A stretch of DNA of 64,000 bases. Source: Acutalibacteraceae bacterium (GTDB lineage: Bacteria > Bacillota > Clostridia > Oscillospirales > Acutalibacteraceae). How positions within the stretch are numbered: the stretch's first letter is position 1; every line of letters begins with the position of its first letter. The stretch lies in contig JAZRRG010000042.1 in assembly GCA_045650565.1 (NCBI GenBank), forward strand, positions 19,546 to 83,545, given 5' to 3'. Of the stretch, positions 1 through 64,000 are shown piece by piece. The notes under the pieces were generated by a model. It searched no databases and was not told where the DNA came from. It worked only from the letters and a program-made list of their open reading frames with translations. The position numbers and the translations under genes were made by a program.

Positions 1-864
1 GCCTCGGTTAGAGATTTTGATAAGATGAAGGCACTATTCAAAAGTTACCGTCCGCAAATAATTTTTCATGCCGCTGCACACAAGCACGTGCCTCTTATGG
101 AGGATAATCCGGAAGAGGCCATCAAAAACAATGTATTCGGTACATATAATGTTGCTCGTTTGGCAAATGATTTTGGCACCGATAAAATGGTGCTTATCTC
201 AACCGATAAGGCGGTTAACCCCACCAATGTTATGGGTGCTTCAAAGCGTTGCTGCGAAATGGTTATGCAGTATATGGCGCAAACCAGAGAACATACAGAA
301 TATGTTGCGGTGCGCTTTGGTAATGTATTGGGCTCAAACGGCTCGGTAATCCCGCTTTTTTCAAAGCAAATCGAAGCGGGTGGTCCCGTTACGGTTACCC
401 ACCCCGACATTATCCGTTACTTTATGACAATTCCCGAGGCGGTATCCTTGGTGCTTGAATCGGGTAATTTGGCAAAGGGCGGCGAGATATTTGTGCTCGA
501 TATGGGCGAGCCGGTTAAAATCACAACACTTGCCGAAAATCTTATTCGCCTTTACGGATATGAGCCGTATACCGAAATGCCCATTAAGTTTGTCGGTCTT
601 CGTCCGGGAGAAAAGCTTTTTGAAGAGCTACTTATGTCCGAGGAGGGACTTTTGTCCACCCAAAACAAGAAGATATTTATCGGCAAGCAGATACAAATTG
701 ATGTTCCCGATTTTGAAAAGAAGCTAGAGGCAATAGGTAAGACGGCGAATAAGAACGATAAAAAGACCACTGTCGAGCTTCTCCACGAAATTGTACCCAC
801 ATTCTCTAACGAAAAACAGGATATAAACAATGATAAAAACAAATATGCAAAAAGTGAACCGTAA
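1..864 (+). CDS. CapD/PglF-type polysaccharide biosynthesis protein (NDP-sugar 4,6-dehydratase/epimerase), C-terminal part; the 5' end lies outside the window
   Basis: The frame is open from base 1. The sequence IIFHAAAHKHVPLMEDNPEEAIKNNVFGTYNV...VLISTDKAVNPTNVMGASKR is the typical SDR-type CapD signature (YxxxK region with STDKAV). TAA stop at 862-864. Confidence 0.8.
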   Translation, partial: ASVRDFDKMKALFKSYRPQIIFHAAAHKHVPLMEDNPEEAIKNNVFGTYNVARLANDFGTDKMVLISTDKAVNPTNVMGASKRCCEMVMQYMAQTREHTEYVAVRFGNVLGSNGSVIPLFSKQIEAGGPVTVTHPDIIRYFMTIPEAVSLVLESGNLAKGGEIFVLDMGEPVKITTLAENLIRLYGYEPYTEMPIKFVGLRPGEKLFEELLMSEEGLLSTQNKKIFIGKQIQIDVPDFEKKLEAIGKTANKNDKKTTVELLHEIVPTFSNEKQDINNDKNKYAKSEP

Positions 865-1669
865 CGGTTCACTTTGTTTTATAACCTTTCCTATTTTTAG
901 TAGGTACCCCGAAATACGCCACGCCTTTACAACCCGTTACGGAGGGGTGAGTGAAGGATATTTCGGCAAAATGAATTTAAGCTTTAATATGGGAGATAGC
1001 CGTGAGCATGTAACCGAAAACTACGGTATTATATGTAAGGCAATCGGCATTGACCCCAAAACCATAGTTCTAAGCAGACAAACACATACAGCCAATGTAA
1101 AGGTTGTTGGCAAGGAAAATATGGGTACGGGTATTTTCAAAGAGTATGACTATAACGATGTAGATGCTCTTATTACGAACGAGGCGGGTGTTACCTTAGT
1201 GACACACAGTGCCGACTGCTGCATTTTGGCCTTTTATGACCCGCAAAAAAGGGTTATTGCTGCCTCACACGCAGGTTGGCGTGGCACCGTGCAGGAAATA
1301 GGTGGAGCCACCATAACTAAAATGAGGGAAAGCTTCGGGTGTGACCCGCAGGATATTATTGTAGCCCTTGCACCGTCTATCGGTCCGTGCTGTTATGAAG
1401 TGGATATGCCGGTATATTCCCGCTTTGAAGAGCTTGGATATCTCAATTTGGGCAAAATATTTATTCCGAAATCGAACGGCAAATTTATGCTGAATCTTTG
1501 GCAGGCAAACCGGCAAATATTACTGCATTATGGTATAAAAGAAGAAAACATTGAGCTTACCGATATATGCACTAACTGTAATAGTGAAGATTTTCATTCG
1601 CACCGTGCAACGCAGGGTAAACGGGGAGTAAACGGCTTAATACTTCAAATATCAGGAGAGAAAAAATGA
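830..1669 (+). CDS. pgeF: Peptidoglycan editing factor PgeF / YfiH (DUF152, laccase-domain) family protein
   Basis: The motifs HAFTTRYGGVS, THSADCCILAFYDP and ASHAGWRGT are characteristic of the YfiH family. The start is uncertain (ATG 830 or ATG 845) and overlaps the upstream gene end. Confidence 0.8.
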   Translation: MIKTNMQKVNRNGSLCFITFPIFSRYPEIRHAFTTRYGGVSEGYFGKMNLSFNMGDSREHVTENYGIICKAIGIDPKTIVLSRQTHTANVKVVGKENMGTGIFKEYDYNDVDALITNEAGVTLVTHSADCCILAFYDPQKRVIAASHAGWRGTVQEIGGATITKMRESFGCDPQDIIVALAPSIGPCCYEVDMPVYSRFEELGYLNLGKIFIPKSNGKFMLNLWQANRQILLHYGIKEENIELTDICTNCNSEDFHSHRATQGKRGVNGLILQISGEKK

Positions 1670-2421
1670 AAAAAAAGATAACGGGTACAATTAGTATAAT
1701 TTTAATAGCTGCAGTTGTTTTATGCGCTGTAGTTGCGGTGGTTTCTTTGGTGGGACACCCCAAAATAAAGGTCGGTGTAATCTCTGGCACCTTGGCTTAT
1801 AAGACCGAATCGGGTGAGTGGACAGGGTATGATATCGATTTTGCCACCAAGCTGTTTACACAGCTTGGTTATAAGGTTGAGTTTGTTGAGGTAAACGGTG
1901 TTGACAGAACGGGCTTACTTGAAAAGGGCAAAATTGACTGTTATATGTCGGCAACCGACTTGAGCACCGATGCAAGATTTATATATAGCGATTATTATAT
2001 TGAGTCAAAGCAGGTTTTGTTTTACAAGAATTTTGATATCAGCGAGAATGCGCAGCTAAAGGGTTTAAGAGTTGGCGTAGTAGCAAACACCGAAAACGAA
2101 AAAACCGTTTTGGATTATACTACACGGCCAAATGTTTTAGATTATAGCAATAATGAGGACATACTGGGAGAGCTGTCAATGGGAAGTATTGATGTGGCAA
2201 TATTTGATTATATGTATGCCGAAAAGCTCAAAACGGAGGACGAGAGATTTGCCGATTTTACAGTGGGTATAATTTATGATGTAAACGAGCATGCAATAGC
2301 CACTCGGGCAAAGGACACAAAGTTGCAACAAAAGATTAACGAAAAAATAGCTGAATATAAAAAGGATAACTATTTATCGGCTTTAAAAGAAGCATATTCA
2401 ATGCAAAACTACTATTATTGA
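1666..2421 (+). CDS. Family-3 solute-binding-protein-like protein anchored by an N-terminal TM helix
   Basis: An ATGA overlap with the pgeF stop indicates translational coupling. The N-terminal hydrophobic helix IILIAAVVLCAVVAVVSLV has no lipobox. The body resembles polar amino-acid SBPs (GYDIDFATKLF..., VDVAIFDY). Confidence 0.65.
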   Translation: MKKKITGTISIILIAAVVLCAVVAVVSLVGHPKIKVGVISGTLAYKTESGEWTGYDIDFATKLFTQLGYKVEFVEVNGVDRTGLLEKGKIDCYMSATDLSTDARFIYSDYYIESKQVLFYKNFDISENAQLKGLRVGVVANTENEKTVLDYTTRPNVLDYSNNEDILGELSMGSIDVAIFDYMYAEKLKTEDERFADFTVGIIYDVNEHAIATRAKDTKLQQKINEKIAEYKKDNYLSALKEAYSMQNYYY

Positions 2422-2432
2422 TGTACACAATG

Positions 2433-2467
2433 CACCACTTTAGCGTGATAAAGCGGTGTATTTTTAT
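2433..2467 (+). terminator. Rho-independent terminator after the TM-anchored SBP gene
   Basis: Stem caccacttta/taaagcggtg (9 of 10 bp), 6-nt loop, then tattttta. Confidence 0.6.
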
Positions 2468-2505
2468 GCAATTACGACAAAAATTAAAAAAATTTTAAAA
2501 AACAC

Positions 2506-2534
2506 TTTACAACTTTAGCATAGTGAAGTATAAT
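2506..2534 (+). promoter_or_regulatory. SigA-type promoter for the amino-acid ABC operon
   Basis: TTTACA (2506-2511), 17-nt spacer, TATAAT (2529-2534). Confidence 0.6.
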
Positions 2535-2579
2535 AGGAGCATAACATTAAACGGCAAGAGCCAAAAGGAGTAATTCAAA

Positions 2580-3365
2580 ATGAAAAAACTATTAGCACTT
2601 ATAATGGTATTGTTGATGGTAGTAGCTTGCTTTGCGGGCTGCGGCGCCAAGAAGGAAACGATTGTTGTTGGTTACACAATCTATGCACCTATGAACTACC
2701 TCAATGAAAACAATGAGCTCGTTGGTTATGACACCGACCTTGCTAAAGCAGTTTTCGAAAACCTCGGTTACGAAGTTCTCTTCCAGGAAATCGAGTGGGA
2801 CAACAAATACACCGACCTTGATTCAGATACAATTGACTGCATTTGGAACGGCTTTACCTGCAACACAAAGGATGAAGATGGCGTTGCTCGTGCTGACAAG
2901 GTAGACTTCTCTTACAATTATATGGAGAACCGTCAGGTTATCGTTGTAAAGAAGGATTCAGGCATTGCAGCAGCTGCTGATTTAAACGGTAAGACCGCCG
3001 CTGCAGAGGATGGCTCCGCAGGTGCTACCTATGCTGCTAAATTTGAAGGCGTAACTGTTAAGGGCTTTACAAAGCAGACCGACTGCCTGTTCGAGGTAAA
3101 TGCAGGTACAGCTGATTTTGCAGTTGTTGATGCTCAGCTTGCAAAGAGCTATGCCGGTAAGGGTGACTATGCAAACTTGGTTATTGTAGATGCCCTTTCA
3201 AGCGATGTTGAATATTATGCAATCGGCTTTAAGAAGGACAGTGAGCTCACAGCAAAGGTAAACGCTGAGCTTGAAAAACTCGGCGCTGACGGCACCATTG
3301 CTAAGTTGGCTGAAAAGTATGGAGTTGCCACCACAGCAATCACCGATTTCTCAGACCAGAAATAA
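2580..3365 (+). CDS. Polar amino-acid ABC transporter substrate-binding lipoprotein
   Basis: Signal peptide with lipobox VACFAGC. SBP_bac_3-like body (GYDTDLAKAVF, DCIWNGFT, ADFAVVDAQLA). AAGGAG RBS upstream. Confidence 0.85.
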   Translation: MKKLLALIMVLLMVVACFAGCGAKKETIVVGYTIYAPMNYLNENNELVGYDTDLAKAVFENLGYEVLFQEIEWDNKYTDLDSDTIDCIWNGFTCNTKDEDGVARADKVDFSYNYMENRQVIVVKKDSGIAAAADLNGKTAAAEDGSAGATYAAKFEGVTVKGFTKQTDCLFEVNAGTADFAVVDAQLAKSYAGKGDYANLVIVDALSSDVEYYAIGFKKDSELTAKVNAELEKLGADGTIAKLAEKYGVATTAITDFSDQK

Positions 3366-3383
3366 TAAACACGGAGAATAAAT

Positions 3384-4079
3384 ATGTCTTTTTGGGATGT
3401 CACGTTATTTTTACTTGACGGCTTCAAAATATCTCTGCTTATCTTTGCGGTGACGCTGCTTTGCGGCGCACCGCTTGGTTTGCCTATAGCGTTTTGTTCA
3501 ATGAGCCGTTTTAAGCCGGTAAAGGCAATATCAAAGGTTGTGGTTTGGGTTGTACGAGGTGTACCGCTTATGCTCCAAATCTTTATAATTTATTATGTAC
3601 CCGGTTTACTGCTTAACTTTCCTATGTTCAGCAGAATCGACCGCTGGGCGTTTGTAAACTACGGAATATCCGATGCGGGCAGAATAACGGCGGTGCTTAT
3701 CGCCTTTACTATAAATTATGCCTGTTATTTCTCCGAGATATACCGTGGCGGAATTGAGAGCATATCCCGTGGTCAGTATGAGGCGGGATATGTTTTAGGA
3801 CTAACAAAAAATCAGGTTTTCAAAAAAATAGTCTTAAAACAGGTTATCCAAAGAATAGTTCCGCCCATGTCCAACGAAATCATCACACTTATTAAAGACA
3901 CCGCCTTGGCAAACTGTATTGTTGTTTGCGAAATTATCAAGCAGGCAAAGGAACTTGCAGCAACAAAAGCGTTGATTTGGCCGCTTTTCTACACAGGTGT
4001 GTTCTATTTACTGTTTGTTGGCAGCCTTACAATAGTTCTCAGCAAGGTTGAGAAAAAACTTAGTTATTTCAGGAGTTAG
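3384..4079 (+). CDS. Amino-acid ABC transporter permease (HisM/GlnP type)
   Basis: Multi-TM protein with an EAA-like loop (YRGGIESISRGQYEAGYVLGLTKNQVFKKIVLKQ). Confidence 0.85.
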   Translation: MSFWDVTLFLLDGFKISLLIFAVTLLCGAPLGLPIAFCSMSRFKPVKAISKVVVWVVRGVPLMLQIFIIYYVPGLLLNFPMFSRIDRWAFVNYGISDAGRITAVLIAFTINYACYFSEIYRGGIESISRGQYEAGYVLGLTKNQVFKKIVLKQVIQRIVPPMSNEIITLIKDTALANCIVVCEIIKQAKELAATKALIWPLFYTGVFYLLFVGSLTIVLSKVEKKLSYFRS

Positions 4080-4081
4080 GT

Positions 4082-4840
4082 ATGGCGGTATTAGAAGTAA
4101 AAGATATATACAAAAGCTTTGGCAAAAGCGAGATTTTAAAGGGAATAAGCTTTTCGCTCGAAAAGGGCGAGGTGCTTGCCATAATCGGCTCCTCGGGAAG
4201 CGGCAAAACTACACTGCTTCGTTGTCTTAACTTCCTTGAAACCACCGATAAAGGAAAAATCATGGTTGACGGAAAGGTGCTGTATGATAGCGAGAGTGAG
4301 GCAAAGCAAACCGATGAAGAAATACGGCAAAACCGGTTGCATTTCGGTCTTGTTTTCCAAAACTTTAATTTGTTCCCACAGTATACGGTATACGAGAATA
4401 TAACCTTGGCGCCCTCTCTTCTTAAAACCATGCCCGAAGCCGAAATAAAGCAAAAGGCCGAGGCGCTGATTGAAACGGTTGGACTTTCCGACAGGGCACA
4501 TTTTTACCCCTGTCAGTTATCAGGCGGACAGCAGCAGCGAGGTGCCATAGCCAGAGCGTTGGCAATGGACCCCGAAATCCTTTGCTTTGATGAGCCCACA
4601 AGTGCGCTCGGCCCCGAGCTTACGGGTGAGGTGCTGCGGGTTATTAAGGGACTTAAAAGTTCTGACAGTACAATGATAGTTGTAACACACGAGATGGAAT
4701 TTGCCCGAAATGTTGCCGATAAAATTATATTTATGGCCGATGGAATTATTGAGGAAATGGGTACGCCCGAAGAGGTGTTTGATAACCCTAAGAGCGAGAA
4801 AACCAAGGCGTTTTTAAACAAATCATTAGAGACATTTTAA
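4082..4840 (+). CDS. Amino-acid ABC transporter ATP-binding protein
   Basis: Walker A GSSGSGKTT, ABC signature LSGGQQQRGAIARAL, Walker B ILCFDEPTSAL, H-loop VVTHEM. Confidence 0.9.
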   Translation: MAVLEVKDIYKSFGKSEILKGISFSLEKGEVLAIIGSSGSGKTTLLRCLNFLETTDKGKIMVDGKVLYDSESEAKQTDEEIRQNRLHFGLVFQNFNLFPQYTVYENITLAPSLLKTMPEAEIKQKAEALIETVGLSDRAHFYPCQLSGGQQQRGAIARALAMDPEILCFDEPTSALGPELTGEVLRVIKGLKSSDSTMIVVTHEMEFARNVADKIIFMADGIIEEMGTPEEVFDNPKSEKTKAFLNKSLETF

Positions 4841-4900
4841 AAAACATCGCAAGAAAAATATTTCTTGGGGTTTAAAAGCATATAAAAAGGGATAAGCAAA

Positions 4901-6079
4901 ATGAAGCGAATAATATGTATGATTTTAACGCTTGCTCTGCTGTTTACATTTTGCGGATGTTCTGATAAAAACAAAGGGGGCGATGTGGTGAAAAACTCTT
5001 TTACCGAAAAACCGAGAACCTATAATAAGGGTACGGGCGAAGAGTGGACATTGGCCAACACATATAACTGCCTAACAAATAAAAAGCAGCTCAATGTAGC
5101 GTATATTGGCGGTTCGGTAACGGTGGGCTCGGGTTCGAGTAAGGGAAATTCGTGGCGAGAGCTTACAACCGTCTGGCTTAAAAGTAGATATCCGAATTCT
5201 ACAATAAATGAAATATATGCAGCCATTGGCGGAACAGGTTCACAATGGGGGCTTTTCAGACTAAAAGAGGATGTTTTGGCACATAACCCCGATTTAGTGT
5301 TTATTGAGTTTTGCATAAATGACAGTTATGAGTTTTTCAGCGAAACCGAGAGCGCTGCCTTTGCTGATGCAATGGTAAGGGAAATAAATGAGCATAATAA
5401 AGATACCGACATTGTGTTTGTGTTTGTAACCGATGAGGGTAAGCTTGGCACCGATTTTGCAAACAAGGTGAGCTACCGCAAGGTTGCCGAATATTACGGA
5501 GTTCCTTATATTGACGCAGGCAAGGCGCTGGTTAATGAAATGAACGAAACGGGGAACGATTGGCGGTATTATGTGAGAGACTGGGCACACCCTAACGACA
5601 AGGGGTACGCAGCATACGCTAAAGAGGTTGAAAGGTGCCTTGGTGAGTGGCTGGAGGCGGCCGCTAAAGTTGAGGCAAAGCCACATATATTAAGCCAAAC
5701 ACCTGCAGTTACCAACAGTTTGCAGAACATAAGGCGAATAGAACCGAGTGAGTTAAATTACGATGAAAATTGGCGGCTTGATGATACCCCTAAAATGAGC
5801 ATCGGCAACCAAACAATACTTGAGGCACGTAAGGTGGGTGCCCAAATAACACTTGAGTTCGAGGGCACACAGGTAGGATATATATACTATGCCAAAACAA
5901 ACGGCAATATAAAGGTTACAGTAGATGGCTCAAACGAAAAAATCATAGAGGCGGAGGAAGGCATGAAAACCCTTTCGGAAAAAATTGTGTACGACAATTT
6001 AACCGAGGGCACACACACGTTAACTATCGAATGGGTCGGACCGGGGTATTTTTGCATAGGAGCATTATTCGTAGGATAA
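4901..6079 (+). CDS. SGNH/GDSL-family hydrolase lipoprotein with a C-terminal beta-sandwich-like extension
   Basis: Lipobox LFTFCGC. Block I IGGSVTVGSG, block III FIEFCINDS, block V DWAHPNDKGY. Confidence 0.7.
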   Translation: MKRIICMILTLALLFTFCGCSDKNKGGDVVKNSFTEKPRTYNKGTGEEWTLANTYNCLTNKKQLNVAYIGGSVTVGSGSSKGNSWRELTTVWLKSRYPNSTINEIYAAIGGTGSQWGLFRLKEDVLAHNPDLVFIEFCINDSYEFFSETESAAFADAMVREINEHNKDTDIVFVFVTDEGKLGTDFANKVSYRKVAEYYGVPYIDAGKALVNEMNETGNDWRYYVRDWAHPNDKGYAAYAKEVERCLGEWLEAAAKVEAKPHILSQTPAVTNSLQNIRRIEPSELNYDENWRLDDTPKMSIGNQTILEARKVGAQITLEFEGTQVGYIYYAKTNGNIKVTVDGSNEKIIEAEEGMKTLSEKIVYDNLTEGTHTLTIEWVGPGYFCIGALFVG

Positions 6080-6116
6080 AAAAAGCGCATAGAAGGATTT
6101 CCTTCTATGCGCTTTT
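6078..6116. terminator. Bidirectional terminator between convergent genes
   Basis: aaaaaagcgcatagaagg-attt-ccttctatgcgctttt, a perfect stem flanked by an A-run and a T-run. Confidence 0.8.
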
Positions 6117-6121
6117 ACTTG

Positions 6122-7012
6122 TCATACAAGAGGAGACCAGCCGCTTTCGTCCTCTGAAACGACGAAGGAGGGACCCTTACCGCCGGAATCACCAGAGCTC
6201 GTGCTGTCAGAACTGCCGCTGTCAGAACTTGTAGTGTCAGAACTTGTAGTGTCAGAGCTTGTGCTGTCAGAGCTTGTGTCTTCGGATGAGGAATTCTCTG
6301 AACTGCTATCCCCCGAAGTGTTATCCTCGGGAATTTCCTCCTTCTTTTGCTCCTCATTGGTTTCGGTTTCGATTTTATCAATGAGGTCCTCCTTGCCAAG
6401 CTCGTTAACAAGGTTAACTATCTCGGTTACCGAAAGCCCTATAAGGTCCTCCGCCTTTAATTTGTTGTTTTCTTTTTGTAATCGCATACAAAGATGTGCC
6501 TTTGCGTAAGAAACGCTATATTTATCGGCAAGCTTTTGCACATCATCCTGCTTTACCTTGATATATAACGAATAGATGCGCGCATTCGGAGCGTGGGTCT
6601 TGAGAACGGTTTTAAAATAACCTGAAAGGGTTTCAAAATCCTGTTCGTTTCTGCTCTCAACCGCAAAAAGCAGAACTTCTTCTTGGCCTAGTGAGAGCTT
6701 TTTCGCATCAATTAAATTTTTTAAAAATGTGTCCATCGCTTGAGAAAACGAAACCGATGAACCTATTTTTTCCACAAGAAAACAATCGGTATTGCTATAG
6801 GTTTGGGCGTTCGTTACGGCATATAGCTCGTTGTTAAGCGTGAACGAAGCCGACACCGAGTTATCAACGGTAACGGTTATATATTCAGCAGGAACGGGCG
6901 TCTTTTTAGGTGACAAAATAGACACCACCACTGCCGCAATTGCGATTACCGCAACAAGACCGAGCGCAATAACGCAAATAAGTTTATGTCTTTTATTCAA
7001 AGTAATACCCAT
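6122..7012 (-). CDS. Single-pass membrane protein of unknown function with a Ser/Asp/Thr-rich low-complexity C-terminal tail
   Basis: N-terminal TM helix LICVIALGLVAVIAIAAVVVSIL, a globular domain of about 190 aa, then SSSENSSSEDTSSDSTSSDTTSSDTTSSDSGSSDSTSSGDSGG. A consensus promoter lies upstream. Confidence 0.6.
   Translation of the reverse strand: MGITLNKRHKLICVIALGLVAVIAIAAVVVSILSPKKTPVPAEYITVTVDNSVSASFTLNNELYAVTNAQTYSNTDCFLVEKIGSSVSFSQAMDTFLKNLIDAKKLSLGQEEVLLFAVESRNEQDFETLSGYFKTVLKTHAPNARIYSLYIKVKQDDVQKLADKYSVSYAKAHLCMRLQKENNKLKAEDLIGLSVTEIVNLVNELGKEDLIDKIETETNEEQKKEEIPEDNTSGDSSSENSSSEDTSSDSTSSDTTSSDTTSSDSGSSDSTSSGDSGGKGPSFVVSEDESGWSPLV
6192..6281. repeat. Six imperfect tandem copies of a 15-nt unit inside the CDS (encodes pentapeptide SSD(T/S)x repeats on the minus strand)
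   Basis: Plus-strand units: accagagctcgtgct, gtcagaactgccgct, gtcagaacttgtagt (x2), gtcagagcttgtgct, gtcagagcttgtgtc. Confidence 0.85.
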
Positions 7013-7058
7013 AAATTATTATCCTCTTCATTGCTTTATTTTAATTATTACAATTATA

Positions 7059-7086
7059 ATTATAAATAAACGAGAAAAATTGTCAA
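7059..7086 (-). promoter_or_regulatory. SigA-type promoter for the 6122-7012 gene
   Basis: On the minus strand: TTGACA (7086-7081), 16-nt spacer, TATAAT (7064-7059). Confidence 0.6.
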
Positions 7087-7240
7087 TATGATTTTATTTT
7101 CCACCACAATATTTGGGGTTAAAACAACAAAAAAGCACAAATTGTGCCAACCTAAAAAAAGAGATTAAAAATAAAAGGTTTTTTTGTGATAAATCTTACA
7201 AAAAAGCGCCATCTTTTTGAGGAATCTTGGTCAAAATCAC

Positions 7241-7269
7241 TTGACAAAAGCCCTTTAATTTGGTACTAT
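7241..7269 (+). promoter_or_regulatory. SigA-type promoter (extended -10) for the carbohydrate-uptake operon
   Basis: TTGACA (7241-7246), 17-nt spacer ending in TGg, TACTAT (7264-7269). Confidence 0.55.
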
Positions 7270-7352
7270 TATACAGTAAATAATGTGGTGTATTATATTT
7301 ATTTATAATATATAATAGCCACGCAGCAATAAACTTTAAGGAGAAGTGAGTT

Positions 7353-10244
7353 ATGAAGAAGTGCTTTGCAATATTATTAGTTTTAATAATTGCATTGACC
7401 ACCTGTTCAGCAGTGTGCTTTGCCGAGTCGGCTGCAGCGGATGCTCAAGGAAACACATCCGATACAGTTACACAGGCAGCGAAGGACACATACAATGCGT
7501 ATTTGCAGGAAAATGCCTCTTTTACTGATGCCAAAAGCAGCATCGTAATAAAGGCGGATGCTTATACTGCACTGGATGATGCGGCAGCGGTTACAAAGGT
7601 TGGCCAATATACCGACGAGGAGAAGGAAACTCGTGACGGGGTTATTAAGGTTACAGGAGAAAAGGGTAAAATTACCTATAAATTTACCGTAACCGAAGCG
7701 GGTTTTTATGATATTACTTTGTCGTATTGTCCCATCGCCGGTCGTGGACTGCCGCTTGCCTTCAGCTTTCTTGTTGATGGCGAGAGTCCTTACAATGCAA
7801 TGCAAACCATTCGCTTTGAGCGTACCTTTGTTGACCAAAAGCCCGAGGGCGTTGATGACGGCAGAGGAAATGTATACGCTTCGGAGCAGATAGAGAAGTT
7901 TATATTTAAGGATATAAAGGCGCGGGAGAAGACGGGTCAGTGCGTAGACCCCATTAAGGTTGCATTAACCGAGGGTGAGCACACAATAACCATTATTGTT
8001 GAGTCGGGCGAAAGCTATCTTCAGGCAATAACACTCGGCGCACCCGAGCAAACACCCACCTATGCTGAATATAAGCAGCAGGTTTCAGGCGCCAACTATA
8101 CCGGCAAAGAAATACATATTGAAGCCGAAAATGCAAAGTATAAAAGCACATCTTCAACAACACCTCTTATTGATAACAGTGACCCGAGCGTACAAAGCGT
8201 TCACGAAACGGGTGCCTTTAAGGAGGTTACAAACTTTATAGGTTCTACGGGTTGGCAGACCCCCAACGAGACAATTACTTGGGAGGTTGATGTCCCTGAG
8301 GACGGCTTCTATAAGGTTGCTTTCCGTTTCCGTCAGGACCAGGTTATTAACGGTAACTCATACCGCAGTTTAAAAATTGATGGCGTAAGCCCGTTCGCCG
8401 AGGCGAAGGAAATCCCGTTCTCTTACGGCGGTGACTGGAAATTCCAGGAATTCCAAATTGACGGCGAGGCAGCCCTCATTTATCTCACAAAGGGTACCCA
8501 CGAGGTTAGTATGACCGTAACAATGGGTAGATTCGGTGACATAAGCCGCCGCCTTAATGATATTACATACGAGATAAGTGACCTTTATCTTAAAATCCGT
8601 ATGATTACGGGTGATAAGATCGACTCGGGAAGAAGCTACGAGTTCTTCGAGCAGATTCCGGGCTTTAACGAAACACTTACTACCAACATCGCACGTCTTG
8701 AAGAAATTTGCGATGAAATAACCGAAATCACGGGTGAGAAAACAGGCACCTACACTTCTACAATTAAAAATATGATTCGTGTTATGGATGAGCTTTACAG
8801 TAATCCCTACACAGCTCAAAAATATGTAAGTTCATATTATGACAGCTACTGTTCGGTTGCTGCTCTTGTGGCTGACATCGCAGCCCTCCCGCTTGATTTA
8901 GACCAAATTATACTTGCCGCACCCGAAGCTGAGTATGAAATGGAAATGAAGGGCTTCTGGGAAAAGACCACATATTCATTTGAACGCTTTGTAGCATCCT
9001 TTATGGATGATTACAAATACTCAACCGATAATGTTGACGGAAAAACCACCTTAACAATATGGGTTACTTGGGGACGTGAGCAAACACAAATCTTAACATC
9101 TCTTGTTAAAGATTCTTTCGAAACACAGCATCCCGATGTAAACGTTAATATTCAGATAGTTGGCGCAACACTCGTTCAGGCAATACTTTCGGGCGCAGGT
9201 CCTGATGTACTGATAGGTCAGGTAAGGTCCGAGCCGGTCAACTACGGTATGCGTGGTGCGTTGCTGCCGCTCAACGAGATGGATGGCTATGAGGAGGTGC
9301 TAACCCGCTTCCAGCCGAGTGCGGTAGACCCCTATGTGCTCAATGGTGTAACATACGGTATTCCTCATACACAAACCTTCTCGATTATGTTCTACCGCAC
9401 CGACACATTTAAGTCGTTAGGACTAACCGAGGATGATGTTCCGAAAACCTGGGAAGAATTTAGAAATCTTACAGCACTTTTGCAAAGGCAAAACTTTAAG
9501 GTTGCGCTTCCCGGTGCGGGTGAGTTGGGCATATATGCTACATTATTAAGACAGCGTGGCATAGAGCTTTACAACCCGAAGGGAACCACAACCAATATGA
9601 CCGACGGTAAAGCAGTTGAAGCGTTTGTATATTGGACCGATTTCTATACAAACCTAGGATTTGACTTAACATTTAGCTTCTACAACCGTTTCCGTGACGG
9701 TACAATGCCGTTAGGCGTCGCTCCGTATAGTGATTACGTATTGTTCTCCCAAGCGGCACCTGAAATTGCAGGTAAATGGGCCATTGCTCCAATGCCCGGA
9801 ACCGAGCAGGAGGACGGCACCATAAACTATACACAGGCCGATGGCGGTACCTGTTGTGTAATTCCCGCTATTTCAAGACATCCCGACGTGGCTTGGGACT
9901 TCATTAAATGGTGGACCACCGACACCATTCAGTATAGATATTCAATAATGGTTGAAGCGGTACTCGGTGAGGTAGGCCGTGTGCAAACCGCTAACATTGA
10001 AGCCATTAAAAAGCTTTCCTGGGAATCAAACGACCTTGATATAATTTTAGAGACCTGGGAAGATGTTGAGGGACTCGTTGAGGTTCCCGGTGGTTACTAC
10101 GTAACACGTTCTGTATATCAGGCGTTCTGGAACGTTGTAAACATTAAAGAAAACCCCAAGGATATGATAGTTAAATGGGGTAAGGTAGCAAATGAAGAAA
10201 TCACGAGAAAGAGAAAGGAGTACGGCCTTGAGTATGAAAAATAA
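7353..10244 (+). CDS. Large extracellular protein: two CBM6/35-like modules fused to a family-1 (sugar) ABC substrate-binding domain
   Basis: SPase-I-type signal peptide (…SAVCFA/ES). Two related modules carry DGESPY / DGVSPF and GFYDITLSY / GFYKVAFRF, and the second opens with IHIEAENAKY. The C-terminal half looks like SBP_bac_1 (LTIWVTWGREQTQIL..., GPDVLIGQ, YGIPHTQTF). Confidence 0.75.
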   Translation: MKKCFAILLVLIIALTTCSAVCFAESAAADAQGNTSDTVTQAAKDTYNAYLQENASFTDAKSSIVIKADAYTALDDAAAVTKVGQYTDEEKETRDGVIKVTGEKGKITYKFTVTEAGFYDITLSYCPIAGRGLPLAFSFLVDGESPYNAMQTIRFERTFVDQKPEGVDDGRGNVYASEQIEKFIFKDIKAREKTGQCVDPIKVALTEGEHTITIIVESGESYLQAITLGAPEQTPTYAEYKQQVSGANYTGKEIHIEAENAKYKSTSSTTPLIDNSDPSVQSVHETGAFKEVTNFIGSTGWQTPNETITWEVDVPEDGFYKVAFRFRQDQVINGNSYRSLKIDGVSPFAEAKEIPFSYGGDWKFQEFQIDGEAALIYLTKGTHEVSMTVTMGRFGDISRRLNDITYEISDLYLKIRMITGDKIDSGRSYEFFEQIPGFNETLTTNIARLEEICDEITEITGEKTGTYTSTIKNMIRVMDELYSNPYTAQKYVSSYYDSYCSVAALVADIAALPLDLDQIILAAPEAEYEMEMKGFWEKTTYSFERFVASFMDDYKYSTDNVDGKTTLTIWVTWGREQTQILTSLVKDSFETQHPDVNVNIQIVGATLVQAILSGAGPDVLIGQVRSEPVNYGMRGALLPLNEMDGYEEVLTRFQPSAVDPYVLNGVTYGIPHTQTFSIMFYRTDTFKSLGLTEDDVPKTWEEFRNLTALLQRQNFKVALPGAGELGIYATLLRQRGIELYNPKGTTTNMTDGKAVEAFVYWTDFYTNLGFDLTFSFYNRFRDGTMPLGVAPYSDYVLFSQAAPEIAGKWAIAPMPGTEQEDGTINYTQADGGTCCVIPAISRHPDVAWDFIKWWTTDTIQYRYSIMVEAVLGEVGRVQTANIEAIKKLSWESNDLDIILETWEDVEGLVEVPGGYYVTRSVYQAFWNVVNIKENPKDMIVKWGKVANEEITRKRKEYGLEYEK

Positions 10245-11148
10245 TATACAAGCAAAGAAACATAAGAATTCATTTGGCGGTAGCGAATTTTCAATGCTGG
10301 TTATAGCATTGCCGTTCCTTATTCTCTTCTTTATAATGACGGTTTTACCGATAATCACATCGCTGTTTTTGAGCTTCTGCTCGTACGATACAATATCGTC
10401 ACCGAAGTGGATTGGTCTTGAAAACTATCTGCGTATGTTTGTAACCGATGATATGTTCGGGAAGGTTGCATCAAATACGCTATTGTTTGCGGTTATAACC
10501 GCACCTGCGGGCTTCTTGCTCTCATATGTTTTGGCGTGGTTTATAAATGAGTTCAACCCCGCAGTAAGAAGCTTTTTGTCCTTCCTTTTCTTCGCACCTA
10601 ATCTTGTAGGTAATGCATACTTTATTTGGCAGACTGCATTTAGCGGAGATGCCTATGGTTATGTTAACAGCACGTTGTTAAGCTTGGGCTTTATCAATTC
10701 GCCTATTCAGTGGCTTAAGGATGCAAACTATATAGTACCGATTATTATCGGTGTAACAATTTGGGCGAGTATGGGTGTATCCTTCTTGGCGGATATTGCC
10801 GCACTTCAAAGTATTAACGTATCCTTGTTTGAGGCAGGTGCTATTGATGGTATCAGAAACAGATGGCAGGAGTTATGGTATATAACCCTTCCTTCTACAA
10901 AGGAAATTCTTTTGTTCGGTGCCGTTATGCAAATTGCAAGTTCCTTCTCGATAGGACCGGTTATTACAACAATGTGTACCTATCCTACAGTTAACAACTG
11001 CGCCGATACGATAGTCATGTATCTGGTCGACATATCTCACACCCGAATGGAAATGGGATACGCCTCGGCGATTTCGGTATTTCTTTTTGGTATGATGGCA
11101 ATTTTCCGTGTTGTAATCGGAAAACTGCTCAGCAGAGTAGGTAAGTAA
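10234..11148 (+). CDS. Carbohydrate ABC transporter permease (MalF/LplB-like)
   Basis: Six-TM pattern with an EAA loop (FEAGAIDGIRNRWQELWYITLPSTKE). Start is ATG 10234 or in-frame TTG 10228, which sits 7 nt after AAGGAG. The longer ORF from 10192 overlaps the SBP gene. Confidence 0.85.
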   Translation: MKNNIQAKKHKNSFGGSEFSMLVIALPFLILFFIMTVLPIITSLFLSFCSYDTISSPKWIGLENYLRMFVTDDMFGKVASNTLLFAVITAPAGFLLSYVLAWFINEFNPAVRSFLSFLFFAPNLVGNAYFIWQTAFSGDAYGYVNSTLLSLGFINSPIQWLKDANYIVPIIIGVTIWASMGVSFLADIAALQSINVSLFEAGAIDGIRNRWQELWYITLPSTKEILLFGAVMQIASSFSIGPVITTMCTYPTVNNCADTIVMYLVDISHTRMEMGYASAISVFLFGMMAIFRVVIGKLLSRVGK

Positions 11149-11161
11149 GGGGGTATAACAA

Positions 11162-12058
11162 TTGTTTAAGAAATTAAAAGGTTTTAAACTGCTTGGCGGC
11201 GGCGAACTGCAGTATAAGCGTTATACCCGTTCCAAATTTGTCAGCGCAATATTTGTTATATTCCTTTTGACATTTGGTCTTGTATGCGTTCTTCCGCTTA
11301 TCTACTGTGTAGCAACGTCCTTAAAGCCGCTGGACGAGATTCTTATATTCCCGCCCAGGTTCTTTGTAAGACGTCCCACTATAGCAAACTACACATTGTT
11401 GCCCAGCTTGCTTTCAAAGCTTAAGGTTCCGCTGTCACGTTATGTGTTCAATACTGTGTTTATAACAATAGTAGGAACCATTACACACATTTTGGCAGCA
11501 GCCGCTGCAGCATTTTTCTTCTCAAAATGTAAGAAAAAATGGGTTGGCATTGTGTTCTTAGTTGTACAGTTCTCGCTTCTTTATAACGGTACAACACTTG
11601 GTGTTCCCCAGTACATCATTTTCTCAAAAATGGGTATTATCGATACATATTGGGTTTACATTTTACCGCACATTCCGAGTGCGATGGGTGTATTCCTTAT
11701 GAAGCAGTATATGGACGGTTCGGTTCCCGACTCGCTTTTAGAGGCGGCTCGAATCGACGGCGCAGGATATCCGCTTATATTCTGGAAGATAGTAATGCCT
11801 ATGGTAAAGCCCGCATGGTTAACGCTTTTACTGTATGCCTTCCGTGATATGTGGGCGACACAGTCGGCAACCACGATATTTACCGAATCCTTAAAGACAT
11901 TACCTGCTGCTATGAGTCAGATTACAAATGCAGGTGTTGCCCGTACGGGTAGCGCCATGGCAACCACCGTTATTCTTATGATTCCGCCAATTCTCGTTTA
12001 CTTGATTTCTCAAAGTAACGTATTGGAAACCATGAGTAATGCCGGTATGAAGGATTAG
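11162..12058 (+). CDS. Carbohydrate ABC transporter permease (MalG/LplC-like)
   Basis: TTG start after a GGGGG RBS. EAA loop LEAARIDGAGYPLIFWKIVMPMVKP. Confidence 0.85.
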   Translation: MFKKLKGFKLLGGGELQYKRYTRSKFVSAIFVIFLLTFGLVCVLPLIYCVATSLKPLDEILIFPPRFFVRRPTIANYTLLPSLLSKLKVPLSRYVFNTVFITIVGTITHILAAAAAAFFFSKCKKKWVGIVFLVVQFSLLYNGTTLGVPQYIIFSKMGIIDTYWVYILPHIPSAMGVFLMKQYMDGSVPDSLLEAARIDGAGYPLIFWKIVMPMVKPAWLTLLLYAFRDMWATQSATTIFTESLKTLPAAMSQITNAGVARTGSAMATTVILMIPPILVYLISQSNVLETMSNAGMKD

Positions 12059-12073
12059 TAGAGGGGAAGAAAT

Positions 12074-14224
12074 ATGAAGAAAATGAAACGTATTTTATCA
12101 ATCATTCTTGTATTGGCTTGCCTTTGTACTATGTCTGTGGGAATCACAGCGAGTGCTGCTGATTTCACAGATTCCTCCAACGATGCGGCGACAAAGTGGT
12201 TAACTGGTTCCAACAAGGAAAAATTTGTATATTCACGCCCAATGTTCGACGATTTACCGATGGTAACAGCGGGAGATATGGGCGTAGGAGAATTCGGTGA
12301 GTTGGCTGATATTTTCGCCATTGACGGTAAGATTTACTTGCTTGACGGCGGCAACACCGAAGCACAGCCAAAGGGCCGAGTAATCGTTCTTGATGAAAAC
12401 TATAAAAAGTTAGATGAGTTTTCGCAGGTGTACTATAACGGTGAGGCATTGGAATTTGCAAGAGCCAAGGGTATCTTGGTGCACAACGGTTTAATGTATA
12501 TTTGCGATACAATACATTCACGTGTATTGGTTGTTGATGAGAATCATAATGTTGTTCGTATGTTCGAAAAGCCCGAAAGTGATATGTGGCCGAACGACCT
12601 TAACTTTAATCCTGTTAAAATAGTTATCGATAAAATGGATTACATATATATCCTTTGCGACGGCTCGTTTTACGGTGCTGCTATGTTTGAACCCGAAACC
12701 TATGAATTTACAGGATTTTTTGGTGCAAACGTAGTATCAACAACAGTTCTTGGCGCTGTCAATAATCTTTGGGATATGCTTTTCACCAACAACACCAAGC
12801 TTTCAAAGAGTCAGAAAACACTTCCGTTCTCATTTGTTGATATGGTGCTTGGCGCTGACGGTTATTTGTATACCTGTACAGGTTACACAAAGAATGCCTC
12901 AACAGGTGCGGTAAGACGACTAAACCCAACGGGTAACAATATCCTTGTTGATAAGAGTAAGGGCGGTGCAACCGACTCAAGCAACGTTGTTTTCGGTACT
13001 ACCGAGGCGGCAAAATCAAAGGGTATGAAAATATCCCATAACATCAACTCTATAACGGTTGATGACCAAAATTATATATATGTATTGGACTCAAACTACG
13101 GTAGAATATATATGTATGATACCGAGTGTAATCTTATTTGCACAATAGGCGGCGGTATTGGTGATGGTATACAGAAGGGAACCTTCCGTGGCTCCAAGGC
13201 AATAACCTCGATGGGCGATAAGATTTATGCAATAGATTATGTTAAAAGAGGCATTATCACTTTTGAGAAAAACGATTACGGTAGAATGGTGCAGCAGGCA
13301 CAAACAATGACTATGGCGGGCGACTATACCGATGCCGCAGTTATTTGGAATGATGTAGTTGCCCTCGACCGCAACTCGATTATCGCTTACCGTGGTCTTG
13401 CAAAGGCAGCTTTGCTTGAGGACCGCTATCAAGACGCTATGGATTACGCACTTATGGGTTATGACCGTAACACATACAGTCAGGCGTTTGATTATGTGCG
13501 CACCGAGTTCATGGAAAAGCACTTTACGGCAATTTTCGTAGGCGCAATTATTCTGGTTGTTGCCATCATACTGCTTTTGCGTTTCAAGAAAAAGCGCAAC
13601 ATAGTGCTTATTAAAAACCATAAGCTCAAAATTGCGTTGGGAACAATGTTCCATCCGGCAGATACCTTCTACGAAATCAAGCGTAACAATAACGGTTCGG
13701 TTGTCATCGCAACGGTAATGCTGTTCCTATGGTATGTAGGTAAAATTTTGGGCTACGGCAGTGGTTTCATCTTCAACAAGACCGATATTGGTGAGGCAAA
13801 CGCTTGGTATGCATTGGCTCAAACAATAGGACTTGTGTTATTGTTTGTATGTGCAAACTGGTTGGTTTGCGTATTGTTTGAGGGTAAGGGTAAGCTAAAG
13901 GATATTTATGTGGCAACCTGCTACAGCATAATGCCGCTTATTATAAATTCCTTTGCGTATGCCATTCTTGCCAATGTATTAACGCTTGAAGAGGCAAGTA
14001 TTATAAGCATTCTAAACGGAGCATGTGTGCTCTTTACGGGTATCCTGCTTGTAATGTCAATAATAACCGTTCAGGAATTCACATTCGGCAAGTTCATATT
14101 TACAACAATTGTAACACTTTTGGCGATGATTCTTGTTGTGTTCCTTATTTTCTTAATAGTAATTTTGTTACAACAGTCAGCAGACTTCATCAAGACCGTG
14201 TACTTAGAAGCGGTTTACCGATAA
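12074..14224 (+). CDS. Fusion membrane protein: signal peptide, NHL-like beta-propeller, TPR-like segment, C-terminal Yip1-type multi-TM domain
   Basis: Repeated propeller-blade motifs (GKIYLLDGGN, GLMYICDTIHSRVLVVD, YIYILCDGSFYGAAMFE, YLYTCTG, YIYVLDSNYGRIYMYD, DKIYAIDYVKRGIITF). A TPR-like stretch (AYRGLAKAALLEDRYQDAMDYALMGY). Then five or six TM helices preceded by FHPADTFYEIKRNNNGS, typical of Yip1-domain proteins. Confidence 0.6.
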   Translation: MKKMKRILSIILVLACLCTMSVGITASAADFTDSSNDAATKWLTGSNKEKFVYSRPMFDDLPMVTAGDMGVGEFGELADIFAIDGKIYLLDGGNTEAQPKGRVIVLDENYKKLDEFSQVYYNGEALEFARAKGILVHNGLMYICDTIHSRVLVVDENHNVVRMFEKPESDMWPNDLNFNPVKIVIDKMDYIYILCDGSFYGAAMFEPETYEFTGFFGANVVSTTVLGAVNNLWDMLFTNNTKLSKSQKTLPFSFVDMVLGADGYLYTCTGYTKNASTGAVRRLNPTGNNILVDKSKGGATDSSNVVFGTTEAAKSKGMKISHNINSITVDDQNYIYVLDSNYGRIYMYDTECNLICTIGGGIGDGIQKGTFRGSKAITSMGDKIYAIDYVKRGIITFEKNDYGRMVQQAQTMTMAGDYTDAAVIWNDVVALDRNSIIAYRGLAKAALLEDRYQDAMDYALMGYDRNTYSQAFDYVRTEFMEKHFTAIFVGAIILVVAIILLLRFKKKRNIVLIKNHKLKIALGTMFHPADTFYEIKRNNNGSVVIATVMLFLWYVGKILGYGSGFIFNKTDIGEANAWYALAQTIGLVLLFVCANWLVCVLFEGKGKLKDIYVATCYSIMPLIINSFAYAILANVLTLEEASIISILNGACVLFTGILLVMSIITVQEFTFGKFIFTTIVTLLAMILVVFLIFLIVILLQQSADFIKTVYLEAVYR

Positions 14225-14242
14225 ACACAAAGGAGGATAAAA

Positions 14243-16474
14243 ATGAAAAATATTTTATTGAAAATAGTATCATTCATCCTTTGTGCTTTGATGCTTGTTT
14301 CCTTTGCAGGATGCACGGGGGGAACCGAATATACACATGTGTTGGATGAATTCAAAACTCAGATGCTTCATCGCAACGAGGTTATTGAGAATGAAAAACT
14401 CACACTCAGTTGGGATGCGGTTAACAAGTGCGTAATATTAACCGATAAGGCAACAGGTGTTCAGTGGACCACCTCGCCCTACGGATATTTAGAGGGTACA
14501 GAGCGTCCGGCGATGCAAAAGAAATATGTTGAATCGCCCATTCACGTTAAGTACCTTGAGAATTATGAGTTCCAAGAGGGAACCTCACCTGACCCTGCGG
14601 ATGACTACGGTTATGTGGCGTTAAGGGATTCAGAGGTAAGGGTTGAGAAGGACGCAAATTCCTTCACAATAACCTTCTGCTTTGAGCAATCAAACTCTAT
14701 AATACCCCTTAAGTACACACTTAAGGAGGATTGCCTTGCGGTTTCAATTAACACCGATGATATAGTGGAGTATGAAGACCCGCTATACTCAATCGCATTT
14801 TTACCCACCTTCGCTGCAGTAAAGAAGGGTACCCAGAACAGCTATATGTTCTATCCTTCGGGTAGCGGTGCTTTGATAGATACATCCAACACAAACCTCG
14901 TGGATGTAACCTACTCTGCGGGTGTATACGGCAACGATGCCGCAAGAAAAATCAGAGATAAGCTCACAAATGATAAAAATGTTTATTTGCCGGTATTCGG
15001 TACCGTTGTTGGTGACAATGCTATTTGCGGAATCATCACTTCGGGAGCTGAGCATGCGACAATAAACTACAGCACAAAATATGAGAGAACCGACTACACT
15101 GCTATATATCCCGAGCTTCACTTAAGAGGATACGACTTTAACACTGTAAAGGGAAATATTAGGCAAGAGGAAACGGCTATTTATGCGGGCGAAATTTTAA
15201 GCGGTTCGGTTTTCGAGGTAGAGTATTATCCGTTGTCGGGCGATGACGCAAGCTACAACGGTATGGCACAGCTCTATCAGAAAAAGCTTTACGGTGATAA
15301 CCAAGGTGCCGATATTACGGAGGATGTATATTCTTTAAAGGTGTACGGCGGTCTGCTTGAGAAAAAGGATATTATTGGCTTCCCATACTATTCCTTGTTG
15401 GCTCTTACAACCTATGATGATGTAAGTAAAATGTTAAGCGAATTGTCATCCACCGGTGTAACCCCCAACGTTCAGCTTTATGGCTTTGGTGCGTCGGGCT
15501 TGGATGCAGATAAGGTTGCGGGCGGCTTTAAGTTAGGCAGTGCATTTGGTAATACCAAGCAGCTTGGCAGTCTTGTTAATTACTGTGATACAAACAACAT
15601 TGATATGTTTGTTGATTTTAACCTTACCGAGTACAAAACCGGCTCTTTAGGTTATAGCGCAATGTTTGATACGGCTAAGACCGCCAATAAACAAGCGGCA
15701 TACCTATATCACATTGACAAATCGGTACAGACACAGGATAGCACAAACTATGAGCGTTTCCGCTTACTCAAGCGTGACAAGGTGCTCAAAGTGGCAAATA
15801 CACTTGTTAAGAAAATTAACAAGTACAGTTTGCCCGGTGTTAGCTTTGCATCTCTTACAAGCACGGCATATTCCGACTATTCATCAAGTGAGTATTATGT
15901 TAAAAAGAATATGTCAAGCTTTACGACAGGTATTTTGAACAGTTATAAAGAAAGCGGCTACAACACTGCAGCCAACGGAGCAAATGCTTATGCTGCATTA
16001 GCGGCTGACTGTGTGTTCGAAACACCTACAAGCTCAAGCGAGTTAGATGTATTCTGGACCGATGTTCCGTTCTATCAAATGGTGTTTAAGGGCAAAACCG
16101 AAATCACTACTGAGGCAGTAAATGCAGGCGAAGTGTTGAGCGTTAAGCAGTTAAAGGCACTTGAGTCGGGCACATCCATGTTGTTCTATGTTTACAACAC
16201 CTATGATTCGGTTCTTACATATTCACCTTATAAGGGACTTTACGGTGCTTTATATGAGGATAATAAGGACGACATCGTTAAGGCGGCAGAGGAATATAAG
16301 GATTACTATTCGGCAATAAGCGGTCAAACAATTACAAATCACGAATTGCTTACTGACGATGTACGCTGCACCACCTTCTCAAATGGTGTTAAGATATATG
16401 TAAACTATTCGGATACAGATTATATGTTTGCGGGCAACTCGGTGCCTGCAGGCGGATATCTTATAGTTAAATAG
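14243..16474 (+). CDS. 743-aa lipoprotein of unknown function; possibly the family catalogued as DUF5696 (recalled from memory, unverified)
   Basis: Lipobox LVSFAGC and an AAGGAGG RBS. I recognise no catalytic motif. It is embedded between the two ABC permease pairs. Confidence 0.55.
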   Translation: MKNILLKIVSFILCALMLVSFAGCTGGTEYTHVLDEFKTQMLHRNEVIENEKLTLSWDAVNKCVILTDKATGVQWTTSPYGYLEGTERPAMQKKYVESPIHVKYLENYEFQEGTSPDPADDYGYVALRDSEVRVEKDANSFTITFCFEQSNSIIPLKYTLKEDCLAVSINTDDIVEYEDPLYSIAFLPTFAAVKKGTQNSYMFYPSGSGALIDTSNTNLVDVTYSAGVYGNDAARKIRDKLTNDKNVYLPVFGTVVGDNAICGIITSGAEHATINYSTKYERTDYTAIYPELHLRGYDFNTVKGNIRQEETAIYAGEILSGSVFEVEYYPLSGDDASYNGMAQLYQKKLYGDNQGADITEDVYSLKVYGGLLEKKDIIGFPYYSLLALTTYDDVSKMLSELSSTGVTPNVQLYGFGASGLDADKVAGGFKLGSAFGNTKQLGSLVNYCDTNNIDMFVDFNLTEYKTGSLGYSAMFDTAKTANKQAAYLYHIDKSVQTQDSTNYERFRLLKRDKVLKVANTLVKKINKYSLPGVSFASLTSTAYSDYSSSEYYVKKNMSSFTTGILNSYKESGYNTAANGANAYAALAADCVFETPTSSSELDVFWTDVPFYQMVFKGKTEITTEAVNAGEVLSVKQLKALESGTSMLFYVYNTYDSVLTYSPYKGLYGALYEDNKDDIVKAAEEYKDYYSAISGQTITNHELLTDDVRCTTFSNGVKIYVNYSDTDYMFAGNSVPAGGYLIVK

Positions 16475-16487
16475 GGAGGTGAACAGT

Positions 16488-17393
16488 ATGTTTAAAAGTA
16501 AAACAAAAAAGCATAAGGGCGTTGAACAACTTAAAAGCAGATACGGCAGACTGTTCGTTCTTCCTTGGGAAATAGGTTTAGTACTGTTCTTCTTCGTTCC
16601 GATTATCACATCTATTCGTTATGCCTTCAGCGAAATCAGTATGACAAATGAGGGCTTTGAGGTTGGCTGGGTTGGACTTAGGTGGTTCAAGTACTATCTG
16701 ATGGAGGATGCTAACTATCTTAACGAGCTGACATCATCTATTACAAGCTTCCTTGTCCAAATTCCGCTGATTTTGGCGTTGAGTCTTATACTTGCAATTA
16801 TCTTGAACCAAAAGTTCGCCGGTCGTACCTTAGCACGTGCGATATTCTTCCTACCTGTTATTATCGCAACGGGTGTAATTATTAACATTATGACCAGTGA
16901 ATATGTAAATGTAAGTCTTGTAGCGTCGGCGGGTAGTGATACAAGCTACAACAGTATGATAGACTTTGAGCAAATTCTCGGAAACTTAGGTCTACCTGAT
17001 GAAATAAACAACCTAATAGCAGGGTACATAGGCGACATCTTCAATTTGCTGTGGTCGTGCGGTGTTCAAATCATCCTGTTTATTGCTGGACTTCAAACCA
17101 TACCCGACCAGCTATACGAGGTTTCCCGAGTTGAAGGCGCTTCCAAGTGGGAAGAGTTCTGGTATATAACAATACCCATGCTTGGCAACACAATACTGTT
17201 GGTTATGGTATATACGATGATAGATATGTTCACAAAGAAAGCCGGCGTAATGAAAATGGCGGTTGACTTTATGAACAAGGCGGTTTACGACAGAAGCTCT
17301 GCGATGCTATGGATGTACTTCCTTGTAGTAGGCGCCATAATGGCTATAGTTGTAGGAGTTTACAACAAGCTGTGCTTGAAGAAATGGTCTTAA
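16488..17393 (+). CDS. Carbohydrate ABC transporter permease (second system, MalF-like)
   Basis: ATG 16488 lies 8 nt after GGGAGG (the ORF track starts at GTG 16479). EAA loop YEVSRVEGASKWEEFWYITIPMLGN. Confidence 0.85.
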   Translation: MFKSKTKKHKGVEQLKSRYGRLFVLPWEIGLVLFFFVPIITSIRYAFSEISMTNEGFEVGWVGLRWFKYYLMEDANYLNELTSSITSFLVQIPLILALSLILAIILNQKFAGRTLARAIFFLPVIIATGVIINIMTSEYVNVSLVASAGSDTSYNSMIDFEQILGNLGLPDEINNLIAGYIGDIFNLLWSCGVQIILFIAGLQTIPDQLYEVSRVEGASKWEEFWYITIPMLGNTILLVMVYTMIDMFTKKAGVMKMAVDFMNKAVYDRSSAMLWMYFLVVGAIMAIVVGVYNKLCLKKWS

Positions 17394-17405
17394 GGAGGGG
17401 CAGTA

Positions 17406-18362
17406 ATGATTAAAGTTAAAAACAATAAAATCAATGCCCGTAAATTAGGCAAAACCGGAGCCAGAGTTGTTATTCCAATAGTCAGATGGGTGTTCCTGCT
17501 TTCAATCAGTTACATTCTTTTGTATCCGTTGTTTTATATGATATCAACATCGGTTAGAGCGCCGATGGACTTTGTTGATACAACGGTTATGTGGGTTCCA
17601 AAAAACTTTTCGTTCTATAACATAACAAGAGCGTTTGATTTGTTAGATTACCCCAAATCATTGTTAAGCACATTAAAGGTTGAAATTATCAGTGCCTTTA
17701 TAGAGGTGGCAACCTGTTCTATTACGGCGTATGGCTTGGCAAGATTTGAGTTTAAGGAAAAGAAGATATTAACACTTATTCTTATGCTAACAATTCTTAT
17801 TCCTACCCCTATGATAATTATTCCCTTGACCGTAAGCATGCGATATCTTGACTTCTTTGGAATTCTCGGTCTTATCGGCGAGCTTATCGGTCACAATATC
17901 CGTCCTAATCTCTTAAATACGGTATGGTCTTTCTACATACCCAGTATTTTCTCGGTGGGTTTAAAAGCGGGTTTGTTCATCTATATGTATGTTCAGTTCT
18001 TCAAGGGCTTACCTAAGGAGCTTGAGGAAGCGGCATCTATTGACGGTGCAGGACCTATCAAAACATTCCTCACCATTGTTGTGCCTTCGTCGGGAACAAT
18101 ATTCCTGACAGTTATAATATTCAGTATTATATGGCACTGGAACGATACCTATCTTTCGGTAATGTTTTTATCAAAGAATTTTCCGTTGTCGGTGGCTCTT
18201 GCCAATATAACGACAAAAATGAACGATATTTTGTTTGAGCCGAGAGCAGTAGGCATACTTATGGCGGCCTGCTTACTGGTAATTCTACCCGTGCTTATCG
18301 TTTATTGCATTTTGCAAAAACGCTTTATCAAGAGCATTGATAGAGTAGGTATAGTAGGATAA
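17406..18362 (+). CDS. Carbohydrate ABC transporter permease (second system, MalG-like)
   Basis: GGAGGGG RBS. EAA loop EEAASIDGAGPIKTFLTIVVPSSG. Confidence 0.85.
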   Translation: MIKVKNNKINARKLGKTGARVVIPIVRWVFLLSISYILLYPLFYMISTSVRAPMDFVDTTVMWVPKNFSFYNITRAFDLLDYPKSLLSTLKVEIISAFIEVATCSITAYGLARFEFKEKKILTLILMLTILIPTPMIIIPLTVSMRYLDFFGILGLIGELIGHNIRPNLLNTVWSFYIPSIFSVGLKAGLFIYMYVQFFKGLPKELEEAASIDGAGPIKTFLTIVVPSSGTIFLTVIIFSIIWHWNDTYLSVMFLSKNFPLSVALANITTKMNDILFEPRAVGILMAACLLVILPVLIVYCILQKRFIKSIDRVGIVG

Positions 18363-18407
18363 AAGGTATATTGACAGCTGACCACAAAAAGTAATTACTT
18401 TAAATGG

Positions 18408-18436
18408 TTGCTTTTTTGCGGGAAGGGTGTTACAAT
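18408..18436 (+). promoter_or_regulatory. Possible internal promoter (extended -10) ahead of the second SBP gene
   Basis: TTGCTT (18408-18413), 17-nt spacer ending in TGt, TACAAT (18431-18436). Confidence 0.4.
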
Positions 18437-18465
18437 ATAAAAAAATAAAGAGGAGGTATTTTATC

Positions 18466-19839
18466 TTGAAAAACCTTAAAAGAGTATTTGCAATACTGCT
18501 TGTAGTTGCTATGGCTCTCACAGCTGCCGGTTGCGGTGGCAACGGCGGTAACAATGGCGGCGGAACAAGTACGGGCGGTACAGGTGTTGGCGGACTGAAG
18601 GTAGAAGAGTACGCTATTGATTCTGAGGCAGTTTTAGCTTCAATGCCCTCAGAGCTTAAAGGAACCACCATTACATTCCTTAGCTGGTATGACCCTGAGG
18701 ACCGTGAGGAAAAGGATGTTATAGCAGCTTTCGAGCAAAAAACAGGCATTACTATTGAAAACCGTATTGTTGATTATGCGGGCTATGCAAACAAGGTAGC
18801 TGCGGCATTGGCTCAGGGTGAAACACCTGATGTTATGCGTATGAGACTGCCCTTGGTTGACCTTCTGAAACTGTGTCAGCCGATATCAGCTACAGGGTAT
18901 GACTTTAGCGATAAGGCATGGGATAAGAACACAATGGAGCTTTATACAGTAGGTAATAATTGCTATGGTACAAATCTCGTTTACACACCCTATTTCTTAC
19001 CCACCATGTTCTTCTATAACTCAAGTGTAATTGAGGATATGGGCTTTGATGACCCGTATGAGCTTTGGAAGGATGGCAAATGGACCTGGAGTAAGTTCAG
19101 AGACATGTGCAGCACTTGGGTTAATGAGAACGGTGCTGAGTACACAGGTGCTTGTATAATGCGTCCTACATTCCCTGCAGAAACCGCAGATTCTTCCCTT
19201 ATTAAGAAGAGTGCTGACGGTGTTACCTATGAGCTTGACTTTACAAATCAGATGGCTCTTGATTGCTGGAAGTATACACAGGAAGGCAAGCAAATGGGCT
19301 GGTTTACCAATGTAAACGATGCATTCGACCAGGCAAAGCCCAAGCTTTTGTTCGCTAGTATTGATGCTTCGGCAGTTCAGCAGTCATCGGGTTACTTTAG
19401 CAAGACCAGATTACGTGGCTACCTAAAGGGTGTTCCCGCACCTGTGTGGGACTTAACCGAGGGCTTTAATGACTATACACTTTCCATGATGGAAACCATC
19501 GGTTTCGGTATCCCGAAGGGCGCTAAGAACGCAAAGGCGGTTCCCTACTTCTTGGCATATCTTTGCAACTTTGCAAACTATAATCAAGGCGTTGGCGAAG
19601 GCGGCTTCTTCTTCAGCGAGCAGATTAAAGAGTGCTATATGGATATGATGACTATTGAAAAAAGAACATTTGATATCACTTCGCAAATTGCTGAGTACGA
19701 TGGAACCATCGAGAACTTTGGTTGGCAGTTGTTCTACAACGTAGACCCGACTCAGACAGAGCAGTGGTTACAAGAAAGAGAATATATTGTACAGAACAGT
19801 ATGAATCAGTACAACGATGTTCTCAATACTTTAAAATAG
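18466..19839 (+). CDS. Sugar ABC transporter substrate-binding lipoprotein (second system)
   Basis: TTG 18466 lies 8 nt after AGGAGG. Lipobox LTAAGCGG followed by a Gly/Asn/Thr linker. SBP_bac_1-like body. The ORF-track ATG at 18427 would put 13 residues before the signal peptide. Confidence 0.8.
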   Translation: MKNLKRVFAILLVVAMALTAAGCGGNGGNNGGGTSTGGTGVGGLKVEEYAIDSEAVLASMPSELKGTTITFLSWYDPEDREEKDVIAAFEQKTGITIENRIVDYAGYANKVAAALAQGETPDVMRMRLPLVDLLKLCQPISATGYDFSDKAWDKNTMELYTVGNNCYGTNLVYTPYFLPTMFFYNSSVIEDMGFDDPYELWKDGKWTWSKFRDMCSTWVNENGAEYTGACIMRPTFPAETADSSLIKKSADGVTYELDFTNQMALDCWKYTQEGKQMGWFTNVNDAFDQAKPKLLFASIDASAVQQSSGYFSKTRLRGYLKGVPAPVWDLTEGFNDYTLSMMETIGFGIPKGAKNAKAVPYFLAYLCNFANYNQGVGEGGFFFSEQIKECYMDMMTIEKRTFDITSQIAEYDGTIENFGWQLFYNVDPTQTEQWLQEREYIVQNSMNQYNDVLNTLK

Positions 19840-19844
19840 TTAAT

Positions 19845-19876
19845 AAAAAAGCAGAGGGTTTACCTCTGCTTTTTTT
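19845..19876 (+). terminator. Rho-independent terminator ending the 12.5 kb uptake operon
   Basis: aaaaaagcagagg-gttta-cctctgc followed by ttttttt. Confidence 0.85.
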
Positions 19877-19877
19877 A

Positions 19878-19906
19878 TTGACACAATAAAAATCATAATG
19901 TAAAAT
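19878..19906 (+). promoter_or_regulatory. SigA-type promoter for the alpha-galactosidase gene
   Basis: TTGACA (19878-19883), 17-nt spacer, TAAAAT (19901-19906). Confidence 0.6.
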
Positions 19907-19939
19907 GGATATAACAACAAATATCAAGGTGGTAAAGAT

Positions 19940-22123
19940 ATGGCAATACTATTTAAAGACGGTTGTTTTAAGCTTGATACAAAAAACACCACATATAGCT
20001 TCAAGGTTGCAGATTATGGGTATGTTATGCACGAGTATTACGGAAAGACCATTTCCGATATTGATTTAGGTTACATAAACCCCATTGTAAAGCGCTCTTA
20101 TGCCGCATCGGTTAAGGAAGACTGGTATATGTATTTCCGCATTTCCGATGTTGGACAGGAATACTCAGCATACGGTATTGCCGATTTTCGTGCGACTGCA
20201 CTAAGAATAAAACATGCCGATGGGTCGAGAGCCGCCGATTTGCGATATTTCTCACACGAAATAATCTCGGGCGCAATGGATATCCCGGGGCTTCCCCACG
20301 CCACCGAAAACGGCTATGACGGAATCGAGACGCTAAAACTTGTCTTAAAGGATGCCGCTACCGATGTTTTTGTTAATATCTATTATACTGTTTTTGAGCA
20401 AACAGATGTAATTGCTCGCTTTAATGAAATTGAAAATAAAACCGACAATTCGGTGTTCGTAGAAAAGGCGGCAAGTTTACAGCTTGATATGAATTCCGCC
20501 GATTATGATTTTATTCAGCTTTCGGGCGCATGGGCGAAGGAACGCCATATAAATAGAAATCCGTTGGCGACAGGTATGCAGGGCTTTACTGTGCGCCGTG
20601 GCACTTCGAGCCATCAGCATAGTCCGTTCTTTAGTGTTTGCGCTAAAAATGCCGACGAAACAAATGGCGATGCATTCGGCTTCCACTTGGTATATAGCGG
20701 AAACCATAAAACCGAAATTGAGGTTGACCAGTACGGTACAGCCAGAATTTTAAGCGGAATTGGCGATGAGGGATTTTCGTGGGAGGTAAAAACAGGAGAT
20801 AAGTTCACAACTCCGCAGGCACTTATGACCTACTCTTCGTCGGGTCTCGGACAAATGTCACGCAATTTCCATAAATTTATAACCCGACACATTTTCCGCC
20901 CCAAGTGGAAAAACGTTCGCCGTCCCTTGCTTATAAATAACTGGGAGGCAACATATTTTGATTTTAACTATGAAAAACTGGTTGCCTTGGCTGAATCGGC
21001 AGGCAAATTGGGCATTGAATTGCTGGTTATGGATGTCGGTTGGTTTGGCAAGCGTGAGGATGATACAACCTCTCTTGGCGACTGGGTGGTAAACACCGAA
21101 AAACTGCCGGGAGGCCTTAAAAGACTTGCCGAGGGCGTTAACGAGAAGGGACTCAAATTCGGTATATGGATGGAGCCCGAAATGATATCCGAGGACAGTG
21201 ATTTATATCGTGCGCATCCCGACTGGGTGCTTTCAATTCCCGGTAGGGCAAAGAGTATAGGCAGAAATCAGTATATACTCGACCTTGTAAACGAGGATGC
21301 AAAGCAGTTCGTTTTAGATACCATTTGTTCGGTACTGGACAGCGCAAATATAGAGTATCTAAAATGGGATATGAACCGCTATTTAACCGAGGCATATTCT
21401 GCTACACTCGGCAAGGAAAATCAGGGTGAGGTATATCACCGCTATATGTTGGCGGTTTATGACATACTAAATACTGTTATAACCCGCTTCCCCAAACTGC
21501 TTATAGAGCATTGCTCGGGCGGTGGCGGAAGATTCGATACAGGTATGCTTTATTACTCGCCGCAAATTTGGACAAGTGATGATACCGATGCTGCCGAACG
21601 TATTGAGATTCAGCGTGGAACCTCTCTCGGCTTCCCGATAACGAGTATGGGCAGTCATGTATCGGCAGTGCCTAACCATCAAACAGGCAGGGTAACACCG
21701 CTTGATACACGTGCAGAAGTGGCATATTCGGGCACCTTCGGGTATGAGTTGGATATAAATGCCTTAACCGAGGAGGAACAAGCCGAGGTTAAACAGCAAT
21801 GTGCATTTTATAAGGAAAATTATGAGCTCATTAACAAGGGTGAGTATTACCGCTTGGCGCATGAGCCGGGTGTATTCTCATCATGGTGTTTCGCAAGTGA
21901 GGACAAGAAGGAAATTCTGCTGTTCTGTGTTCAGCTTGAGGCAGGTGCTAATGATGCTAACCGCTTTGTAAAAATTCCTGCTGCCGATAAAAATATGCGC
22001 TATGTTGAGGAAGAAACAAATCAAACATACTTTGGCGACACCTTAAATAACATAGGAATTTGCATTCCTTACGAATTTGGCGAAAGAGTAGCATTTAGCC
22101 GTCGCTTTAAGGCAGAAAAATAA
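19940..22123 (+). CDS. GH36 alpha-galactosidase
   Basis: GH36 hallmarks: GWFGKREDD...SLGDW, nucleophile region YLKWDMNRY, CSGGGGRFD, and acid/base region WTSDDTDAAERI. Confidence 0.9.
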   Translation: MAILFKDGCFKLDTKNTTYSFKVADYGYVMHEYYGKTISDIDLGYINPIVKRSYAASVKEDWYMYFRISDVGQEYSAYGIADFRATALRIKHADGSRAADLRYFSHEIISGAMDIPGLPHATENGYDGIETLKLVLKDAATDVFVNIYYTVFEQTDVIARFNEIENKTDNSVFVEKAASLQLDMNSADYDFIQLSGAWAKERHINRNPLATGMQGFTVRRGTSSHQHSPFFSVCAKNADETNGDAFGFHLVYSGNHKTEIEVDQYGTARILSGIGDEGFSWEVKTGDKFTTPQALMTYSSSGLGQMSRNFHKFITRHIFRPKWKNVRRPLLINNWEATYFDFNYEKLVALAESAGKLGIELLVMDVGWFGKREDDTTSLGDWVVNTEKLPGGLKRLAEGVNEKGLKFGIWMEPEMISEDSDLYRAHPDWVLSIPGRAKSIGRNQYILDLVNEDAKQFVLDTICSVLDSANIEYLKWDMNRYLTEAYSATLGKENQGEVYHRYMLAVYDILNTVITRFPKLLIEHCSGGGGRFDTGMLYYSPQIWTSDDTDAAERIEIQRGTSLGFPITSMGSHVSAVPNHQTGRVTPLDTRAEVAYSGTFGYELDINALTEEEQAEVKQQCAFYKENYELINKGEYYRLAHEPGVFSSWCFASEDKKEILLFCVQLEAGANDANRFVKIPAADKNMRYVEEETNQTYFGDTLNNIGICIPYEFGERVAFSRRFKAEK

Positions 22124-22154
22124 GTAAACGAAGGATTATTTGTTTTTCAAATTC

Positions 22155-22183
22155 TTGACTTAACAAGAGCGACATGCTATAAT
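22155..22183 (+). promoter_or_regulatory. SigA-type promoter (extended -10) for the V-ATPase operon
   Basis: TTGACT (22155-22160), 17-nt spacer ending in TGc, TATAAT (22178-22183). Confidence 0.65.
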
Positions 22184-22211
22184 ATTACAAAACCAAATAG
22201 CAATAATAATT

Positions 22212-22257
22212 AAGGGAACTAGCTGACTGTAGAGGACACGGTTCCCTTATGTTTTTT
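22212..22257 (+). promoter_or_regulatory. Terminator-like hairpin in the V-ATPase 5' leader (candidate attenuator)
   Basis: aagggaac (22212-22219) pairs with gttccctt (22241-22248) across a 21-nt loop, followed by atgtttttt. It sits between the promoter and the ntpE start. Confidence 0.35.
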
Positions 22258-22298
22258 AGAGTAAATCATCAGATTAAATATAAAAAGGAGAAAGCATC

Positions 22299-22904
22299 AT
22301 GGAAATACAACTCCAGGAACTAATCGACCAAATTAAAAAGGAAGGTGTAGAGGCGGCTGAAGCCAAGGCGGAGGCAATACTTAAATCTGCACAAGAAAAG
22401 GCAGAGCAAATTATTTGTGATGCAAAAAATCAAGCCGAAAAAATCTTGCTTAACGCTAAAAATGAGAATGACCGAATGGTGAAGTCGGGCGAAGATGCTA
22501 TTCGTCAGGCAGGTCGTAATTTGTTGATTTCTTTCAGGGAAAGCGTAACGAGAGAGCTAAAAAATATTATAGGTGAAAATGTATCGTCAGTATATTCATC
22601 CGAAGCGTTGGCACAAATTATCATTAACGTTGTTGAGGGTTGGGCTAAAAAAGGCGATGCTGAAGATATAGCGGTAATTTTAAATACCCAAGACCTAAAG
22701 AATATTCAGGAGGTCTTACTTGCCGCCCTAAAGGAAAAAATGCTAAAGGGAATAATACTGAAGGCGAACGATAATTTTGATGGCGGCTTCCGTATTGCCG
22801 TCAAGGGCGGCGGCGCTTACTATGATTATTCGGCTGAAGCGGTTGTAGATATGCTTTCAAATTATCTTAGCCCCAAGGTTACCGAGCTTTTGAAAGAGGC
22901 GTAA
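22299..22904 (+). CDS. ntpE: V-type ATPase subunit E
   Basis: Long N-terminal charged helix (EAAEAKAEAILKSAQEKAEQII...) followed by a globular C-terminus. It is the first gene of the V-ATPase operon. Confidence 0.75.
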   Translation: MEIQLQELIDQIKKEGVEAAEAKAEAILKSAQEKAEQIICDAKNQAEKILLNAKNENDRMVKSGEDAIRQAGRNLLISFRESVTRELKNIIGENVSSVYSSEALAQIIINVVEGWAKKGDAEDIAVILNTQDLKNIQEVLLAALKEKMLKGIILKANDNFDGGFRIAVKGGGAYYDYSAEAVVDMLSNYLSPKVTELLKEA

Positions 22905-22908
22905 GCGT

Positions 22909-23463
22909 ATGGCTGAATATTATTTAATATCGCAGTTACCATCATTGGACGGAATAAACGAAAATGCTCCGCTTCCGATTACCGAAGAACGCTTTTTAGA
23001 GCTTTGCGAACGGTTTTTGGGGAAAAAAGCGCAACAGGACATAAGAAAACTCACGCTTTTCCCACCTAAAAGCAAGGAGGAGAGTAATTGCGGTTTTATT
23101 GATGAATGGAACGAGAGAGAACGTTTGTTGCGGTTTGCGCTCGGCAAGGCACGTGCCGAAAAAATGAAAAAAACCTTTGATACTGAAAACAAAATTTTGC
23201 CGGTTGAGTATATAAAGGTGGCTTCTTCGGCGGTAGAAATGGAAAATCCTATGGAGGCGGAGAAATTTCTAAACCGCTACCGGTTGGAGATTTTGGAAAC
23301 ACTCAGACCGATGGATAGCTTTTCCCAAGACTATATATTCTATTACGGAATTAAGTTAAAGCTTCTTTTAAGCATAAGGCAGTTTGATGTAAAAGCAGGA
23401 GAAGCGGCATACAAAAATATTTACAATTCCATTTTAAATGGAGATAGGTTGGAGGCAATATAA
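22909..23463 (+). CDS. DUF2764-like V-ATPase accessory protein (occupies the subunit C/d position in Bacteroidetes-type operons)
   Basis: Position between E and A. About 184 aa, helical. The family assignment is recalled from memory and rests on synteny. Confidence 0.55.
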   Translation: MAEYYLISQLPSLDGINENAPLPITEERFLELCERFLGKKAQQDIRKLTLFPPKSKEESNCGFIDEWNERERLLRFALGKARAEKMKKTFDTENKILPVEYIKVASSAVEMENPMEAEKFLNRYRLEILETLRPMDSFSQDYIFYYGIKLKLLLSIRQFDVKAGEAAYKNIYNSILNGDRLEAI

Positions 23464-25232
23464 TGACCGAAAATAAAGGAAAGGTATTAAGCATAAACGG
23501 AAACCTGGTGTCTGTAGAGTTTGTCGGCAATGTTTCTATGAATGAGATATGCTATGTTTTGGTGGGCGATACTGCTCTAAAAAGCGAGGTTATCCGCATA
23601 AGAGGAAATGTTGCGCAAATACAGGTATATGAAATGACCGAGGGTATCAAATGCGGAGATGTTGTAGAGTTTACGTCAGACATGCTGTCTGCCGAACTAG
23701 GCCCCGGCTTGCTCGGTCAAGTTTATGACGGACTTCAAAATCCACTTCACGTTTTAGCCGAACAGGCAGGTTGGTTTTTGGAACGTGGAAATTATGCGGA
23801 TGGACTGGATTCCGAAAAGAAGTGGGAATTTACCCCTACTGCCAAGGTGGGAGATGCTGTTCGTGCGGGTGAATATATAGGCACGGTTCCCGAAGGTCCG
23901 TTTACACATAAAATTTTAATCCCCTTTTATTTGCTTGGGAACTATACTGTAAAATCTATTGTAGAAAAGGGAGAGTATACCGTTAAAGAAACAGTTGCGG
24001 TTGTGACAGATGAGCGTGGCAGAGAGATATCAATAGCAATGTCTTTCAAATGGCCCGTTAAACGTGCGGTAAAATGCTACAGCGAACGTTTAGCGCCCGT
24101 AGAGACGATGGAAACCAAGGTGCGCCTTATTGATTCCTTCTTCCCCGTAGCCAAGGGTGGCACCTATTGTACCCCCGGACCATTCGGTGCAGGTAAAACC
24201 GTATTGCAACACACCACATCGAAGTATGCCGATGTAGATATCGTTATTATCGCTGCTTGCGGTGAGCGTGCGGGTGAGGTTGTTGAAACCTTGACCGAGC
24301 TGCCCGAACTTACAGACCCAAGAACAGGTCGTTCGCTTATGGAACGCACCATAATTATATGCAACACCTCCTCTATGCCAGTTGCGTCCCGTGAGGCGTC
24401 GGTTTACACCTCGGTTACACTTGCCGAATATTATCGACAAATGGGACTTCACGTTCTTCTTTTGGCGGACTCCACATCCCGTTGGGCACAGGCACTTCGT
24501 GAGATGTCGGGTAGACTTGAGGAAATCCCCGGTGAAGAGGCGTTCCCTGCATATTTGGAATCTTATATTGCGGCATTTTACGAAAGAGCAGGTTATGTTC
24601 GCCTGTCTGATGGTAGCACGGGCTCGGTTACTATAGGCGGTACCGTATCACCTGCGGGCGGTAACTTCGAGGAGCCCGTAACACAGGCGACATTAAAGGT
24701 TGTAGGCGCTTTCCACGGTCTTTCCCGTGAGCGCTCGGATGCAAGAAAATATCCCGCTATAGACCCGCTTATATCCTGGTCAAAATATAATAGCGTTATA
24801 GATGAAGAAAAATTAGAGTTTTGCAAAAATATTCTTCATCATGGCAGTGAAATTGATTCGATGATGAAGGTTGTAGGTGAGGAGGGTACACCTCTTTCAG
24901 ATTACATTACCTACTTAAAATCCGAAATGCTGGATGCGGTTTATCTGCAACAAAACTCTTTTGATTTGGTTGAGGCAAACTGCTCAACAGCACGTCAACG
25001 CTATGTTACAAATAAATTAGTATATGTTTTGGGCAGTAATTATACTGTGCAAAACAAGGATGATGCACGAAGCTTCTTTAACAGAATGCGCCAAAAGTTT
25101 ATTGACTGGAACTATACCGAGTTTGAGAGCGATGAATTTAAAGCGGCTGAGAAGGAAATAGATGCTTTATACCGTAGGGGTGACGGCAAATTGTCCGCAC
25201 TGGCTGAAAAACTATTGAAGGATGGTGAATAA
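23463..25232 (+). CDS. ntpA: V-type ATPase catalytic subunit A
   Basis: Walker [10 protein letters not shown], Walker B region [12 protein letters not shown], and [15 protein letters not shown]. Confidence 0.95.
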
Positions 25233-25234
25233 GG

Positions 25235-26530
25235 GTGAATAAAGTATATAACAAAATAGAATCTATCACCGGTAACGTTATCACTGTCCGAGCAAATGGT
25301 GTTCAGTACAAGGAATTGGCACAAATAAGCACACGCTTTGGTAAATCTTTAGCCCAGGTTAACAAGATAGAGGGCGACATAGTATCGCTTCAGGTGTTTG
25401 CGGGCGGTCAAGGTGTTTCCACAGGCGATGAGGTACGCTTCTTAGGTCACGAAATGCGAGTATCGTTTAGTGAAGATTTGTTAGGCCGTATATTCAACGG
25501 CTCGGGTGAGCCGAGAGATAAGGGACCCGCACTTGCGGAAAACATGAAGTCCATAGGCGGACCCTCCGTTAATCCTACCAAGCGTATTCTTGCTAACCGA
25601 ATGATGAGAACCAATATTCCAATGATAGATATGTTCAACACCTTGGTGGTATCTCAAAAATTGCCGATTTTCTCGATTTCAGGTGAGCCGTACAACCAGC
25701 TTCTTGCCCGTATTGCAATGCAGGCCGAGGCCGATGTAATCGTTCTTGGCGGTATGGGACTGAAATACGATGATTTTCTGTATTTTAAGGATGCGCTTTC
25801 CAAGGGCGGCGCTTTAAGCAAAACCGTTATGTTTATCCATACAGCGTCCGACCCTACGGTTGAATGTATGATGATTCCCGATATGGTTTTGGCGGTAGCC
25901 GAGCAGTTCGCACTGCAAAACAAGGATGTATTGGTGCTGCTGACCGATATGACCAACTTTGCCGATGCTATGAAGGAAATCGCCATTATTCAAGAACAGG
26001 TGCCGTCTAACCGCGGATATCCCGGTGACTTATATTCTCAGCTTGCTTCCCGTTATGAAAAGGCGGTTGACTTTGCCGATTCCGGCTCGGTTACCGTTTT
26101 AGCGGTTACTACTATGCCGGGTGATGATGTAACCCATCCTGTTCCCGATAATACAGGATATATTACCGAGGGACAGTATTATCTTAAGGGAGGTCGCATA
26201 GAGCCGTTTGGTTCGCTCTCCCGTCTTAAGCAAAATGTAAACGGCAAAACACGAAAAGACCACAGGGCACTTATGGATGGAATGATACGCTTGTATTCTT
26301 CTTACAAGGAAACGCTTGAAAAGAAAAACATGGGCTTTTCTATGAGTCGCTGGGATGAAAAATTGCTAAAATACGGTGAGCTTTTTGAAGATAAAATGAT
26401 GTCACTGTCGGTTAATCTTTCGCTTGAAGAGGCGCTTGATTTAGGATGGGAAATTTTAGCAGACTGCTTTGAAAAGCAAGAAACCGGAATTAAGTCAGAC
26501 CTTACTGATGAGTTTTGGCCTAAAGGGTAA
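25235..26530 (+). CDS. ntpB: V-type ATPase subunit B
   Basis: GTG start. The sequences [27 protein letters not shown] and [11 protein letters not shown] are typical of the non-catalytic B subunit. Confidence 0.95.
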
Positions 26531-26544
26531 GGAGGACTGTAGTT

Positions 26545-27177
26545 TTGGCAAAAATCAAACTAACTAAAAATGAGTTAAAGGTACAAAAGGACGCACTAAA
26601 AATGTACCGCAGATATTTGCCTACTCTGACACTGAAAAAGCAACAGCTCCAAACGGAAATTCGCACGATTGAAGCCAAGGCAAAGGCAGTAAGAAAAGAA
26701 AGAGAAAACCTTGAATTTGGGTTTAGAGATTGGATTGCTGTCTTTAGCCAAAGCGATGCATTCCCTAAAGGTGTGATAACGGTTGACAATATTCGCAAAG
26801 GAAAGGGTAATATTGCGGGTGTTGATATACCCACCTTTGAGGGTGCGGATTTTAAAAGAGGCGATTATGACCTCTACGAAACACCTCTTTGGGTGGACAT
26901 AGCCGCAAATCATATGGAAAAGGCAATGTCCCTTGATTTAGAGGCGGAAGTGTTGGATGAGCAGGTTAGACTGTTAGAGATAGAGCTACTTGCAACCTCT
27001 CAAAGAGTAAACCTGTTTGAAAAGGTTAAAATTCCCGAAACAGAGGAAAATATTAAAAAAATATCAATATATATGGCAGACCAACAGGTTAGTGCCGTAG
27101 TGCGTTCAAAAATATCAAAACGCAAAATAGCCCTTCGCAATGCGGTGGCTTCCGAAAAGGAGGTTTATGCATTATGA
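26545..27177 (+). CDS. ntpD: V-type ATPase subunit D
   Basis: TTG start after AAGGAGG. N-terminal KLTKNELKVQKDALKMYRRYLPTL and coiled-coil character. Confidence 0.85.
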   Translation: MAKIKLTKNELKVQKDALKMYRRYLPTLTLKKQQLQTEIRTIEAKAKAVRKERENLEFGFRDWIAVFSQSDAFPKGVITVDNIRKGKGNIAGVDIPTFEGADFKRGDYDLYETPLWVDIAANHMEKAMSLDLEAEVLDEQVRLLEIELLATSQRVNLFEKVKIPETEENIKKISIYMADQQVSAVVRSKISKRKIALRNAVASEKEVYAL

Positions 27178-29096
27178 TTGTGCCTATGAAAAAGGTGTCC
27201 CTTTTTATAAAGGGAGATAAAAAACAGGAAACCCTCAAAAAACTTCGCAAATTAGGAATTGTTCATATTGAAATAACCGAGGGCGCAGGTGAAAAGCTTG
27301 TAGAATTAGGAGAGCAGATTGCTTTGCTCGAAAATGCGGCTTTCACAATAGGCAAAAAGAAAGATGCCGAGCAAAAAAGCATAACGTATAAAAAAGCTTT
27401 GTCTATTGCAACCGAAATTGCTGCCCTTGAGGAAGAAAAAAAGAAATGCCAAGCCGAAAGGATTGCGCTGAATTCCGAGCTTGACCGCCTAAAAAGCTGG
27501 GGTGATATTGACCCGAACAGTATAAGCGATTTGGCGGCAAGAGGGGTCGAGGTGTCCTTTTACGAGATGCCACGAAGTGAGTATGAGGCGTTGCCCGACA
27601 GCATTAAAACCGTAAAGCTTGAGCAGAGCAAAGCTTCACTCAAGTTTTTACTGCTCGAATCTGATTCGGTGCTCGATGGTAAGGTTGTTTCATCCTTGAA
27701 CAGTTGCAGATTGGTACTGCCACAAGCATCCACCGAACAAATGAGGCAAAAAATTTCCGAAATCAGCGCTCGTATCGATGCGATAGATGAGCAAACGGCG
27801 TCATATATTTGTTATGCTGACAGTATTAGGGATGCAATAAAGTTGCTTGAAAAGGAAATCGAATTTGAAACCTATACTACGGGTATGGCAGATGAAAACC
27901 TGTCGGCTAACGGAAATAATGCGGTTTCGGTAGCTTATTTCAAGGGATATATCGAGCAAGAAAACCTTGATAGGTTAAAAATAAGCGCAAAGAAAAATTC
28001 TTGGGGACTTCTCATAGAGGAGCCGAGCGAAGAGGATAACGTTCCTACAAAGCTAAAAAACAATAGGTTTGTAAGTCTTATTTATCCCTTAACCGATTTT
28101 CTCGGCACCGTTCCCGGATATTTTGAGTATGACATTTCGGGCTGGTTTTTGGCGTTCATACTTATATTCTTCGGTATTATTTTCGGAGATGGAGGTTATG
28201 GACTGCTGATATCCTTAGTGGCGGCGATTCCTGTTATAAAATCGCTTATTAACAAAAAGAAAGCTTCCCCCTTGTTTTTACTTGTAGGACTCTTCGGGCT
28301 GTCAACTGTTTTTTGGGGAACGCTTACTTGCACTTGGTTTGGTCTTTCGCCCGAGCAGCTACCTGCGTGGCTGAAAAGCTTGTCCATACCGGTAATCTCA
28401 AATGTGTATGCGGATAAAATTTGGCAGTTACCTTGGACCGATAGCGGTGTGGGACTCACAACGGCTCAAAATCTGCAAATATTCTGCTTTTCACTCGCCC
28501 TGATACAGCTTACGGTCGCTCACATAAAGGGTGCTGTGAGAAATAAGGGTAAGGTTAAAATGCTGGGGGACATCGGTTCCATATTACAGCTTTTAGGTAT
28601 TTATTATTTGGTGCTGAGTTTGGTTGTTAACGCCCAGGTATTTAGCTTCGGGCTCGTAATCGGCGGTATTCCCGTAGGAACTCTCGCCATCGCCCTTATA
28701 GCCATCGGCTTTGTTTTAAGCTTTGTGTTTTCAAACTATGAAGGCAGTATAATAAAATCGATACTTTCAAGTCTTACAAATATCGTGTCGGTATTGCTCG
28801 GTGTTGTAAACGTGTTCTCGGACATTGTTTCGTATATACGCCTTTGGGCTGTAGGACTCGCAGGTGCCGCAATATCTGCAACGGTAAACGAACTTGCAGG
28901 ACCGTTACTTGGCAACTTCTTGTTTATGATACTGGCTATTGTTTTGTTGGTGTTCGGTCACGGACTGAATATGATATTAAATGTTTTGTCGGTTATCGTT
29001 CACGGAATCAGACTTAACACCTTAGAATTCTCCTCGCATTTAGATATGTCGTGGAGTGGGCATAAATTCAAACCATTTAAAGAACAAATTGATTAA
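27174..29096 (+). CDS. ntpI: V-type ATPase subunit I (membrane stator, a-subunit homologue)
   Basis: ATGA overlap with ntpD. A soluble N-terminal half is followed by about 7 TM helices, with the conserved YIRLWAVGLAG arginine motif. Confidence 0.85.
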   Translation: MIVPMKKVSLFIKGDKKQETLKKLRKLGIVHIEITEGAGEKLVELGEQIALLENAAFTIGKKKDAEQKSITYKKALSIATEIAALEEEKKKCQAERIALNSELDRLKSWGDIDPNSISDLAARGVEVSFYEMPRSEYEALPDSIKTVKLEQSKASLKFLLLESDSVLDGKVVSSLNSCRLVLPQASTEQMRQKISEISARIDAIDEQTASYICYADSIRDAIKLLEKEIEFETYTTGMADENLSANGNNAVSVAYFKGYIEQENLDRLKISAKKNSWGLLIEEPSEEDNVPTKLKNNRFVSLIYPLTDFLGTVPGYFEYDISGWFLAFILIFFGIIFGDGGYGLLISLVAAIPVIKSLINKKKASPLFLLVGLFGLSTVFWGTLTCTWFGLSPEQLPAWLKSLSIPVISNVYADKIWQLPWTDSGVGLTTAQNLQIFCFSLALIQLTVAHIKGAVRNKGKVKMLGDIGSILQLLGIYYLVLSLVVNAQVFSFGLVIGGIPVGTLAIALIAIGFVLSFVFSNYEGSIIKSILSSLTNIVSVLLGVVNVFSDIVSYIRLWAVGLAGAAISATVNELAGPLLGNFLFMILAIVLLVFGHGLNMILNVLSVIVHGIRLNTLEFSSHLDMSWSGHKFKPFKEQID

Positions 29097-29109
29097 AAGG
29101 AGAATTATT

Positions 29110-29535
29110 ATGAATTTAGGAACATTGGGAACAGCGTTGGCTATGGGCATTGCCGCAATCGGCTCTGCTATTGGTATTGGTATTGCAGGTCAGGCATCAA
29201 TAGGTGCCTGGAAAAAGTGTTATATGAGCAACAAGGCAGCGCCGTTTATTCTTACTGTTTTTGCAGGTGCTCCGCTAACACAAACCATTTACGGCTTCCT
29301 TTTAATGCAGCAAATGAAGGCATCAACCGCCGACCCTGCATTTTTGCTGGGTATCGGAATCGCATCAAGTGTAGCGATGGCTGCCTCTGCTGTTTTTCAG
29401 GGTAAGGCGGGTGCCGCAGGCGCAGATGCATTAGCCGAGACAGGAAAGGGCTTCTCGCAGTATATTACTGTTGTTGGCCTTTGCGAAACAGTTGCATTGT
29501 TCGCACTTGTTTTCAGTATGGTAGCTTTAGGATAA
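29110..29535 (+). CDS. ntpK: V-type ATPase proteolipid subunit K (4-TM duplicated c-subunit)
   Basis: ATG 29110 follows AAAGGAG. PLTQTIYGF, FQGKAGAAG and GLCETVALFALV resemble the Enterococcus hirae NtpK ion-site segments. The ORF-track start at 29056 overlaps ntpI. Confidence 0.85.
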   Translation: MNLGTLGTALAMGIAAIGSAIGIGIAGQASIGAWKKCYMSNKAAPFILTVFAGAPLTQTIYGFLLMQQMKASTADPAFLLGIGIASSVAMAASAVFQGKAGAAGADALAETGKGFSQYITVVGLCETVALFALVFSMVALG

Positions 29536-29544
29536 AACCAAAAA

Positions 29545-29577
29545 TTAACGGGTGGACTTCCACCCGTTAATTTTTTT
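29545..29577 (+). terminator. Rho-independent terminator of the V-ATPase operon
   Basis: ttaacgggtgg-actt-ccacccgttaa followed by ttttttt. Confidence 0.9.
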
Positions 29578-29696
29578 ACGAAAAAAACGTTAAAAAAGGG
29601 ATAAAAACCATAAAAAAGCAGTTGAAAAAGGTGACCGCTTGTGATATCATTATTATGTATAAAAATAGGTTATTGTATCTTAACGGAGGTATACAA

Positions 29697-32600
29697 ATGA
29701 ACGTTACTTTTAAGCATTTCTCAAAAAAGGCGCTGTCGATGTTAATTATCCTTGCGGTAGTTATCTGTTCGTTCGGCACTACACTTTCTACCTTCGCCAA
29801 TTTAGGCGGCAGAGCAGAGGGTGTTGAAAACTACGAGGTGTCATATCGCTCACCCGCAGTGCCTATGTTCAAGAATACTATGATAGATTTGTCCGCTTTA
29901 AAGGTTCAGCTAACTAAAGACGGGGAGCTGGTAAGCGGTGCGGATATAACATGGTCTGCAACTGACCCTGCTGTGGCAGATTGTCTTGATGTTGCGGAGA
30001 AAACCTTCTCGGCTTTTGCAACGGGTATATTTAAGGTAACCGCTACATATAATGCAGTTTCAAAGGATATATATTTTATGGTAAACGAAGCGGGTAATTA
30101 CAACTTCGTTTTACTTGAATATGACTTTGCAAAAAATACATTTAATGCTGATGATTGGATAGTAGCTATGGCAAATGGTGCAAGACCGTCATCGGTTACT
30201 ACTATAAATGCTGCTACAGAACACGCTAAGTTCTATAGAATTGATATTAATGCACTTGGCGGTAGCAGTAAGGTGTTTAATGTTGAAACCTCTCGCGCAA
30301 CCATCTACGGCACAAATACTAACTATATGGTATTTTACAAAGCTCCTATTTTAGCTGACTTTGCTGACTATGAGTTTTCATCAGTGGTTAGAAGTGAAAA
30401 CTGGTATGATTCAAGCAACTCCGTTAGCCGTGGCTTTATCTTGAGAGCCAATATTAACACAAATGCTGCAATTTATAATGGCGCAAACGCTACGGCAGCA
30501 TCTATCTTTACATTACCCGAAGATACAACTACAGCAACGGGTACCGGCTTGTACCTTACAAACTACCTATACGGCGGTATCTCCGTAGGCGCTTACGGTA
30601 AGGGCTATTTTGACGGAACAACCACCGCAGCTGCAGGTCAGGTGCGCTACGGATACAACGCTTATGGATTCCACACATTAGGCGCTAATTATGACAATTA
30701 TAAAGTAATTGATGGTAAGAGTAATGGCGCAACATTTGATAAAAATTACTTAGTTACAAAGGCAAGCACAGCCAGAAGAACTGTAGATATTACCCTTAAG
30801 GGAAATGATATTAAGTATACTGTTGATAAGAACTATACCGTACTTGATACAATTAATAACGATAAAGTTTATCAGATTAAAAATGCAGTGATTGATAGTG
30901 CGAGTTATGCCACATCAAATGAAGAATTTGATTTTGATGCTGCATTCGCTGCAAAGGGTGTGTCAGATGCTGGTAATGCAATTGGTTTCCAGGCAACACA
31001 TAATGGTATACAGGTTTATTCCTTTAGCGTTAAGCTTGCGGGTATTGACGGTGCGGAGGATATGCCCGCCGCTTCGGCACTCAGCTTTGAAACAATTTCG
31101 GCAAAGAATAATATTATAGAGACCGCAGTGGGCGAGTCTGTAAATTTTGCAAAGTATCTATATGAATTTATCGGTGGTACATATCTTGGAAATGCATTAA
31201 CTTTTGGCTTTAGCGATAGCGATGCACCTTCCAACGATGCCGCATCCACTATCTCAGGCAAAACCTTTACTTCAAACAGCAAGGGCGTATATAACATTAC
31301 CGGTACCTACGGCTCTGAAAAAATAGAGTTTACAGTAATCGTTACCGATGGTGTAAATAAGTTATATCAGGTCGAGGATGGTTCTCCTGCAATTCCAATG
31401 TTTGTAACCACCAGTGTTGACTTAGGCGATATGGTGTTTGGCTTCAAGAACAACCTCTATTATTACGGCGCTGACATAGATTGGGGCGTTGATGAAAGCA
31501 ACTCTAACAATGCAGGTGTAATCTTAGATAATGCCAACAAGACAGTGTCTGTAATAGCAACAGGTACATATTGCCTCAAAGCAACCGTAAATACAACTGC
31601 CGGAGTGCAAGAGCGTAGAGTATACCTCTTGGTTAACAATGAGGGTGACCTTGACTTTAAGTTGGTTGATTACGATTTCTCGAAAAACAAATTTAATGCA
31701 GATGAATGGGTATTAGCTATTTCAAATGGCTCTGCCCCCGCTGATGTTACCACTATCAATGTGGGTACAAAACACGATAAGTTCTATAAGGTTCCGACAA
31801 AAACACAAAATGGCAACATAAAAATATTAGATGTTGCTACTACATCAGTGCATTTCTTTGGACAAAAAACAAATTATTTGGCTTTCTATAAAACTCCTGT
31901 TTTAGCAGATTTTGCAGATTATATTTTCTCTTCTACAGTAGATGTTTCCTATGAGGATTATGATTCAACCTATACTAACAGAGGTTTTGTTTTAAGAGCT
32001 AACATCAATACAGCAGCAGCAAATTATGATGGTACAAATGCTGCGGCATCTTCCATATTTAAACTTGCGGGGGATACCGATACGGCAACAGGAACAGGTC
32101 TTTATTTGATGAGCTTCCCCTATGGTGCGATATCGTTAGGTGCATATGGTAAAGGCTGGTTTGCAGGTCAGGGTGCCGACAGATACGGTTATAACCGTTA
32201 TACCGTGCATTCGTTAGGAAACACCGCTGCTGACTATGGTAGATTTGCTATAGACCTTACACCGGATGCTAACTATTTACTTTCCGATGAAAAGCAGTTG
32301 GTTAAGCGTGCTGTCGAAATCACCCTTAAGGGCAATGATGTTAAGTATGTGTTAGATGGAAACACCTTGCTTGATTCATTCTCCAAGCCCGTTTATATGC
32401 TTCAGGATGCGATGATAAACAATGCAAGCTTTCCAACTGTGAATAGTGAGCTTGTAAACTTTGATTCTGAATTTGAAAGATATGGCGTAACCGAGGCGGG
32501 TAATGCAATCGGCTTTGCGGTAACTCATGCAGGATTGCGCATACATTCCTTTAGTGTAAAGCTTATAGGTATTGAAACCGAGGCAGATATGCCCGCAGCC

Positions 32601-35600
32601 GAGCCGTTTAATGCATATATTGTTAAGGAGTCTTCTCCGGCGTTACCGATGACCGCCGCAACCAAGATTTCCCTTAGTGACTTTATGGTACAGCTCGGCG
32701 GCATTACATATAAGGCGAGCGATGCCGATTGGGGCAGTGTGGCTGCCGTACAAAACGGTGCAGTAGCAAACGGCGTTAAAATTGAGGGTGGCAACATCGT
32801 TGCTTACGAGCGCGGTGTTTATAGCGTAACCGCTACCTCAAAGGATGGCACTAATCGCACAGCAACAATATATATTATTGTTAAAAATGCTGATGAAGAT
32901 GAGTATGTAATCTACGAAAAGGATTATAGAGATGGCAAAACCGACACAAGCGACTGGAAAACAACCGTTTTAGCGGCTGACGGAACAGACCTTGGAATTA
33001 GTATAAGCGGTGACACCCGTAAAGACTCGGGCCTTATTTATGACTGGGCAACGTCTTCAATAAGCAAGCCCATCAACGGCTTTGTTCCCTATTCACCGAC
33101 AGACCTGTTTGATAAGGTTAGGGCTGTTAAGGGAACAAAGGATAAGGATACAGTAAAATACGGAACATACACATTGCTTGATAATGATGTTGTAAACGCT
33201 TTATCAGATTATACTGTAACAGCAGGACTTGGCGGATATCAAGGATATCGAGGTTCGGTTGGTGTTGTTGGCCGTGTTACAGGAACGGTTGACGGTAAAT
33301 ATACACCTGGCACATCAACAGATGTTGGATTCGCTTCGGCTACAGGCGGAAACTACATGATAGATTCCACCTATGTGGCAAAGAACAATCCTTACGTAAC
33401 TCTTAACGGCGCTTCCTCTAAAGTTGATATTAGCGACAGCGCTATAAAGAATTACTATTATACATCCCTTAACAATGCAGGTAAAACATTGATTTACCGT
33501 TCGTTTGAGGTGCAGTATAACGGCAGTAATATGTCGGTTTACACACCTTATGGGGATTCATACACAACGACCATTCAGGGTGGTAAAGGTACTGTTGGTG
33601 TTGTTGCATTTACCCATACTCAGCACAATAGCGCAAATATTGCGGGCATTGTTCTTGCTGATTTCAAGGTGTCTCTCAAGAACCTTGATTTAAGCAACCT
33701 AAAATACACGGAGATTACATATAATCCCGCAAAAACTCCTGTAGTTGCACCTAACTATACCGATAACGGAAACTATAAAATTACGGTAAAGGATGCATAT
33801 ATAAGCGCCGTTGATATTAAAAATTCATCCAATGCATATTCTCAAAAGATTGTTATTCCGTCAACAGTGGATGGCAAAAAGATAACAGCAGTTGGAACCA
33901 ACGTTTTCTATACGCTCTCAAGCAGTGTAAAGCAGTTAACAAATGCTTTCCACGAGGTTGTAATTTCCGAAGGAATCATAGAGGTTCAGGCCAATGCTTT
34001 CAGAGGCAACTATTTGATTGATAAAATTACCTTACCTGAAACGTTGACCAAGATAGGCAACTATGCATTTACAACAACCCATATAATAGACCTTGTTATT
34101 CCTTCCGCAGTGGCAACACTTGATGAAGGCGCATTCTATGGTGCAACTTGTTTGCATACAGTAAAAATCGGCTCTAGCTCTAATGAGATAGAAAACCTCT
34201 ACAAGAGCAATTTAAAAACAATCGCCAAGAGAGTATTCTTTAACAACAAATCTCTCGGTGAAGTTAAGCTTCCGATGGGACTTAGGCAAATTGGAGAGGA
34301 AGCATTTAAGGGCTGCGATAACCTTAAGAAAATATACATATACAATAGCGAAACAGTTATTATGACGGGTGCTATTCCCGCCACAGCTGTAATTTATGGT
34401 GCTACCGGTTCTACAGCCCAGGCGTATGCTGATGCGAACGGAAATACATTCGTAGCAATAGATGATAAGATCGCCGAGGTAAAAACTGCTTACGATGCTT
34501 ATATGGCAGCGCTTGAAGCAGAGGCCGAGGCAAAATCGCAGGTTACAGACACCAATGCAGCTTATGTGCTCAGCAAAAAATCTACCAGCTTTGTTTATGG
34601 TGTTACCGATTTAGTGCCCTCAAATTCTGCGGCGGGTAAATTCGTGCTTCCCACCAAGGGTAGCTATACATCACCTGCAGGTATAACCACTAATGATGTT
34701 ACAGTAACATACGTTAATGCCAGTGCTTTTAAAAACTCAGCATACGGCTTAAGCTTATACAATGTAGTTATACCAAAGGGATATAACGAAATTCAGTCGA
34801 GTGCATTTGCAGGTTGCTTAAATCTAAGGTATATAACCTTACCTGATACGCTGCACTTTATACGCGATTATGCTTTCGAGAGCACCAATCTTAGAACAGT
34901 GACGCTGCCCATAAATACGGCGGTAATTGGCAATGGTGCTTTCCGCAACGCATCATCCCTTACAACAGTTACTTTTGCCGAGGGCTCTGTTTGCTACACG
35001 CTGGGTGAGAGTGCCTTCCAGGGTACAGCAATTACAACAATTAAATTACCGGTTCATTTGAGAACTATCGGCAAAAAGGCATTTGCCGACACTCCGCTTA
35101 CCGATGTGTATATTTACAACCGTGAAGCCAAAATCGGCGAAGATGCATTCCCCGCAGGTACAAAGGTTCACGGTATTAAGGGTTCAACGGCTGAAGCGTA
35201 TGCAAAAGCAAACGGCTTAACCTTCGTAGCTGACGTTACTGATACTTGGGATACCGTAATAAACACTGTTAATCCTAACGGCAAGTTTGTGTTCTCTATA
35301 GGCAAAACAGGCGCCTACGGTGTATCGGCATACACAGCAGGAGGTAAGGTAGTTATCCCGTCGGTTGCTGATGTTACCGATTCCGAAGGAACTGTTACTA
35401 AGGGTGCGTTTATCTCTAAGATTGATATTAATATGTTCAAGGAAAAGAACAATAGATATCAGTTATTTAGTGTGGTGCTTCCGGAGGGAATCACAAAGAT
35501 TGAGGATTCTGCATTCTATCAGTGCGCAAACCTTGTAAAAATAAATCTACCTGCTTCAATAGTTAGCGTACAATCGTACGCATTTAGCAGCTGCGATATT

Positions 35601-36710
35601 CATGGTGAGCTTACCTTTGGTGTTAACTGTACCTCTATTGGACAGATGGCTTTCCATAACAACAAAAACTTAAAAGCCGTTTACATCTTAAATCCCGATT
35701 GTAGAATTGGCGATGATGCGTTCTCTGAAAGCACCAAAATTTTCGGTGTTGAGGGTTCCCAAGCTGAAAGATATGCCGAAAAATTCGGAAACGAATTTGT
35801 GGCTATAAAGGCAGGCGAGATGCCCAAGATTTCGGAAATTAAGGATACCGGCAACTATGTATTGGTTGGTGATGCCGCTACTTCAAGCGTAGTTGAATAT
35901 AAGCGCAAGGATGAAAGCAAGGGCTATTCACCCAAGGTTACCTTCCCCGATAAAATAGATGGTGCTAAAATGACAACTATTGGGGGCTCGTTATTTAGCA
36001 ATAAGCCGTACTCATATTCTTTGGAAGCGGTAGTAATTGCCGAGGGCTATACCACTATCGGTGATTCGGCGTTTAGCGGCTGCGCTAGACTCTCAAGAGT
36101 ACAACTTCCGTCAACACTTACCACTATTGGCGGTAAGGCCTTTGCAAACACTGCTTTAACAGGTGACCTGGTAATTCCCGAATCGGTAACCAAGATAGGC
36201 AGTAGTGCTTTTGCAGGATGTAATCTTAACTCTGTTACCATTTCGAATCCGACAGTAGAGATATCCGGCTTCGCATTTTCTAATGTTACAATTAGGGGCT
36301 TGACCAATTCTACGGCCGAAGAGTACTACTTAAAGTACAAGAGCAAGGGTCTTAAGTGGGTATCGATAGGCGAGTATAATGACCCGAACGCTCCGAAGGA
36401 AGAAGAACAGAGTGGCAGCACTCAACAAAATGGTGGCGATGTTAACGACCAAGGAACCATCACATTGTTTGGTGTTGAGGTTAACGACTTTACATTTATT
36501 ATCATAGTTGGAATTGGCGGTCTGATGCTCATTCTTCTTGTCGTAGGTGTTGTAATCGTATTGGTTGTTGTTAAGTCAAATGAAGACGATGATGATGACG
36601 ATGATGATGACGATGATGATGATGATGATGATGATGATGACGATGATGATGACGATGATGACGATGACGATGATGACGATGACGATGATTACGAAGATGA
36701 TGATGAATAG
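29697..36710 (+). CDS. Giant (2337-aa) cell-surface protein: signal peptide, three Ig-like plus jelly-roll-like modules, five BspA-type LRR blocks, C-terminal TM helix and poly-Asp tail
   Basis: ATG 29697 follows ACGGAGG, and the signal peptide is ALSMLIILAVVICSFGTTLSTFA. See the findings for repeat architecture. The LRR blocks resemble KI.DSAF..C..L..I.LP..L..IG..AF. TM segment FTFIIIVGIGGLMLILLVVGVVIVLVVV, then KSNE-D35-YEDDDE. Confidence 0.8.
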   Translation: MNVTFKHFSKKALSMLIILAVVICSFGTTLSTFANLGGRAEGVENYEVSYRSPAVPMFKNTMIDLSALKVQLTKDGELVSGADITWSATDPAVADCLDVAEKTFSAFATGIFKVTATYNAVSKDIYFMVNEAGNYNFVLLEYDFAKNTFNADDWIVAMANGARPSSVTTINAATEHAKFYRIDINALGGSSKVFNVETSRATIYGTNTNYMVFYKAPILADFADYEFSSVVRSENWYDSSNSVSRGFILRANINTNAAIYNGANATAASIFTLPEDTTTATGTGLYLTNYLYGGISVGAYGKGYFDGTTTAAAGQVRYGYNAYGFHTLGANYDNYKVIDGKSNGATFDKNYLVTKASTARRTVDITLKGNDIKYTVDKNYTVLDTINNDKVYQIKNAVIDSASYATSNEEFDFDAAFAAKGVSDAGNAIGFQATHNGIQVYSFSVKLAGIDGAEDMPAASALSFETISAKNNIIETAVGESVNFAKYLYEFIGGTYLGNALTFGFSDSDAPSNDAASTISGKTFTSNSKGVYNITGTYGSEKIEFTVIVTDGVNKLYQVEDGSPAIPMFVTTSVDLGDMVFGFKNNLYYYGADIDWGVDESNSNNAGVILDNANKTVSVIATGTYCLKATVNTTAGVQERRVYLLVNNEGDLDFKLVDYDFSKNKFNADEWVLAISNGSAPADVTTINVGTKHDKFYKVPTKTQNGNIKILDVATTSVHFFGQKTNYLAFYKTPVLADFADYIFSSTVDVSYEDYDSTYTNRGFVLRANINTAAANYDGTNAAASSIFKLAGDTDTATGTGLYLMSFPYGAISLGAYGKGWFAGQGADRYGYNRYTVHSLGNTAADYGRFAIDLTPDANYLLSDEKQLVKRAVEITLKGNDVKYVLDGNTLLDSFSKPVYMLQDAMINNASFPTVNSELVNFDSEFERYGVTEAGNAIGFAVTHAGLRIHSFSVKLIGIETEADMPAAEPFNAYIVKESSPALPMTAATKISLSDFMVQLGGITYKASDADWGSVAAVQNGAVANGVKIEGGNIVAYERGVYSVTATSKDGTNRTATIYIIVKNADEDEYVIYEKDYRDGKTDTSDWKTTVLAADGTDLGISISGDTRKDSGLIYDWATSSISKPINGFVPYSPTDLFDKVRAVKGTKDKDTVKYGTYTLLDNDVVNALSDYTVTAGLGGYQGYRGSVGVVGRVTGTVDGKYTPGTSTDVGFASATGGNYMIDSTYVAKNNPYVTLNGASSKVDISDSAIKNYYYTSLNNAGKTLIYRSFEVQYNGSNMSVYTPYGDSYTTTIQGGKGTVGVVAFTHTQHNSANIAGIVLADFKVSLKNLDLSNLKYTEITYNPAKTPVVAPNYTDNGNYKITVKDAYISAVDIKNSSNAYSQKIVIPSTVDGKKITAVGTNVFYTLSSSVKQLTNAFHEVVISEGIIEVQANAFRGNYLIDKITLPETLTKIGNYAFTTTHIIDLVIPSAVATLDEGAFYGATCLHTVKIGSSSNEIENLYKSNLKTIAKRVFFNNKSLGEVKLPMGLRQIGEEAFKGCDNLKKIYIYNSETVIMTGAIPATAVIYGATGSTAQAYADANGNTFVAIDDKIAEVKTAYDAYMAALEAEAEAKSQVTDTNAAYVLSKKSTSFVYGVTDLVPSNSAAGKFVLPTKGSYTSPAGITTNDVTVTYVNASAFKNSAYGLSLYNVVIPKGYNEIQSSAFAGCLNLRYITLPDTLHFIRDYAFESTNLRTVTLPINTAVIGNGAFRNASSLTTVTFAEGSVCYTLGESAFQGTAITTIKLPVHLRTIGKKAFADTPLTDVYIYNREAKIGEDAFPAGTKVHGIKGSTAEAYAKANGLTFVADVTDTWDTVINTVNPNGKFVFSIGKTGAYGVSAYTAGGKVVIPSVADVTDSEGTVTKGAFISKIDINMFKEKNNRYQLFSVVLPEGITKIEDSAFYQCANLVKINLPASIVSVQSYAFSSCDIHGELTFGVNCTSIGQMAFHNNKNLKAVYILNPDCRIGDDAFSESTKIFGVEGSQAERYAEKFGNEFVAIKAGEMPKISEIKDTGNYVLVGDAATSSVVEYKRKDESKGYSPKVTFPDKIDGAKMTTIGGSLFSNKPYSYSLEAVVIAEGYTTIGDSAFSGCARLSRVQLPSTLTTIGGKAFANTALTGDLVIPESVTKIGSSAFAGCNLNSVTISNPTVEISGFAFSNVTIRGLTNSTAEEYYLKYKSKGLKWVSIGEYNDPNAPKEEEQSGSTQQNGGDVNDQGTITLFGVEVNDFTFIIIVGIGGLMLILLVVGVVIVLVVVKSNEDDDDDDDDDDDDDDDDDDDDDDDDDDDDDDDDDDDYEDDDE
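36585..36689 (+). repeat. (GAT/GAC)35 trinucleotide tract encoding 35 consecutive Asp residues
   Basis: Counted directly: 105 nt of uninterrupted GAT/GAC codons, longest pure GAT run 9 codons, followed by TAC GAA GAT GAT GAT GAA TAG. Confidence 0.95.
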
Positions 36711-36727
36711 TCATTAGAAACAAAATT

Positions 36728-36763
36728 AAATATAGCCGCCGAATTATCGGCGGCTATATTTGT
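36728..36763. terminator. Perfect 15-bp hairpin terminator after the giant gene
   Basis: aaatatagccgccga-atta-tcggcggctatattt. Confidence 0.75.
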
Positions 36764-36811
36764 AAGAGTAGGAAATATTTTTAAAAAATAGGAATAATTA
36801 CTAATTTTATA

Positions 36812-36840
36812 TTGACTTTATAATTTTCTTATCGTATAAT
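36812..36840 (+). promoter_or_regulatory. SigA-type promoter for the glycyl-radical enzyme operon
   Basis: TTGACT (36812-36817), 17-nt spacer, TATAAT (36835-36840). Confidence 0.65.
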
Positions 36841-36863
36841 AATCTTGAAAGGGGCAGAGAATT

Positions 36864-38849
36864 ATGTCTGAATTATTACAATATATTATTGCAAAAAAAC
36901 ACCATCAATTCCGCAAAACAGTTGATTGGGATTTAGGGCGTGAGTATAGCGAAAAGGGTTTAACCCCCGTGGAGCGTATGACCGACCGTTTTGAGCGTAT
37001 GACAGCGGCTGAAACCCCTGTTATTTTGCCTGATGAAAAAATCTGTTTTATGCGCACTATTACAAATATTCCCGATTGCTTTACCGAGCAAGAGTGGAAG
37101 GAAATTAAATCCAAGCACTTTATTCACGAGCTTGGCTATATTTCCAACATGTGCCCTGATTACGGCATGGTAATCTCCCGTGGACTTTTAGAAATTCGTG
37201 AAACAGCCGATGAATATAGCAAGAGAAGTATTGATGCTATCATTCGCCTTGCTGATAGATATAAGGAAGAAGCGCTCCGCCAAGGAAGAAAGGATATCGC
37301 CGATACGCTAGAGCGGGTACCACGCTATTCGGCTACCAATCTTCGTGAAGCGCTGCAGTTTTTCCGTATTATCCACTATTCAATGTGGCTTGAGGGTAAC
37401 TATCACAATATAGTAGGTCGCTTTGATAAATATATGTATCCTTACTTTAAAAAGGATATGGATGCAGGTGTTTACACCTATGAAACAGCGCTTGAATTGA
37501 TAGAGGACTTTTTCCTGTCCTTTAATAAAGATAGCGATACCTATGTTGGCGTTCAACAGGGCGATAACGGTCAGGCGTTAGTTCTTGGCGGTGTAGATGA
37601 GAATGGAAACGAAATATTCAGTGAACTTTCCAAAATTTGCCTGGAGGCATCTCGCAATCTTAAGGTTATTGACCCCAAAATCAACCTTCGTGTTAATAAA
37701 AACACACCCATCGAAATTTATGAGCTTGGCACCGAGCTTACAAAGGCGGGTCTTGGCTTCCCGCAGTATAGCAACGATGATGTCGTAATTAAGGGACTTG
37801 TTAATTTCGGCTATGAAGAAAAGGATGCCAGAGATTATGCAGTCGCTGCTTGCTGGGAGTTCTTGATTCCCGGTGTTGGTGCAGATGTATGTAATATAGG
37901 CGCAATGTCCTATCCCGGAATTGTAGACCGTGCCTTCCATAAGGCATTACCGAACTGCAAGACATTCGATGAATTTATGGATGCTGTTAAATCTGAAATC
38001 AGAGCCGAGTGTGACCGCATTACCGATAACGTAAAGGATTTGTGGTTTGTTCCCGCACCCTTTATGAAGATTTTAACTCCTATGGAGGATATCATGGTTC
38101 GTGGTAAGTACAACAACTTTGGTATTCACGGTACAGGTATTGCAACTGCCGCCGACTCTATCGCAGCCGTTAAAAAGTATGTATTTGATGAAAAAAAATA
38201 CACAGCCGAAGAGTATATTAAGGCGGTTGATGAGGACTTTGCTAACGATAGCGATATGTTGGCAGTTCTTCGTTACGAAGCTCCTAAAATGGGACAAAAC
38301 GATGATTATGTTGACACTATCAGTGTAGAGATGCTCGAATATTGTGCCGATTATCTCGGAACAAAGACTAACTGCCGTGGCGGTAAATGGCGTGGCGGTA
38401 CAGGTTCGGCTATGTTCTATTTGTGGCATGCTGCTGAAATTGGCGCATCACCTGATGGTAGACGCAAGGGTGAGCCGTTCGGCACAAATTTCTCGGGTAG
38501 TATTTTTGCAAAAATGCCCGGACCTATCTCGGTAATTTCTTCGTTCAGCAAACAAAACTTCACAAAGACCATCAACGGCGGACCGTTGACACTCGAATTC
38601 CATGGCGGTATGTTCAATAACGCTGATAGCATTGGTAAGGTTGCCCGTCTTGTAAAATCATACTTTGATATGGGCGGACATCAGCTACAGCTTAATGCCG
38701 TAAATGCCGAAGCAATGAGAGATGCACAGCTGCATCCCGAAAACCACGGACAGCTGGTTGTTCGTATTTGGGGATGGAGTGCATATTTCGTTGAGCTTGA
38801 TAAGGAGTATCAGGACCACGTTCTTGCCCGTCAGGAATATACTATATGA
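36864..38849 (+). CDS. Glycyl-radical enzyme (PFL-like superfamily), unusually short (661 aa), substrate unknown
   Basis: C-terminal glycyl-radical motif VVRIWGWSAYF (Gly637, nt 38772-38774). Cys-loop candidate DYAVAACWEFLIPG (Cys330, nt 37851-37853). Immediately followed by an activase gene. Confidence 0.8.
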   Translation: MSELLQYIIAKKHHQFRKTVDWDLGREYSEKGLTPVERMTDRFERMTAAETPVILPDEKICFMRTITNIPDCFTEQEWKEIKSKHFIHELGYISNMCPDYGMVISRGLLEIRETADEYSKRSIDAIIRLADRYKEEALRQGRKDIADTLERVPRYSATNLREALQFFRIIHYSMWLEGNYHNIVGRFDKYMYPYFKKDMDAGVYTYETALELIEDFFLSFNKDSDTYVGVQQGDNGQALVLGGVDENGNEIFSELSKICLEASRNLKVIDPKINLRVNKNTPIEIYELGTELTKAGLGFPQYSNDDVVIKGLVNFGYEEKDARDYAVAACWEFLIPGVGADVCNIGAMSYPGIVDRAFHKALPNCKTFDEFMDAVKSEIRAECDRITDNVKDLWFVPAPFMKILTPMEDIMVRGKYNNFGIHGTGIATAADSIAAVKKYVFDEKKYTAEEYIKAVDEDFANDSDMLAVLRYEAPKMGQNDDYVDTISVEMLEYCADYLGTKTNCRGGKWRGGTGSAMFYLWHAAEIGASPDGRRKGEPFGTNFSGSIFAKMPGPISVISSFSKQNFTKTINGGPLTLEFHGGMFNNADSIGKVARLVKSYFDMGGHQLQLNAVNAEAMRDAQLHPENHGQLVVRIWGWSAYFVELDKEYQDHVLARQEYTI

Positions 38850-39658
38850 TAGGCACGGTTTTTGATATCAAAGAAATGACGGTACACGACGGCCCCGGCA
38901 GTCGTGTTACCGTGTTCTTAAAGGGTTGTCCTTTGCGCTGTCTTTGGTGCCATAACCCCGAGGGGTTGTCGGCAAAGCCGCAGCTAATGGTTAAGGAAAA
39001 CCTTTGTGTGCACTGTGGACTTTGCAAAAAAGGTTGCGCTCATACAGAGTGTCAACCTTTTGAGCGCTGTATACACGCATGTCCCAAGGGGCTTGTGTCG
39101 ATTAGCGGCACACAAATGACCAGTGAAGAGTTAGCCGAGAGGTTAAATTCTTATGCAACGTTTTTAAACCGTGTCGGCGGCGGAGTGACATTTTCGGGTG
39201 GCGAGCCGCTACTTCAAGCCGACTTTGTTGCCGAAACGGCAAAGATGCTGCCTAATATACATAAGGCGCTTCAAACCAGCGGCTATGCTGACAGTGAAAA
39301 GTTTAAAAAGGTTTTAGAAACGATGGACTATGTGCTTTTTGATTTAAAGCTGGCGGATGAAGCCGAGCACATAAAATATACAGGCGTTTCTAACAAGCAA
39401 ATAATAGAAAACTATAAAATTTTAGAGAAAAGCGGCAAGGAGTTTGTCACCCGTGTTCCGCTTATCCCGGGAATTACCGACACAAAGGATAATTTATCTC
39501 GTATCGCTGCTATTGCGGGGGAAAACAAAGTGGAGATTATGCGTTATAACACAATGGCGGGTGCGAAATATCGGTCGGTGGGATTAGAATTTTCCTTGCC
39601 CGACCTTAAATCCAACGAGGTGGATTTATCGGTCTTTAAAAACGCCGAAATGCTATAA
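38846..39658 (+). CDS. Glycyl-radical enzyme activating protein (radical SAM)
   Basis: 4-nt overlap with the enzyme gene. Radical SAM triad CPLRCLWCHNPE. Cys-rich ferredoxin-like insert CVHCGLCKKGCAHTECQPFERCIHACP. SAM-binding GGEPLLQ. Confidence 0.85.
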   Translation: MIGTVFDIKEMTVHDGPGSRVTVFLKGCPLRCLWCHNPEGLSAKPQLMVKENLCVHCGLCKKGCAHTECQPFERCIHACPKGLVSISGTQMTSEELAERLNSYATFLNRVGGGVTFSGGEPLLQADFVAETAKMLPNIHKALQTSGYADSEKFKKVLETMDYVLFDLKLADEAEHIKYTGVSNKQIIENYKILEKSGKEFVTRVPLIPGITDTKDNLSRIAAIAGENKVEIMRYNTMAGAKYRSVGLEFSLPDLKSNEVDLSVFKNAEML

Positions 39659-39716
39659 AAAATATTTTTTTATAAAAAAAACAATAATTTATAGCAATGT
39701 AAATAAAAAACGCTTT

Positions 39717-39755
39717 AAAACCGCAATATTACGATAATATTGCGGTTTTCTTTTT
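39717..39755 (+). terminator. Rho-independent terminator of the glycyl-radical enzyme operon
   Basis: ccgcaatatt-acgat-aatattgcgg followed by ttttctttttgg. Confidence 0.85.
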
Positions 39756-39763
39756 GGCAAAAA

Positions 39764-39811
39764 ACGGAATATATATTGTTTTAATTTAAAACAAACCACA
39801 ATATTTTGTGT
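39764..39811 (+). promoter_or_regulatory. Tandem NrdR boxes
   Basis: Box 2, ccacaatattttgtgt (39796-39811), matches the 16-bp consensus acaCwAtATaTwGtgt at 14 of 16 positions. Box 1, acggaatatatattgt (39764-39779), matches at 13 of 16. Centre-to-centre distance is 32 bp. Confidence 0.65.
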
Positions 39812-39819
39812 TTTGGGTG

Positions 39820-39848
39820 TTGACAAGCCGAATTTGTTGTGCTATACT
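39820..39848 (+). promoter_or_regulatory. SigA-type promoter (extended -10) for nrdG-nrdD
   Basis: TTGACA (39820-39825), 17-nt spacer ending in TGc, TATACT (39843-39848). Confidence 0.65.
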
Positions 39849-39885
39849 AATGGAGCACCGCAAAAAACGACAAAGAGAGAATTAA

Positions 39886-40572
39886 ATGAACATACAGGGT
39901 TTTCAAAAATTAACATTACTTGATTTTCCGGGCAAAACCGCCTGCACGGTGTTTACGGGTGGTTGTAACCTTCGGTGTCCGTTTTGTCATAACGGCTCCT
40001 TGGTGACAAACCCTACCGAGCAGGAAAGCACTGAAAATGAGTGTTTAGAGTATTTAAAGAAGCGTGTCGGTATTATTGACGGTGTGTGTATCACGGGCGG
40101 CGAGCCGCTGCTCCAACCCGATTTGTTAGCGTTTATTAAGAAATGCAAGGAAATCGGCGTAGATATAAAACTTGATACCAACGGTGCAATGCCCGAAAAA
40201 TTAGAAAAGGTAATAAAAAGCGGACTTGTTGATTATATAGCGATGGATATTAAAGCCGCACCTAACGGATATAAAAGGGCGGTAGGCGTTGATACCGATT
40301 TTGTTGAATTTTTAAAAAGTATGGAGATAATAAGAAATAGTGGAGTGCCCTATGAGTTTCGCACAACTGCGGTTAAGGGACTGCACAAACCCTCCGATTT
40401 CGAGGAAATCGCAAAGCTATTAAAAAAGGATGAAAAATATTTCATCCAAAAATTCACAGATTCGGGCAATCTATTAAAGCCCGAAGGACTCGGCAGTTTT
40501 TCGGATACCGAAACCCAGCAAATCGTTGAAAATGTAAAAAAATATATCCCCGGTGTTGCCACAAGGGGATAA
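39886..40572 (+). CDS. nrdG: Anaerobic ribonucleoside-triphosphate reductase activating protein
   Basis: SLLDFPGK-type N-terminus (LTLLDFPGKTACTVFTGGCNLRCPFCHN) and GGEPLLQ. Adjacent to nrdD. Confidence 0.85.
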   Translation: MNIQGFQKLTLLDFPGKTACTVFTGGCNLRCPFCHNGSLVTNPTEQESTENECLEYLKKRVGIIDGVCITGGEPLLQPDLLAFIKKCKEIGVDIKLDTNGAMPEKLEKVIKSGLVDYIAMDIKAAPNGYKRAVGVDTDFVEFLKSMEIIRNSGVPYEFRTTAVKGLHKPSDFEEIAKLLKKDEKYFIQKFTDSGNLLKPEGLGSFSDTETQQIVENVKKYIPGVATRG

Positions 40573-40591
40573 GATATAAGGGGTAAAAACT

Positions 40592-42964
40592 ATGTATAAG
40601 GTAATTAAGAGAGACGGCATACAGGTAGATTTTGAAATCTCCAAAATTTCCGATGCCATCAAAAAAGCTTTCGAAGCTTGCGAGCGCAACTACAACGATA
40701 ATATTATTGACTTTTTGGCGCTCAAAGTAACCTCCGATTTTGAGCCGAAGGTACAAAGCGGTCTCGTAGCGGTTGAGGATATTCAGGATAGCGTTGAAAC
40801 GGTGCTGGTACAAGCGGGCTATGCCGATGTTTCAAAGGCATACATCCTTTACCGTAGACAGCGTGAAAAATTGCGTAATATGAAGTCGACAATTCTCGAT
40901 TACAAAGAGATTGTTAATCAGTACGTTAAGAATCTTGACTGGCGTGTTAAGGAAAACTCTACCGTTACCTATTCGGTAGGCGGACTTATCTTAAATAACT
41001 CGGGTGCTATTACGGCTAACTATTGGCTTTCTGAAATTTATGATGATGAAATTGCAAAGGCACATAAAAATGCCGATATTCATATTCACGACCTTTCAAT
41101 GCTCACCGGTTACTGCGCCGGTTGGTCTTTAAAACAACTTATAGAGGAGGGTCTTGGCGGTGTTGGCGGTAAGATTACATCAGCCCCCGCTAAGCACTTG
41201 GCAACCCTTTGTAACCAAATGGTTAACTTCTTAGGTATTATGCAAAACGAGTGGGCAGGCGCTCAGGCGTTCTCATCCTTTGATACCTATTTAGCCCCCT
41301 TCGTTAAGGCAGACAACCTAAGCTATGATGCAGTTAAGAAGTGCATTGAGTCCTTTATCTACGGTGTAAACACACCTTCTCGTTGGGGTACTCAGGCACC
41401 CTTTACAAACATAACTCTTGACTGGACAGTTCCGCACGACCTAGAGGATGAGTATGCTATCGTTGGCGGTAAGCGTATGGACTTTAAATACGGCGACTGT
41501 AAGAAGGAAATGGATATGGTTAACCGTGCCTTTATCGAGATTATGATAGAGGGCGACGCTAACGGTCGTGGTTTCCAGTATCCGATTCCGACCTATTCCA
41601 TCACCAGGGACTTTGACTGGTCTGAGACCGAGAACAACAAGCTTCTCTTCGAGATGACCTCAAAATACGGAACGCCCTACTTCTCAAACTATGTAAACTC
41701 TGATATGGAGCCGAGCGATGTACGTTCAATGTGCTGTCGCCTGCGTCTTGACCTTCGTGAGCTTCGCAAAAAGTCGGGCGGCTTCTTTGGTAGCGGCGAG
41801 AGCACCGGTTCAGTAGGTGTTGTTACCATAAATATGCCGAGAATCGCTTACTTGGCTGAGGATAAGGCAGACTTCTTCCGTCGCCTTGACCATATGCTTG
41901 ATATTTCGGCTCGCTCACTTAAAATCAAGCGTACCATTATTACAAAGCTGCTTGATGAGGGACTTTATCCCTACACCAAGCGTTATCTTGGAACCTTTAA
42001 CAACCACTTCTCAACCATCGGTCTTGTTGGTATGAACGAAGCGGGTCTTAACGCTAAGTGGCTGCGCAGCGATATGACAACCAAGCAAACTCAGGAATTC
42101 ACCAAGGAAGTACTCAACCATATGAGAGAGCGACTTTCCGATTATCAGGAAATGTATGGCGACCTTTACAATTTGGAAGCCACTCCTGCTGAGTCTACAT
42201 CCTTCCGTCTTGCTAAGCACGACCGCAAGCACTATCCCGATATCATTTGTGCATCTGATGCAGATACACCCTACTATACCAACTCTTCACATCTACCCGT
42301 TGGTTATACCGATGATATCTTTACAGCACTTGATGTTCAGGATGAGCTGCAAACACTTTACACCTCGGGTACAGTATTCCACGCATTTATCGGTGAGAAA
42401 TTGCCCGACTGGAAGGCAGCCGCTTCGATTATCCGCAAGATAGCTGAAAACTATCGCTTACCTTACTATACATTGTCTCCCACATACGCAGTATGTAAAG
42501 AGCATGGATATATTCCGGGTGAAACATACACTTGTCCTAAGTGCGGCAAGGAAACCGAGGTTTATAGCCGTATTACAGGTTACTACCGTCCTGTTAAGAA
42601 CTGGAACGACGGTAAAGCTCAGGAGTACCGTGAGCGCAAGACCTACGATATAGCAAATTCAGTACTCACACACGAGGGACCCAAAGATGACGGCTGTGAG
42701 TGTGAGGCAAAGCCGGCCGAGAACACCTTGGCTGACGGCATATATCTTTTTAAAACGGCAACCTGTCCCAACTGCAAGATAGCCGAAGCTTTGCTTGATA
42801 AGGCAGGTATTACCTACAATAAGGTATTGGCGGAGCAAAATGTGGCGCTTACCGAGTCGCTCGGCATCAAACAGGCGCCCACATTGGTTAGAGTAGAAAA
42901 CTCAAATGCCGAAAAATTCGCAACGGTGCCGAACATAAAGAAATTTATCAGCTCGGTTCAGTAA
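40592..42964 (+). CDS. nrdD: Class III (anaerobic) ribonucleotide reductase NrdD with an N-terminal ATP-cone and a C-terminal fused thioredoxin-fold (CPNC) domain
   Basis: ATP-cone VIKRDGIQVDFEISKISDAI. Cys-Cys at residues 381-382 (SMCCRLRLD). Zn-ribbon CKEHG...CPKCG. Glycyl-radical motif SRITGYYRPV (Gly663). Then roughly 85 extra residues carrying CPNC (nt 42764-42775). Confidence 0.95.
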   Translation: MYKVIKRDGIQVDFEISKISDAIKKAFEACERNYNDNIIDFLALKVTSDFEPKVQSGLVAVEDIQDSVETVLVQAGYADVSKAYILYRRQREKLRNMKSTILDYKEIVNQYVKNLDWRVKENSTVTYSVGGLILNNSGAITANYWLSEIYDDEIAKAHKNADIHIHDLSMLTGYCAGWSLKQLIEEGLGGVGGKITSAPAKHLATLCNQMVNFLGIMQNEWAGAQAFSSFDTYLAPFVKADNLSYDAVKKCIESFIYGVNTPSRWGTQAPFTNITLDWTVPHDLEDEYAIVGGKRMDFKYGDCKKEMDMVNRAFIEIMIEGDANGRGFQYPIPTYSITRDFDWSETENNKLLFEMTSKYGTPYFSNYVNSDMEPSDVRSMCCRLRLDLRELRKKSGGFFGSGESTGSVGVVTINMPRIAYLAEDKADFFRRLDHMLDISARSLKIKRTIITKLLDEGLYPYTKRYLGTFNNHFSTIGLVGMNEAGLNAKWLRSDMTTKQTQEFTKEVLNHMRERLSDYQEMYGDLYNLEATPAESTSFRLAKHDRKHYPDIICASDADTPYYTNSSHLPVGYTDDIFTALDVQDELQTLYTSGTVFHAFIGEKLPDWKAAASIIRKIAENYRLPYYTLSPTYAVCKEHGYIPGETYTCPKCGKETEVYSRITGYYRPVKNWNDGKAQEYRERKTYDIANSVLTHEGPKDDGCECEAKPAENTLADGIYLFKTATCPNCKIAEALLDKAGITYNKVLAEQNVALTESLGIKQAPTLVRVENSNAEKFATVPNIKKFISSVQ

Positions 42965-42972
42965 ATGCATAA

Positions 42973-43004
42973 ATACGGGGCGGCAAAACCGCCCCGTATC
43001 TTTT
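42973..43004 (+). terminator. GC-rich hairpin with a short U-tract between nrdD and the trxB-like gene (partial terminator or processing site)
   Basis: atacggggcgg-caaaa-ccgccccgtat followed by cttttg. The GAGGTG RBS of the next gene follows directly. Confidence 0.5.
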
Positions 43005-43016
43005 GAGGTGAAAACA

Positions 43017-43928
43017 ATGTATGATATTATTGTAATAGGCGCAGGTCCTGCGGGACTTACCGCCGCCATTTATGCCAAAAGAGCCAACAAGAATGTGCTC
43101 ATTCTTGAAAAGAACGGCTTTGGCGGACAAATAACATCCTCACCAAAGGTTGAAAATTATCCCGGCTTTGAGAGTGTCAGTGGCAGTGAGCTGGCCGACA
43201 GTATTGTGTCACAGGTATTAGCACAGGGTGCCGATGTCGAAATAGAAAAGGTAATAGAAATAAAGGATAACAGCAAAACAAAAACCGTTGTAACCGAGGA
43301 GGGTAACGAGTATGAGTGCCTGTCGGTTATAATTGCGGGTGGAGCGAAACACCGCCATTTAGGACTGCCGAATGAAGAAAAGTTCATAGGTGAGGGCATA
43401 TCCTTTTGTGCGGTTTGTGACGGTGCTTTTTATGATAATAAAACGGTAGCGCTGATAGGCGGAGGAAACTCGGCACTGCAGGAGGCAATACTGTTGTGTG
43501 AGACCTGCAAAAAGGTTTATGTTGTTCAAAATCTTGATTACCTAACAGGAGAAGAACGCCTACAGGAAATTTTGCGTAGTAGAGGAAATGCCGAAATTAT
43601 AACGGGAGCCGTAGTATGTAGCTTATCAGACGGAGAGAAGCTATCCCACATTATAATCAAGAAAACCGAGACGGGCGAGGAAATAAAGCTTGAAATTGAC
43701 GGTATGTTTGTAGCAATCGGTCTTGAGCCCGAGAACGATAACTTTAAAAATGTAGCCGACCTTGATAAATTTGGTTATATTGATACAGATGAAACCTGTG
43801 CTACCAGAACACCCGGCGTGTTCGTAGCGGGTGACTGCCGTAAAAAAGCGGTTCGCCAGGTAGCAACCGCCGTAGCCGACGGTGCCGTAGCCGCAATATC
43901 GGCATGTAGATATATTGATGCATTATAA
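43017..43928 (+). CDS. Thioredoxin-reductase-family flavoprotein (low-Mr TrxR-like; pyridine-nucleotide specificity uncertain)
   Basis: FAD site IIVIGAGPAG, redox-active CAVCDG, second dinucleotide site IGGGNSALQEA, GVFVAGDC. ATG 43017 follows GAGGTG (the ORF track starts at GTG 43008). Confidence 0.85.
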   Translation: MYDIIVIGAGPAGLTAAIYAKRANKNVLILEKNGFGGQITSSPKVENYPGFESVSGSELADSIVSQVLAQGADVEIEKVIEIKDNSKTKTVVTEEGNEYECLSVIIAGGAKHRHLGLPNEEKFIGEGISFCAVCDGAFYDNKTVALIGGGNSALQEAILLCETCKKVYVVQNLDYLTGEERLQEILRSRGNAEIITGAVVCSLSDGEKLSHIIIKKTETGEEIKLEIDGMFVAIGLEPENDNFKNVADLDKFGYIDTDETCATRTPGVFVAGDCRKKAVRQVATAVADGAVAAISACRYIDAL

Positions 43929-43935
43929 AACATAA

Positions 43936-43970
43936 AAAACAACCTACCAAATTTGGTGGGTTGTTCTCTT
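43936..43970 (+). terminator. Rho-independent terminator after the trxB-like gene
   Basis: caacctacca-(aatt)-tggtgggttg followed by ttctctt. Confidence 0.7.
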
Positions 43971-44023
43971 ATCTATATATAGAGTATAATGTAGTGAGTA
44001 TCCTCGTTTGTAGTGACACTTAA

Positions 44024-44066
44024 TATAAAGAACACCGCAGAAAAAATTCTGCGGTGTTCTTTATAT
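44024..44066 (-). terminator. Terminator of the minus-strand murD-led operon
   Basis: aaagaacaccgcag-aaaaaatt-ctgcggtgttcttt, a perfect 14-bp stem with flanking A/T runs. Confidence 0.8.
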
Positions 44067-44076
44067 TGTAATATTT

Positions 44077-44751
44077 TTAATCCAATAGATAAATTCCCGT
44101 ATCAAGTACGGCGAATTCGTAGCCGTCGTTTTTAATAAAGCGGTAAACGGGGGAATCAAATTGGCGGTAAATTTCCGCCGCATAGGTATTAAGACTAACC
44201 TTTACAATGGTGTTGCTACCGCTGTTACAAACGTAAATATCATGGTCATCGACAAATAAATCAACCGGCTTATCAAAGGGGGAAGCAGCGCCTCCGCCAA
44301 TGCGTAGCTCCTCTTTCATAGTCATCAAGTTCATACGGGTCAGCACCGATGCCTCCTTAAAGCAGGTCCAAAGTGAGCGATTGCTCACAGCGATTCCGCT
44401 TGGTGGGTTACCACGGTAGGCAAGAGTACCACACCATACACATTCCCCGTCAACATCCATAAGCTTACCCTCGCCATCTCGCTCCAATATAAAGTGTTTG
44501 CCCGAGGATAGCGCCAAGGAGCGACTCGTAACGTGGTTTTTTATGTGGCGTAAAAAAGTTTTATCATTACTTCCAAATTTAGAAAGGGTATAAAGACTGC
44601 GCAAGGCAAGTGTCACCTTACCATCAGCAAAGGTAACCATTTTGTAGGTTATATCAACAGTGGCAGAATCTTTCCCACTGATGTAGGCAAAAATCAGTCC
44701 GTTTTCAACCGGTACAACATCTACAACCGTTCCCGAAAACAAGGTTTTCAT
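44077..44751 (-). CDS. Hypothetical protein (224 aa), last gene of the murD-led operon
   Basis: Clean ORF starting 1 nt after the upstream stop. No motif recognised. Confidence 0.5.
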   Translation of the reverse strand: MKTLFSGTVVDVVPVENGLIFAYISGKDSATVDITYKMVTFADGKVTLALRSLYTLSKFGSNDKTFLRHIKNHVTSRSLALSSGKHFILERDGEGKLMDVDGECVWCGTLAYRGNPPSGIAVSNRSLWTCFKEASVLTRMNLMTMKEELRIGGGAASPFDKPVDLFVDDHDIYVCNSGSNTIVKVSLNTYAAEIYRQFDSPVYRFIKNDGYEFAVLDTGIYLLD

Positions 44752-44752
44752 A

Positions 44753-46030
44753 TTACTTTTCCCCTTTCTTTAAATTCATTACCCTTTGAGCCGCCGATAA
44801 AATCCCTATTTCGCCCGAGTGGAAGTTAAGACCACCCTGAAGCCAAACGGCAAACGGCTCACGAAGCGGAGCATCGGCCGATAATTCTATTGAGGCACCG
44901 AGGGTGAAAGCACCCGCTGCCATAATAACTTCACTGTCATAACCCGGCATTGGGGCAGGGTAGGGCGTAGCCAAGGAATCGATTGGAGAGCCCGACTGCA
45001 AGCCCTGACAAAACGCAATAAGCGTTTCGGAATTTTTAAGTAATATTGTTTGTATAATATCGGCACGCTGCTCGTTGTATGCGGGCAGAGGAGTATAGCC
45101 CATTAAGCCAAACAGTTTTGCGGCAAAAACGGCGGTTTTTAGCGCTTCACCAACAACGTGTGGAGCCGAAAAAAGTCCCATATACAACTCTCGCAGGTGA
45201 CCGAGTGAAGCACCAACTTCACGTCCGACACCGGGGGCAGTTAAACGATAAGCGCATTTTTCAACCAAATCGCTTCGACCTGCAATATATCCGCCCGTAG
45301 GCGCAATGCCGCCGCCCGGATTTTTAATGAGTGAGCCCGCAATTATATCGGCGCCAACCTCACACGGCTCGGTGGCTTCCACAAACTCACCGTAGCAGTT
45401 ATCTACCATAATAATGGTATCGGGTGAAGCTTCACGAACAGCACGGCACAGCTCTCCGATTTTAGCAACCGATAAGCTCGGCCTTAAGCTGTAACCCTTT
45501 GAGCGCTGTATGTACGCCATTTTGTATTTTTGCTCTTTAAGAGCTATTTTTATGGCATCAATATCGGGTGTTCCATCGTTTTTTAAATCAACCTGATTAT
45601 ATTCTACGCCAAAGTCCTTAAGGGAACCATCGGTATGCTTATCAATTCCCAAAACACCAATGAGTGTATCATACGGTCTGCCCGTTAGGCAAAGCATTTT
45701 GTCGCCCGGTCGGAGCAGCCCGAAAAGCGCCACCGTTAAGGTATGGGTACCCGATACAAAGTTGTGGCGGATAAGGGCGTCCTCAGCGCCCATACAGTCG
45801 GCAAAAACCCGTTCTAACATATCTCTGCCGCTGTCATCATAGCCATAACCCGTAGAAATGCCCAAATGCGACTCGCTAACACCGTTTTTCACAAAAGCCG
45901 ACAAAACCTTTTGCTGATTATAACGGGTGACAGAATCGATTTTTTGGAAAATTTCTCGGCACTCGGACGTTGCCTTGTCGCTGAGTTTTATAAGCTCATC
46001 ATCAAATTTAAAAAAATTCAAGTTATTCAT
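44753..46030 (-). CDS. YnbB-type PLP-dependent enzyme (methionine gamma-lyase-like, annotated 'aluminium resistance' family)
   Basis: LSAFVKNGVSESHLGISTGYGYDDSGRDMLERVFADCMGAEDALIRHNFVSGTHTL is the typical N-terminal signature of this family. SLIKNPGGGIAPTGGYIAG contains the expected PLP-lysine region. Confidence 0.8.
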   Translation of the reverse strand: MNNLNFFKFDDELIKLSDKATSECREIFQKIDSVTRYNQQKVLSAFVKNGVSESHLGISTGYGYDDSGRDMLERVFADCMGAEDALIRHNFVSGTHTLTVALFGLLRPGDKMLCLTGRPYDTLIGVLGIDKHTDGSLKDFGVEYNQVDLKNDGTPDIDAIKIALKEQKYKMAYIQRSKGYSLRPSLSVAKIGELCRAVREASPDTIIMVDNCYGEFVEATEPCEVGADIIAGSLIKNPGGGIAPTGGYIAGRSDLVEKCAYRLTAPGVGREVGASLGHLRELYMGLFSAPHVVGEALKTAVFAAKLFGLMGYTPLPAYNEQRADIIQTILLKNSETLIAFCQGLQSGSPIDSLATPYPAPMPGYDSEVIMAAGAFTLGASIELSADAPLREPFAVWLQGGLNFHSGEIGILSAAQRVMNLKKGEK

Positions 46031-46097
46031 CTTCCTTTAGCCAAAGCATTCAAACCCGAATCAGATTTTGGGATAAGGATTTTACGCTGTGGCTTTG

Positions 46098-46841
46098 TTA
46101 AAATACTCGCAAATCCGTCAGGATTTGCTGTGTTTTGGCTAATGTACAGTATGCTACCTTTGATTCAACCGTAAATCCGTTTTTTTCATAAAACGGAACA
46201 TTTTTATACTCGGCGCAAATGTAAACCTCTCGGTGTTTTACTATTTCGAGCAAACGGTTAAGCGTTGCCGTGCCAAGACCTGAGAGGCGGTTATCGCTCT
46301 CTACCGCAATTCCCGCAAGGGTTGCAAAGCTTTCGTTAAAAAGTATAACCCCCGCCGAATATTTACTCGTTACATATCCCGCTGTGCCACGCCTTATGCG
46401 GTGGGACATATCGGCAATAAAGCCCTGCTTGTCCCCTACGGGAAGGTGCTTTGATAAAACAGAATAAACCTTATCGAGTCCCTCATAGGTGTTTTCAATT
46501 TTTTGTGTTGTGTCAAAGTCATGGGACTTGTAGAGAGATGCGCACTGCAAAGTAACATCGAGTCCCAAGCTGTTTGCCGTTTGCAAATCGGTGAAAATAT
46601 TTGTTGGAGATACGGCATTTATAAAGGAGCGGAGCTCCTCGGTATCGCCTGCGCTTCGGCAAATAATCATATTTGAGTCAATTAAAGAGATAAGCGCCGT
46701 CACATTTTGATTTCCATCCCGTTGCACCCAAAAAAGCGCAATTTTTGGGTAATCGCAATAGGCGGCATATAGGCACATAAGCCGAACGTAAGCCACATTG
46801 CGTACATTTATATCGGGTAGAGTTTTACTGAGTGTAATCAA
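46098..46841 (-). CDS. GNAT-family acetyltransferase-like protein with an N-terminal extension
   Basis: C-terminal LAGIAVESDNRLSGLGTATLNRLLE resembles the acetyl-CoA-binding motif A (R/Q-x-x-G-x-G/A). Confidence 0.55.
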   Translation of the reverse strand: MITLSKTLPDINVRNVAYVRLMCLYAAYCDYPKIALFWVQRDGNQNVTALISLIDSNMIICRSAGDTEELRSFINAVSPTNIFTDLQTANSLGLDVTLQCASLYKSHDFDTTQKIENTYEGLDKVYSVLSKHLPVGDKQGFIADMSHRIRRGTAGYVTSKYSAGVILFNESFATLAGIAVESDNRLSGLGTATLNRLLEIVKHREVYICAEYKNVPFYEKNGFTVESKVAYCTLAKTQQILTDLRVF

Positions 46842-47852
46842 TTAAAGTTCCCCCGAGCAAATTTTATTTATCATATATTCCGTAAGCTTTTTTGCGTTTT
46901 CAATATCACTTATATCACATATACTCGAGGGCGTATGGATATAGCGGCAAGGAACCGATATAGCAAGGGTTCTGACACCCTCTCGGCTTAAATGAATTTC
47001 ACTTGAGTTGTTTCCACCCGCAACCGCCTGTTTTACTTGGCAGGGAACACCCGAATTTATAGCCGCATTAAACAGCGTACGGTCATACACAGCACCTTTG
47101 TCCATAAAGGAAACGGCAGGACCTTTGCCAAGGTAACAAACCTTGTTGCAGTCCTCCACCGAGTCAATATCGGCGGCGGTGGTGGCTTCAAGCACTATGG
47201 CGGTCTCGGGGTTTACGGTATAGGCGGCGGTTTTAGCACCACGGCAACCGATTTCCTCGCCAACGGTAAAGGTGGCATAAAAATCATACTGGCTTTCCTG
47301 CTTTAAAAGCTCGGTTAGTATAAAGCAGCCAACCCTATCATCTATTGCCTTGGCTTTTATGCGAGTATCATCTAATTTAGCAAACTCACTAACGATAATA
47401 CCGCCGTCGCCTATGTTTATAAGCTCCTCTGCTTCGGCACGAGAGGAACAACCGATATCTATATAAAGGTCATCGACTTTGGGGCATTTTTTACCCTCGT
47501 CGCCCTCGGTTAAATGTATTGGCTTGCAACCAATAACACCAAATACCGAGTCGTTAATTAAACACAAGCGGCAAAGCAAAACACTCGGTTTTATTCCGCC
47601 GAGCACGTGAAATTTTAAAAAACCGTCACTCGTTATGGCAGAAATGATTACCCCAACCTCATCCAAGTGGGCATCAATCATCAGCTTTGTGTGGGAGGGA
47701 AGTTTACCCTTTTTGTAGGCGATAATGTTGCCGTTTTTATCGGTGGTGCACTCGCAAAAGGGTGAAATTTCTTCCAAAATCTGCTCTCTGACAGTTTTTT
47801 CAAAGCCCGAGGGGGAATTTGCTTGACAAAGCTTTTCTAAAGATTTAAGCAT
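46842..47852 (-). CDS. M42-family metallo-aminopeptidase (FrvX/YsdC/TET type)
   Basis: IDAHLDEVG, KAIDDRVGC, TVGEEIGCRGA and RYIHTP are the conserved M42 metal and active-site blocks. Confidence 0.85.
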   Translation of the reverse strand: MLKSLEKLCQANSPSGFEKTVREQILEEISPFCECTTDKNGNIIAYKKGKLPSHTKLMIDAHLDEVGVIISAITSDGFLKFHVLGGIKPSVLLCRLCLINDSVFGVIGCKPIHLTEGDEGKKCPKVDDLYIDIGCSSRAEAEELINIGDGGIIVSEFAKLDDTRIKAKAIDDRVGCFILTELLKQESQYDFYATFTVGEEIGCRGAKTAAYTVNPETAIVLEATTAADIDSVEDCNKVCYLGKGPAVSFMDKGAVYDRTLFNAAINSGVPCQVKQAVAGGNNSSEIHLSREGVRTLAISVPCRYIHTPSSICDISDIENAKKLTEYMINKICSGEL

Positions 47853-48858
47853 TTTTTAGTCCCCCCGACAAAACATATTTTTCGAGCAATGCTACAACCG
47901 ACAAAATATCACTTATTCGCACAATTTCAACATCGGTGTGCATATTGCGAAGCGGAATAGAAACAAGACCTGACGGAATTCCGCCGCCGCTAACCGAAAT
48001 AACATCGGCGTTGGTAGATGTTTTGCCTCCCATTACCTCGTTTTGATAGGGTATATCATTATCACTTGCCAATAAAACAAGCTTGTCGGTTATATCACGG
48101 TTTAAAACGGGAGAAATGCCTATCATTCCGCCACCTCCCAGCATTCCGCACTTGGTGGCAGGAATATCGGGTCCGTCACCAAAGCTTACATCTACTATAA
48201 CCGCTTCATCGGCATCGCTTTTAAATGCAGCGGTTTTGGCACCACGAAGACCTAATTCTTCCGTATCGCTAAATAAGAATTTAACGGTTATGGGCAGCTT
48301 CTTTTTGTATAAACGCTCTGTGAGTAAAATGAGTGCCGCAACACCCGCACGGTTATCGAGAGATTTACCGCAAAGGAAGCAGCCGTTTAGTATAGCCGCA
48401 TCCTGCCTATAGGTTACAAGGTCACCAACCGAAATAAGCTCGGCGGCTTTAGGACCGATACCTGTATCTATTTTGATTTTGGAAATGTTATCTATCACGG
48501 TATCGTTGTTATCAAGATGTGGCGGAGTGCTGACAAAAACGCCGCAAACTTTCTGCTTACCGTGTATTGTCACAGGTCTTGCGGGTAGATGCCGCAAATC
48601 GATGCCGCCGAGGTTGGAAACGGTTAAAAAACCGTCAGCCGATATATTTGTGACAACGAAGCCCACCTCATCAATATGCGCATCAAGCAGTAGGGCATAG
48701 TCGCTCTTACCCTTTATTGTAAGGCATCTTGTAAGACCGTTTAATGCTTCTACCGTGCCGTATTTACTTAAATGCTTTTCAAGAATTTTTACCGCATCAT
48801 CTACAGTACCTATAGCACAAGCAGAGGAAAGTGCGGTTAACAAGCTTTTTATATCCAT
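47845..48858 (-). CDS. M42-family metallo-aminopeptidase (second paralogue)
   Basis: LDAHIDEVG, KSLDNRAGV, FSDTEELGLRGA, RNMHT. 8-nt overlap with the downstream paralogue. Confidence 0.85.
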   Translation of the reverse strand: MDIKSLLTALSSACAIGTVDDAVKILEKHLSKYGTVEALNGLTRCLTIKGKSDYALLLDAHIDEVGFVVTNISADGFLTVSNLGGIDLRHLPARPVTIHGKQKVCGVFVSTPPHLDNNDTVIDNISKIKIDTGIGPKAAELISVGDLVTYRQDAAILNGCFLCGKSLDNRAGVAALILLTERLYKKKLPITVKFLFSDTEELGLRGAKTAAFKSDADEAVIVDVSFGDGPDIPATKCGMLGGGGMIGISPVLNRDITDKLVLLASDNDIPYQNEVMGGKTSTNADVISVSGGGIPSGLVSIPLRNMHTDVEIVRISDILSVVALLEKYVLSGGLKNA

Positions 48859-50237
48859 TATAATTTATTCACCAGTTCTTTAAAGTAGTTTCCACGCACT
48901 GCAAAGTTCGGGAAGGCATCAAAAGAGGCACATGCGGGGCTGAGTGTTACAATGTCGCCCGCTACTGTGTTATCGTATGCTTTTTGTACGGCATCATCAA
49001 GATTATTTGCTCTAATAATTTCGGGAGAGCCCTTGTATTCCTTATGCTCTGTTACTGCCTTTTCTATTTTCTCGGCGGTAGGTCCCGTTAAAATTAACAG
49101 TTTAACCTTATCAATTACATAGGGAGCCATCGGCTCAAAGGGAATTTGCTTATCGTAGCCACCCGCCAATAGCACTACCTTTCGGTCAAAAGCTTTAAGA
49201 CCCGCAATGGTACGGGTAGGGCTTGAAGCAATAGAGTCGTTAAAATAGCGTACGCCTTTAACCTCTCTTACAAATTCAATGCGGTGGGGGACACCTGCAA
49301 ATTCCCTGGCAACAATTCGTATGTTGTCAGCACCAACATAGCCCCAAACCGCCGAGATGGCGGCAAGATAGTTGGCTACATTATGGTCGCCTAAAATGGT
49401 TATGGCATCTCGGTGCATAATAGGTGCATTGATACCTCGGTAGCACATATTGATATAACCGTCGTTATCAAGCCAAGCGCCGTTTTTAACGGGATTTTCC
49501 ATACTAAAGCCCAAGGACTGTCCACGCACAAGCTCACGAAATCCGTTAGTAATTTCGTTATCGTAGTTTAAAACGGTACGGGAAAAGGCACCTTGGTGAA
49601 GCAGTACGTTCTTCTTTGCCTCAACATATTCGTCCATATCCTTGTGGATGTCAAGATGGTTGGGCGCCACATTTGTAACAACCGCAACATCGGGACTTTT
49701 TCTCATAGATATAAGCTGGAAGGAGGAAAGCTCAACAACAACATAGTCCTCACTCTTAATTTCATCAATTCTCGGAAGCAAGGGTGTGCCAATATTACCG
49801 CCCACGTGTACTGTATAGCCCTCACGCTTTAACATCTCGGCAATAAGGGTGGTTGTGGTGGTTTTTCCGTCGGAGCCGGTAACCGCAAAAATCTTTGCAG
49901 GGCACAAATCGAAAAATACCTCCATTTCACTCGTAACGGCTATTCCACGTCTGCGTGCCTCTTTAAGCTCGGGCAAATTAAAACTCATACCGGGGGTGCG
50001 GAAGATAACATCCACCTCAAGCTTTTTAAGGTAGTCCTCTCCAAGACTGAGCGTTGCACCCGCATTTTCAAGCTCATCACAAATAGCGCCTAATTGTTCA
50101 CGTGTTCTGCGGTCACACGCAACAACACGAGCACCTCTGCTTAAAAAGGTTTTAATAAGCGGAGTGTTGCTAATGCCAATACCGCACATTGCGATTTTTT
50201 TGTTTTCAATTTGCTCCCAAAACTGTTTAAAATCCAA
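48858..50237 (-). CDS. murD: UDP-N-acetylmuramoyl-L-alanine--D-glutamate ligase
   Basis: TTG start after GGAGGGG. The sequences GIGISNTPL..., VTGSDGKTTTTTLI, VELSSFQL and NHLDIH are Mur ligase blocks, and the N-terminal Rossmann pattern is of the MurD type. Confidence 0.9.
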   Translation of the reverse strand: MDFKQFWEQIENKKIAMCGIGISNTPLIKTFLSRGARVVACDRRTREQLGAICDELENAGATLSLGEDYLKKLEVDVIFRTPGMSFNLPELKEARRRGIAVTSEMEVFFDLCPAKIFAVTGSDGKTTTTTLIAEMLKREGYTVHVGGNIGTPLLPRIDEIKSEDYVVVELSSFQLISMRKSPDVAVVTNVAPNHLDIHKDMDEYVEAKKNVLLHQGAFSRTVLNYDNEITNGFRELVRGQSLGFSMENPVKNGAWLDNDGYINMCYRGINAPIMHRDAITILGDHNVANYLAAISAVWGYVGADNIRIVAREFAGVPHRIEFVREVKGVRYFNDSIASSPTRTIAGLKAFDRKVVLLAGGYDKQIPFEPMAPYVIDKVKLLILTGPTAEKIEKAVTEHKEYKGSPEIIRANNLDDAVQKAYDNTVAGDIVTLSPACASFDAFPNFAVRGNYFKELVNKL

Positions 50238-50270
50238 GTTTACCCCTCCGAAAACATACTTATTTATTAT

Positions 50271-50299
50271 ATTATACTAACATATTATATAAATATCAA
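50271..50299 (-). promoter_or_regulatory. SigA-type promoter for the murD-led operon
   Basis: On the minus strand: TTGATA (50299-50294), 17-nt spacer, TATAAT (50276-50271). Confidence 0.6.
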
Positions 50300-50335
50300 T
50301 AATTAACTTTTTATAGTGACAAATATTGACAAATT

Positions 50336-50364
50336 TTTTGCTTTTTGATAAAATAGGTTATATT
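50336..50364 (+). promoter_or_regulatory. SigA-type promoter (extended -10) for the EamA-family gene
   Basis: TTGACA (50336-50341), 17-nt spacer ending in TGa, TAAAAT (50359-50364). Confidence 0.6.
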
Positions 50365-50388
50365 TTTTAAGAGGAGGAGTCTTAATTT

Positions 50389-51369
50389 ATGCTTTGGTTT
50401 TGGTTGTCGATATTAGCGCTTCTCTGTTGGAGTGGCTCTGACCTTTTTTCAAAAATGGGAACTCGTGAGCAGGACAAAAACAGTCATTGGAGGGTTGTTT
50501 TTGCAGTCGGCTTAATTATGGGTGTTCATTTTTTTATAACGCTTATCGGCGGCGCAATAATTGATGGCACCGTGGGGGTTGACAATGTTAATAAGGTGTT
50601 GGCAAGTCTTGTTTACACCGATTTTAAATTTATAGATTTTATTCATTATTTACCGATAGCGGCTTTGTATATATTGGCAATGGTGCTCGGTTACATAGGA
50701 CTTCGTTATATTGAGCTCTCCATTTCCTCGCCCATTTGTAATTCTTCGGGCGCCTTGGCATTCCTTTTATGCCTAATATTCGGTCTTGTTTCCACTGAGG
50801 ATATAACTGTTATGACGGTGGTTGGCATTGCAATGATAACCGTTGGTATTATAGCGCTGGGATTTGTTGAGCAAAGGGAAGATGAAGAGGTAAGACAAGC
50901 ACGGCAGGAAAGGGCAAACCGCAAATACACAAAAAGCGTTCTCGCCTTTTTGCTTCCAATTTCGTATCTTATAATTGATGCATTGGGAACGGTGGGAGAC
51001 GAGTATCTTTTTTCAGACGGCTTTATCCAAAGAACCGGTATAGAAATGAGCGACTATGCGGCAAATGCGGCATTTGAGTTAACATTTTTCATCCTGGCAG
51101 TGTTTGCATTTATTTGGCTTAAATTTGTCAAGAGGGTGCCGGTGTTTAAGGGCGGCAAGCACTTGTTCTGGGGCGGACTTTGCGAGACGGTAGGTCAAGT
51201 ATTCTATATGGCGGTTATGTTTAGCGATTTTTCAGTTGGTATGGTAATCATTTCGGCTTACTGTGCAATATCTGTGCTTTGGAGCAGAATATTCCTTAAA
51301 GAAAAAATGTCGTGGAAGCACTATGCTGCCATCATTATTGTAATTGCGGGTATAGTGATACTCGGATAA
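50389..51369 (+). CDS. DMT/EamA-family membrane transporter
   Basis: About 10 TM helices in two halves, separated by a charged loop (EQREDEEVRQARQERANRK). N-terminus LLCWSGSDLFSK. Confidence 0.7.
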   Translation: MLWFWLSILALLCWSGSDLFSKMGTREQDKNSHWRVVFAVGLIMGVHFFITLIGGAIIDGTVGVDNVNKVLASLVYTDFKFIDFIHYLPIAALYILAMVLGYIGLRYIELSISSPICNSSGALAFLLCLIFGLVSTEDITVMTVVGIAMITVGIIALGFVEQREDEEVRQARQERANRKYTKSVLAFLLPISYLIIDALGTVGDEYLFSDGFIQRTGIEMSDYAANAAFELTFFILAVFAFIWLKFVKRVPVFKGGKHLFWGGLCETVGQVFYMAVMFSDFSVGMVIISAYCAISVLWSRIFLKEKMSWKHYAAIIIVIAGIVILG

Positions 51370-51378
51370 AATAAAAAT

Positions 51379-51416
51379 GGGAGACACTTCTTTACGAGGT
51401 GTCCCCAATTTTTTAT
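51379..51416. terminator. Bidirectional terminator between the EamA-family and PqqD-like genes
   Basis: ggg(a)gacac pairs with gtgtcccc across an 11-nt loop, flanked by A-rich and T-rich runs. It overlaps the PqqD-like stop codon. Confidence 0.7.
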
Positions 51417-51700
51417 TCCAAAATATCTTTTTCTTTTAGTTTTTCGATAAATGCCTCAACATCTCTTTGTGCGGTTTCTTTATCAACCGCATATTCGCTC
51501 AAAAGGGCATTAATCAAATTTTCGGTAGTGTTTTCTTCGGTTAATTGCTCCCATAAAAATTTACCTGTATCGTTTAGCGTTATAACCGAATTAAAGTTTA
51601 CCGATGAGCCGACACAAACCACAAGATTTTCACCCGCTACGGTTCTTAAAATATAATCATCACGAATTTTCACGTTAGTATCCCTTCCTTCTATATACAA
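51413..51700 (-). CDS. PqqD-family protein (stand-alone RiPP-recognition-element-like peptide chaperone)
   Basis: ILRTVAGENLVV...LNDTGKFLWEQL....ENLINALLSEYAVDKETAQRDVEAFIEKL matches the PqqD winged-helix pattern. Confidence 0.7.
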   Translation of the reverse strand: MYIEGRDTNVKIRDDYILRTVAGENLVVCVGSSVNFNSVITLNDTGKFLWEQLTEENTTENLINALLSEYAVDKETAQRDVEAFIEKLKEKDILE

Positions 51701-51788
51701 TCATTATATAATATTTTAAAATGTATTGCAAGTAGATAGCCGAGTGTTGTATAATATTTAAAGAAAAATTAAAAACTAGGAGATAAAT

Positions 51789-52292
51789 ATGGATATTTTC
51801 AAGGAACAACTGATAAAAATTAAAAGGAGTCCCGCTGAGTATGTGTTAATGGCTATAATTATTATTGTAGCCCTCGCAATAAGCGTGGCATTGTTTTTGT
51901 TTTCGGGACAGTTTCCAATTTTTATTTTGCTTATAGTTGCCGTTATTTACGGTACGGCAAAGCTAATCGGTATGTTTTCGGTTGAATATGAGTATATCGT
52001 AACCAACTCATCGGTCGATATTGATAAGATTATTTCAAAAAGCAGTAGAAAGCGCCTTGTTTCCTTTGATAGCAAGGATATTATTCGTTGCGAAAGGGGT
52101 TGCGCAAATGCGGTGATAGCGGCGGATGATAGGTTTATTTGCTGCGACAAGGATGATACAAACGCATATTGGGTGCTTGTAAAGTCGGGCAACAATAAAA
52201 AGGTTTTGATTATGATGGCGCCCAATGAGGCGATTATTGAGGCCATAAAGTCGGGTGCACCTAAAAATAAAGCAAGAGAGATTTTTAACTGA
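51789..52292 (+). CDS. Small membrane protein of unknown function (two N-terminal TM helices)
   Basis: GGAG RBS and a hydrophobic hairpin, VLMAIIIIVALAISVALFLF / FPIFILLIVAVIYGTAKLIGMF. Confidence 0.5.
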   Translation: MDIFKEQLIKIKRSPAEYVLMAIIIIVALAISVALFLFSGQFPIFILLIVAVIYGTAKLIGMFSVEYEYIVTNSSVDIDKIISKSSRKRLVSFDSKDIIRCERGCANAVIAADDRFICCDKDDTNAYWVLVKSGNNKKVLIMMAPNEAIIEAIKSGAPKNKAREIFN

Positions 52293-52293
52293 T

Positions 52294-53139
52294 ATGTACG
52301 ATTATGAAACAATTAAAGCTCCGGTAATATCTCCAAGACCAAAGGATTCGCATAAGGGCACCTTTGGTACGGCACTGCTTGTGTGTGGGAGCTTTGGAAT
52401 GGCGGGAGCCGCTATGCTTTCAGGCGGTGCAGCGCTTCGAAGCGGTGTTGGTAAACTTCAAATGGCGGTGCACAAAAGCATTTACGGCATCTGTGCTAAT
52501 GCCTTGACCGAGGCGGTGTTTTTGCCCTATGGTAGTCGCTTTAAAAAGACGGTGTTACGGCATATTAAGTCGGCGGACAGTATACTTTTCGGTTGCGGAG
52601 CAGGGGTTAAGAAAAGCACATTAAATGGTCTTCGATTGATAATTAAAAACGCAAACTGCCCTATAGTGATTGATGCGGACGGAATAAACCTGTTATCTCA
52701 CAGCATAGATATATTAAAACAGGCAAAAACTCCTATAATTTTAACTCCGCATCCAGCTGAGATGTCCCGCCTTTGCGGTAAAAGTGTTGCCGAGATAAAT
52801 AATAATCGGTTGCAAACCGCCGCCGATTTTGCGGCAAAGCACGGTGTGTATTTGGTGCTTAAGGGCAATCAAACGGTTGTTGCCGCACCCGATGGAAAGC
52901 TATTTGTAAATTCAACGGGAAATGCAGGGATGGCTACGGGCGGCAGCGGCGATGTTCTCGCAGGTATTATGGCGGGCTTACTCGCATATAATACCGATGT
53001 TTTGGGGGCGATACAGGCGGCAGTGTATATACACGGCACCGCAGGGGACAGTGCGGCGAAAAAATTGTCGCAAACGGCAATGCTGCCGAGTGATGTTATT
53101 AAGGAGTTACCTTGCGTGTTTAAAACACTTGAAGGGTAG
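52294..53139 (+). CDS. nnrD: ADP-dependent NAD(P)H-hydrate dehydratase (YjeF C-terminal domain)
   Basis: RPKDSHKGTFGTALLVCGS..MAGAAMLSG, DADGIN, LTPHPAEMSRL, GNAGMATGGSGDVLAGI. ATG 52294 is chosen so the gene does not overlap the upstream gene. Confidence 0.85.
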   Translation: MYDYETIKAPVISPRPKDSHKGTFGTALLVCGSFGMAGAAMLSGGAALRSGVGKLQMAVHKSIYGICANALTEAVFLPYGSRFKKTVLRHIKSADSILFGCGAGVKKSTLNGLRLIIKNANCPIVIDADGINLLSHSIDILKQAKTPIILTPHPAEMSRLCGKSVAEINNNRLQTAADFAAKHGVYLVLKGNQTVVAAPDGKLFVNSTGNAGMATGGSGDVLAGIMAGLLAYNTDVLGAIQAAVYIHGTAGDSAAKKLSQTAMLPSDVIKELPCVFKTLEG

Positions 53140-53146
53140 CGGTTTT

Positions 53147-53626
53147 GTGCAAAAATTTAAAGTAGTTATACTTCTACTCATTTTTACTTGCTTGTGCGCA
53201 TGTGGCAGTTCCTCGGTAACTCCTGTTACCTGTGGAGTGTCGTTTAATGCGCACATTTTGTATTTTAATAAAGAGTATACCTGTGCGGTGGTTATCGGCG
53301 CCAACGGTGATACGGTTTTAACCGTTACCGAGCCACAGCTCATATCGGGCGCCAAGGTTGTTATAACAAAGGATGAGGCGTATGCCGAGTATAAGGATAT
53401 AAAATATCCCGTAGACCTAACTAGAGCCGAGGGAGCGCCTTATTTCCTGTTGCGAGTGTTAGGCGACATAAAAAACAAGACCGCCTCAAAAAGCGACAGT
53501 GGATATATAATCGAGGGTGCTGTGTCGGATGAAAAATACAAAATAACCCTTGCCGGAAGCGGACTTCCGCTAACACTCAAAGGAGAGAATATTGAAATTG
53601 AGTTTTTAGATGTAAAGATTACATAG
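53147..53626 (+). CDS. Small lipoprotein of unknown function
   Basis: In-frame GTG 53147 gives VQKFKVVILLLIFTCLCACGSSS, a signal peptide with a lipobox. The longer ORF-track version (from 52922) overlaps nnrD in another frame. Confidence 0.55.
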   Translation: MQKFKVVILLLIFTCLCACGSSSVTPVTCGVSFNAHILYFNKEYTCAVVIGANGDTVLTVTEPQLISGAKVVITKDEAYAEYKDIKYPVDLTRAEGAPYFLLRVLGDIKNKTASKSDSGYIIEGAVSDEKYKITLAGSGLPLTLKGENIEIEFLDVKIT

Positions 53627-53650
53627 AAGAGATTGAGATTTAGGCAATAG

Positions 53651-53680
53651 AAAAACGGGCAGCTGCCCGTTTTTTATTTT
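53651..53680. terminator. Bidirectional terminator
   Basis: aaaaacgggcagctgcccgttttt palindrome with flanking A and T runs. Confidence 0.8.
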
Positions 53681-53808
53681 TGTTCTGTATTTTGAATAAT
53701 AATTTCTCCGTTTTGTTCTTCGAAAACTCTGACACACTGGCGGATAAGCTTACCGTGTAAAACAGGGTCAATCTCAATGCTAAGATGCTTATTTTCTTTG
53801 TTACGCAT
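53674..53808 (-). CDS. Candidate 44-aa small protein (below the ORF-track cutoff)
   Basis: Hand translation gives MRNKENKHLSIEIDPVLHGKLIRQCVRVFEEQNGEIIIQNTEQK. A GAGGGAG RBS lies 7 nt upstream of the ATG. The stop codon is embedded in the bidirectional terminator. Confidence 0.35.
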   Translation of the reverse strand: MRNKENKHLSIEIDPVLHGKLIRQCVRVFEEQNGEIIIQNTEQK

Positions 53809-53951
53809 AATCTATCTCCCTCAAATCTTAAATTAAGTATATTTTAAGATTGTTTTGTTGTTTTGGCGTATATCCCTACAAAAAAGGATGAATATAGCAA
53901 TTAATCTTAATAATTTCTAAATATAGCATTTTACAGTATAGTCCCTAAATA

Positions 53952-53978
53952 GAAAAAACCGCTCAATAGAGCGGTTTT
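53952..53978 (-). terminator. Terminator of the yabE-like gene
   Basis: On the minus strand: aaaaccgctc-tatt-gagcggtttttt. Confidence 0.75.
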
Positions 53979-53982
53979 CATT

Positions 53983-55056
53983 TTATTCAAGTATCCAAAC
54001 CTCAATATTTCTTCTACCGAATTTTTTGCATTCTGCCTCGGTGTTAAAGAAAAGGTCAAAATTTGTGGGGCGGGTGCTTACAAATCCGCCTGTATCAGCC
54101 GCAACAGCATATCCGTAGATGTAGCTGCCGTCAGACGACTTAATGTAGAATTTAGTGCCGTAAGCATAAAGATTTGTGTTAATAGCAACGTGGCCGGGCT
54201 TTAAATACACACCCGATGCCGAGTGCCAACGGTTAGACTCGGTATAAGCCGTTGCCTGAACCGTAATTTTTTTAACATAATTTACGGGATTTCCGTTCTT
54301 GTCAAGCTCAATAGGACTTGCGGGTTTTAATTCAGAAATGGTGTTAACCTTTGAAGAATTTGTAACAGCCGCTGCTTTTGTTCCTACCGTGACAATCTCT
54401 TGAACGGCGGGTTGAACAACATTTACGGTTACAATCTCAGTGTTGGCTACAACGCCATTAACAAGCTTCGTGACCTTGGTAACCTCTTTTTTGCCGTCTA
54501 CACCCTTGGTGGTTACCTTCGTTGTAGATAACTTGTGCGAATAAACAGTTTTAGAGGTGTAGGGAATCGTTTCGGAAACAACCTCTGTTACGTAATTTAT
54601 ATCGGTTATGTCAATATAGGTTGTATCATTTAATACAGTATCAAGCGAGAGACTAACTACATCATGCTCATCAAGCTTAATACCTGCAAGGGAAATGGCA
54701 TCTTCAACCGTCTCGCCCGGACAAACATCAACATAGTGTGTGGTATCACCAACCGTTACATAGGAAGGGAAGGTGTATGCAACCGAAATGTCGATATTTT
54801 TGCCTTCTTTATTAAAATTGGTTATCTTAAAATTTTGAGAATCGAGCTTTGCTATTTTTAAAACATCAGCCGCTTCGGTTTTAAAGGTGAAAAAGCTTTG
54901 CGTGGAGTTACCGTCGGTAACGGTAACGGTATTTAGTGTAAAAATGAGAAAAAGTATAACCGCAAGCAAGGCGACAAACAGATAGCCGATGCCGAATGCT
55001 CTTGAAACATCTCCCTGAGAATAGTTCTCACGGGAACGCTTAATCTTTTCTATCAT
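53983..55056 (-). CDS. YabE-like cell-wall protein (TM anchor, DUF348 repeats, G5 domain, C-terminal 3D/RlpA-like domain)
   Basis: N-terminal TM helix; repeated V.V..DG...... segments; G5-like KVTTKGVDGKKEVTKVTKLVNG; C-terminal ATAYT....SASG..L.PGHVA.....YGTKFYI...DGSY.YGYAVAADTGG. Confidence 0.8.
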   Translation of the reverse strand: MIEKIKRSRENYSQGDVSRAFGIGYLFVALLAVILFLIFTLNTVTVTDGNSTQSFFTFKTEAADVLKIAKLDSQNFKITNFNKEGKNIDISVAYTFPSYVTVGDTTHYVDVCPGETVEDAISLAGIKLDEHDVVSLSLDTVLNDTTYIDITDINYVTEVVSETIPYTSKTVYSHKLSTTKVTTKGVDGKKEVTKVTKLVNGVVANTEIVTVNVVQPAVQEIVTVGTKAAAVTNSSKVNTISELKPASPIELDKNGNPVNYVKKITVQATAYTESNRWHSASGVYLKPGHVAINTNLYAYGTKFYIKSSDGSYIYGYAVAADTGGFVSTRPTNFDLFFNTEAECKKFGRRNIEVWILE

Positions 55057-55111
55057 CTAATTACTCCTTTTCGATGTTGCCGATAAATCGGTCATTTTTG
55101 AGGACCTTAGC

Positions 55112-55140
55112 ATTATATATGGTAATTCACTAAATGTCAA
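55112..55140 (-). promoter_or_regulatory. Consensus SigA promoter for the yabE-like gene
   Basis: On the minus strand: TTGACA (55140-55135), 17-nt spacer, TATAAT (55117-55112). Confidence 0.7.
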
Positions 55141-55435
55141 ACAAAACAAAAACAGTGATTTTGTGCAAAACGCACAAAAAATTACGGAATTACGAAATAA
55201 TTACAGGTTTGTAACCATTTGTTTTCGGGAAATATGGTAAAAAATGGTTTTTTGTTTGTAGAAAAAGCCGAAAGTAAAGGTCACAGCCCGTCGCAAAGGG
55301 GTGAAAAAGGGCGTAAAAGCGGCAAAAAACACTATATTTTCTAAAATCCGTGTTTACATATATCATATTTTGTGGTACTATTATTTTAAAATATCAGCAA
55401 TCAATAGGTTGTACATTTATATAATATGCCGCTAA

Positions 55436-56014
<579 letters not shown>

Positions 56015-56032
56015 TAAAAAGGAGGGTGCTCG

Positions 56033-57079
56033 ATGCCAAAGGTTATGGTAGCTATGAGTGGCGGAGTGGACAGCTGTGTTGCAGCGGCTTTGCTTTTAGA
56101 GCAGGGCTTTGAGGTCATCGGCGCCACCTTACGCCTATACGAAAAAAACGGTGACTCCACCCAAACGCAAAGGGCAAAAAGTGTTTGCGATAAGCTCGGT
56201 ATACCTCACGTCGTTTTTGATATGAGAGAGCTTTTTTTAGAAAAGGTAATAAAGAAGTTTGCCAATGAGTATGATTTAGGTCTCACCCCAAATCCTTGTG
56301 TTGAGTGTAATATACATTTAAAATTCGGCGCACTGCTTGATAAGGCAATCGAGCTTGGCTGTGATTATCTTGCAACGGGTCACTATTGCAAAATAGAAAA
56401 CATTGATGGTGCAGCGGTGCTTTACCGACCCGCCGACCGCAAGAAAGACCAAACCTATATGCTATGGCATTTAAGCCCTACTCAACTGTCGCATATACTA
56501 ATGCCCTTGGGGGCGCTTACCAAAGAACAGGTTAGAAAAATAGCCGAGGAATATGGCTTTGAGTCGGCAACCGCCAAAGACAGTCAAGACATTTGCTTTG
56601 TGCCCGATGGTGATTACGTTGCCTTTTTAGAGGAATTTTACGGAAATAAATTTGCAAGAGGTAAATATTTAGATACTTGCGGTAATGTTTTAGGTGAACA
56701 CTTAGGTCATCAGTGCTACACAGTAGGGCAAAGAAAAGGGCTTGGAATTGCTTTGGGATGTCCGCAATTTGTTATAAGTAAAAATGCGTCGGATAATACA
56801 GTGGTGTTATCATCAGATGAAAAAATGCTTTTTAAAACCAAGGTTTTGGTGCGAGATGTTTCTCTAATGTCGGGGGAGATACCCGATAAGCCCTTTGTAT
56901 GTACTGCAAAGCTTAGATACAGTGCACAGGACACAGAAGGTACTGTTTATCCACAGGGGGATAAAAGGGCAGTAATTGAATTTGTGAGTCCTGTGAGGGC
57001 TCCGTCGCCCGGTCAGTCGGCAGTTTTTTATAAGGATGACAAGGTGCTCGGCGGTGGAATTATTGAAGGAGGCGAGTAG
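56033..57079 (+). CDS. mnmA: tRNA-specific 2-thiouridylase
   Basis: PP-loop VAMSGGVDS, NPCVECN, ATGHY, KDQTYML. Confidence 0.95.
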   Translation: MPKVMVAMSGGVDSCVAAALLLEQGFEVIGATLRLYEKNGDSTQTQRAKSVCDKLGIPHVVFDMRELFLEKVIKKFANEYDLGLTPNPCVECNIHLKFGALLDKAIELGCDYLATGHYCKIENIDGAAVLYRPADRKKDQTYMLWHLSPTQLSHILMPLGALTKEQVRKIAEEYGFESATAKDSQDICFVPDGDYVAFLEEFYGNKFARGKYLDTCGNVLGEHLGHQCYTVGQRKGLGIALGCPQFVISKNASDNTVVLSSDEKMLFKTKVLVRDVSLMSGEIPDKPFVCTAKLRYSAQDTEGTVYPQGDKRAVIEFVSPVRAPSPGQSAVFYKDDKVLGGGIIEGGE

Positions 57080-57080
57080 T

Positions 57081-57722
57081 ATGACCGATGAGATAAAAAG
57101 GGTTAAAGAGGCGCTCGAAAACAATAATATTAGGGTTTACTATGCCGAAAGTAAGGATGAAATAGTAGATATCGTAAAACAAATAGTACCAAAGGGTGCT
57201 ACGGTTTCCTGTGGCGGTTCGGTAACGCTTGCCGACTGCAACGTGACCAATTTGTTAAAAAGCGGCTATTATAATTTTCTCGATAGGTCTGCGTCTGATA
57301 TTACCTCAGAGCAGATAGAGGAGATTTATAGAAAAACCTTCTCCTGTGATACGTTTTTCACCTCTGCAAACGCCGTAACGCTTGATGGCGTATTGTATAA
57401 TGTTGATGGCAGGTCAAATCGAGTTGCCGCTACCTGCTACGGACCAAAAGAAATTTTGTTTATAATAGGTGCCAATAAAATAGTTAAAGATTTTCCCGAA
57501 GCGGTAAAGAGGGTAAAGACGGTAGCGGCGCCGCTTAACGCTCGGCGTTTAGGACTTGATACGCCCTGTGCAAAGAATGGTAAATGCTGTGACACAAACG
57601 GAAATGTCGGCAGCGGCTGCAAGAGTAAAAATCGTATATGCATAAATTTTGTTGCAACGGCTTTTCAGCGTGAAAGAGATAAAGTAAAGGTGCTTCTTTG
57701 CGAAGATAATATGGGTTATTAA
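57081..57722 (+). CDS. LUD-domain (LutC/YkgG-like) protein
   Basis: ATG 57081 follows GAAGGAGG. GGSVTL..., TSANAVTLDGVLYNVDG.SNRVAA and a C-terminal Cys-rich segment. Confidence 0.65.
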   Translation: MTDEIKRVKEALENNNIRVYYAESKDEIVDIVKQIVPKGATVSCGGSVTLADCNVTNLLKSGYYNFLDRSASDITSEQIEEIYRKTFSCDTFFTSANAVTLDGVLYNVDGRSNRVAATCYGPKEILFIIGANKIVKDFPEAVKRVKTVAAPLNARRLGLDTPCAKNGKCCDTNGNVGSGCKSKNRICINFVATAFQRERDKVKVLLCEDNMGY

Positions 57723-57730
57723 ATGCTTTT

Positions 57731-57766
57731 ACCTCACATACTAATTTAGTATGTGAGGTGTTTTTT
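57731..57766 (+). terminator. Strong hairpin terminator that contains the RBS of the next gene
   Basis: acctcacatact-aattt-agtatgtgaggt (12 bp) followed by gtttttt. ATG 57767 follows immediately. Confidence 0.75.
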
Positions 57767-58969
57767 ATGAAAAGGATAATTGCATATATTTTATGTATAT
57801 GTATGGTGTCGGTGCATACTGCGGCGGCAACGGTTAGTATGGAATGGGAGGCGGATGATATTGATGTGCCGCTTGAGGCGGTAACTGCCGAATCGAACTC
57901 GGTAACGCAGCTTGAAATCAAGGCAAAATCGGTAATTCTTATGGAGCCAATGACCGGCACTGTGCTGTATGAATCGAATGCGGATGAAAAAACTGCACCC
58001 GCATCCATTACAAAAATAATGTCGCTTTTACTTGTTATGGAAGCCATAAAGCAGGGTGCAATAAAGCTTGATACGGTGATTACCGCCACCGAACACGCAT
58101 GTAGTATGGGCGGCTCACAAATTTGGTTAGAGCCGGGTGAGCAAATGACGGTGCACGAATTACTTAAAGCCGCAGTTATAGCATCAGCCAATGATGCCAT
58201 GGTAGCGCTCGGAGAGGCGGTGGCAGGTAGTGAGGAGGGCTTTGTCGCCCTTATGAACCAAAGGGCAAAGGAGCTTGGGATGAACAATACCCATTTTGTT
58301 AACTGCACAGGTCTTGATGCCGAGGGGCATCTTACCAGTGCGCACGACGTGGCGGTTGTATCGAGTGAGCTTATAAAGTATGACTTAATTAAGGAATACT
58401 CTACCGTTTGGATGGACTCCTTGCGTGGCGGCGAGAGTGAGCTTGTTAATACAAACAAGCTTGTAAGATTTTATGAGGGCTGTACGGGGCTTAAGACAGG
58501 CACCACCTCACAAGCGGGGTATTGCCTGAGCGCTACCGCCGAAAAAAACGGTATGCAATTGGTGGCGGTAGTTATGGATGCCGATAGCTCTACCGACCGT
58601 TTTGAAGGGGCAAAAAAACTGCTTAATTACGGCTACGCCAACTATAATTTCACCGAAATTTCAGCCGAAATAGATGAAAACACGCAAATTCCCGTAAAAA
58701 AAGGTGTGCAAAAAAACGCAAGGGTTGTGGCAAATAAGAGTTTGAGTGTGCTGCTGCCCAAGCGCACGGTTGGGGACATAACACAAACCGTAGAGCTTAA
58801 TGAAAGTGTTTTGGCACCCGCAGCGGCAGGCACCGTGGTGGGCAGTGTAACGGTTATGTCGGGAGATAGCGAAATAGGGGTTATAGAGCTTACTTTAGCC
58901 GAGGATATCGAGAGGATAAATGTGACCCATACGTTTGTATGGCTTTTACGGGCACTTTTTTGTCTATAA
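57767..58969 (+). CDS. D-alanyl-D-alanine carboxypeptidase (S11, PBP5-type)
   Basis: SxxK motif PASITKIM, SxN motif SANDA, KTG motif LKTGTT, and the C-terminal PBP5_C-like domain. Confidence 0.9.
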   Translation: MKRIIAYILCICMVSVHTAAATVSMEWEADDIDVPLEAVTAESNSVTQLEIKAKSVILMEPMTGTVLYESNADEKTAPASITKIMSLLLVMEAIKQGAIKLDTVITATEHACSMGGSQIWLEPGEQMTVHELLKAAVIASANDAMVALGEAVAGSEEGFVALMNQRAKELGMNNTHFVNCTGLDAEGHLTSAHDVAVVSSELIKYDLIKEYSTVWMDSLRGGESELVNTNKLVRFYEGCTGLKTGTTSQAGYCLSATAEKNGMQLVAVVMDADSSTDRFEGAKKLLNYGYANYNFTEISAEIDENTQIPVKKGVQKNARVVANKSLSVLLPKRTVGDITQTVELNESVLAPAAAGTVVGSVTVMSGDSEIGVIELTLAEDIERINVTHTFVWLLRALFCL

Positions 58970-59060
58970 TGTTAATAATCAGTAAAAAATAACAGTTTTG
59001 TATTGAAAAAATAATAAAATTATAGTACAATAAGAATAGCAATAAAACGGAGGCAAAAAC

Positions 59061-60401
59061 ATGGCGGTAAGATTTAACAGTAATTATGCAAAAGACTTTT
59101 TGCGTGATAACGATATTATAGGTATGACTCCGCAAATCGAGGCGGCACACAATATGGTTGAGGCCAAAAGCGGTCTTGGAAATGACTTTTTGGGATGGGT
59201 TGATTTACCCGTTAATTACGACAAAGAGGAATTTGCAAGAATAAAAAAAGCAGCCGAAAAGATTAAGAGCGATACCGATATTTTAATTGTAATCGGCATT
59301 GGCGGTTCATACTTGGGTGCTCGTGCGGCAATAGAGTTTTTGAAAGGTCCTTATTATAACAACTTTAAAAAGGATACACCCGATATATACTTTGCGGGTA
59401 ACAGCATAAGCGGTTCGGCTTTAGCTGATTTATTAGAGCTGTGCGAAAACAAGCGTGTTTCGGTTAATATCATTTCAAAATCGGGTACAACCACCGAACC
59501 CGCCGTGGCTTTCAGAGTTTTCAGAAAGCTATTGGAGGAGCGATATGGTGAGACCGAAGCGGCAAAGCGTATCTATTGCACAACCGATAAGGCAAGGGGA
59601 ACGCTTAAGGCATTGGCAGATGAAAAGGGCTATGAGTGCTTTGTAGTACCGGATGATGTAGGCGGTCGCTTCTCGGTTCTTACAGCGGTAGGTCTTTTGC
59701 CCATAGCGTGTTCGGGTGCTGATATTGATGCGCTAATGGCAGGCGCTGCAGCGGCAAGGCAGGAATATTCCAATCCTGATATAGATAAGAACGATTGCTA
59801 TAAATATGCAGCATACAGAAATGCGATGTATAGAAAAGGCAAGGAAATAGAATTGCTCGTAAGCTATGAGCCACGCTTTACTATGATGGCAGAGTGGTTT
59901 AAACAGCTCTTTGGAGAGAGCGAGGGCAAGGATAATAAAGGTCTTTTCCCCGCATCTGTTGTTTTCTCAACCGACCTGCACTCTATGGGACAGTATATAC
60001 AGGATGGTAGGCGCATCCTTTTTGAAACGGTTGTCACCATTGATGATTGCGGCAAGGATGTAACCATAGAAAAAGAGGAGTCGGATGGGGATGGACTTAA
60101 CTTTTTAGCGGGTAAGCAGATGTCGTTTGTAAACCAAAAGGCATTTGAGGGTACAGTTTTAGCCCATACCGATGGCGGTGTGCCGAATTTTGTAATAAAA
60201 CTTGATAAAGCGGATGAAGAAAACCTTGGTCGCTTGATATTCTTCTTTGAGAAGGCGTGTGCAATATCGGGATATATGTTGGGTGTTAATCCGTTCGACC
60301 AACCGGGAGTTGAAAGCTACAAGAAAAATATGTTTGCTCTTCTGGGTAAACCCGGTTACGAAGCACAAAAGGCAGAGCTTGAGGCAAGACTCAGCAAATA
60401 A
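59061..60401 (+). CDS. pgi: Glucose-6-phosphate isomerase
   Basis: [48 protein letters not shown]. Confidence 0.95.
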
Positions 60402-60453
60402 AATCAGTAAAATAATCGCGAAGGCGATTTAAAATATAAAGGAGTTGGCAGAT

Positions 60454-60870
60454 ATGATTAAACTTATTATCGGTAAAAAAGGTTCGGGTAAAACCAAAAA
60501 GCTTATTGAGTTGGTTAACTCTACCGCAGCAACAAGTAAAGGTAATGTTGTATGTATAGAGAAAGGCGATACCCTAACTTTTAGTATCAGCCATAAAGCA
60601 AGACTTGTTGATATTGAGAGCTATGGCGCTAAGGGCTATGGAGAATATTATGGTGTGCTTTGCGGCATTTGCGCCGGAAACCACGATGTTACAGATATTT
60701 TCGGAGATGCAACACTCAGAATCGGCACTCGTGATTATGAGGAGTTAGCAGACTTTCTTGATAGAGTATCAGCACTCGCTGAGGATACACACGTAAACTT
60801 CTGCTTCACAGTTTCTTGCGATAAACAAGACCTCCCTGAAAAGATTTTCGAGGTTGCAGAAGAAATCTAA
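60454..60870 (+). CDS. Small stand-alone P-loop protein of unknown function
   Basis: ATG 60454 follows AAAGGAG. Walker A GKKGSGKT at residues 8-15. I saw no convincing Walker B beyond VVCIEKGD. Confidence 0.5.
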   Translation: MIKLIIGKKGSGKTKKLIELVNSTAATSKGNVVCIEKGDTLTFSISHKARLVDIESYGAKGYGEYYGVLCGICAGNHDVTDIFGDATLRIGTRDYEELADFLDRVSALAEDTHVNFCFTVSCDKQDLPEKIFEVAEEI

Positions 60871-60874
60871 TGCT

Positions 60875-60909
60875 AAAAAGGAACCACCCGAGAGGGTGGT
60901 TCCTTTTTA
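60875..60909 (+). terminator. Rho-independent terminator
   Basis: aaaaaggaaccaccc-gaga-gggtggttccttttt. Confidence 0.9.
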
Positions 60910-60955
60910 GGTTATAATATCTAGGGGGAGGCGTTGCGCCTCCTGTCTATTTTAT

Positions 60956-61339
60956 TCTCTTATTTAAGATATTTGCCAAAGGCAAAAATAAAAGAGATAA
61001 AAAGCCCCAAAGCACAGTATAAAGCGGACAAATTTGTCCCCAAAGGTTAAGTGGCTGTTTACTGTAATCTCATATTTTCATATTTAGAAAAATATTAAAA
61101 ATAACACCGAAAACAAGTTCTACAATAGTTATTGCCGCCGCACAAAATGAACACCTAAAAAATGTTGTGCGGTTTTTAAATTTTTCCGCCGCAAAGGAAA
61201 AAAGAGAAAAGCAAATACCACCCGCAACAATCATTGTCCAGTGGGTGCGGCGCCGCCATAATAGTTCGATTATACCGTAACCTATACCTCCGACAGTAAA
61301 AAATATAATATTTTTCTTTAGCTTCCGCACACTTTTCAC
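60956..61339 (-). pseudogene. Small multi-TM membrane protein gene interrupted by an in-frame TGA (probably the family annotated as putative ABC-transporter type IV, PF06541; recalled from memory)
   Basis: The ORF 61339-61070 ends ...FLNMKI-TGA. The same frame continues DYSKQPLNLWGQICPLYTVLWGFLSLLFLPLANILNKRIK to TAG at 60958-60956. Confidence 0.55.
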
Positions 61340-61375
61340 CTTTTTGTTAAAAAATACTTTTATATATAGTATTTA

Positions 61376-61413
61376 CAAAAAAAAGAAGCCCTTAAACCGA
61401 GGTTTAAGGGCTT
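61376..61413 (-). terminator. Terminator of the oxidoreductase gene
   Basis: On the minus strand: aagcccttaaac/gtttaagggctt stem followed by cttttttttgt. Confidence 0.8.
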
Positions 61414-61425
61414 TGAAAAAATTAT

Positions 61426-62475
61426 TTATATATGAACGGTGGTTTTGGTTTTGCTTGATTCAAATGCCGCCATCATAACCTTCATTGAGGAGCGTACCTG
61501 CTCGTGTGTAACAAAGGGTTCGGCTTTGCCGTCGAGAACATCGAGAACGTTTTCGTAAAATTCTTCCCAACGGGGCTCTTTTTCAATTTTCGGCAGCTCT
61601 AATTCCACAATCGCCTGTTTGGGACGGGGCCACATAGTAGTAGATAAGCCGTTAGGCGTGTAAACACAGCCACGCTCCATCTCCACCTCTTTGTTTGCCT
61701 TAATGATTTTACCCTCGGTTCCAAACCACTCATACATTGTGGCTGTACCGTCATCACCTGAAATGCGCCAACGGTTTTCTGGTATATAGCACCAAAAATC
61801 AAATACGATTTGCGCCTTTGCTCCGTTTTCAAAGCCAATGGTTATTCGACCGCCATCATCAACCTCGGAATACATAAGATGCTGAAGCTCGGCAAAAACA
61901 TATTTCGGCTTACTGTCAACAAGGCAAAGCACCTGGTCGATTAAGTGTATACCCCAATCGTACAAAGCGCCGCCGCCTGCCGAATAGGTACTGCGCCAAG
62001 CGGTTGAGCAGCCGTGGCTTCCTGTAAGGCGAGACTCAAGGAAGGTGAGGTTACCAATCATTTTATTTTTAATGATTTGGTCAACAATCGCATAGTCGAT
62101 ATCATAGCGCCTGTTTTGATGCACTGTGAAAAATCTATCGGTTTTTTTGGCGACTGCCAAAACCTCTTCGAGCTCCTCACAGTTTAAGCAAACCGGTTTT
62201 TCGCACACAACATCAATGCCCGATTCCATAGCGAGAATTGAATAATCCTTATGAAAATCATTGGGTGTTGCAATTACCACAAGGTCAATACCCGAAGCCA
62301 GAAGCTGCTCTGCACTATCACAGACCTTAAGACCGTTTTCTTGGGCGAGCTTACATCTTTCGGGGTCTATATCATAGACTGCGGTAGCGGTAAGGCCGTT
62401 GATTCTTGAATTAACGTTCTCTGCGTGCCAAGAGCCCATTGTACCATAACCTATAATTCCTAATTTGCGTTCCAT
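61426..62475 (-). CDS. Gfo/Idh/MocA-family NAD(P)-dependent oxidoreductase
   Basis: N-terminal Rossmann LGIIGYGTMG, VVCEKP motif, and the C-terminal alpha/beta domain. Confidence 0.85.
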   Translation of the reverse strand: MERKLGIIGYGTMGSWHAENVNSRINGLTATAVYDIDPERCKLAQENGLKVCDSAEQLLASGIDLVVIATPNDFHKDYSILAMESGIDVVCEKPVCLNCEELEEVLAVAKKTDRFFTVHQNRRYDIDYAIVDQIIKNKMIGNLTFLESRLTGSHGCSTAWRSTYSAGGGALYDWGIHLIDQVLCLVDSKPKYVFAELQHLMYSEVDDGGRITIGFENGAKAQIVFDFWCYIPENRWRISGDDGTATMYEWFGTEGKIIKANKEVEMERGCVYTPNGLSTTMWPRPKQAIVELELPKIEKEPRWEEFYENVLDVLDGKAEPFVTHEQVRSSMKVMMAAFESSKTKTTVHI

Positions 62476-62603
62476 AAAGCCACTCCTTTTTATTATTTCT
62501 ATAACTTTATTGTATTACGATTAAGAACAAGTATAAATGTTATCAAAACACCAAAAAGATATCATTTTTTAATATTTTTCTCTTTGAGGGGTTATTAAAA
62601 GGG

Positions 62604-62632
62604 TTGATTTATAAAATAATTTATCATATAAT
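62604..62632 (+). promoter_or_regulatory. SigA-type promoter ahead of the riboswitch and transporter
   Basis: TTGATT (62604-62609), 17-nt spacer, TATAAT (62627-62632). Confidence 0.55.
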
Positions 62633-62638
62633 ATATGC

Positions 62639-62678
62639 GGACAGTTCGAAACCATCCTGTCTTAAAACAAAACTATGG
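62639..62678 (+). promoter_or_regulatory. Candidate preQ1-I riboswitch aptamer
   Basis: The sequence is GGACAG-UUCGAAACCAUC-CUGUC-UUAAAACAAAACUAUGG. It has a 5-bp P1 (GACAG/CUGUC), a 12-nt loop starting UUC, and an A-rich tail containing AAAACUA. The 3' AUGG can pair with loop CCAU to form a pseudoknot. Compare B. subtilis queC AGAGGUUCUAGCUACACCCUCUAUAAAAAACUAAGG. Confidence 0.6.
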
Positions 62679-62691
62679 AAAAAGGGATAAT

Positions 62692-63387
62692 ATGAAAAAC
62701 GAAATTTTACTTATCGGCTCGGTACTGTTAATTTATTTTATGGTGCTCATTTCTTACCGTGTATTTGGCAAAAGCGGCTTGTATGCTATGACGGTAATCG
62801 CAACCATACTCGCAAACATAGAGGTGTTAATTTTAATAAACGGTTTTGGTATGGAGCAGACCCTGGGCAACGTTATGTTTGCCTCCACCTACCTTATAAC
62901 CGATATTTTAAGTGAAAACGAGGGCAAAAAACACGCCTCACGAGCTGTATGGCTCGGTGTGTTTACATCGGTTGTTATGCTTGCCTTTACGCAGTATTGG
63001 TTATTATATACACCCGCCGAATCAGATTGGGCAATGCCACATATATCGGCAATATTCTCTACCACGCCACGCCTACTTTTTGCATCCTTTTTAGGTTATA
63101 TTATTTCACAGCATTTAGATGTATGGCTATATCACAAGTGGTGGGATTTTACAAACCGTAGGTGGCATAACAAAAAGCGATTTTTATGGCTTCGAAATAA
63201 CGGCTCAACGCTTATTTCTCAAGTGATAAATACTGTAATTTTTACAACAGTTGCCTTTGCGGGTTGGTATGATACAAAAACGCTTTTTTCGGTAATGTTC
63301 TCAAGCTATATTATTTATGTGTTTACAAGTTTACTTGATACGCCCTTTGTTTATGTTGCAAGGAAAATAAAGATAAATCAAAAATAA
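62692..63387 (+). CDS. yhhQ: Queuosine-precursor transporter (YhhQ / VUT family)
   Basis: ATG 62692 follows AAGGG. A six-TM protein with FASTYLITDILSENEGKKHA and NNGSTLISQVINTVIF, both typical of the YhhQ (DUF165) family. Confidence 0.7.
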   Translation: MKNEILLIGSVLLIYFMVLISYRVFGKSGLYAMTVIATILANIEVLILINGFGMEQTLGNVMFASTYLITDILSENEGKKHASRAVWLGVFTSVVMLAFTQYWLLYTPAESDWAMPHISAIFSTTPRLLFASFLGYIISQHLDVWLYHKWWDFTNRRWHNKKRFLWLRNNGSTLISQVINTVIFTTVAFAGWYDTKTLFSVMFSSYIIYVFTSLLDTPFVYVARKIKINQK

Positions 63388-63417
63388 AAAACGGAAAGCA
63401 TCGCTTTCCGTTTTTTG
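63386..63417. terminator. Bidirectional terminator
   Basis: aaaaaacggaaagc-atc-gctttccgtttttt. Confidence 0.85.
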
Positions 63418-63418
63418 C

Positions 63419-64000
63419 TTATCCAATAGTAATTGTTTCGCCGGGTTTAACCGAGTAAAGTGTACCATCAATATCAAACCATACCGTTATAATTGATGGA
63501 TTGTAAACGGTATTACCGTCTGCGCTGTAGATAAGGTCCTTATATGCCTTTACATAATCATAAATTTCAATATTTGTAGCAAACCATATATCATGGCAGT
63601 CTGCAAATTTTTGACATATTTTATGCAGTAAATTAAAATCACTGTACTCGTGACCGTGTCCCCAAATATAGAAAAGACGTGGGTGACTTCTGCAACCAAT
63701 CATAGTAGGGTTTATGCCAATGTTTATAAATTCGTCTGCCCAGGCAAAGAGCTTGGGGTTATTATGGTGAGCAGTCGGTTTCCAACAGTACCAGTCATCC
63801 GGCAGATTAAAAGAATTGTTATCTTGAAGAATAGTGCGAGAATAAGCAATTCCCAAATCAGCGAGATTATGTTTTACCGAATCATAACTTGAGGAGGGGT
63901 TGAAGCGTAAAATTCCCGAATCCGGATACGCCATACCACGAATAATTTTGCCGTAGCGTTCTTCAAGTAACAGGCGGCAGTCCAAAACATCTCTAATCGC
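63419..64000 (-). CDS. Polysaccharide-deacetylase-like protein, C-terminal part (the 5' end probably lies outside the window)
   Basis: The frame is open to the window edge. PRLFYIWGHGHEYSDF and the C-terminal beta-rich tail resemble CE4-related deacetylase-family proteins (recognised from memory only). Confidence 0.5.
   Translation of the reverse strand, partial: AIRDVLDCRLLLEERYGKIIRGMAYPDSGILRFNPSSSYDSVKHNLADLGIAYSRTILQDNNSFNLPDDWYCWKPTAHHNNPKLFAWADEFINIGINPTMIGCRSHPRLFYIWGHGHEYSDFNLLHKICQKFADCHDIWFATNIEIYDYVKAYKDLIYSADGNTVYNPSIITVWFDIDGTLYSVKPGETITIG

Follow-up and report, generated by a model that had tools for sequence, protein, structure and literature searches.

A conserved cassette of two importer permease pairs, an NHL-TPR-Yip1 membrane protein, and a DUF5696 lipoprotein as the probable core of a Gram-positive polysaccharide utilization locus

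Why should a propeller-bearing Yip1 membrane protein and a large lipoprotein be encoded among the genes of a sugar ABC importer? In a preliminary description of the 64-kb stretch of DNA analyzed here (the window), these two genes, together with those of a substrate-binding protein (SBP) and two permeases, were taken as a five-gene module and were suggested to be functional parts of a machine rather than passengers. All five open reading frames were found, in place and in size (963 aa for the SBP, 716 aa for the Yip1 fusion, and 743 aa for the lipoprotein), and their earlier assignment as SBP, MalF/MalG-type permeases, and Yip1-NHL-TPR protein agrees with Pfam, NCBIfam, and profile matches. They belong to an eight-gene unit with the order SBP_L, P1, P2, NHL-TPR-Yip1, DUF5696, P3, P4, and SBP_S, all genes being co-directional. 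On balance, we consider the region to be probably the conserved core of a Gram-positive polysaccharide utilization locus (PUL), whose seven obligatory and additional optional proteins would capture, trim, and import glycans. The genes and signals discussed below are as follows.

4901..6079, + strand: GDSL/CE2-like esterase, upstream neighbor (Pfam Lipase_GDSL_2)
7241..7269, + strand: sigma-70-type promoter-like site, TTGACA-17-TACTAT with TG extension, 84 nt 5′ of SBP_L (consensus match only)
7353..10244, + strand: SBP_L, 963 aa, with Sec/SPI-type signal peptide, two CBM6/35-like modules, SBP domain, no lipobox
10234..11148, + strand: P1, MalF/UgpA-like permease (EAA loop EAGAIDGIRN...; NCBIfam UgpA/PotB/GlcT-like matches)
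11162..12058, + strand: P2, MalG/UgpE-like permease (TTG start; EAA loop EAARIDGAG...; Pfam BPD_transp_1, NCBIfam GlcU/UgpE/MalG)
12074..14224, + strand: NHL-TPR-Yip1 membrane protein, 716 aa (Pfam Yip1, NHL/TPR profile matches, AF2 model, hydropathy)
14243..16474, + strand: DUF5696 lipoprotein, 743 aa (lipobox FAGC, Cys24; Pfam PF18952, E = 2e-128)
16479..17393, + strand: P3, second MalF/UgpA-like permease (GTG start 4 nt past the DUF5696 stop; EAA loop EVSRVEGAS...)
17406..18362, + strand: P4, second MalG/UgpE-like permease (EAA loop EAASIDGAG...)
18466..19839, + strand: SBP_S, lipoprotein sugar SBP (lipobox AAGC, Gly-rich linker; likely TTG start at 18466 after GAGGAGG)
19850..19877, + strand: intrinsic terminator ending the eight-gene unit (GCAGAGG-GUUUA-CCUCUGC, then U7)
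19940..22123, + strand: GH36 alpha-galactosidase (Pfam Melibiase, E = 7e-152, with GH36 N- and C-terminal domains)

The eight genes are bracketed by a single promoter-like site (7241 to 7269) and a single strong terminator (19850 to 19877). The terminator, which the preliminary description had placed at 19845, is genuine: its hairpin folds with a ΔG of −19 kcal/mol (z = −6.7), and none of 200 shuffled sequences was equally stable. The single promoter proposed at 7241 to 7269 is plausible but not proven, as the site is there and fits the consensus, but statistics do not back it: 41 such sites occur in the region versus 39 expected from shuffles, i.e., there is no enrichment. The tight packing that had been described holds for the gaps of 13, 15, and 18 nt between P1 and P2, P2 and the Yip1 gene, and the Yip1 gene and DUF5696, and a GGAG-type ribosome-binding site lies upstream of each gene, but there is no gap between SBP_L and P1, which overlap. 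The other junctions are overlaps or gaps of 4 to 18 nt, with a gap of ~100 nt only before SBP_S. The best start of P1 is ATG 10234, located 12 nt past AAAGGAG and giving an 11-nt overlap with the SBP_L stop (an alternative start, ATG 10192, would extend the overlap to 53 nt), and the SBP_S frame opens at GTG 18427, an alternative to TTG 18466. The five-gene boundary has to be redrawn: P3, P4, and SBP_S lie in the same transcription unit, and conservation extends over seven genes, SBP_L through P4.

That conservation was assessed in 91 loci, which were fetched via either the Yip1 fusion or the DUF5696 protein and read as far as each contig goes. The order SBP_L-P1-P2-(NHL-TPR)-Yip1-DUF5696-P3-P4 is invariant in 91/91 wherever the contig reaches, and it is kept down to ~20 to 24% protein identity across two bacterial classes. 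The hosts are Oscillospirales gut metagenome-assembled genomes and Acholeplasmatales, including the cultured Mariniplasma anaerobium, and thus either monoderm Clostridia or wall-less Acholeplasmatales. P1 to P4 each retain their position and orthology label in all loci, the distance matrices of the seven core proteins correlate (r = 0.83 to 0.95), indicating co-divergence, and whole paralogous cassettes are present at two to three per genome in seven genomes. A two-motif search further returned at least 263 relatives among species-representative genomes. Mean identity is highest for P1/P2 (62%), lower for SBP_L (43%) and the Yip1 protein (41%), and lowest for DUF5696 (36%), a pattern that fits exposed, substrate-facing parts diverging fastest. 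An absence of conserved synteny had been named in advance as the result that would speak against functional parts; the invariant order and the co-divergence instead strongly favor the suggested role of the Yip1 fusion and the lipoprotein as working parts of a machine. Also in line with what had been suspected, no characterized orthologue of the cassette proteins was found; neither was any literature on DUF5696 (PF18952) or anything relevant on Yip1 with sugar ABC transporters. With this cassette, gut Clostridia and their wall-less relatives seem to share a hitherto undescribed core machine for taking up complex sugars.

By sequence, P1P2 and P3P4 each make up the full membrane module of a type-I (CUT1-like) ABC importer. 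BPD_transp_1 matches three of the four permeases, and UgpA/E, MalF/G, or GlcT/U models match all four, if weakly. Each permease has an EAA motif (at residue 200 in P1, 194 in P2, 214 in P3, and 208 in P4), the loop that serves as the coupling site to the ATPase. No open reading frame with a Walker A or LSGGQ motif was found among the cassette genes, and the sole ABC ATPase of the window (4082 to 4840) belongs to an amino-acid transporter operon; hence, we infer a shared MsmK/MsmX-type ATPase encoded elsewhere. ATPase supply in trans is common in Firmicutes.

Both SBPs are of the family-1 extracytoplasmic type found in type-I (CUT1-like) importers. SBP_L is modular, with CBM6/35-like beta-sandwiches at residues ~60 to 235 and ~250 to 400, a helical region at ~400 to 555, and an SBP domain at 578 to 860. 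The last matches SBP_bac_1 (Pfam, E = 2e-25), sugar SBPs in the PDB such as 5ysb match the protein (E = 1.7e-14), and a profile of its N-terminal half matches the CBM35 of 5x7g (E = 1e-6). Among 25 orthologues, 12 have Pfam CBM_35 and 21 have Golvesin_C. A lipobox is found in 6/79 SBP_L orthologues, compared with 74/88 for DUF5696 and 53/55 for SBP_S. SBP_L thus usually has no lipid anchor, and its signal peptide is of the cleavable type; it could stay membrane attached if the peptide were left uncleaved. SBP_S matches SBP_bac_1 (Pfam, E = 7.5e-13) and SBP_bac_8 and is, by these features, assigned as an ordinary lipoprotein SBP and an optional cassette member: a homologue is labeled in 57/88 surveyed loci, directly 3′ of P4 in 49.

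The Yip1 protein has the layout of a large ectodomain on a membrane anchor. An SPI signal peptide (residues 7 to 25) is followed by a six-bladed NHL propeller (~39 to 399), a TPR region (401 to 462), a stalk with a transmembrane helix (484 to 502), a 38-aa cytoplasmic loop with 10 Lys/Arg, and a five-transmembrane-helix Yip1 domain (~523 to 697). The Pfam Yip1 match (PF04893) covers residues 523 to 691 and positions 2 to 172 of the 173-position profile, scoring 45.6 bits against a gathering score of 28.6; five hydrophobic helices (541 to 697), preceded by the extra helix at 484 to 502, place the domain in the Yip1 family. Profiles of the propeller match the Pizza, TRIM, and Thin NHL proteins in the PDB (E = 1e-39 to 1e-13), and TPR proteins are matched as well. 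The AF2 model (pLDDT 82, pTM 0.70) aligns in Foldseek with the NHL propellers of TRIM2, TRIM71, and Thin at TM 0.73 to 0.79, identifying a six-bladed NHL fold. Hydropathy and the positive-inside rule place the propeller and TPR outside, and the protein is therefore predicted to expose both extracellularly on a six-helix membrane anchor. Domain searches and topology revealed no kinase, HTH, or other cytoplasmic output domain. In five loci (L002, L005, L089, L090, and L091), NHL-TPR and Yip1 are encoded by split genes whose stop and start codons overlap.

The lipoprotein, which had been described as having no recognizable catalytic motif, belongs to Pfam DUF5696, a family with 6,658 representatives when clustered at 50% identity; the Pfam search gave no match to a GH family. 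Its AF2 model (pLDDT 88.9, pTM 0.90) has an N-terminal beta-sandwich, a (beta/alpha)8 barrel, and a C-terminal beta-sandwich, as in GH129 structures. The best Foldseek match was ZgGH129 (a 3,6-anhydro-D-galactosidase; 5opq, E = 1.5e-29, and 8rzk), with NagBb (an alpha-N-acetylgalactosaminidase; 5wzn, E = 2e-22) next and GH101, GH36, and GH31 folds thereafter, all sharing the modeled three-domain architecture. Over the three GH129 structures, E ranges from 1e-29 to 1e-20 and TM from ~0.6 to 0.72. A broad profile (A1) matched 5opq at E = 8e-9 over residues 41 to 86 only, and a narrower one (A3) at E = 0.07, with three collinear segments, each nonsignificant. Model and profiles together indicate a remote GH129 homologue. 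Unlike GH129, the protein is a lipoprotein encoded inside an ABC operon, is only 11 to 13% identical to GH129 structures, has no clear acid/base, and lacks the putative nucleophile in sampled Acholeplasmatales-type sequences; by sequence, a separate family appears to fit it better than GH129 membership. A conserved Asp lies near barrel strand 4 and an acidic position follows 44 to 48 residues later, a spacing that we take to be comparable to that between nucleophile and acid/base in GH129. Of 77 Oscillospirales sequences, 74 retain D545 and three have Asn instead, and residue 232 is acidic (Asp or Glu) in all 77; N581, N627, and D232 are nearly invariant, 59 sequences have Asp at position 589, and 60 have an acidic residue at position 593. 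D545 and D589/E593 are candidate catalytic residues, and no second invariant barrel carboxylate was found among the 77 sequences. In four Acholeplasmatales-type sequences (P0204, P0205, P0208, and P0209), D545 is replaced by His or Ser, and an Asp occupies position 206.

Reading domains and gene order together, we hypothesize the following route, in which the interactions, transport, and enzyme activity of the members are predicted. Variable secreted enzymes (in related loci, GH16-dockerin, GH26, and the like) would release oligosaccharides, which in this copy are probably alpha-galactosides of plants or pieces of acetylated galacto(gluco)mannan. The CBM modules of SBP_L may catch these fragments, and the TPR/propeller ectodomain of the Yip1 protein may hold SBP_L at the membrane, so that the ligand could be passed to P1P2. 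Trimming of the captured glycan would fall to the DUF5696 lipoprotein, which is most likely an enzyme of the retaining alpha-glycosidase type, and the products would enter via P3P4, fed by SBP_S where present (about one-third of cassettes have no second SBP beside P3P4). The Yip1 membrane domain may act as a transporter assembly subunit, as YknW does for YknXYZ, and a cytoplasmic GH36 would complete degradation. A bolder form, which we put forward tentatively and rate as rather doubtful, is that the seven core proteins make up one monoderm “utilisome” supercomplex, with the Yip1 domain bridging the two translocons, the ectodomain tethering the CBM-bearing SBP, and the GH129-like lipoprotein processing glycan at the transporter mouth. 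If so, the DUF5696-Yip1 pair would be a SusC/SusD-like marker of PULs in Oscillospirales and wall-less Acholeplasmatales, and DUF5696 would be the founding member of a new family of glycoside hydrolases.

The alternative that survives best, though we think it unlikely, is that DUF5696 is a noncatalytic pseudo-glycosidase, a substrate receptor or lid for P3P4 in the usual gene position of an SBP; more widely, the cassette would comprise two importers with one unusual receptor apiece, SBP_L serving P1P2 and DUF5696, alone or together with the propeller, serving P3P4. The parallel gene orders SBP_L-P1-P2 and DUF5696-P3-P4 are consistent with this, as P3 immediately follows DUF5696 in all loci (4-nt gap here, overlap in L002 to L004), as are the cassettes devoid of SBP_S. 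DUF5696 stays constant while the neighboring GH families change, which argues for a generic or structural role over that of a substrate-specific hydrolase. The loss of the putative nucleophile in the Acholeplasmatales-type sequences points the same way, as do the lack of an invariant acid/base residue and the finding that family-wide conserved residues are mostly Gly or Pro. However, the retention of D545, N581, N627, and D232 resembles a preserved active or ligand site, and the presence or absence of SBP_S is uncorrelated with D545 changes. Further, to our knowledge, type-I importers dock only class-I/II periplasmic-binding-protein folds, and docking of a GH fold would lack precedent.

Still less likely, in our estimate, are two ordinary, independent sugar importers accompanied by an autonomous adhesin or glycan binder (the Yip1 protein) and an autonomous exo-glycosidase (DUF5696), all merely co-regulated. 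Gram-positive glycan loci commonly combine transporters and surface enzymes without complexes, each gene here has its own ribosome-binding site, and SBP_S is a fully standard lipoprotein SBP. Co-regulated independent genes normally shuffle, however, whereas this order persists in every locus, through paralogues, two classes, and ~20% identity, with the four permeases holding position and orthology. In addition, the fusion partner of the ectodomain is a Yip1 domain, not a simple anchor, the genes overlap where the two are split, and SBP_L has no anchor of its own.

A role of the Yip1 protein in transmembrane sensing or regulation is highly improbable, as is export or assembly of a surface glycan by the cassette: extracellular propellers and TPRs are known in sensors (the ectodomain of the one-component system BT4673 is among the Foldseek matches) and no regulator gene adjoins the cassette in this window, but the cytoplasmic parts are the basic 38-aa loop and short loops, with no output domain, AraC regulators stand beside many related cassettes, BPD_transp_1 permeases that have EAA loops and depend on an SBP work as importers, and the neighbors are catabolic (GH36, GH3, MurQ, and NagB).

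The core of a PUL remains our preferred reading, and it can be set against known systems. With the CUT1-family type-I importers of Gram-positive PULs (MalEFGK2, MsmEFGK, and Roseburia/Bifidobacterium loci), the cassette shares family-1 SBPs, MalF/MalG-type pairs, EAA loops, an ATPase elsewhere (as with shared MsmK), co-located GH36, esterase, and AraC genes, and cytoplasmic finishing enzymes. Unlike them, it always pairs two permease pairs with NHL-TPR-Yip1 and DUF5696 obligatory between them, its main SBP, at ~950 to 1,050 aa, carries two CBM6/35-like modules and lacks a lipid anchor, and its core stays the same as the enzymes around it change. The only precedent found for the Yip1 part is YknWXYZ, in which a bacterial Yip1-domain membrane protein is also encoded with an ABC transporter: YknW, a Yip1-family protein of Bacillus, is reported to be required for YknXYZ and to modulate its assembly (PMC4887032). 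YknW, however, is a small stand-alone Yip1 protein and YknXYZ a MacB-type peptide-toxin exporter with a membrane fusion protein, whereas the cassette Yip1 domain is coupled to a 480-aa extracellular propeller-TPR region in the locus of an SBP-dependent sugar importer. The likeness to Bacteroidota Sus-like utilisomes is an organizational analogy only: in both, an invariant core for transport and capture is combined with lipoprotein enzymes and binders at the cell surface, occurs in many copies per genome, and is ringed by substrate-specific enzymes and regulators. The surface propeller likewise recalls the BtuG lid on BtuB, BtuG being among the Foldseek matches. The cassette hosts, in contrast, have no outer membrane and no TonB-dependent transporter, the components are unrelated in sequence, and Pfam and NCBIfam gave no SusC TonB-dependent transporter or SusD domain in any cassette gene.

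The genes flanking related cassettes vary like the neighbors of PULs, with presumed alpha-galactoside, beta-glucan, mannan, and peptidoglycan substrates. They include GH36, GH16 with or without dockerin, giant proteins with CBM4_9 and Listeria-Bacteroides repeats, GH3, GH63-like proteins, GH26/GH130/GH1, a NamZ-NagZ-kinase-MurQ-NagB set, AraC regulators (beside 18 related cassettes), GDSL/CE2 esterases, and beta-helix proteins. Of the features of a Gram-positive PUL, the transporter and enzymes (GH36, the GDSL/CE2-like esterase, and the GH129-like DUF5696) are present here, and a domain search of the window found no adjacent regulator. It is the neighbors alone, GH36 and the esterase, that suggest the substrate of this copy. 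The esterase is 39% identical to the upstream gene of locus L019, which also bears CE2_N; its flank cluster spans five loci and is kept in the closest relatives, and the enzyme is probably a deacetylase for the same substrate as the cassette. GH36 adjoins the cassette at 17 loci, nearly always immediately downstream, and would be a substrate-specific accessory gene of this cassette copy. Its product has no signal peptide and is thus presumably cytoplasmic, and the gene has its own promoter-like site at 19878 to 19906 (11/12 consensus match).

All five open reading frames that the preliminary description had grouped into one module (7353-16474) were recovered with the same positions and lengths, and the domain types assigned to them were borne out by Pfam and NCBIfam (a family-1 solute-binding protein, two MalFG/UgpAE-type permeases and a Yip1 domain) and by a PDB profile search (NHL and TPR repeats); NCBIfam matches lay far below threshold for all cassette proteins. 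We refer to the genes, in order, as SBP_L (encoding a 963-aa CBM-bearing solute-binding protein), P1 and P2 (permeases), the Yip1 protein (716 aa) and DUF5696 (a 743-aa lipoprotein). Each has its own GGAG-type ribosome-binding site, and the tight packing held for gaps of 13, 15 and 18 nt, but P1 most likely starts at ATG 10234 and overlaps the SBP_L stop codon. The proposed promoter (7241-7269) is a promoter-like site, but such matches are equally common in shuffled sequence. No Rfam RNA family was found in 5500-23000, and hence no riboswitch or leader was detected; the promoter region holds no catabolite-responsive-element site, and such sites were not enriched (25 found versus 17 expected). 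What did not stand was the end of the unit at 16474, as transcription continues through two further permeases and a second solute-binding protein:

16479-17393 (+): P3, third permease, starting 4 nt past DUF5696
17406-18362 (+): P4, fourth permease, after P3
18466-19839 (+): SBP_S, lipoprotein solute-binding protein; likely start TTG 18466 after GAGGAGG, rather than GTG 18427
19850-19877 (+): strong intrinsic terminator (dG -19 kcal/mol, z = -6.7), the first after SBP_S

A GH36 alpha-galactosidase gene lies downstream of the terminator under its own near-consensus promoter (Pfam; promoter pattern search). Within the unit, a 12-bp, GC-rich hairpin (16425-16454, +; dG -20 kcal/mol, z = -2.9) lacking a proper U-tract falls in the final 50 nt of DUF5696, directly ahead of the P3 start; it could affect read-through or the translational coupling of the two operon halves.

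The seven genes from SBP_L to P4 form a cassette of fixed order. We gathered Yip1-fusion and DUF5696 homologues and inspected their contigs; a motif scan with a 15-sequence DUF5696 alignment, using one genome per GTDB species, gave at least 263 relatives and returned 80 loci. The open reading frames of the first 88 loci were labeled by phmmer with the window proteins, and three loci were added later. Each of the 88 loci showed the seven-gene order on a single strand, as far as its contig reached, and the three later loci agree. As the order was kept in all loci, the association noted in one genome clearly reflects conserved synteny. The order persists when DUF5696 or the Yip1 protein is only about 20-25% identical, and also in loci that encode propeller-TPR and Yip1 in two genes, abutting or overlapping (L002, L005, L089-L091). 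Across the 88 loci, phmmer labeled both the N-terminal half and the solute-binding domain of SBP_L wherever the contig sufficed, and every permease was closest to the window permease of the same position.

The seven proteins have also diverged together (correlation of pairwise distance matrices, r = 0.83-0.95). Mean identity was highest for P1/P2 (62%) and lowest for DUF5696, SBP_L and the Yip1 protein (36-43%); such fast divergence would be expected if those three face the substrate. Two or three complete cassettes occur in 7 of 71 genomes sampled, the copies being 30-54% identical in DUF5696. Clustered at 50% identity, DUF5696 counts 6,658 representatives in an exhaustive profile search, and 3,969 of these matched with E <= 1e-30. 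The hosts fall into one group of gut MAGs (ruminant, chicken, rabbit and human) assigned to Acutalibacteraceae, Oscillospiraceae, Ruminococcaceae and "Clostridia", and a distant clade comprising Acholeplasmataceae, Izimaplasma and the cultured Mariniplasma anaerobium. SBP_S is optional: of the 88 loci, 57 have a labeled homologue, which immediately follows P4 in 49; roughly one third of loci with sufficient space lack it, and in the Acholeplasmatales type it is found upstream. In the window, the sole long intergenic gap of the unit (18363-18466, +; ~100 nt, with TTGACA at ~18371) separates P4 from SBP_S, which fits SBP_S as an add-on to the seven-gene core.

All four permeases carry an EAA loop, and therefore P1-P4 constitute two full membrane modules. 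The cassette contains no ABC ATPase gene, the sole one in the window belonging to a polar amino-acid ABC transporter operon (1666-4840, +) with two tandem family-3 solute-binding protein genes, one permease and one ATPase. We infer that an ATPase is shared in trans, the usual arrangement in CUT1 systems of Firmicutes. In SBP_L, the family-1 solute-binding domain occupies the C-terminal 40% (Pfam, NCBIfam), and an N-terminal profile built from 25 orthologues matches the CBM35 of cycloisomaltooligosaccharide glucanotransferase (5x7g, E = 1e-6), its first repeat giving weak matches to CBM6/35 modules. Among these 25 N-terminal halves, Pfam identified CBM_35 in 12 and Golvesin_C in 21. A lipoprotein signal is present in 53 of 55 SBP_S and 74 of 88 DUF5696 orthologues; only 6 of 79 SBP_L orthologues have a lipobox, the remainder having A-x-A-type signal peptides. 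A solute-binding protein without a lipobox is unusual in a monoderm cell.

PF18952 (DUF5696) spans nearly all of the 743-aa lipoprotein (Pfam, E = 2e-128). The best PDB folds for its model (pLDDT 88.9, pTM 0.90) were ZgGH129 (E = 1.5e-29) and NagBb GH129 (E = 2e-22), followed by GH101, FpGalNase, GH36 and GH31, and a broad DUF5696 profile matched the ZgGH129 sequence (E = 8e-9). A narrower profile aligned with GH129 in three collinear segments, none significant individually (the N-terminus; LPVFG/MPWWG through YxGMAKxYQ/YVDMAKVYQ; and the C-terminal sandwich), and revealed a GH13 region-I-like strand 3. The GH129 catalytic positions were placed by rough interpolation from these three segments. 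Among 77 cassettes, D232 is Asp or Glu in all, position 545 carries Asp in 74 and Asn in 3, N581 and N627 are kept in 76, E641 in 69, and E593 is acidic in 60. Taken together, folds, profile matches and residue conservation establish homology to retaining alpha-glycosidase-type folds, as distinct from catalytic competence, and the catalytic role is putative. Positions 206 and 545 are reciprocal: Oscillospirales sequences have Ser206 and Asp545, the most distant Acholeplasmatales-type sequences sampled have Asp206 and His or Ser at 545, and an intermediate group has Asp at both, a pattern in which a functional carboxylate may have migrated. This loss of the best nucleophile candidate in one clade, together with the constancy of DUF5696 while the apparent substrate changes, keeps alive a role as a non-catalytic receptor or lid. 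However, the idea of a pseudo-enzyme serving as receptor predicts that loss of D545 tracks absence of SBP_S, and when tested, no such association was found.

In the Yip1 protein, NHL and TPR repeats are clear in the N-terminal 460 residues (PDB profile search), and the Yip1 domain covers residues 523-691 (Pfam). The best fold matches of its model (pLDDT 82) were six-bladed NHL propellers (TM 0.73-0.79), with BtuG-type surface propellers also among the matches. By hydropathy and charge, the propeller and TPR lie outside the cell and are followed by a transmembrane helix, a 38-aa inside loop with 10 Lys/Arg and five Yip1 helices; in this topology the 716-aa sequence has no cytoplasmic output domain. 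The idea of a lactonase-type enzyme, implied by SGL/YvrE names and faint Pfam matches, was set aside for the propeller, since its conserved Asp residues fit the structural pattern of NHL repeats and non-enzymatic NHL domains are its best fold matches.

A machine for surface capture, trimming and import of glycans is the best-supported reading of the cassette. SBP_L would capture oligosaccharides by its CBM modules and deliver them to P1P2, DUF5696, a putative enzyme, would act at the membrane surface on the glycan so captured, and, by a division of labor between the two translocons, a second class of products would be imported through P3P4, with SBP_S where present. The Yip1 protein would be a structural subunit that interacts with these components: its TPR/propeller part would most plausibly tether SBP_L, which lacks an anchor, and its membrane domain would be a translocon assembly factor, by analogy with YknW in YknWXYZ (PMC4887032). 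Gene layout, membrane topology, folds, anchoring signals, fixed order and joint divergence are thus results of the analysis; the interactions, the roles of the two translocons, the enzyme activity and the substrate are inferences.

The flanking open reading frames of related loci were clustered and then annotated with Pfam. GH16-domain proteins, often with a type-I dockerin, lie directly upstream of many cassettes (e.g., L031:2-2917 and L040:884-2890), and giant Listeria-Bacteroides-repeat/CBM4_9/dockerin proteins of 1,000-2,100 aa lie directly downstream (e.g., L026:15517-21474 and L039:15598-19713); a single flank cluster holding GH16 and giant repeat proteins covers 42 loci. These flanks hint that the importer is linked to cellulosome-like or cell-surface enzyme display in Oscillospirales. 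GH36 adjoins the cassette in 17 loci, nearly always just downstream, and AraC regulators occur in 18; other flank proteins include GH3, GH63-like, GH26, GH130, GH1, xylose-isomerase-like TIM barrels, GDSL/CE2 esterases and beta-helix proteins. Such a constant core with variable enzymes and several copies per genome is the organization of a polysaccharide utilization locus. In the closest relatives, the upstream neighbors of the window cassette, a GDSL/CE2-like esterase and a divergent membrane protein, are kept:

6122-7012 (-): divergent 296-aa protein; single TM helix at the N-terminus, tail rich in Ser/Asp/Thr

This protein matched no Pfam family; its positional counterpart in the related locus L009 shares 63% identity with it, it is kept upstream of the cassette in L009-L015, and its promoter (7086-7059, -) is a perfect 12/12 sigma-70 consensus. 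The esterase, the divergent protein and GH36 together suggest alpha-galactosides or acetylated galacto(gluco)mannan fragments as the probable substrate of this copy. In the Acholeplasmatales clade (L005, L089, L090, L091), where NHL-TPR and Yip1 are encoded separately and an Ig-domain solute-binding protein lies upstream, the cassette is followed by DUF624, NamZ, GH3 (NagZ-type), a BcrAD_BadFG kinase-like protein, a MurQ-type SIS etherase and NagB, which form a MurNAc/GlcNAc catabolic set:

Mariniplasma anaerobium AP024412, 1803558-1826161 (L089): cassette with the NamZ-MurQ set

This suggests that wall-less Acholeplasmatales/Izimaplasma-type bacteria, which make no peptidoglycan, scavenge it from others.

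A search of the available literature found no paper mentioning DUF5696/PF18952 or describing the cassette; CAZy may recently have given DUF5696 a GH family number. Gram-positive ABC-based glycan utilization loci are a known kind of system; new here are the obligate co-occurrence of two permease pairs, a non-lipidated solute-binding protein fused to CBM, the propeller-TPR-Yip1 membrane protein, the GH129-like lipoprotein and the fixed order of all these parts across two bacterial classes. Oscillospirales (Acutalibacteraceae, Oscillospiraceae, Ruminococcaceae) are abundant, mostly uncultured fiber degraders in human and livestock guts, and little is known about their glycan uptake in comparison with the Bacteroidota Sus systems. 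The invariant, duplicated core amid changing enzymes would serve as a marker to find and classify their glycan loci, the role that SusC/D pairs play in Bacteroidota. The cassette also offers a testable role for bacterial Yip1 proteins and for DUF5696, with its several thousand sequence clusters, and it makes testable how a non-lipidated solute-binding protein is retained on a monoderm cell, why the two permease pairs stay together and whether DUF5696 is a new glycosidase family. The cultured Mariniplasma anaerobium, in the wall-less Acholeplasmatales with the cassette beside NamZ-NagZ-MurQ, provides an experimental entry point.

Elsewhere in the window, a V/A-type ATPase operon (22299-29093, +; DUF2764/subunit C-like, A subunit, subunit I and others) lies directly downstream of GH36, with a promoter-like site ahead of it at 22155-22183. 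A giant 2,379-aa open reading frame with BspA-type leucine-rich repeats (29571-36707, +; LRR_5, E = 6.5e-94) is probably a surface adhesin.

Follow-up and report, generated by a model that had tools for sequence, protein, structure and literature searches.

A compact glycyl radical enzyme and its activase from an Acutalibacteraceae bacterium, candidates for radical chemistry on plant sugars

The closest described glycyl radical enzymes

The best sequence matches to the glycyl radical enzyme (GRE) analyzed here are the B12-independent glycerol dehydratase (GDH) of Clostridium butyricum (1R8W/1R9D) and the 1,2-propanediol (PD) dehydratase of Roseburia inulinivorans (5I2A/5I2G), which share with it a ten-stranded barrel (query-normalized TM-score 0.87-0.88), a Cys-X-Glu motif, a C-terminal glycyl radical domain and an activase of the TIGR02494 type. 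Compared to these dehydratases, the GRE encoded in the window (the whole 64,000-nucleotide stretch of Acutalibacteraceae DNA that was analyzed) is at most 24% identical and ~125-185 residues shorter, lacking ~55-60 residues before strand beta-1 and carrying internal deletions of 20, 11, 5, 15, 5 and 5 residues. It has Ala instead of Gly before the catalytic Cys and Trp instead of Val in the Cys loop and of Ala in the Gly loop, and its gene lies outside any microcompartment or alcohol-dehydrogenase context.

To our knowledge, YbiW and PflD, isomerases of 1,5-anhydroglucitol-6-P and 1,5-anhydromannitol-6-P (8ID7, 8ID0, 8YJO), are the only characterized GREs that act on sugar rings. They also carry Cys-X-Glu and gave the highest TM-scores to our model (0.88-0.89 query-normalized, 0.76-0.77 target-normalized), but their identity to the window GRE is 21-22%, and the latter misses the cut-off of the corresponding equivalog, PRK09983 (239 vs 1109 bits). 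Both cleave a ring C-O bond after hydrogen abstraction next to a hydroxyl (PMC13450708). Their substrates are phosphorylated, whereas the genomic contexts of compact GREs point to free sugars (MFS or ABC monosaccharide transporters, mutarotase). Canonical representatives scoring above the TIGR01774 cut-off show neither the compact length nor the Asn/Trp/Trp signature described below.

Two further groups are relevant. HypD, the trans-4-hydroxy-L-proline dehydratase (6VXC), is the second-best NCBIfam match and has the same fold, Cys-X-Glu and activase type, but its GH-motif His160, which is essential (H160Q is inactive; PMC7077986), corresponds to Asn95 in the window GRE. The aminoacyl radical enzymes, found mostly in metagenome-assembled genomes of gut Clostridia and in varied neighborhoods (Fu et al. 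2024, PMC11528403), are likewise uncharacterized, eliminase-like GRE relatives; they have Ala, Ser or Thr at the radical position, whereas the window GRE and its family keep Gly637. As for the activases, the canonical ones (HPAD-AE, CutD, GD-AE) resemble that of the window in having a radical SAM core whose CX3CX2C motif is immediately followed by a Cys-rich insert, but their insert is a longer ferredoxin-like domain with eight Cys, compared to 26 residues with seven Cys and a His.

Operon organization and family assignment

The genes encoding the oxygen-sensitive GRE (661 aa; 36864..38849) and its activating radical SAM enzyme (270 aa; 38846..39658) lie on the + strand, as do all features located below unless stated otherwise, and the activase start overlaps the GRE stop by 4 nt, ATGA (tatactatATGAtagg), which suggests translational coupling. 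A sigma-70-type promoter-like site (TTGACT-17 nt-TATAAT, 11 of 12 matches; 36812..36840) is placed 23 nt 5' of the GRE ATG and 3' of the preceding gene's terminator (36728..36761, given without strand), and a ribosome-binding site, GAAAGGGG (36847..36854), precedes the ATG at 36864 by 9 nt. Downstream, a 15-bp stem followed by CTTTTT forms an intrinsic terminator-like hairpin (39717..39749). With its own promoter and terminator, and with the upstream gene closed, the unit appears transcriptionally self-contained, in agreement with the earlier note, made from the sequence alone, which had described an orphan two-gene operon. Because the promoter scan as a whole found 12 sites against 11.4 expected from shuffles, and thus no excess, the GRE promoter call is one of position and quality only.

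The 5' neighbor of the operon encodes a 2362-aa surface protein, and its 3' neighbor is a separately promoted nrdG-nrdD-trxB unit. As that note had also observed, no transporter, microcompartment or pathway gene adjoins the operon in the window (ORF, Pfam and NCBIfam scans). The nearest substrate-related gene, encoding a GH36 alpha-galactosidase, is located ~15 kb upstream, with a V-ATPase operon and the surface-protein gene in between.

The GRE matches the Pfam families PFL-like (PF02901, 2.1e-85) and Gly_radical (PF01228, 3.1e-16; residues 552-643). An AlphaFold2 model confidently predicts a complete barrel with both catalytic loops (pLDDT 95.0, pTM 0.93). Foldseek comparison of this model with the 50 GRE structures listed gave E-values of ~1e-45 to 1e-32 and query-normalized TM-scores of 0.75-0.89 (0.84-0.89 against solved eliminase- and isomerase-type GREs). 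The barrel fold, Gly fingerprint, mid-protein catalytic Cys and adjoining radical SAM activase of the superfamily are present. The closest enzymes in sequence and fold are GDH, PD dehydratase, HypD, CutC and PflD rather than PFL, decarboxylases or succinate synthases.

On the other hand, no curated family model among the NCBIfam profiles reaches its cut-off. The score against the PFL2/glycerol dehydratase subfamily (TIGR01774) was 283.6 vs 678.2 bits, in a test that 9 of 10 canonical length-matched representatives pass. The equivalogs tested have cut-offs of 994 to 1150 bits, and the GRE stayed below those for HypD (271 vs 1100), HpfG (260 vs 1000), CutC (232 vs 1050), HpsG (229), IAD (228), HPAD (177) and PFL (TIGR01255, 71.8 vs 994.2). 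Together with an identity of at most 24% to any solved GRE, these scores place the protein outside the characterized clusters, contrary to one of the outcomes that the note had listed as refuting its reading.

The activase passes the GRE-activase subfamily model TIGR02494 (246.9 bits vs a cut-off of 174.35) and contains Pfam Radical_SAM and Fer4_12 domains. Its CX3CX2C motif (C28, C32, C35; 38927..38950), the predicted site of the SAM-binding [4Fe-4S] cluster, is invariant in 66/66 family activases. It is followed by a compressed auxiliary insert, C54-X2-C-X2-C-X3-C64-X-H66-X2-C69-X5-C75-X3-C79(P) (39005..39082), with exactly seven Cys (54, 57, 60, 64, 69, 75, 79) in 26 residues, which bears out the seven-Cys insert reported before. 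The ferredoxin-like auxiliary domain usual in GRE activases has eight conserved Cys (PMC13450708); it is absent here, and the seven Cys plus His66 found instead are all invariant in the same 66 related activases. Related activases of the wider clade vary at this point, some lacking an insert and others having either a compact one with 8 Cys or a complete ferredoxin domain. The activase gene was found downstream of the GRE gene at +1 in 62 of 75 loci and at +2 in 7 more (69/75 in total).

The compact clade, its catalytic loops and predicted pocket

Homologues of 655-663 aa were found at a minimum of 596 loci in species-representative genomes, and the 120 closest database clusters are all 655-686 aa long (nearly all 655-663 aa) with 100% query coverage. 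About 190 alignment columns are invariant in the family, including all the catalytic motifs, and the clade, with a median length of 687 aa vs 788 aa, shares the deletions seen against canonical GREs. The short length is thus genuine, with neither a wrongly called start nor a deletion restricted to this sequence behind it, two further outcomes that would have refuted the note. The GRE belongs to a large, uncharacterized clade of compact GREs, the signature of which comprises A-C-W-E in the Cys loop, R-V/I-W-G-W/F-S in the Gly loop, Asn for the His of the "GH" motif, and Gly where GDH has two aromatic pocket residues. Asn95, Trp331 and Trp636 occur jointly in 47 of 104 representatives, whereas 41 canonical ones have His and lack Trp636.

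The predicted glycyl radical site lies in the Gly loop, R634-I-W-G637-W-S639 (38763..38780; Pfam Gly_radical), modeled as a beta-hairpin of strands 632-634 and 639-641. The C-terminal fingerprint of GREs is RVXG[FWY] (PMC11528403), which the protein matches as R634-I-W-G637-W with a conservative change of Val to Ile. Gly637 is invariant across the family, so that the radical glycine motif is intact, as first noted; Trp636 is found in 47/47 clade representatives and in 0/41 canonical ones. One clade relative, P0162, reads RLWSSG at this loop and may therefore carry Ser at the radical position.

The Cys loop, A328-A-C330-W-E332-F333 (37845..37862), aligns by HMMER with GDH (1r8w), C330 and E332, the predicted thiyl radical Cys and general-base Glu, corresponding to C433 and E435. 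The family shows no variation at A329, C330, W331 or E332. The earlier note had called this loop non-canonical, which holds for the changes of Gly to Ala and Val to Trp, both signatures of the compact clade, but not for the Cys-X-Glu of eliminases and isomerases, which is intact; the loop is thus only partly non-canonical. The alignment of C330 and E332 to GDH, the retention of Cys-X-Glu and the GDH-type best matches point to eliminase- or isomerase-like chemistry. Cys-X-Glu is also present in HPA decarboxylase, so finding it is not in itself proof of elimination. A 2026 review describes the motif as universal among C-O eliminases and as kept in YbiW and PflD, the sugar-phosphate isomerases (PMC13450708).

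That note had missed larger deviations: the GH His is replaced by Asn95, the Gly loop contains Trp636, and two pocket positions have Gly for Tyr. The GH position, ahead of strand beta-1 and five residues before a conserved Tyr in the MAFFT alignment, reads Ser94-Asn95 (Asn95 codon, 37146..37148) at the place of GDH His164 and HypD His160, and the Gly-His of eliminases is therefore absent. Asn occupies it in 15/15 compact GREs compared to Gly-His in 9/9 canonical ones and, in the wider set, in 47/47 clade representatives compared to His in 41/41 canonical ones. The spacing from His to Cys in the canonical proteins is 267-273 residues, in line with GDH (269) and HypD (274). Since His164 is the proposed acid in GDH (PMC13450708), the chemistry of a GRE without the GH-motif histidine may differ from that of classical eliminases.

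The alignment maps GDH residues His164, Ser282, Tyr339, Asp447 and Tyr640 to Asn95, Asn182, Gly236, Asn344 and Gly514. The last four in GDH reportedly bind or act on glycerol, as is said to have been described by O'Brien and colleagues in 2004. Gly236 belongs to the pocket segment Q231-Q-G-D-N-G-Q237 (37554..37574), of whose seven residues six do not vary within the family and Q232 hardly does; among clade representatives, D234 is kept in 46/47 and G236 in 47/47. Judged from this sequence mapping, the pocket appears rebuilt relative to that of the small-diol dehydratases: Asn95 would replace the usual histidine partner of the glutamate, Gly236 and Gly514 would replace two aromatic wall residues, and Asp234, Asn235, Asn182, Asn344 and Thr513 would be new polar residues. 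Trp331, Trp636 and Trp638, on both catalytic loops, could stack on a sugar ring.

Genomic context and candidate reactions

That nothing hints at a substrate, as the earlier note had it, is true of the window, whereas the related loci give a consistent carbohydrate signal. In the family of the window GRE (79 loci), an AraC/LacI regulator occupies position -1 in 27/71 loci vs 17/615 for the remaining positions in these loci (odds ratio 21.6, p = 3e-18), and GH36-type glycosidases are enriched near the GREs (12/193 vs 5/493, p = 3e-4), p-values that overstate the case because the loci are not phylogenetically independent and gut Clostridia are rich in carbohydrate genes. A regulator of the sugar type at -1, or a carbohydrate gene no more than four genes away, occurs in only 41/79 family loci. 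Individual loci read GH127-GRE-activase (L072), GalT-aldose 1-epimerase-GRE-activase (L061) and, at L060, solute-binding protein, two permease-sized genes, GH127, LacI, GRE and activase, with GH42 two genes further on. Other neighbors in the family are DUF4867, GH51 and xylose-isomerase-like TIM-barrel proteins.

A sister clade, with 45-48% identity to this family and a near-identical predicted pocket, was represented by 43 non-redundant metagenome loci, of which 115 neighboring proteins were scanned with Pfam. Its recurrent gene order is activase-GRE-MFS sugar transporter-aldose 1-epimerase-GH127, and the 115 neighbors include Sugar_tr (15), Aldose_epim (9), Melibiase (7), GH127 (6), ABC ATPase (4), GH39 (3) and GH51 (2), as well as LacI and GntR regulators; an ATPase and a permease that were scanned belong to the BPD_transp_2 monosaccharide type. 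These glycosidase families act on plant arabinogalactan and extensin, freeing L-arabinose or galactose (PMC8056906, PMC10688797, PMC10850190). Kinase, aldolase and dehydrogenase genes are not recurrent beside the GRE in the related loci.

The domains, motifs and complete barrel model, the wide distribution of the family and the linked activase argue for a functional GRE and activase. On balance, we lean towards a working GRE with a dedicated activase that carries out radical C-O cleavage of a carbohydrate, the best candidate being a free galacto- or arabino-configured monosaccharide, possibly glycosidase-released D-galactose or L-arabinose. In gut bacteria, simple sugars of plant origin are the probable substrates of the compact branch. 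In such a reaction, the activase would use its CX3CX2C [4Fe-4S] cluster and S-adenosylmethionine to take a hydrogen atom from Gly637, and the glycyl radical would generate a thiyl radical on Cys330, which would in turn take a hydrogen atom off one of the carbinol carbons of the substrate. Glu332 of Cys-X-Glu would deprotonate the substrate hydroxyl to give a ketyl radical, the neighboring C-O bond would break, in a dehydration or a ring-opening isomerization, and Cys330 would return the hydrogen atom. A more specific proposal, that the GRE is in a previously unrecognized compact class working directly on unphosphorylated L-arabinose and/or D-galactose, is tentative and somewhat doubtful; if true, it would represent a new route of anaerobic plant-sugar catabolism in gut Clostridia and Bacteroidota.

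It is unlikely, though worth weighing, that the enzyme performs another reaction or acts on a non-carbohydrate substrate, as a decarboxylase, C-C lyase or C-N/C-S lyase, the sugar neighborhood being coincidental or a matter of co-regulation only. The lost catalytic His and the re-packed Gly and Cys loops make an active site unlike that of any characterized eliminase, around half of the family loci have no carbohydrate gene nearby, and whole GRE clades are still unassigned (PMC13450708). However, the AraC/LacI enrichment is position-specific, sugar transporter and mutarotase genes are co-directional with the GRE pair and adjoin it at many loci with GRE identity below 85%, and the predicted pocket seems rich in Asp, Asn, Gln, His and Trp, as is typical of sugar sites.

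A small-diol dehydratase (glycerol, 1,2-propanediol) in a trimmed scaffold, its aldehyde product being reduced or oxidized by enzymes encoded elsewhere, is improbable. Its appeal lies in the best matches, to B12-independent glycerol dehydratase (5e-75; profile 1.6e-92) and 1,2-propanediol dehydratase, in the kept Cys-X-Glu and in distant clade members that adjoin an Fe-type alcohol dehydrogenase (P0127) or an SDR (P0135), whereas all five mapped GDH substrate residues are changed, the low identity and missed TIGR01774 cut-off place the GRE apart from these enzymes, and neither microcompartment shell nor aldehyde dehydrogenase families appear among the 25 most frequent neighbor Pfam families of either set.

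We give very little weight to an accessory radical enzyme of nucleotide metabolism tied to nrdG/nrdD: although nrdG, nrdD and trxB come immediately after the operon, in an order shared with one close relative, L003, the units are separated by the terminator, two NrdR-box-like sites (39764..39779 and 39796..39811) and a separate promoter (39820..39848; these three located without strand), the GRE has its own activase, and the adjacency is seen in only 2/80 loci. A pyruvate or 2-ketoacid formate-lyase is scarcely credible in spite of the NCBI label "pyruvate formate-lyase" on homologues and the name of the PFL-like domain. PFL requires two adjacent catalytic cysteines; Ala329-Cys330 at that pair and the TIGR01255 score effectively rule this identity out, and PFL structures match at 1e-16 to 1e-17 vs 5e-75 for GDH. 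An assembly artefact, truncation or decaying pseudogene, for which nothing speaks beyond the unusual length, has practically no likelihood and is refuted by the conserved length and invariant columns across the loci, the complete barrel model and the clade-shared deletions.

A sister subclade lies in capsule or O-antigen loci, with a UDP-galactopyranose mutase or related flavoprotein in the cluster in 4 of 5 cases, and may represent the first case of a GRE that serves the biosynthesis of glycans.

The GRE-activase operon and its compact clade

The operon opens with an ORF of 661 aa on the forward strand (36864..38849) matching the Pfam PFL-like and Gly_radical domains of glycyl radical enzymes (GREs), followed on the same strand by an activase ORF of 270 aa (38846..39658) with Pfam Radical_SAM and Fer4_12 matches, which passes the GRE-activase subfamily model TIGR02494. 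The stop codon of the first ORF overlaps the start codon of the second in the sequence ATGA. Upstream of the GRE lie the terminator hairpin of the preceding gene (36728..36761), a promoter-like site, TTGACT-17-TATAAT, with 11/12 matches (36812..36840), and a ribosome-binding site, GAAAGGGG, read from the sequence; at the downstream end, the unit closes with a 15-bp hairpin and a T-run after it (39717..39749). An Rfam scan of 36000..44000 detected no riboswitch or other RNA element. The description of the operon in the earlier note was confirmed, the motifs A328-A-C330-W-E332-F and R634-I-W-G637-W-S being given there exactly, and its overall reading was upheld as a real finding, with corrections. 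As an exact-sequence lookup returned no database record identical to the window GRE, its genomic context was taken from relatives.

The short length highlighted in that note proved to be genuine and a trait of a clade. All 120 closest database clusters (66-96% identity) span the whole query, nearly all of them at 655-663 aa, and, with genomes sampled at one per species, at least 596 loci were seen to code for such immediate-family relatives, in Acutalibacteraceae, Oscillospiraceae, Lachnospiraceae, Erysipelotrichaceae and others. A sister clade of compact GREs, 45-48% identical to the query, is present in at least 572 metagenome loci, and a wider compact set of about 640-740 aa emerged when the 50%-identity representatives were scanned in full with HMMER. 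Alignment with nine canonical proteins of about 790 aa that pass TIGR01774 revealed that compact GREs have lost about 55-60 residues just before strand beta-1 (canonical positions ~107-170), together with further internal deletions of 20, 11, 5, 15, 5 and 5 residues.

Despite these losses, the AlphaFold2 model of the window GRE is a complete barrel with both catalytic hairpins, as obtained with a diverse 75-sequence alignment including distant clade members (mean pLDDT 95.0, pTM 0.93, no segment below 50). With 38 close homologues alone, the Gly loop and two segments of the pocket had pLDDT values under 50, which were not taken as a sign of disorder. Foldseek comparisons with solved eliminase- and isomerase-type GREs yielded query-normalised TM-scores of 0.84-0.89 at identities of 24% or less. 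The usual GRE dimer interface is reported to involve the stretch that is shortened here ahead of the barrel (PMC13450708), so the oligomeric state of compact GREs may differ from the usual dimer.

Active-site signature and place among GRE families

Membership of the GRE superfamily was evident from the domain, the fingerprint, the Cys, the activase and the fold, and the analysis shows an intact GRE-activase pair in which Gly, Cys, Glu and fold are kept. Residues were mapped by alignment to the B12-independent glycerol dehydratase (GDH, 1R8W) and by the spacing of the Gly-His motif; the pocket residues Ser334, Asp339 and Phe340 of trans-4-hydroxy-L-proline dehydratase (HypD) were left out because the numbering offset in the HMMER alignment was inconsistent by one residue. 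In this sequence mapping, Cys330, Glu332, His181, Asn182, Gly236, Asn344, Gly514 and Asn95 correspond to GDH Cys433, Glu435, His281, Ser282, Tyr339, Asp447, Tyr640 and His164, respectively. The alignment of the first two residues places in the window GRE the Cys-X-Glu motif, common to C-O eliminases and sugar-phosphate isomerases according to a 2026 review (PMC13450708). The canonical Gly-His motif, located 5 residues ahead of a conserved Tyr, holds GDH His164 and HypD His160, and is separated from the catalytic Cys by 267-273 residues in canonical proteins, 269 in GDH and 274 in HypD. His164 is the proposed acid of GDH (PMC13450708) and His160 is essential in HypD, where H160Q is inactive (PMC7077986), whereas the window GRE has Ser94-Asn95 at the motif, with Asn95 in place of the histidine.

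Asn95, Trp331 and Trp636 occur jointly in 47 of the nearest 104 representatives at 50% identity that have aligned Cys and Gly (median 687 aa), while a canonical group of 41/104 has the His and lacks Trp636 (median 788 aa). Within the former 47, Ala instead of Gly precedes the Cys in 44, and Asp234, Gly236 and Asn344 are found in 46, 47 and 45, respectively. Subclade I (25 representatives, query included) carries AACWEF, RVWGWS and His181, and subclade II (21 representatives) SACWEP, RVWGFS and Leu181. What the earlier note called a non-canonical Cys loop is thus one visible element of a concerted change that reshapes the pocket and the two radical loops alike and leaves the catalytic Cys and Glu as they are.

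Cys-X-Glu and the best matches liken the window GRE to the eliminase/isomerase group. By the current definition of that group it fails on three counts, falling short of the subfamily cut-off and of the equivalog cut-offs and lacking the Gly-His histidine. Its pocket residues are not those of a small-diol dehydratase, the public annotation as 'pyruvate formate-lyase' (PFL) was rejected because the Cys-Cys pair is absent, and an aminoacyl radical enzyme was dismissed because the radical Gly is present. The review of June 2026 (PMC13450708) does not include the compact clade, mentions no member acting on a free sugar for the eliminases and isomerases that it covers, and points to entire GRE clades without validation. 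The window gene is a distinct, widespread and uncharacterised variant of the GRE kind, and its compact clade is structurally distinct and without assigned function.

A relative of 681 aa (P0162, 33% identical to the window GRE) reads R-L-W-S-S-G at the Gly loop, as opposed to R-V-W-G-W/F-S in the clade. By this sequence, P0162 is a possible seryl radical enzyme like those described by Fu et al. 2024; at the Cys loop, where the alignment is uncertain, it has no Cys in the matching column.

Sugar genes around relatives and a proposed reaction

The context set of the immediate family comprised 79 loci, with the activase downstream of the GRE in 69/75. The gene at position -1 encodes an AraC-type (usually divergent) or LacI-type regulator in 27/71 loci, compared to 17/615 at other positions of the same loci (odds ratio 21.6, p = 3e-18), and GH36-type glycosidases are enriched nearby (p = 3e-4), values to be read in the light of loci that are not independent and of gut genomes rich in carbohydrate genes. 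Individual loci display the orders GH127-GRE-activase (L072), GalT-aldose 1-epimerase-GRE-activase (L061) and solute-binding protein, two permease-sized genes, GH127, LacI, GRE and activase, with GH42 two genes further on (L060); GH123 was found near the GRE in L043 and L082. Carbohydrate genes accompany the GRE in only about half of the immediate-family loci, and no downstream catabolic enzyme recurs beside compact GREs among the loci examined.

Of the mapped pocket residues of the query, just two are changed in the sister clade, which has Glu for Asp341 and Thr for Ser515. The common gene order in 43 non-redundant metagenome loci of this clade is activase-GRE-MFS sugar transporter-aldose 1-epimerase-GH127. 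Pfam counts in 115 neighbouring proteins were Sugar_tr 15, Aldose_epim 9, Melibiase 7, GH127 6, GH39 3 and GH51 2, along with 4 ABC ATPases (the ATPase and permease scanned were of the BPD_transp_2 monosaccharide type) and regulators of the LacI and GntR types. Monosaccharide transporters and mutarotase near relatives point to a free reducing sugar as the substrate. According to published accounts (PMC10850190, PMC10688797, PMC8056906), extensins and arabinogalactan proteins are the sources from which GH127, GH51, GH39 and some GH36 enzymes free L-arabinose or galactose, and the glycosidase set points to a galacto/arabino configuration.

In L017, L020, L037 and L056, the GRE or its activase is immediately followed by a DUF4867 gene. 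SftX, a member of this family from sulfoquinovose clusters, has no known role (PMC7491151). We did not adopt DUF4867 as evidence for sulfoquinovose and took it as a sugar-context marker only; a possible role would be in free-sugar handling, e.g. anomer or ring-form conversion.

In the mechanism that we propose, the Gly637 radical would, after activation, generate a thiyl radical at Cys330, which would take a hydrogen atom from a carbinol carbon of the substrate; Glu332 would deprotonate the substrate hydroxyl, leaving a ketyl radical; a break of the adjacent C-O bond would follow, and Cys330 would give the hydrogen back. With no Gly-His histidine, His181 or Asp234/Asp341 would be our guess for the leaving-group acid. 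As judged from the mapped residues, the change of two aromatic wall residues to Gly, the added Asp/Asn/Gln/Thr and a Trp in each of the two loops would suit a ring substrate that is larger, polyhydroxylated and held by CH-pi stacking, and a contact between Trp331 and Trp636 is proposed. The hydrogen could conceivably be taken from either of two positions: from C1, where the C2 hydroxyl would then be lost to give a 2-deoxy-aldonolactone, or from C4 of a pentopyranose, where C5-O5 would be cleaved in parallel to YbiW/PflD. Aldose-to-ketose isomerisation by a YbiW-like C1-O5 ring opening was set aside by reasoning, as it does not need a radical enzyme.

Many chemically hard steps of anaerobic gut metabolism are the work of GREs, and, to our knowledge, every newly assigned GRE clade so far has opened a new pathway (e.g. 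choline to trimethylamine, hydroxyproline, sulfonates, anhydro-sugars). If the compact enzyme acted on free arabinose or galactose, it would extend the known sugar-fermentation routes of gut and rumen bacteria, show an eliminase-like GRE active site working without the usual histidine, and supply engineering with a GRE scaffold and an activase that are both minimal. The sugar assignment is a testable hypothesis, and the cultured carriers Ructibacterium gallinarum DSM 107454 and 'Bacterium 1xD8-48' open it to direct testing.

GREs of subclade II, ~26-33% identical to the window enzyme, lie within surface-polysaccharide biosynthesis clusters in 5/5 informative contexts (L085/L086, 8001-10082; L089, 234-2303; L090, 8001-10127; L171, 7001-9037; L173, 1641-3869), among neighbours that include a priming transferase, glycosyltransferases, Wzx flippase and NDP-sugar epimerases or dehydratases; UDP-galactopyranose mutase or a related flavoprotein is encoded as well in four of these five clusters. 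Our literature search found no paper tying GREs to glycan biosynthesis (capsule, O-antigen or nucleotide sugar), and none on the compact clade with these subjects, GH36, alpha-galactosidase/raffinose or arabinofuranosidase/mutarotase/L-arabinose.

Activase insert and neighbouring genes

The activase insert follows the pattern CX2CX2CX3C-X-H-X2-C-X5-C-X3-C(P) over 26 residues, and its seven Cys and His66 are invariant in 66/66 family activases. In most GRE activases, a ferredoxin-like domain provides eight Cys for up to two auxiliary clusters (PMC13450708); the window insert looks like a degenerate compact di-cluster motif. Activases adjoining compact GREs at L081, L091-L133, L084, L085, L089 and L090 were compared, and across the clade the insert is absent (~250 aa), a compact eight-Cys form, the seven-Cys-plus-His form of the window, or a full ferredoxin domain (~304 aa). 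Given this range within one GRE clade, the auxiliary Fe-S insert appears to be dispensable or tunable in the compact-GRE lineage.

Upstream of the GRE, a predicted surface protein of 2362 aa (29622-36710) contains modules that repeat, has a hydrophobic segment in its C-terminal part and terminates in a run of about 50 Asp/Glu residues. In a related locus, BspA-type LRR_5 repeats are encoded by the gene upstream of the GRE. Further upstream, a canonical GH36 alpha-galactosidase (19940..22123) adjoins sugar ABC transporter genes and is parted from the GRE by a V-type ATPase operon (~22299..29535). The carbohydrate utilisation region to which it belongs (7353-22123) also encodes two solute-binding proteins (one of 963 aa), permease-sized ORFs, DUF5696 and a Yip1-domain protein.

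Downstream, two NrdR-box-like sites, 32 bp apart, lie between the GRE terminator and a separate promoter of nrdG (39820..39848): 39764..39779, with 3 mismatches to ACACWATATWTWGTGT, and 39796..39811, with 1 mismatch. The pattern is not enriched across the window (9 matches vs 5.9 expected), so the NrdR-box reading rests on position and spacing. The promoter is followed by nrdG, nrdD and a thioredoxin-reductase-like gene. A functional link between the GRE and nrdDG was rejected on account of the GRE's own terminator, the NrdR-like sites, the separate nrdG promoter and the finding of nrd genes beside the GRE in just one other locus among 80, and the adjacency is treated as incidental. The NrdD protein, the anaerobic ribonucleotide reductase (790 aa, 40592-42964), is extended at its C-terminus by about 100 residues, within which residues 717-757 weakly match glutaredoxin-like models (E ~2e-4), and the ORF after it (43008-43928), a putative thioredoxin reductase from the ORF reading, is homologous to genes beside nrdD in related loci, which together suggests a thiol-based reductant system for NrdD.
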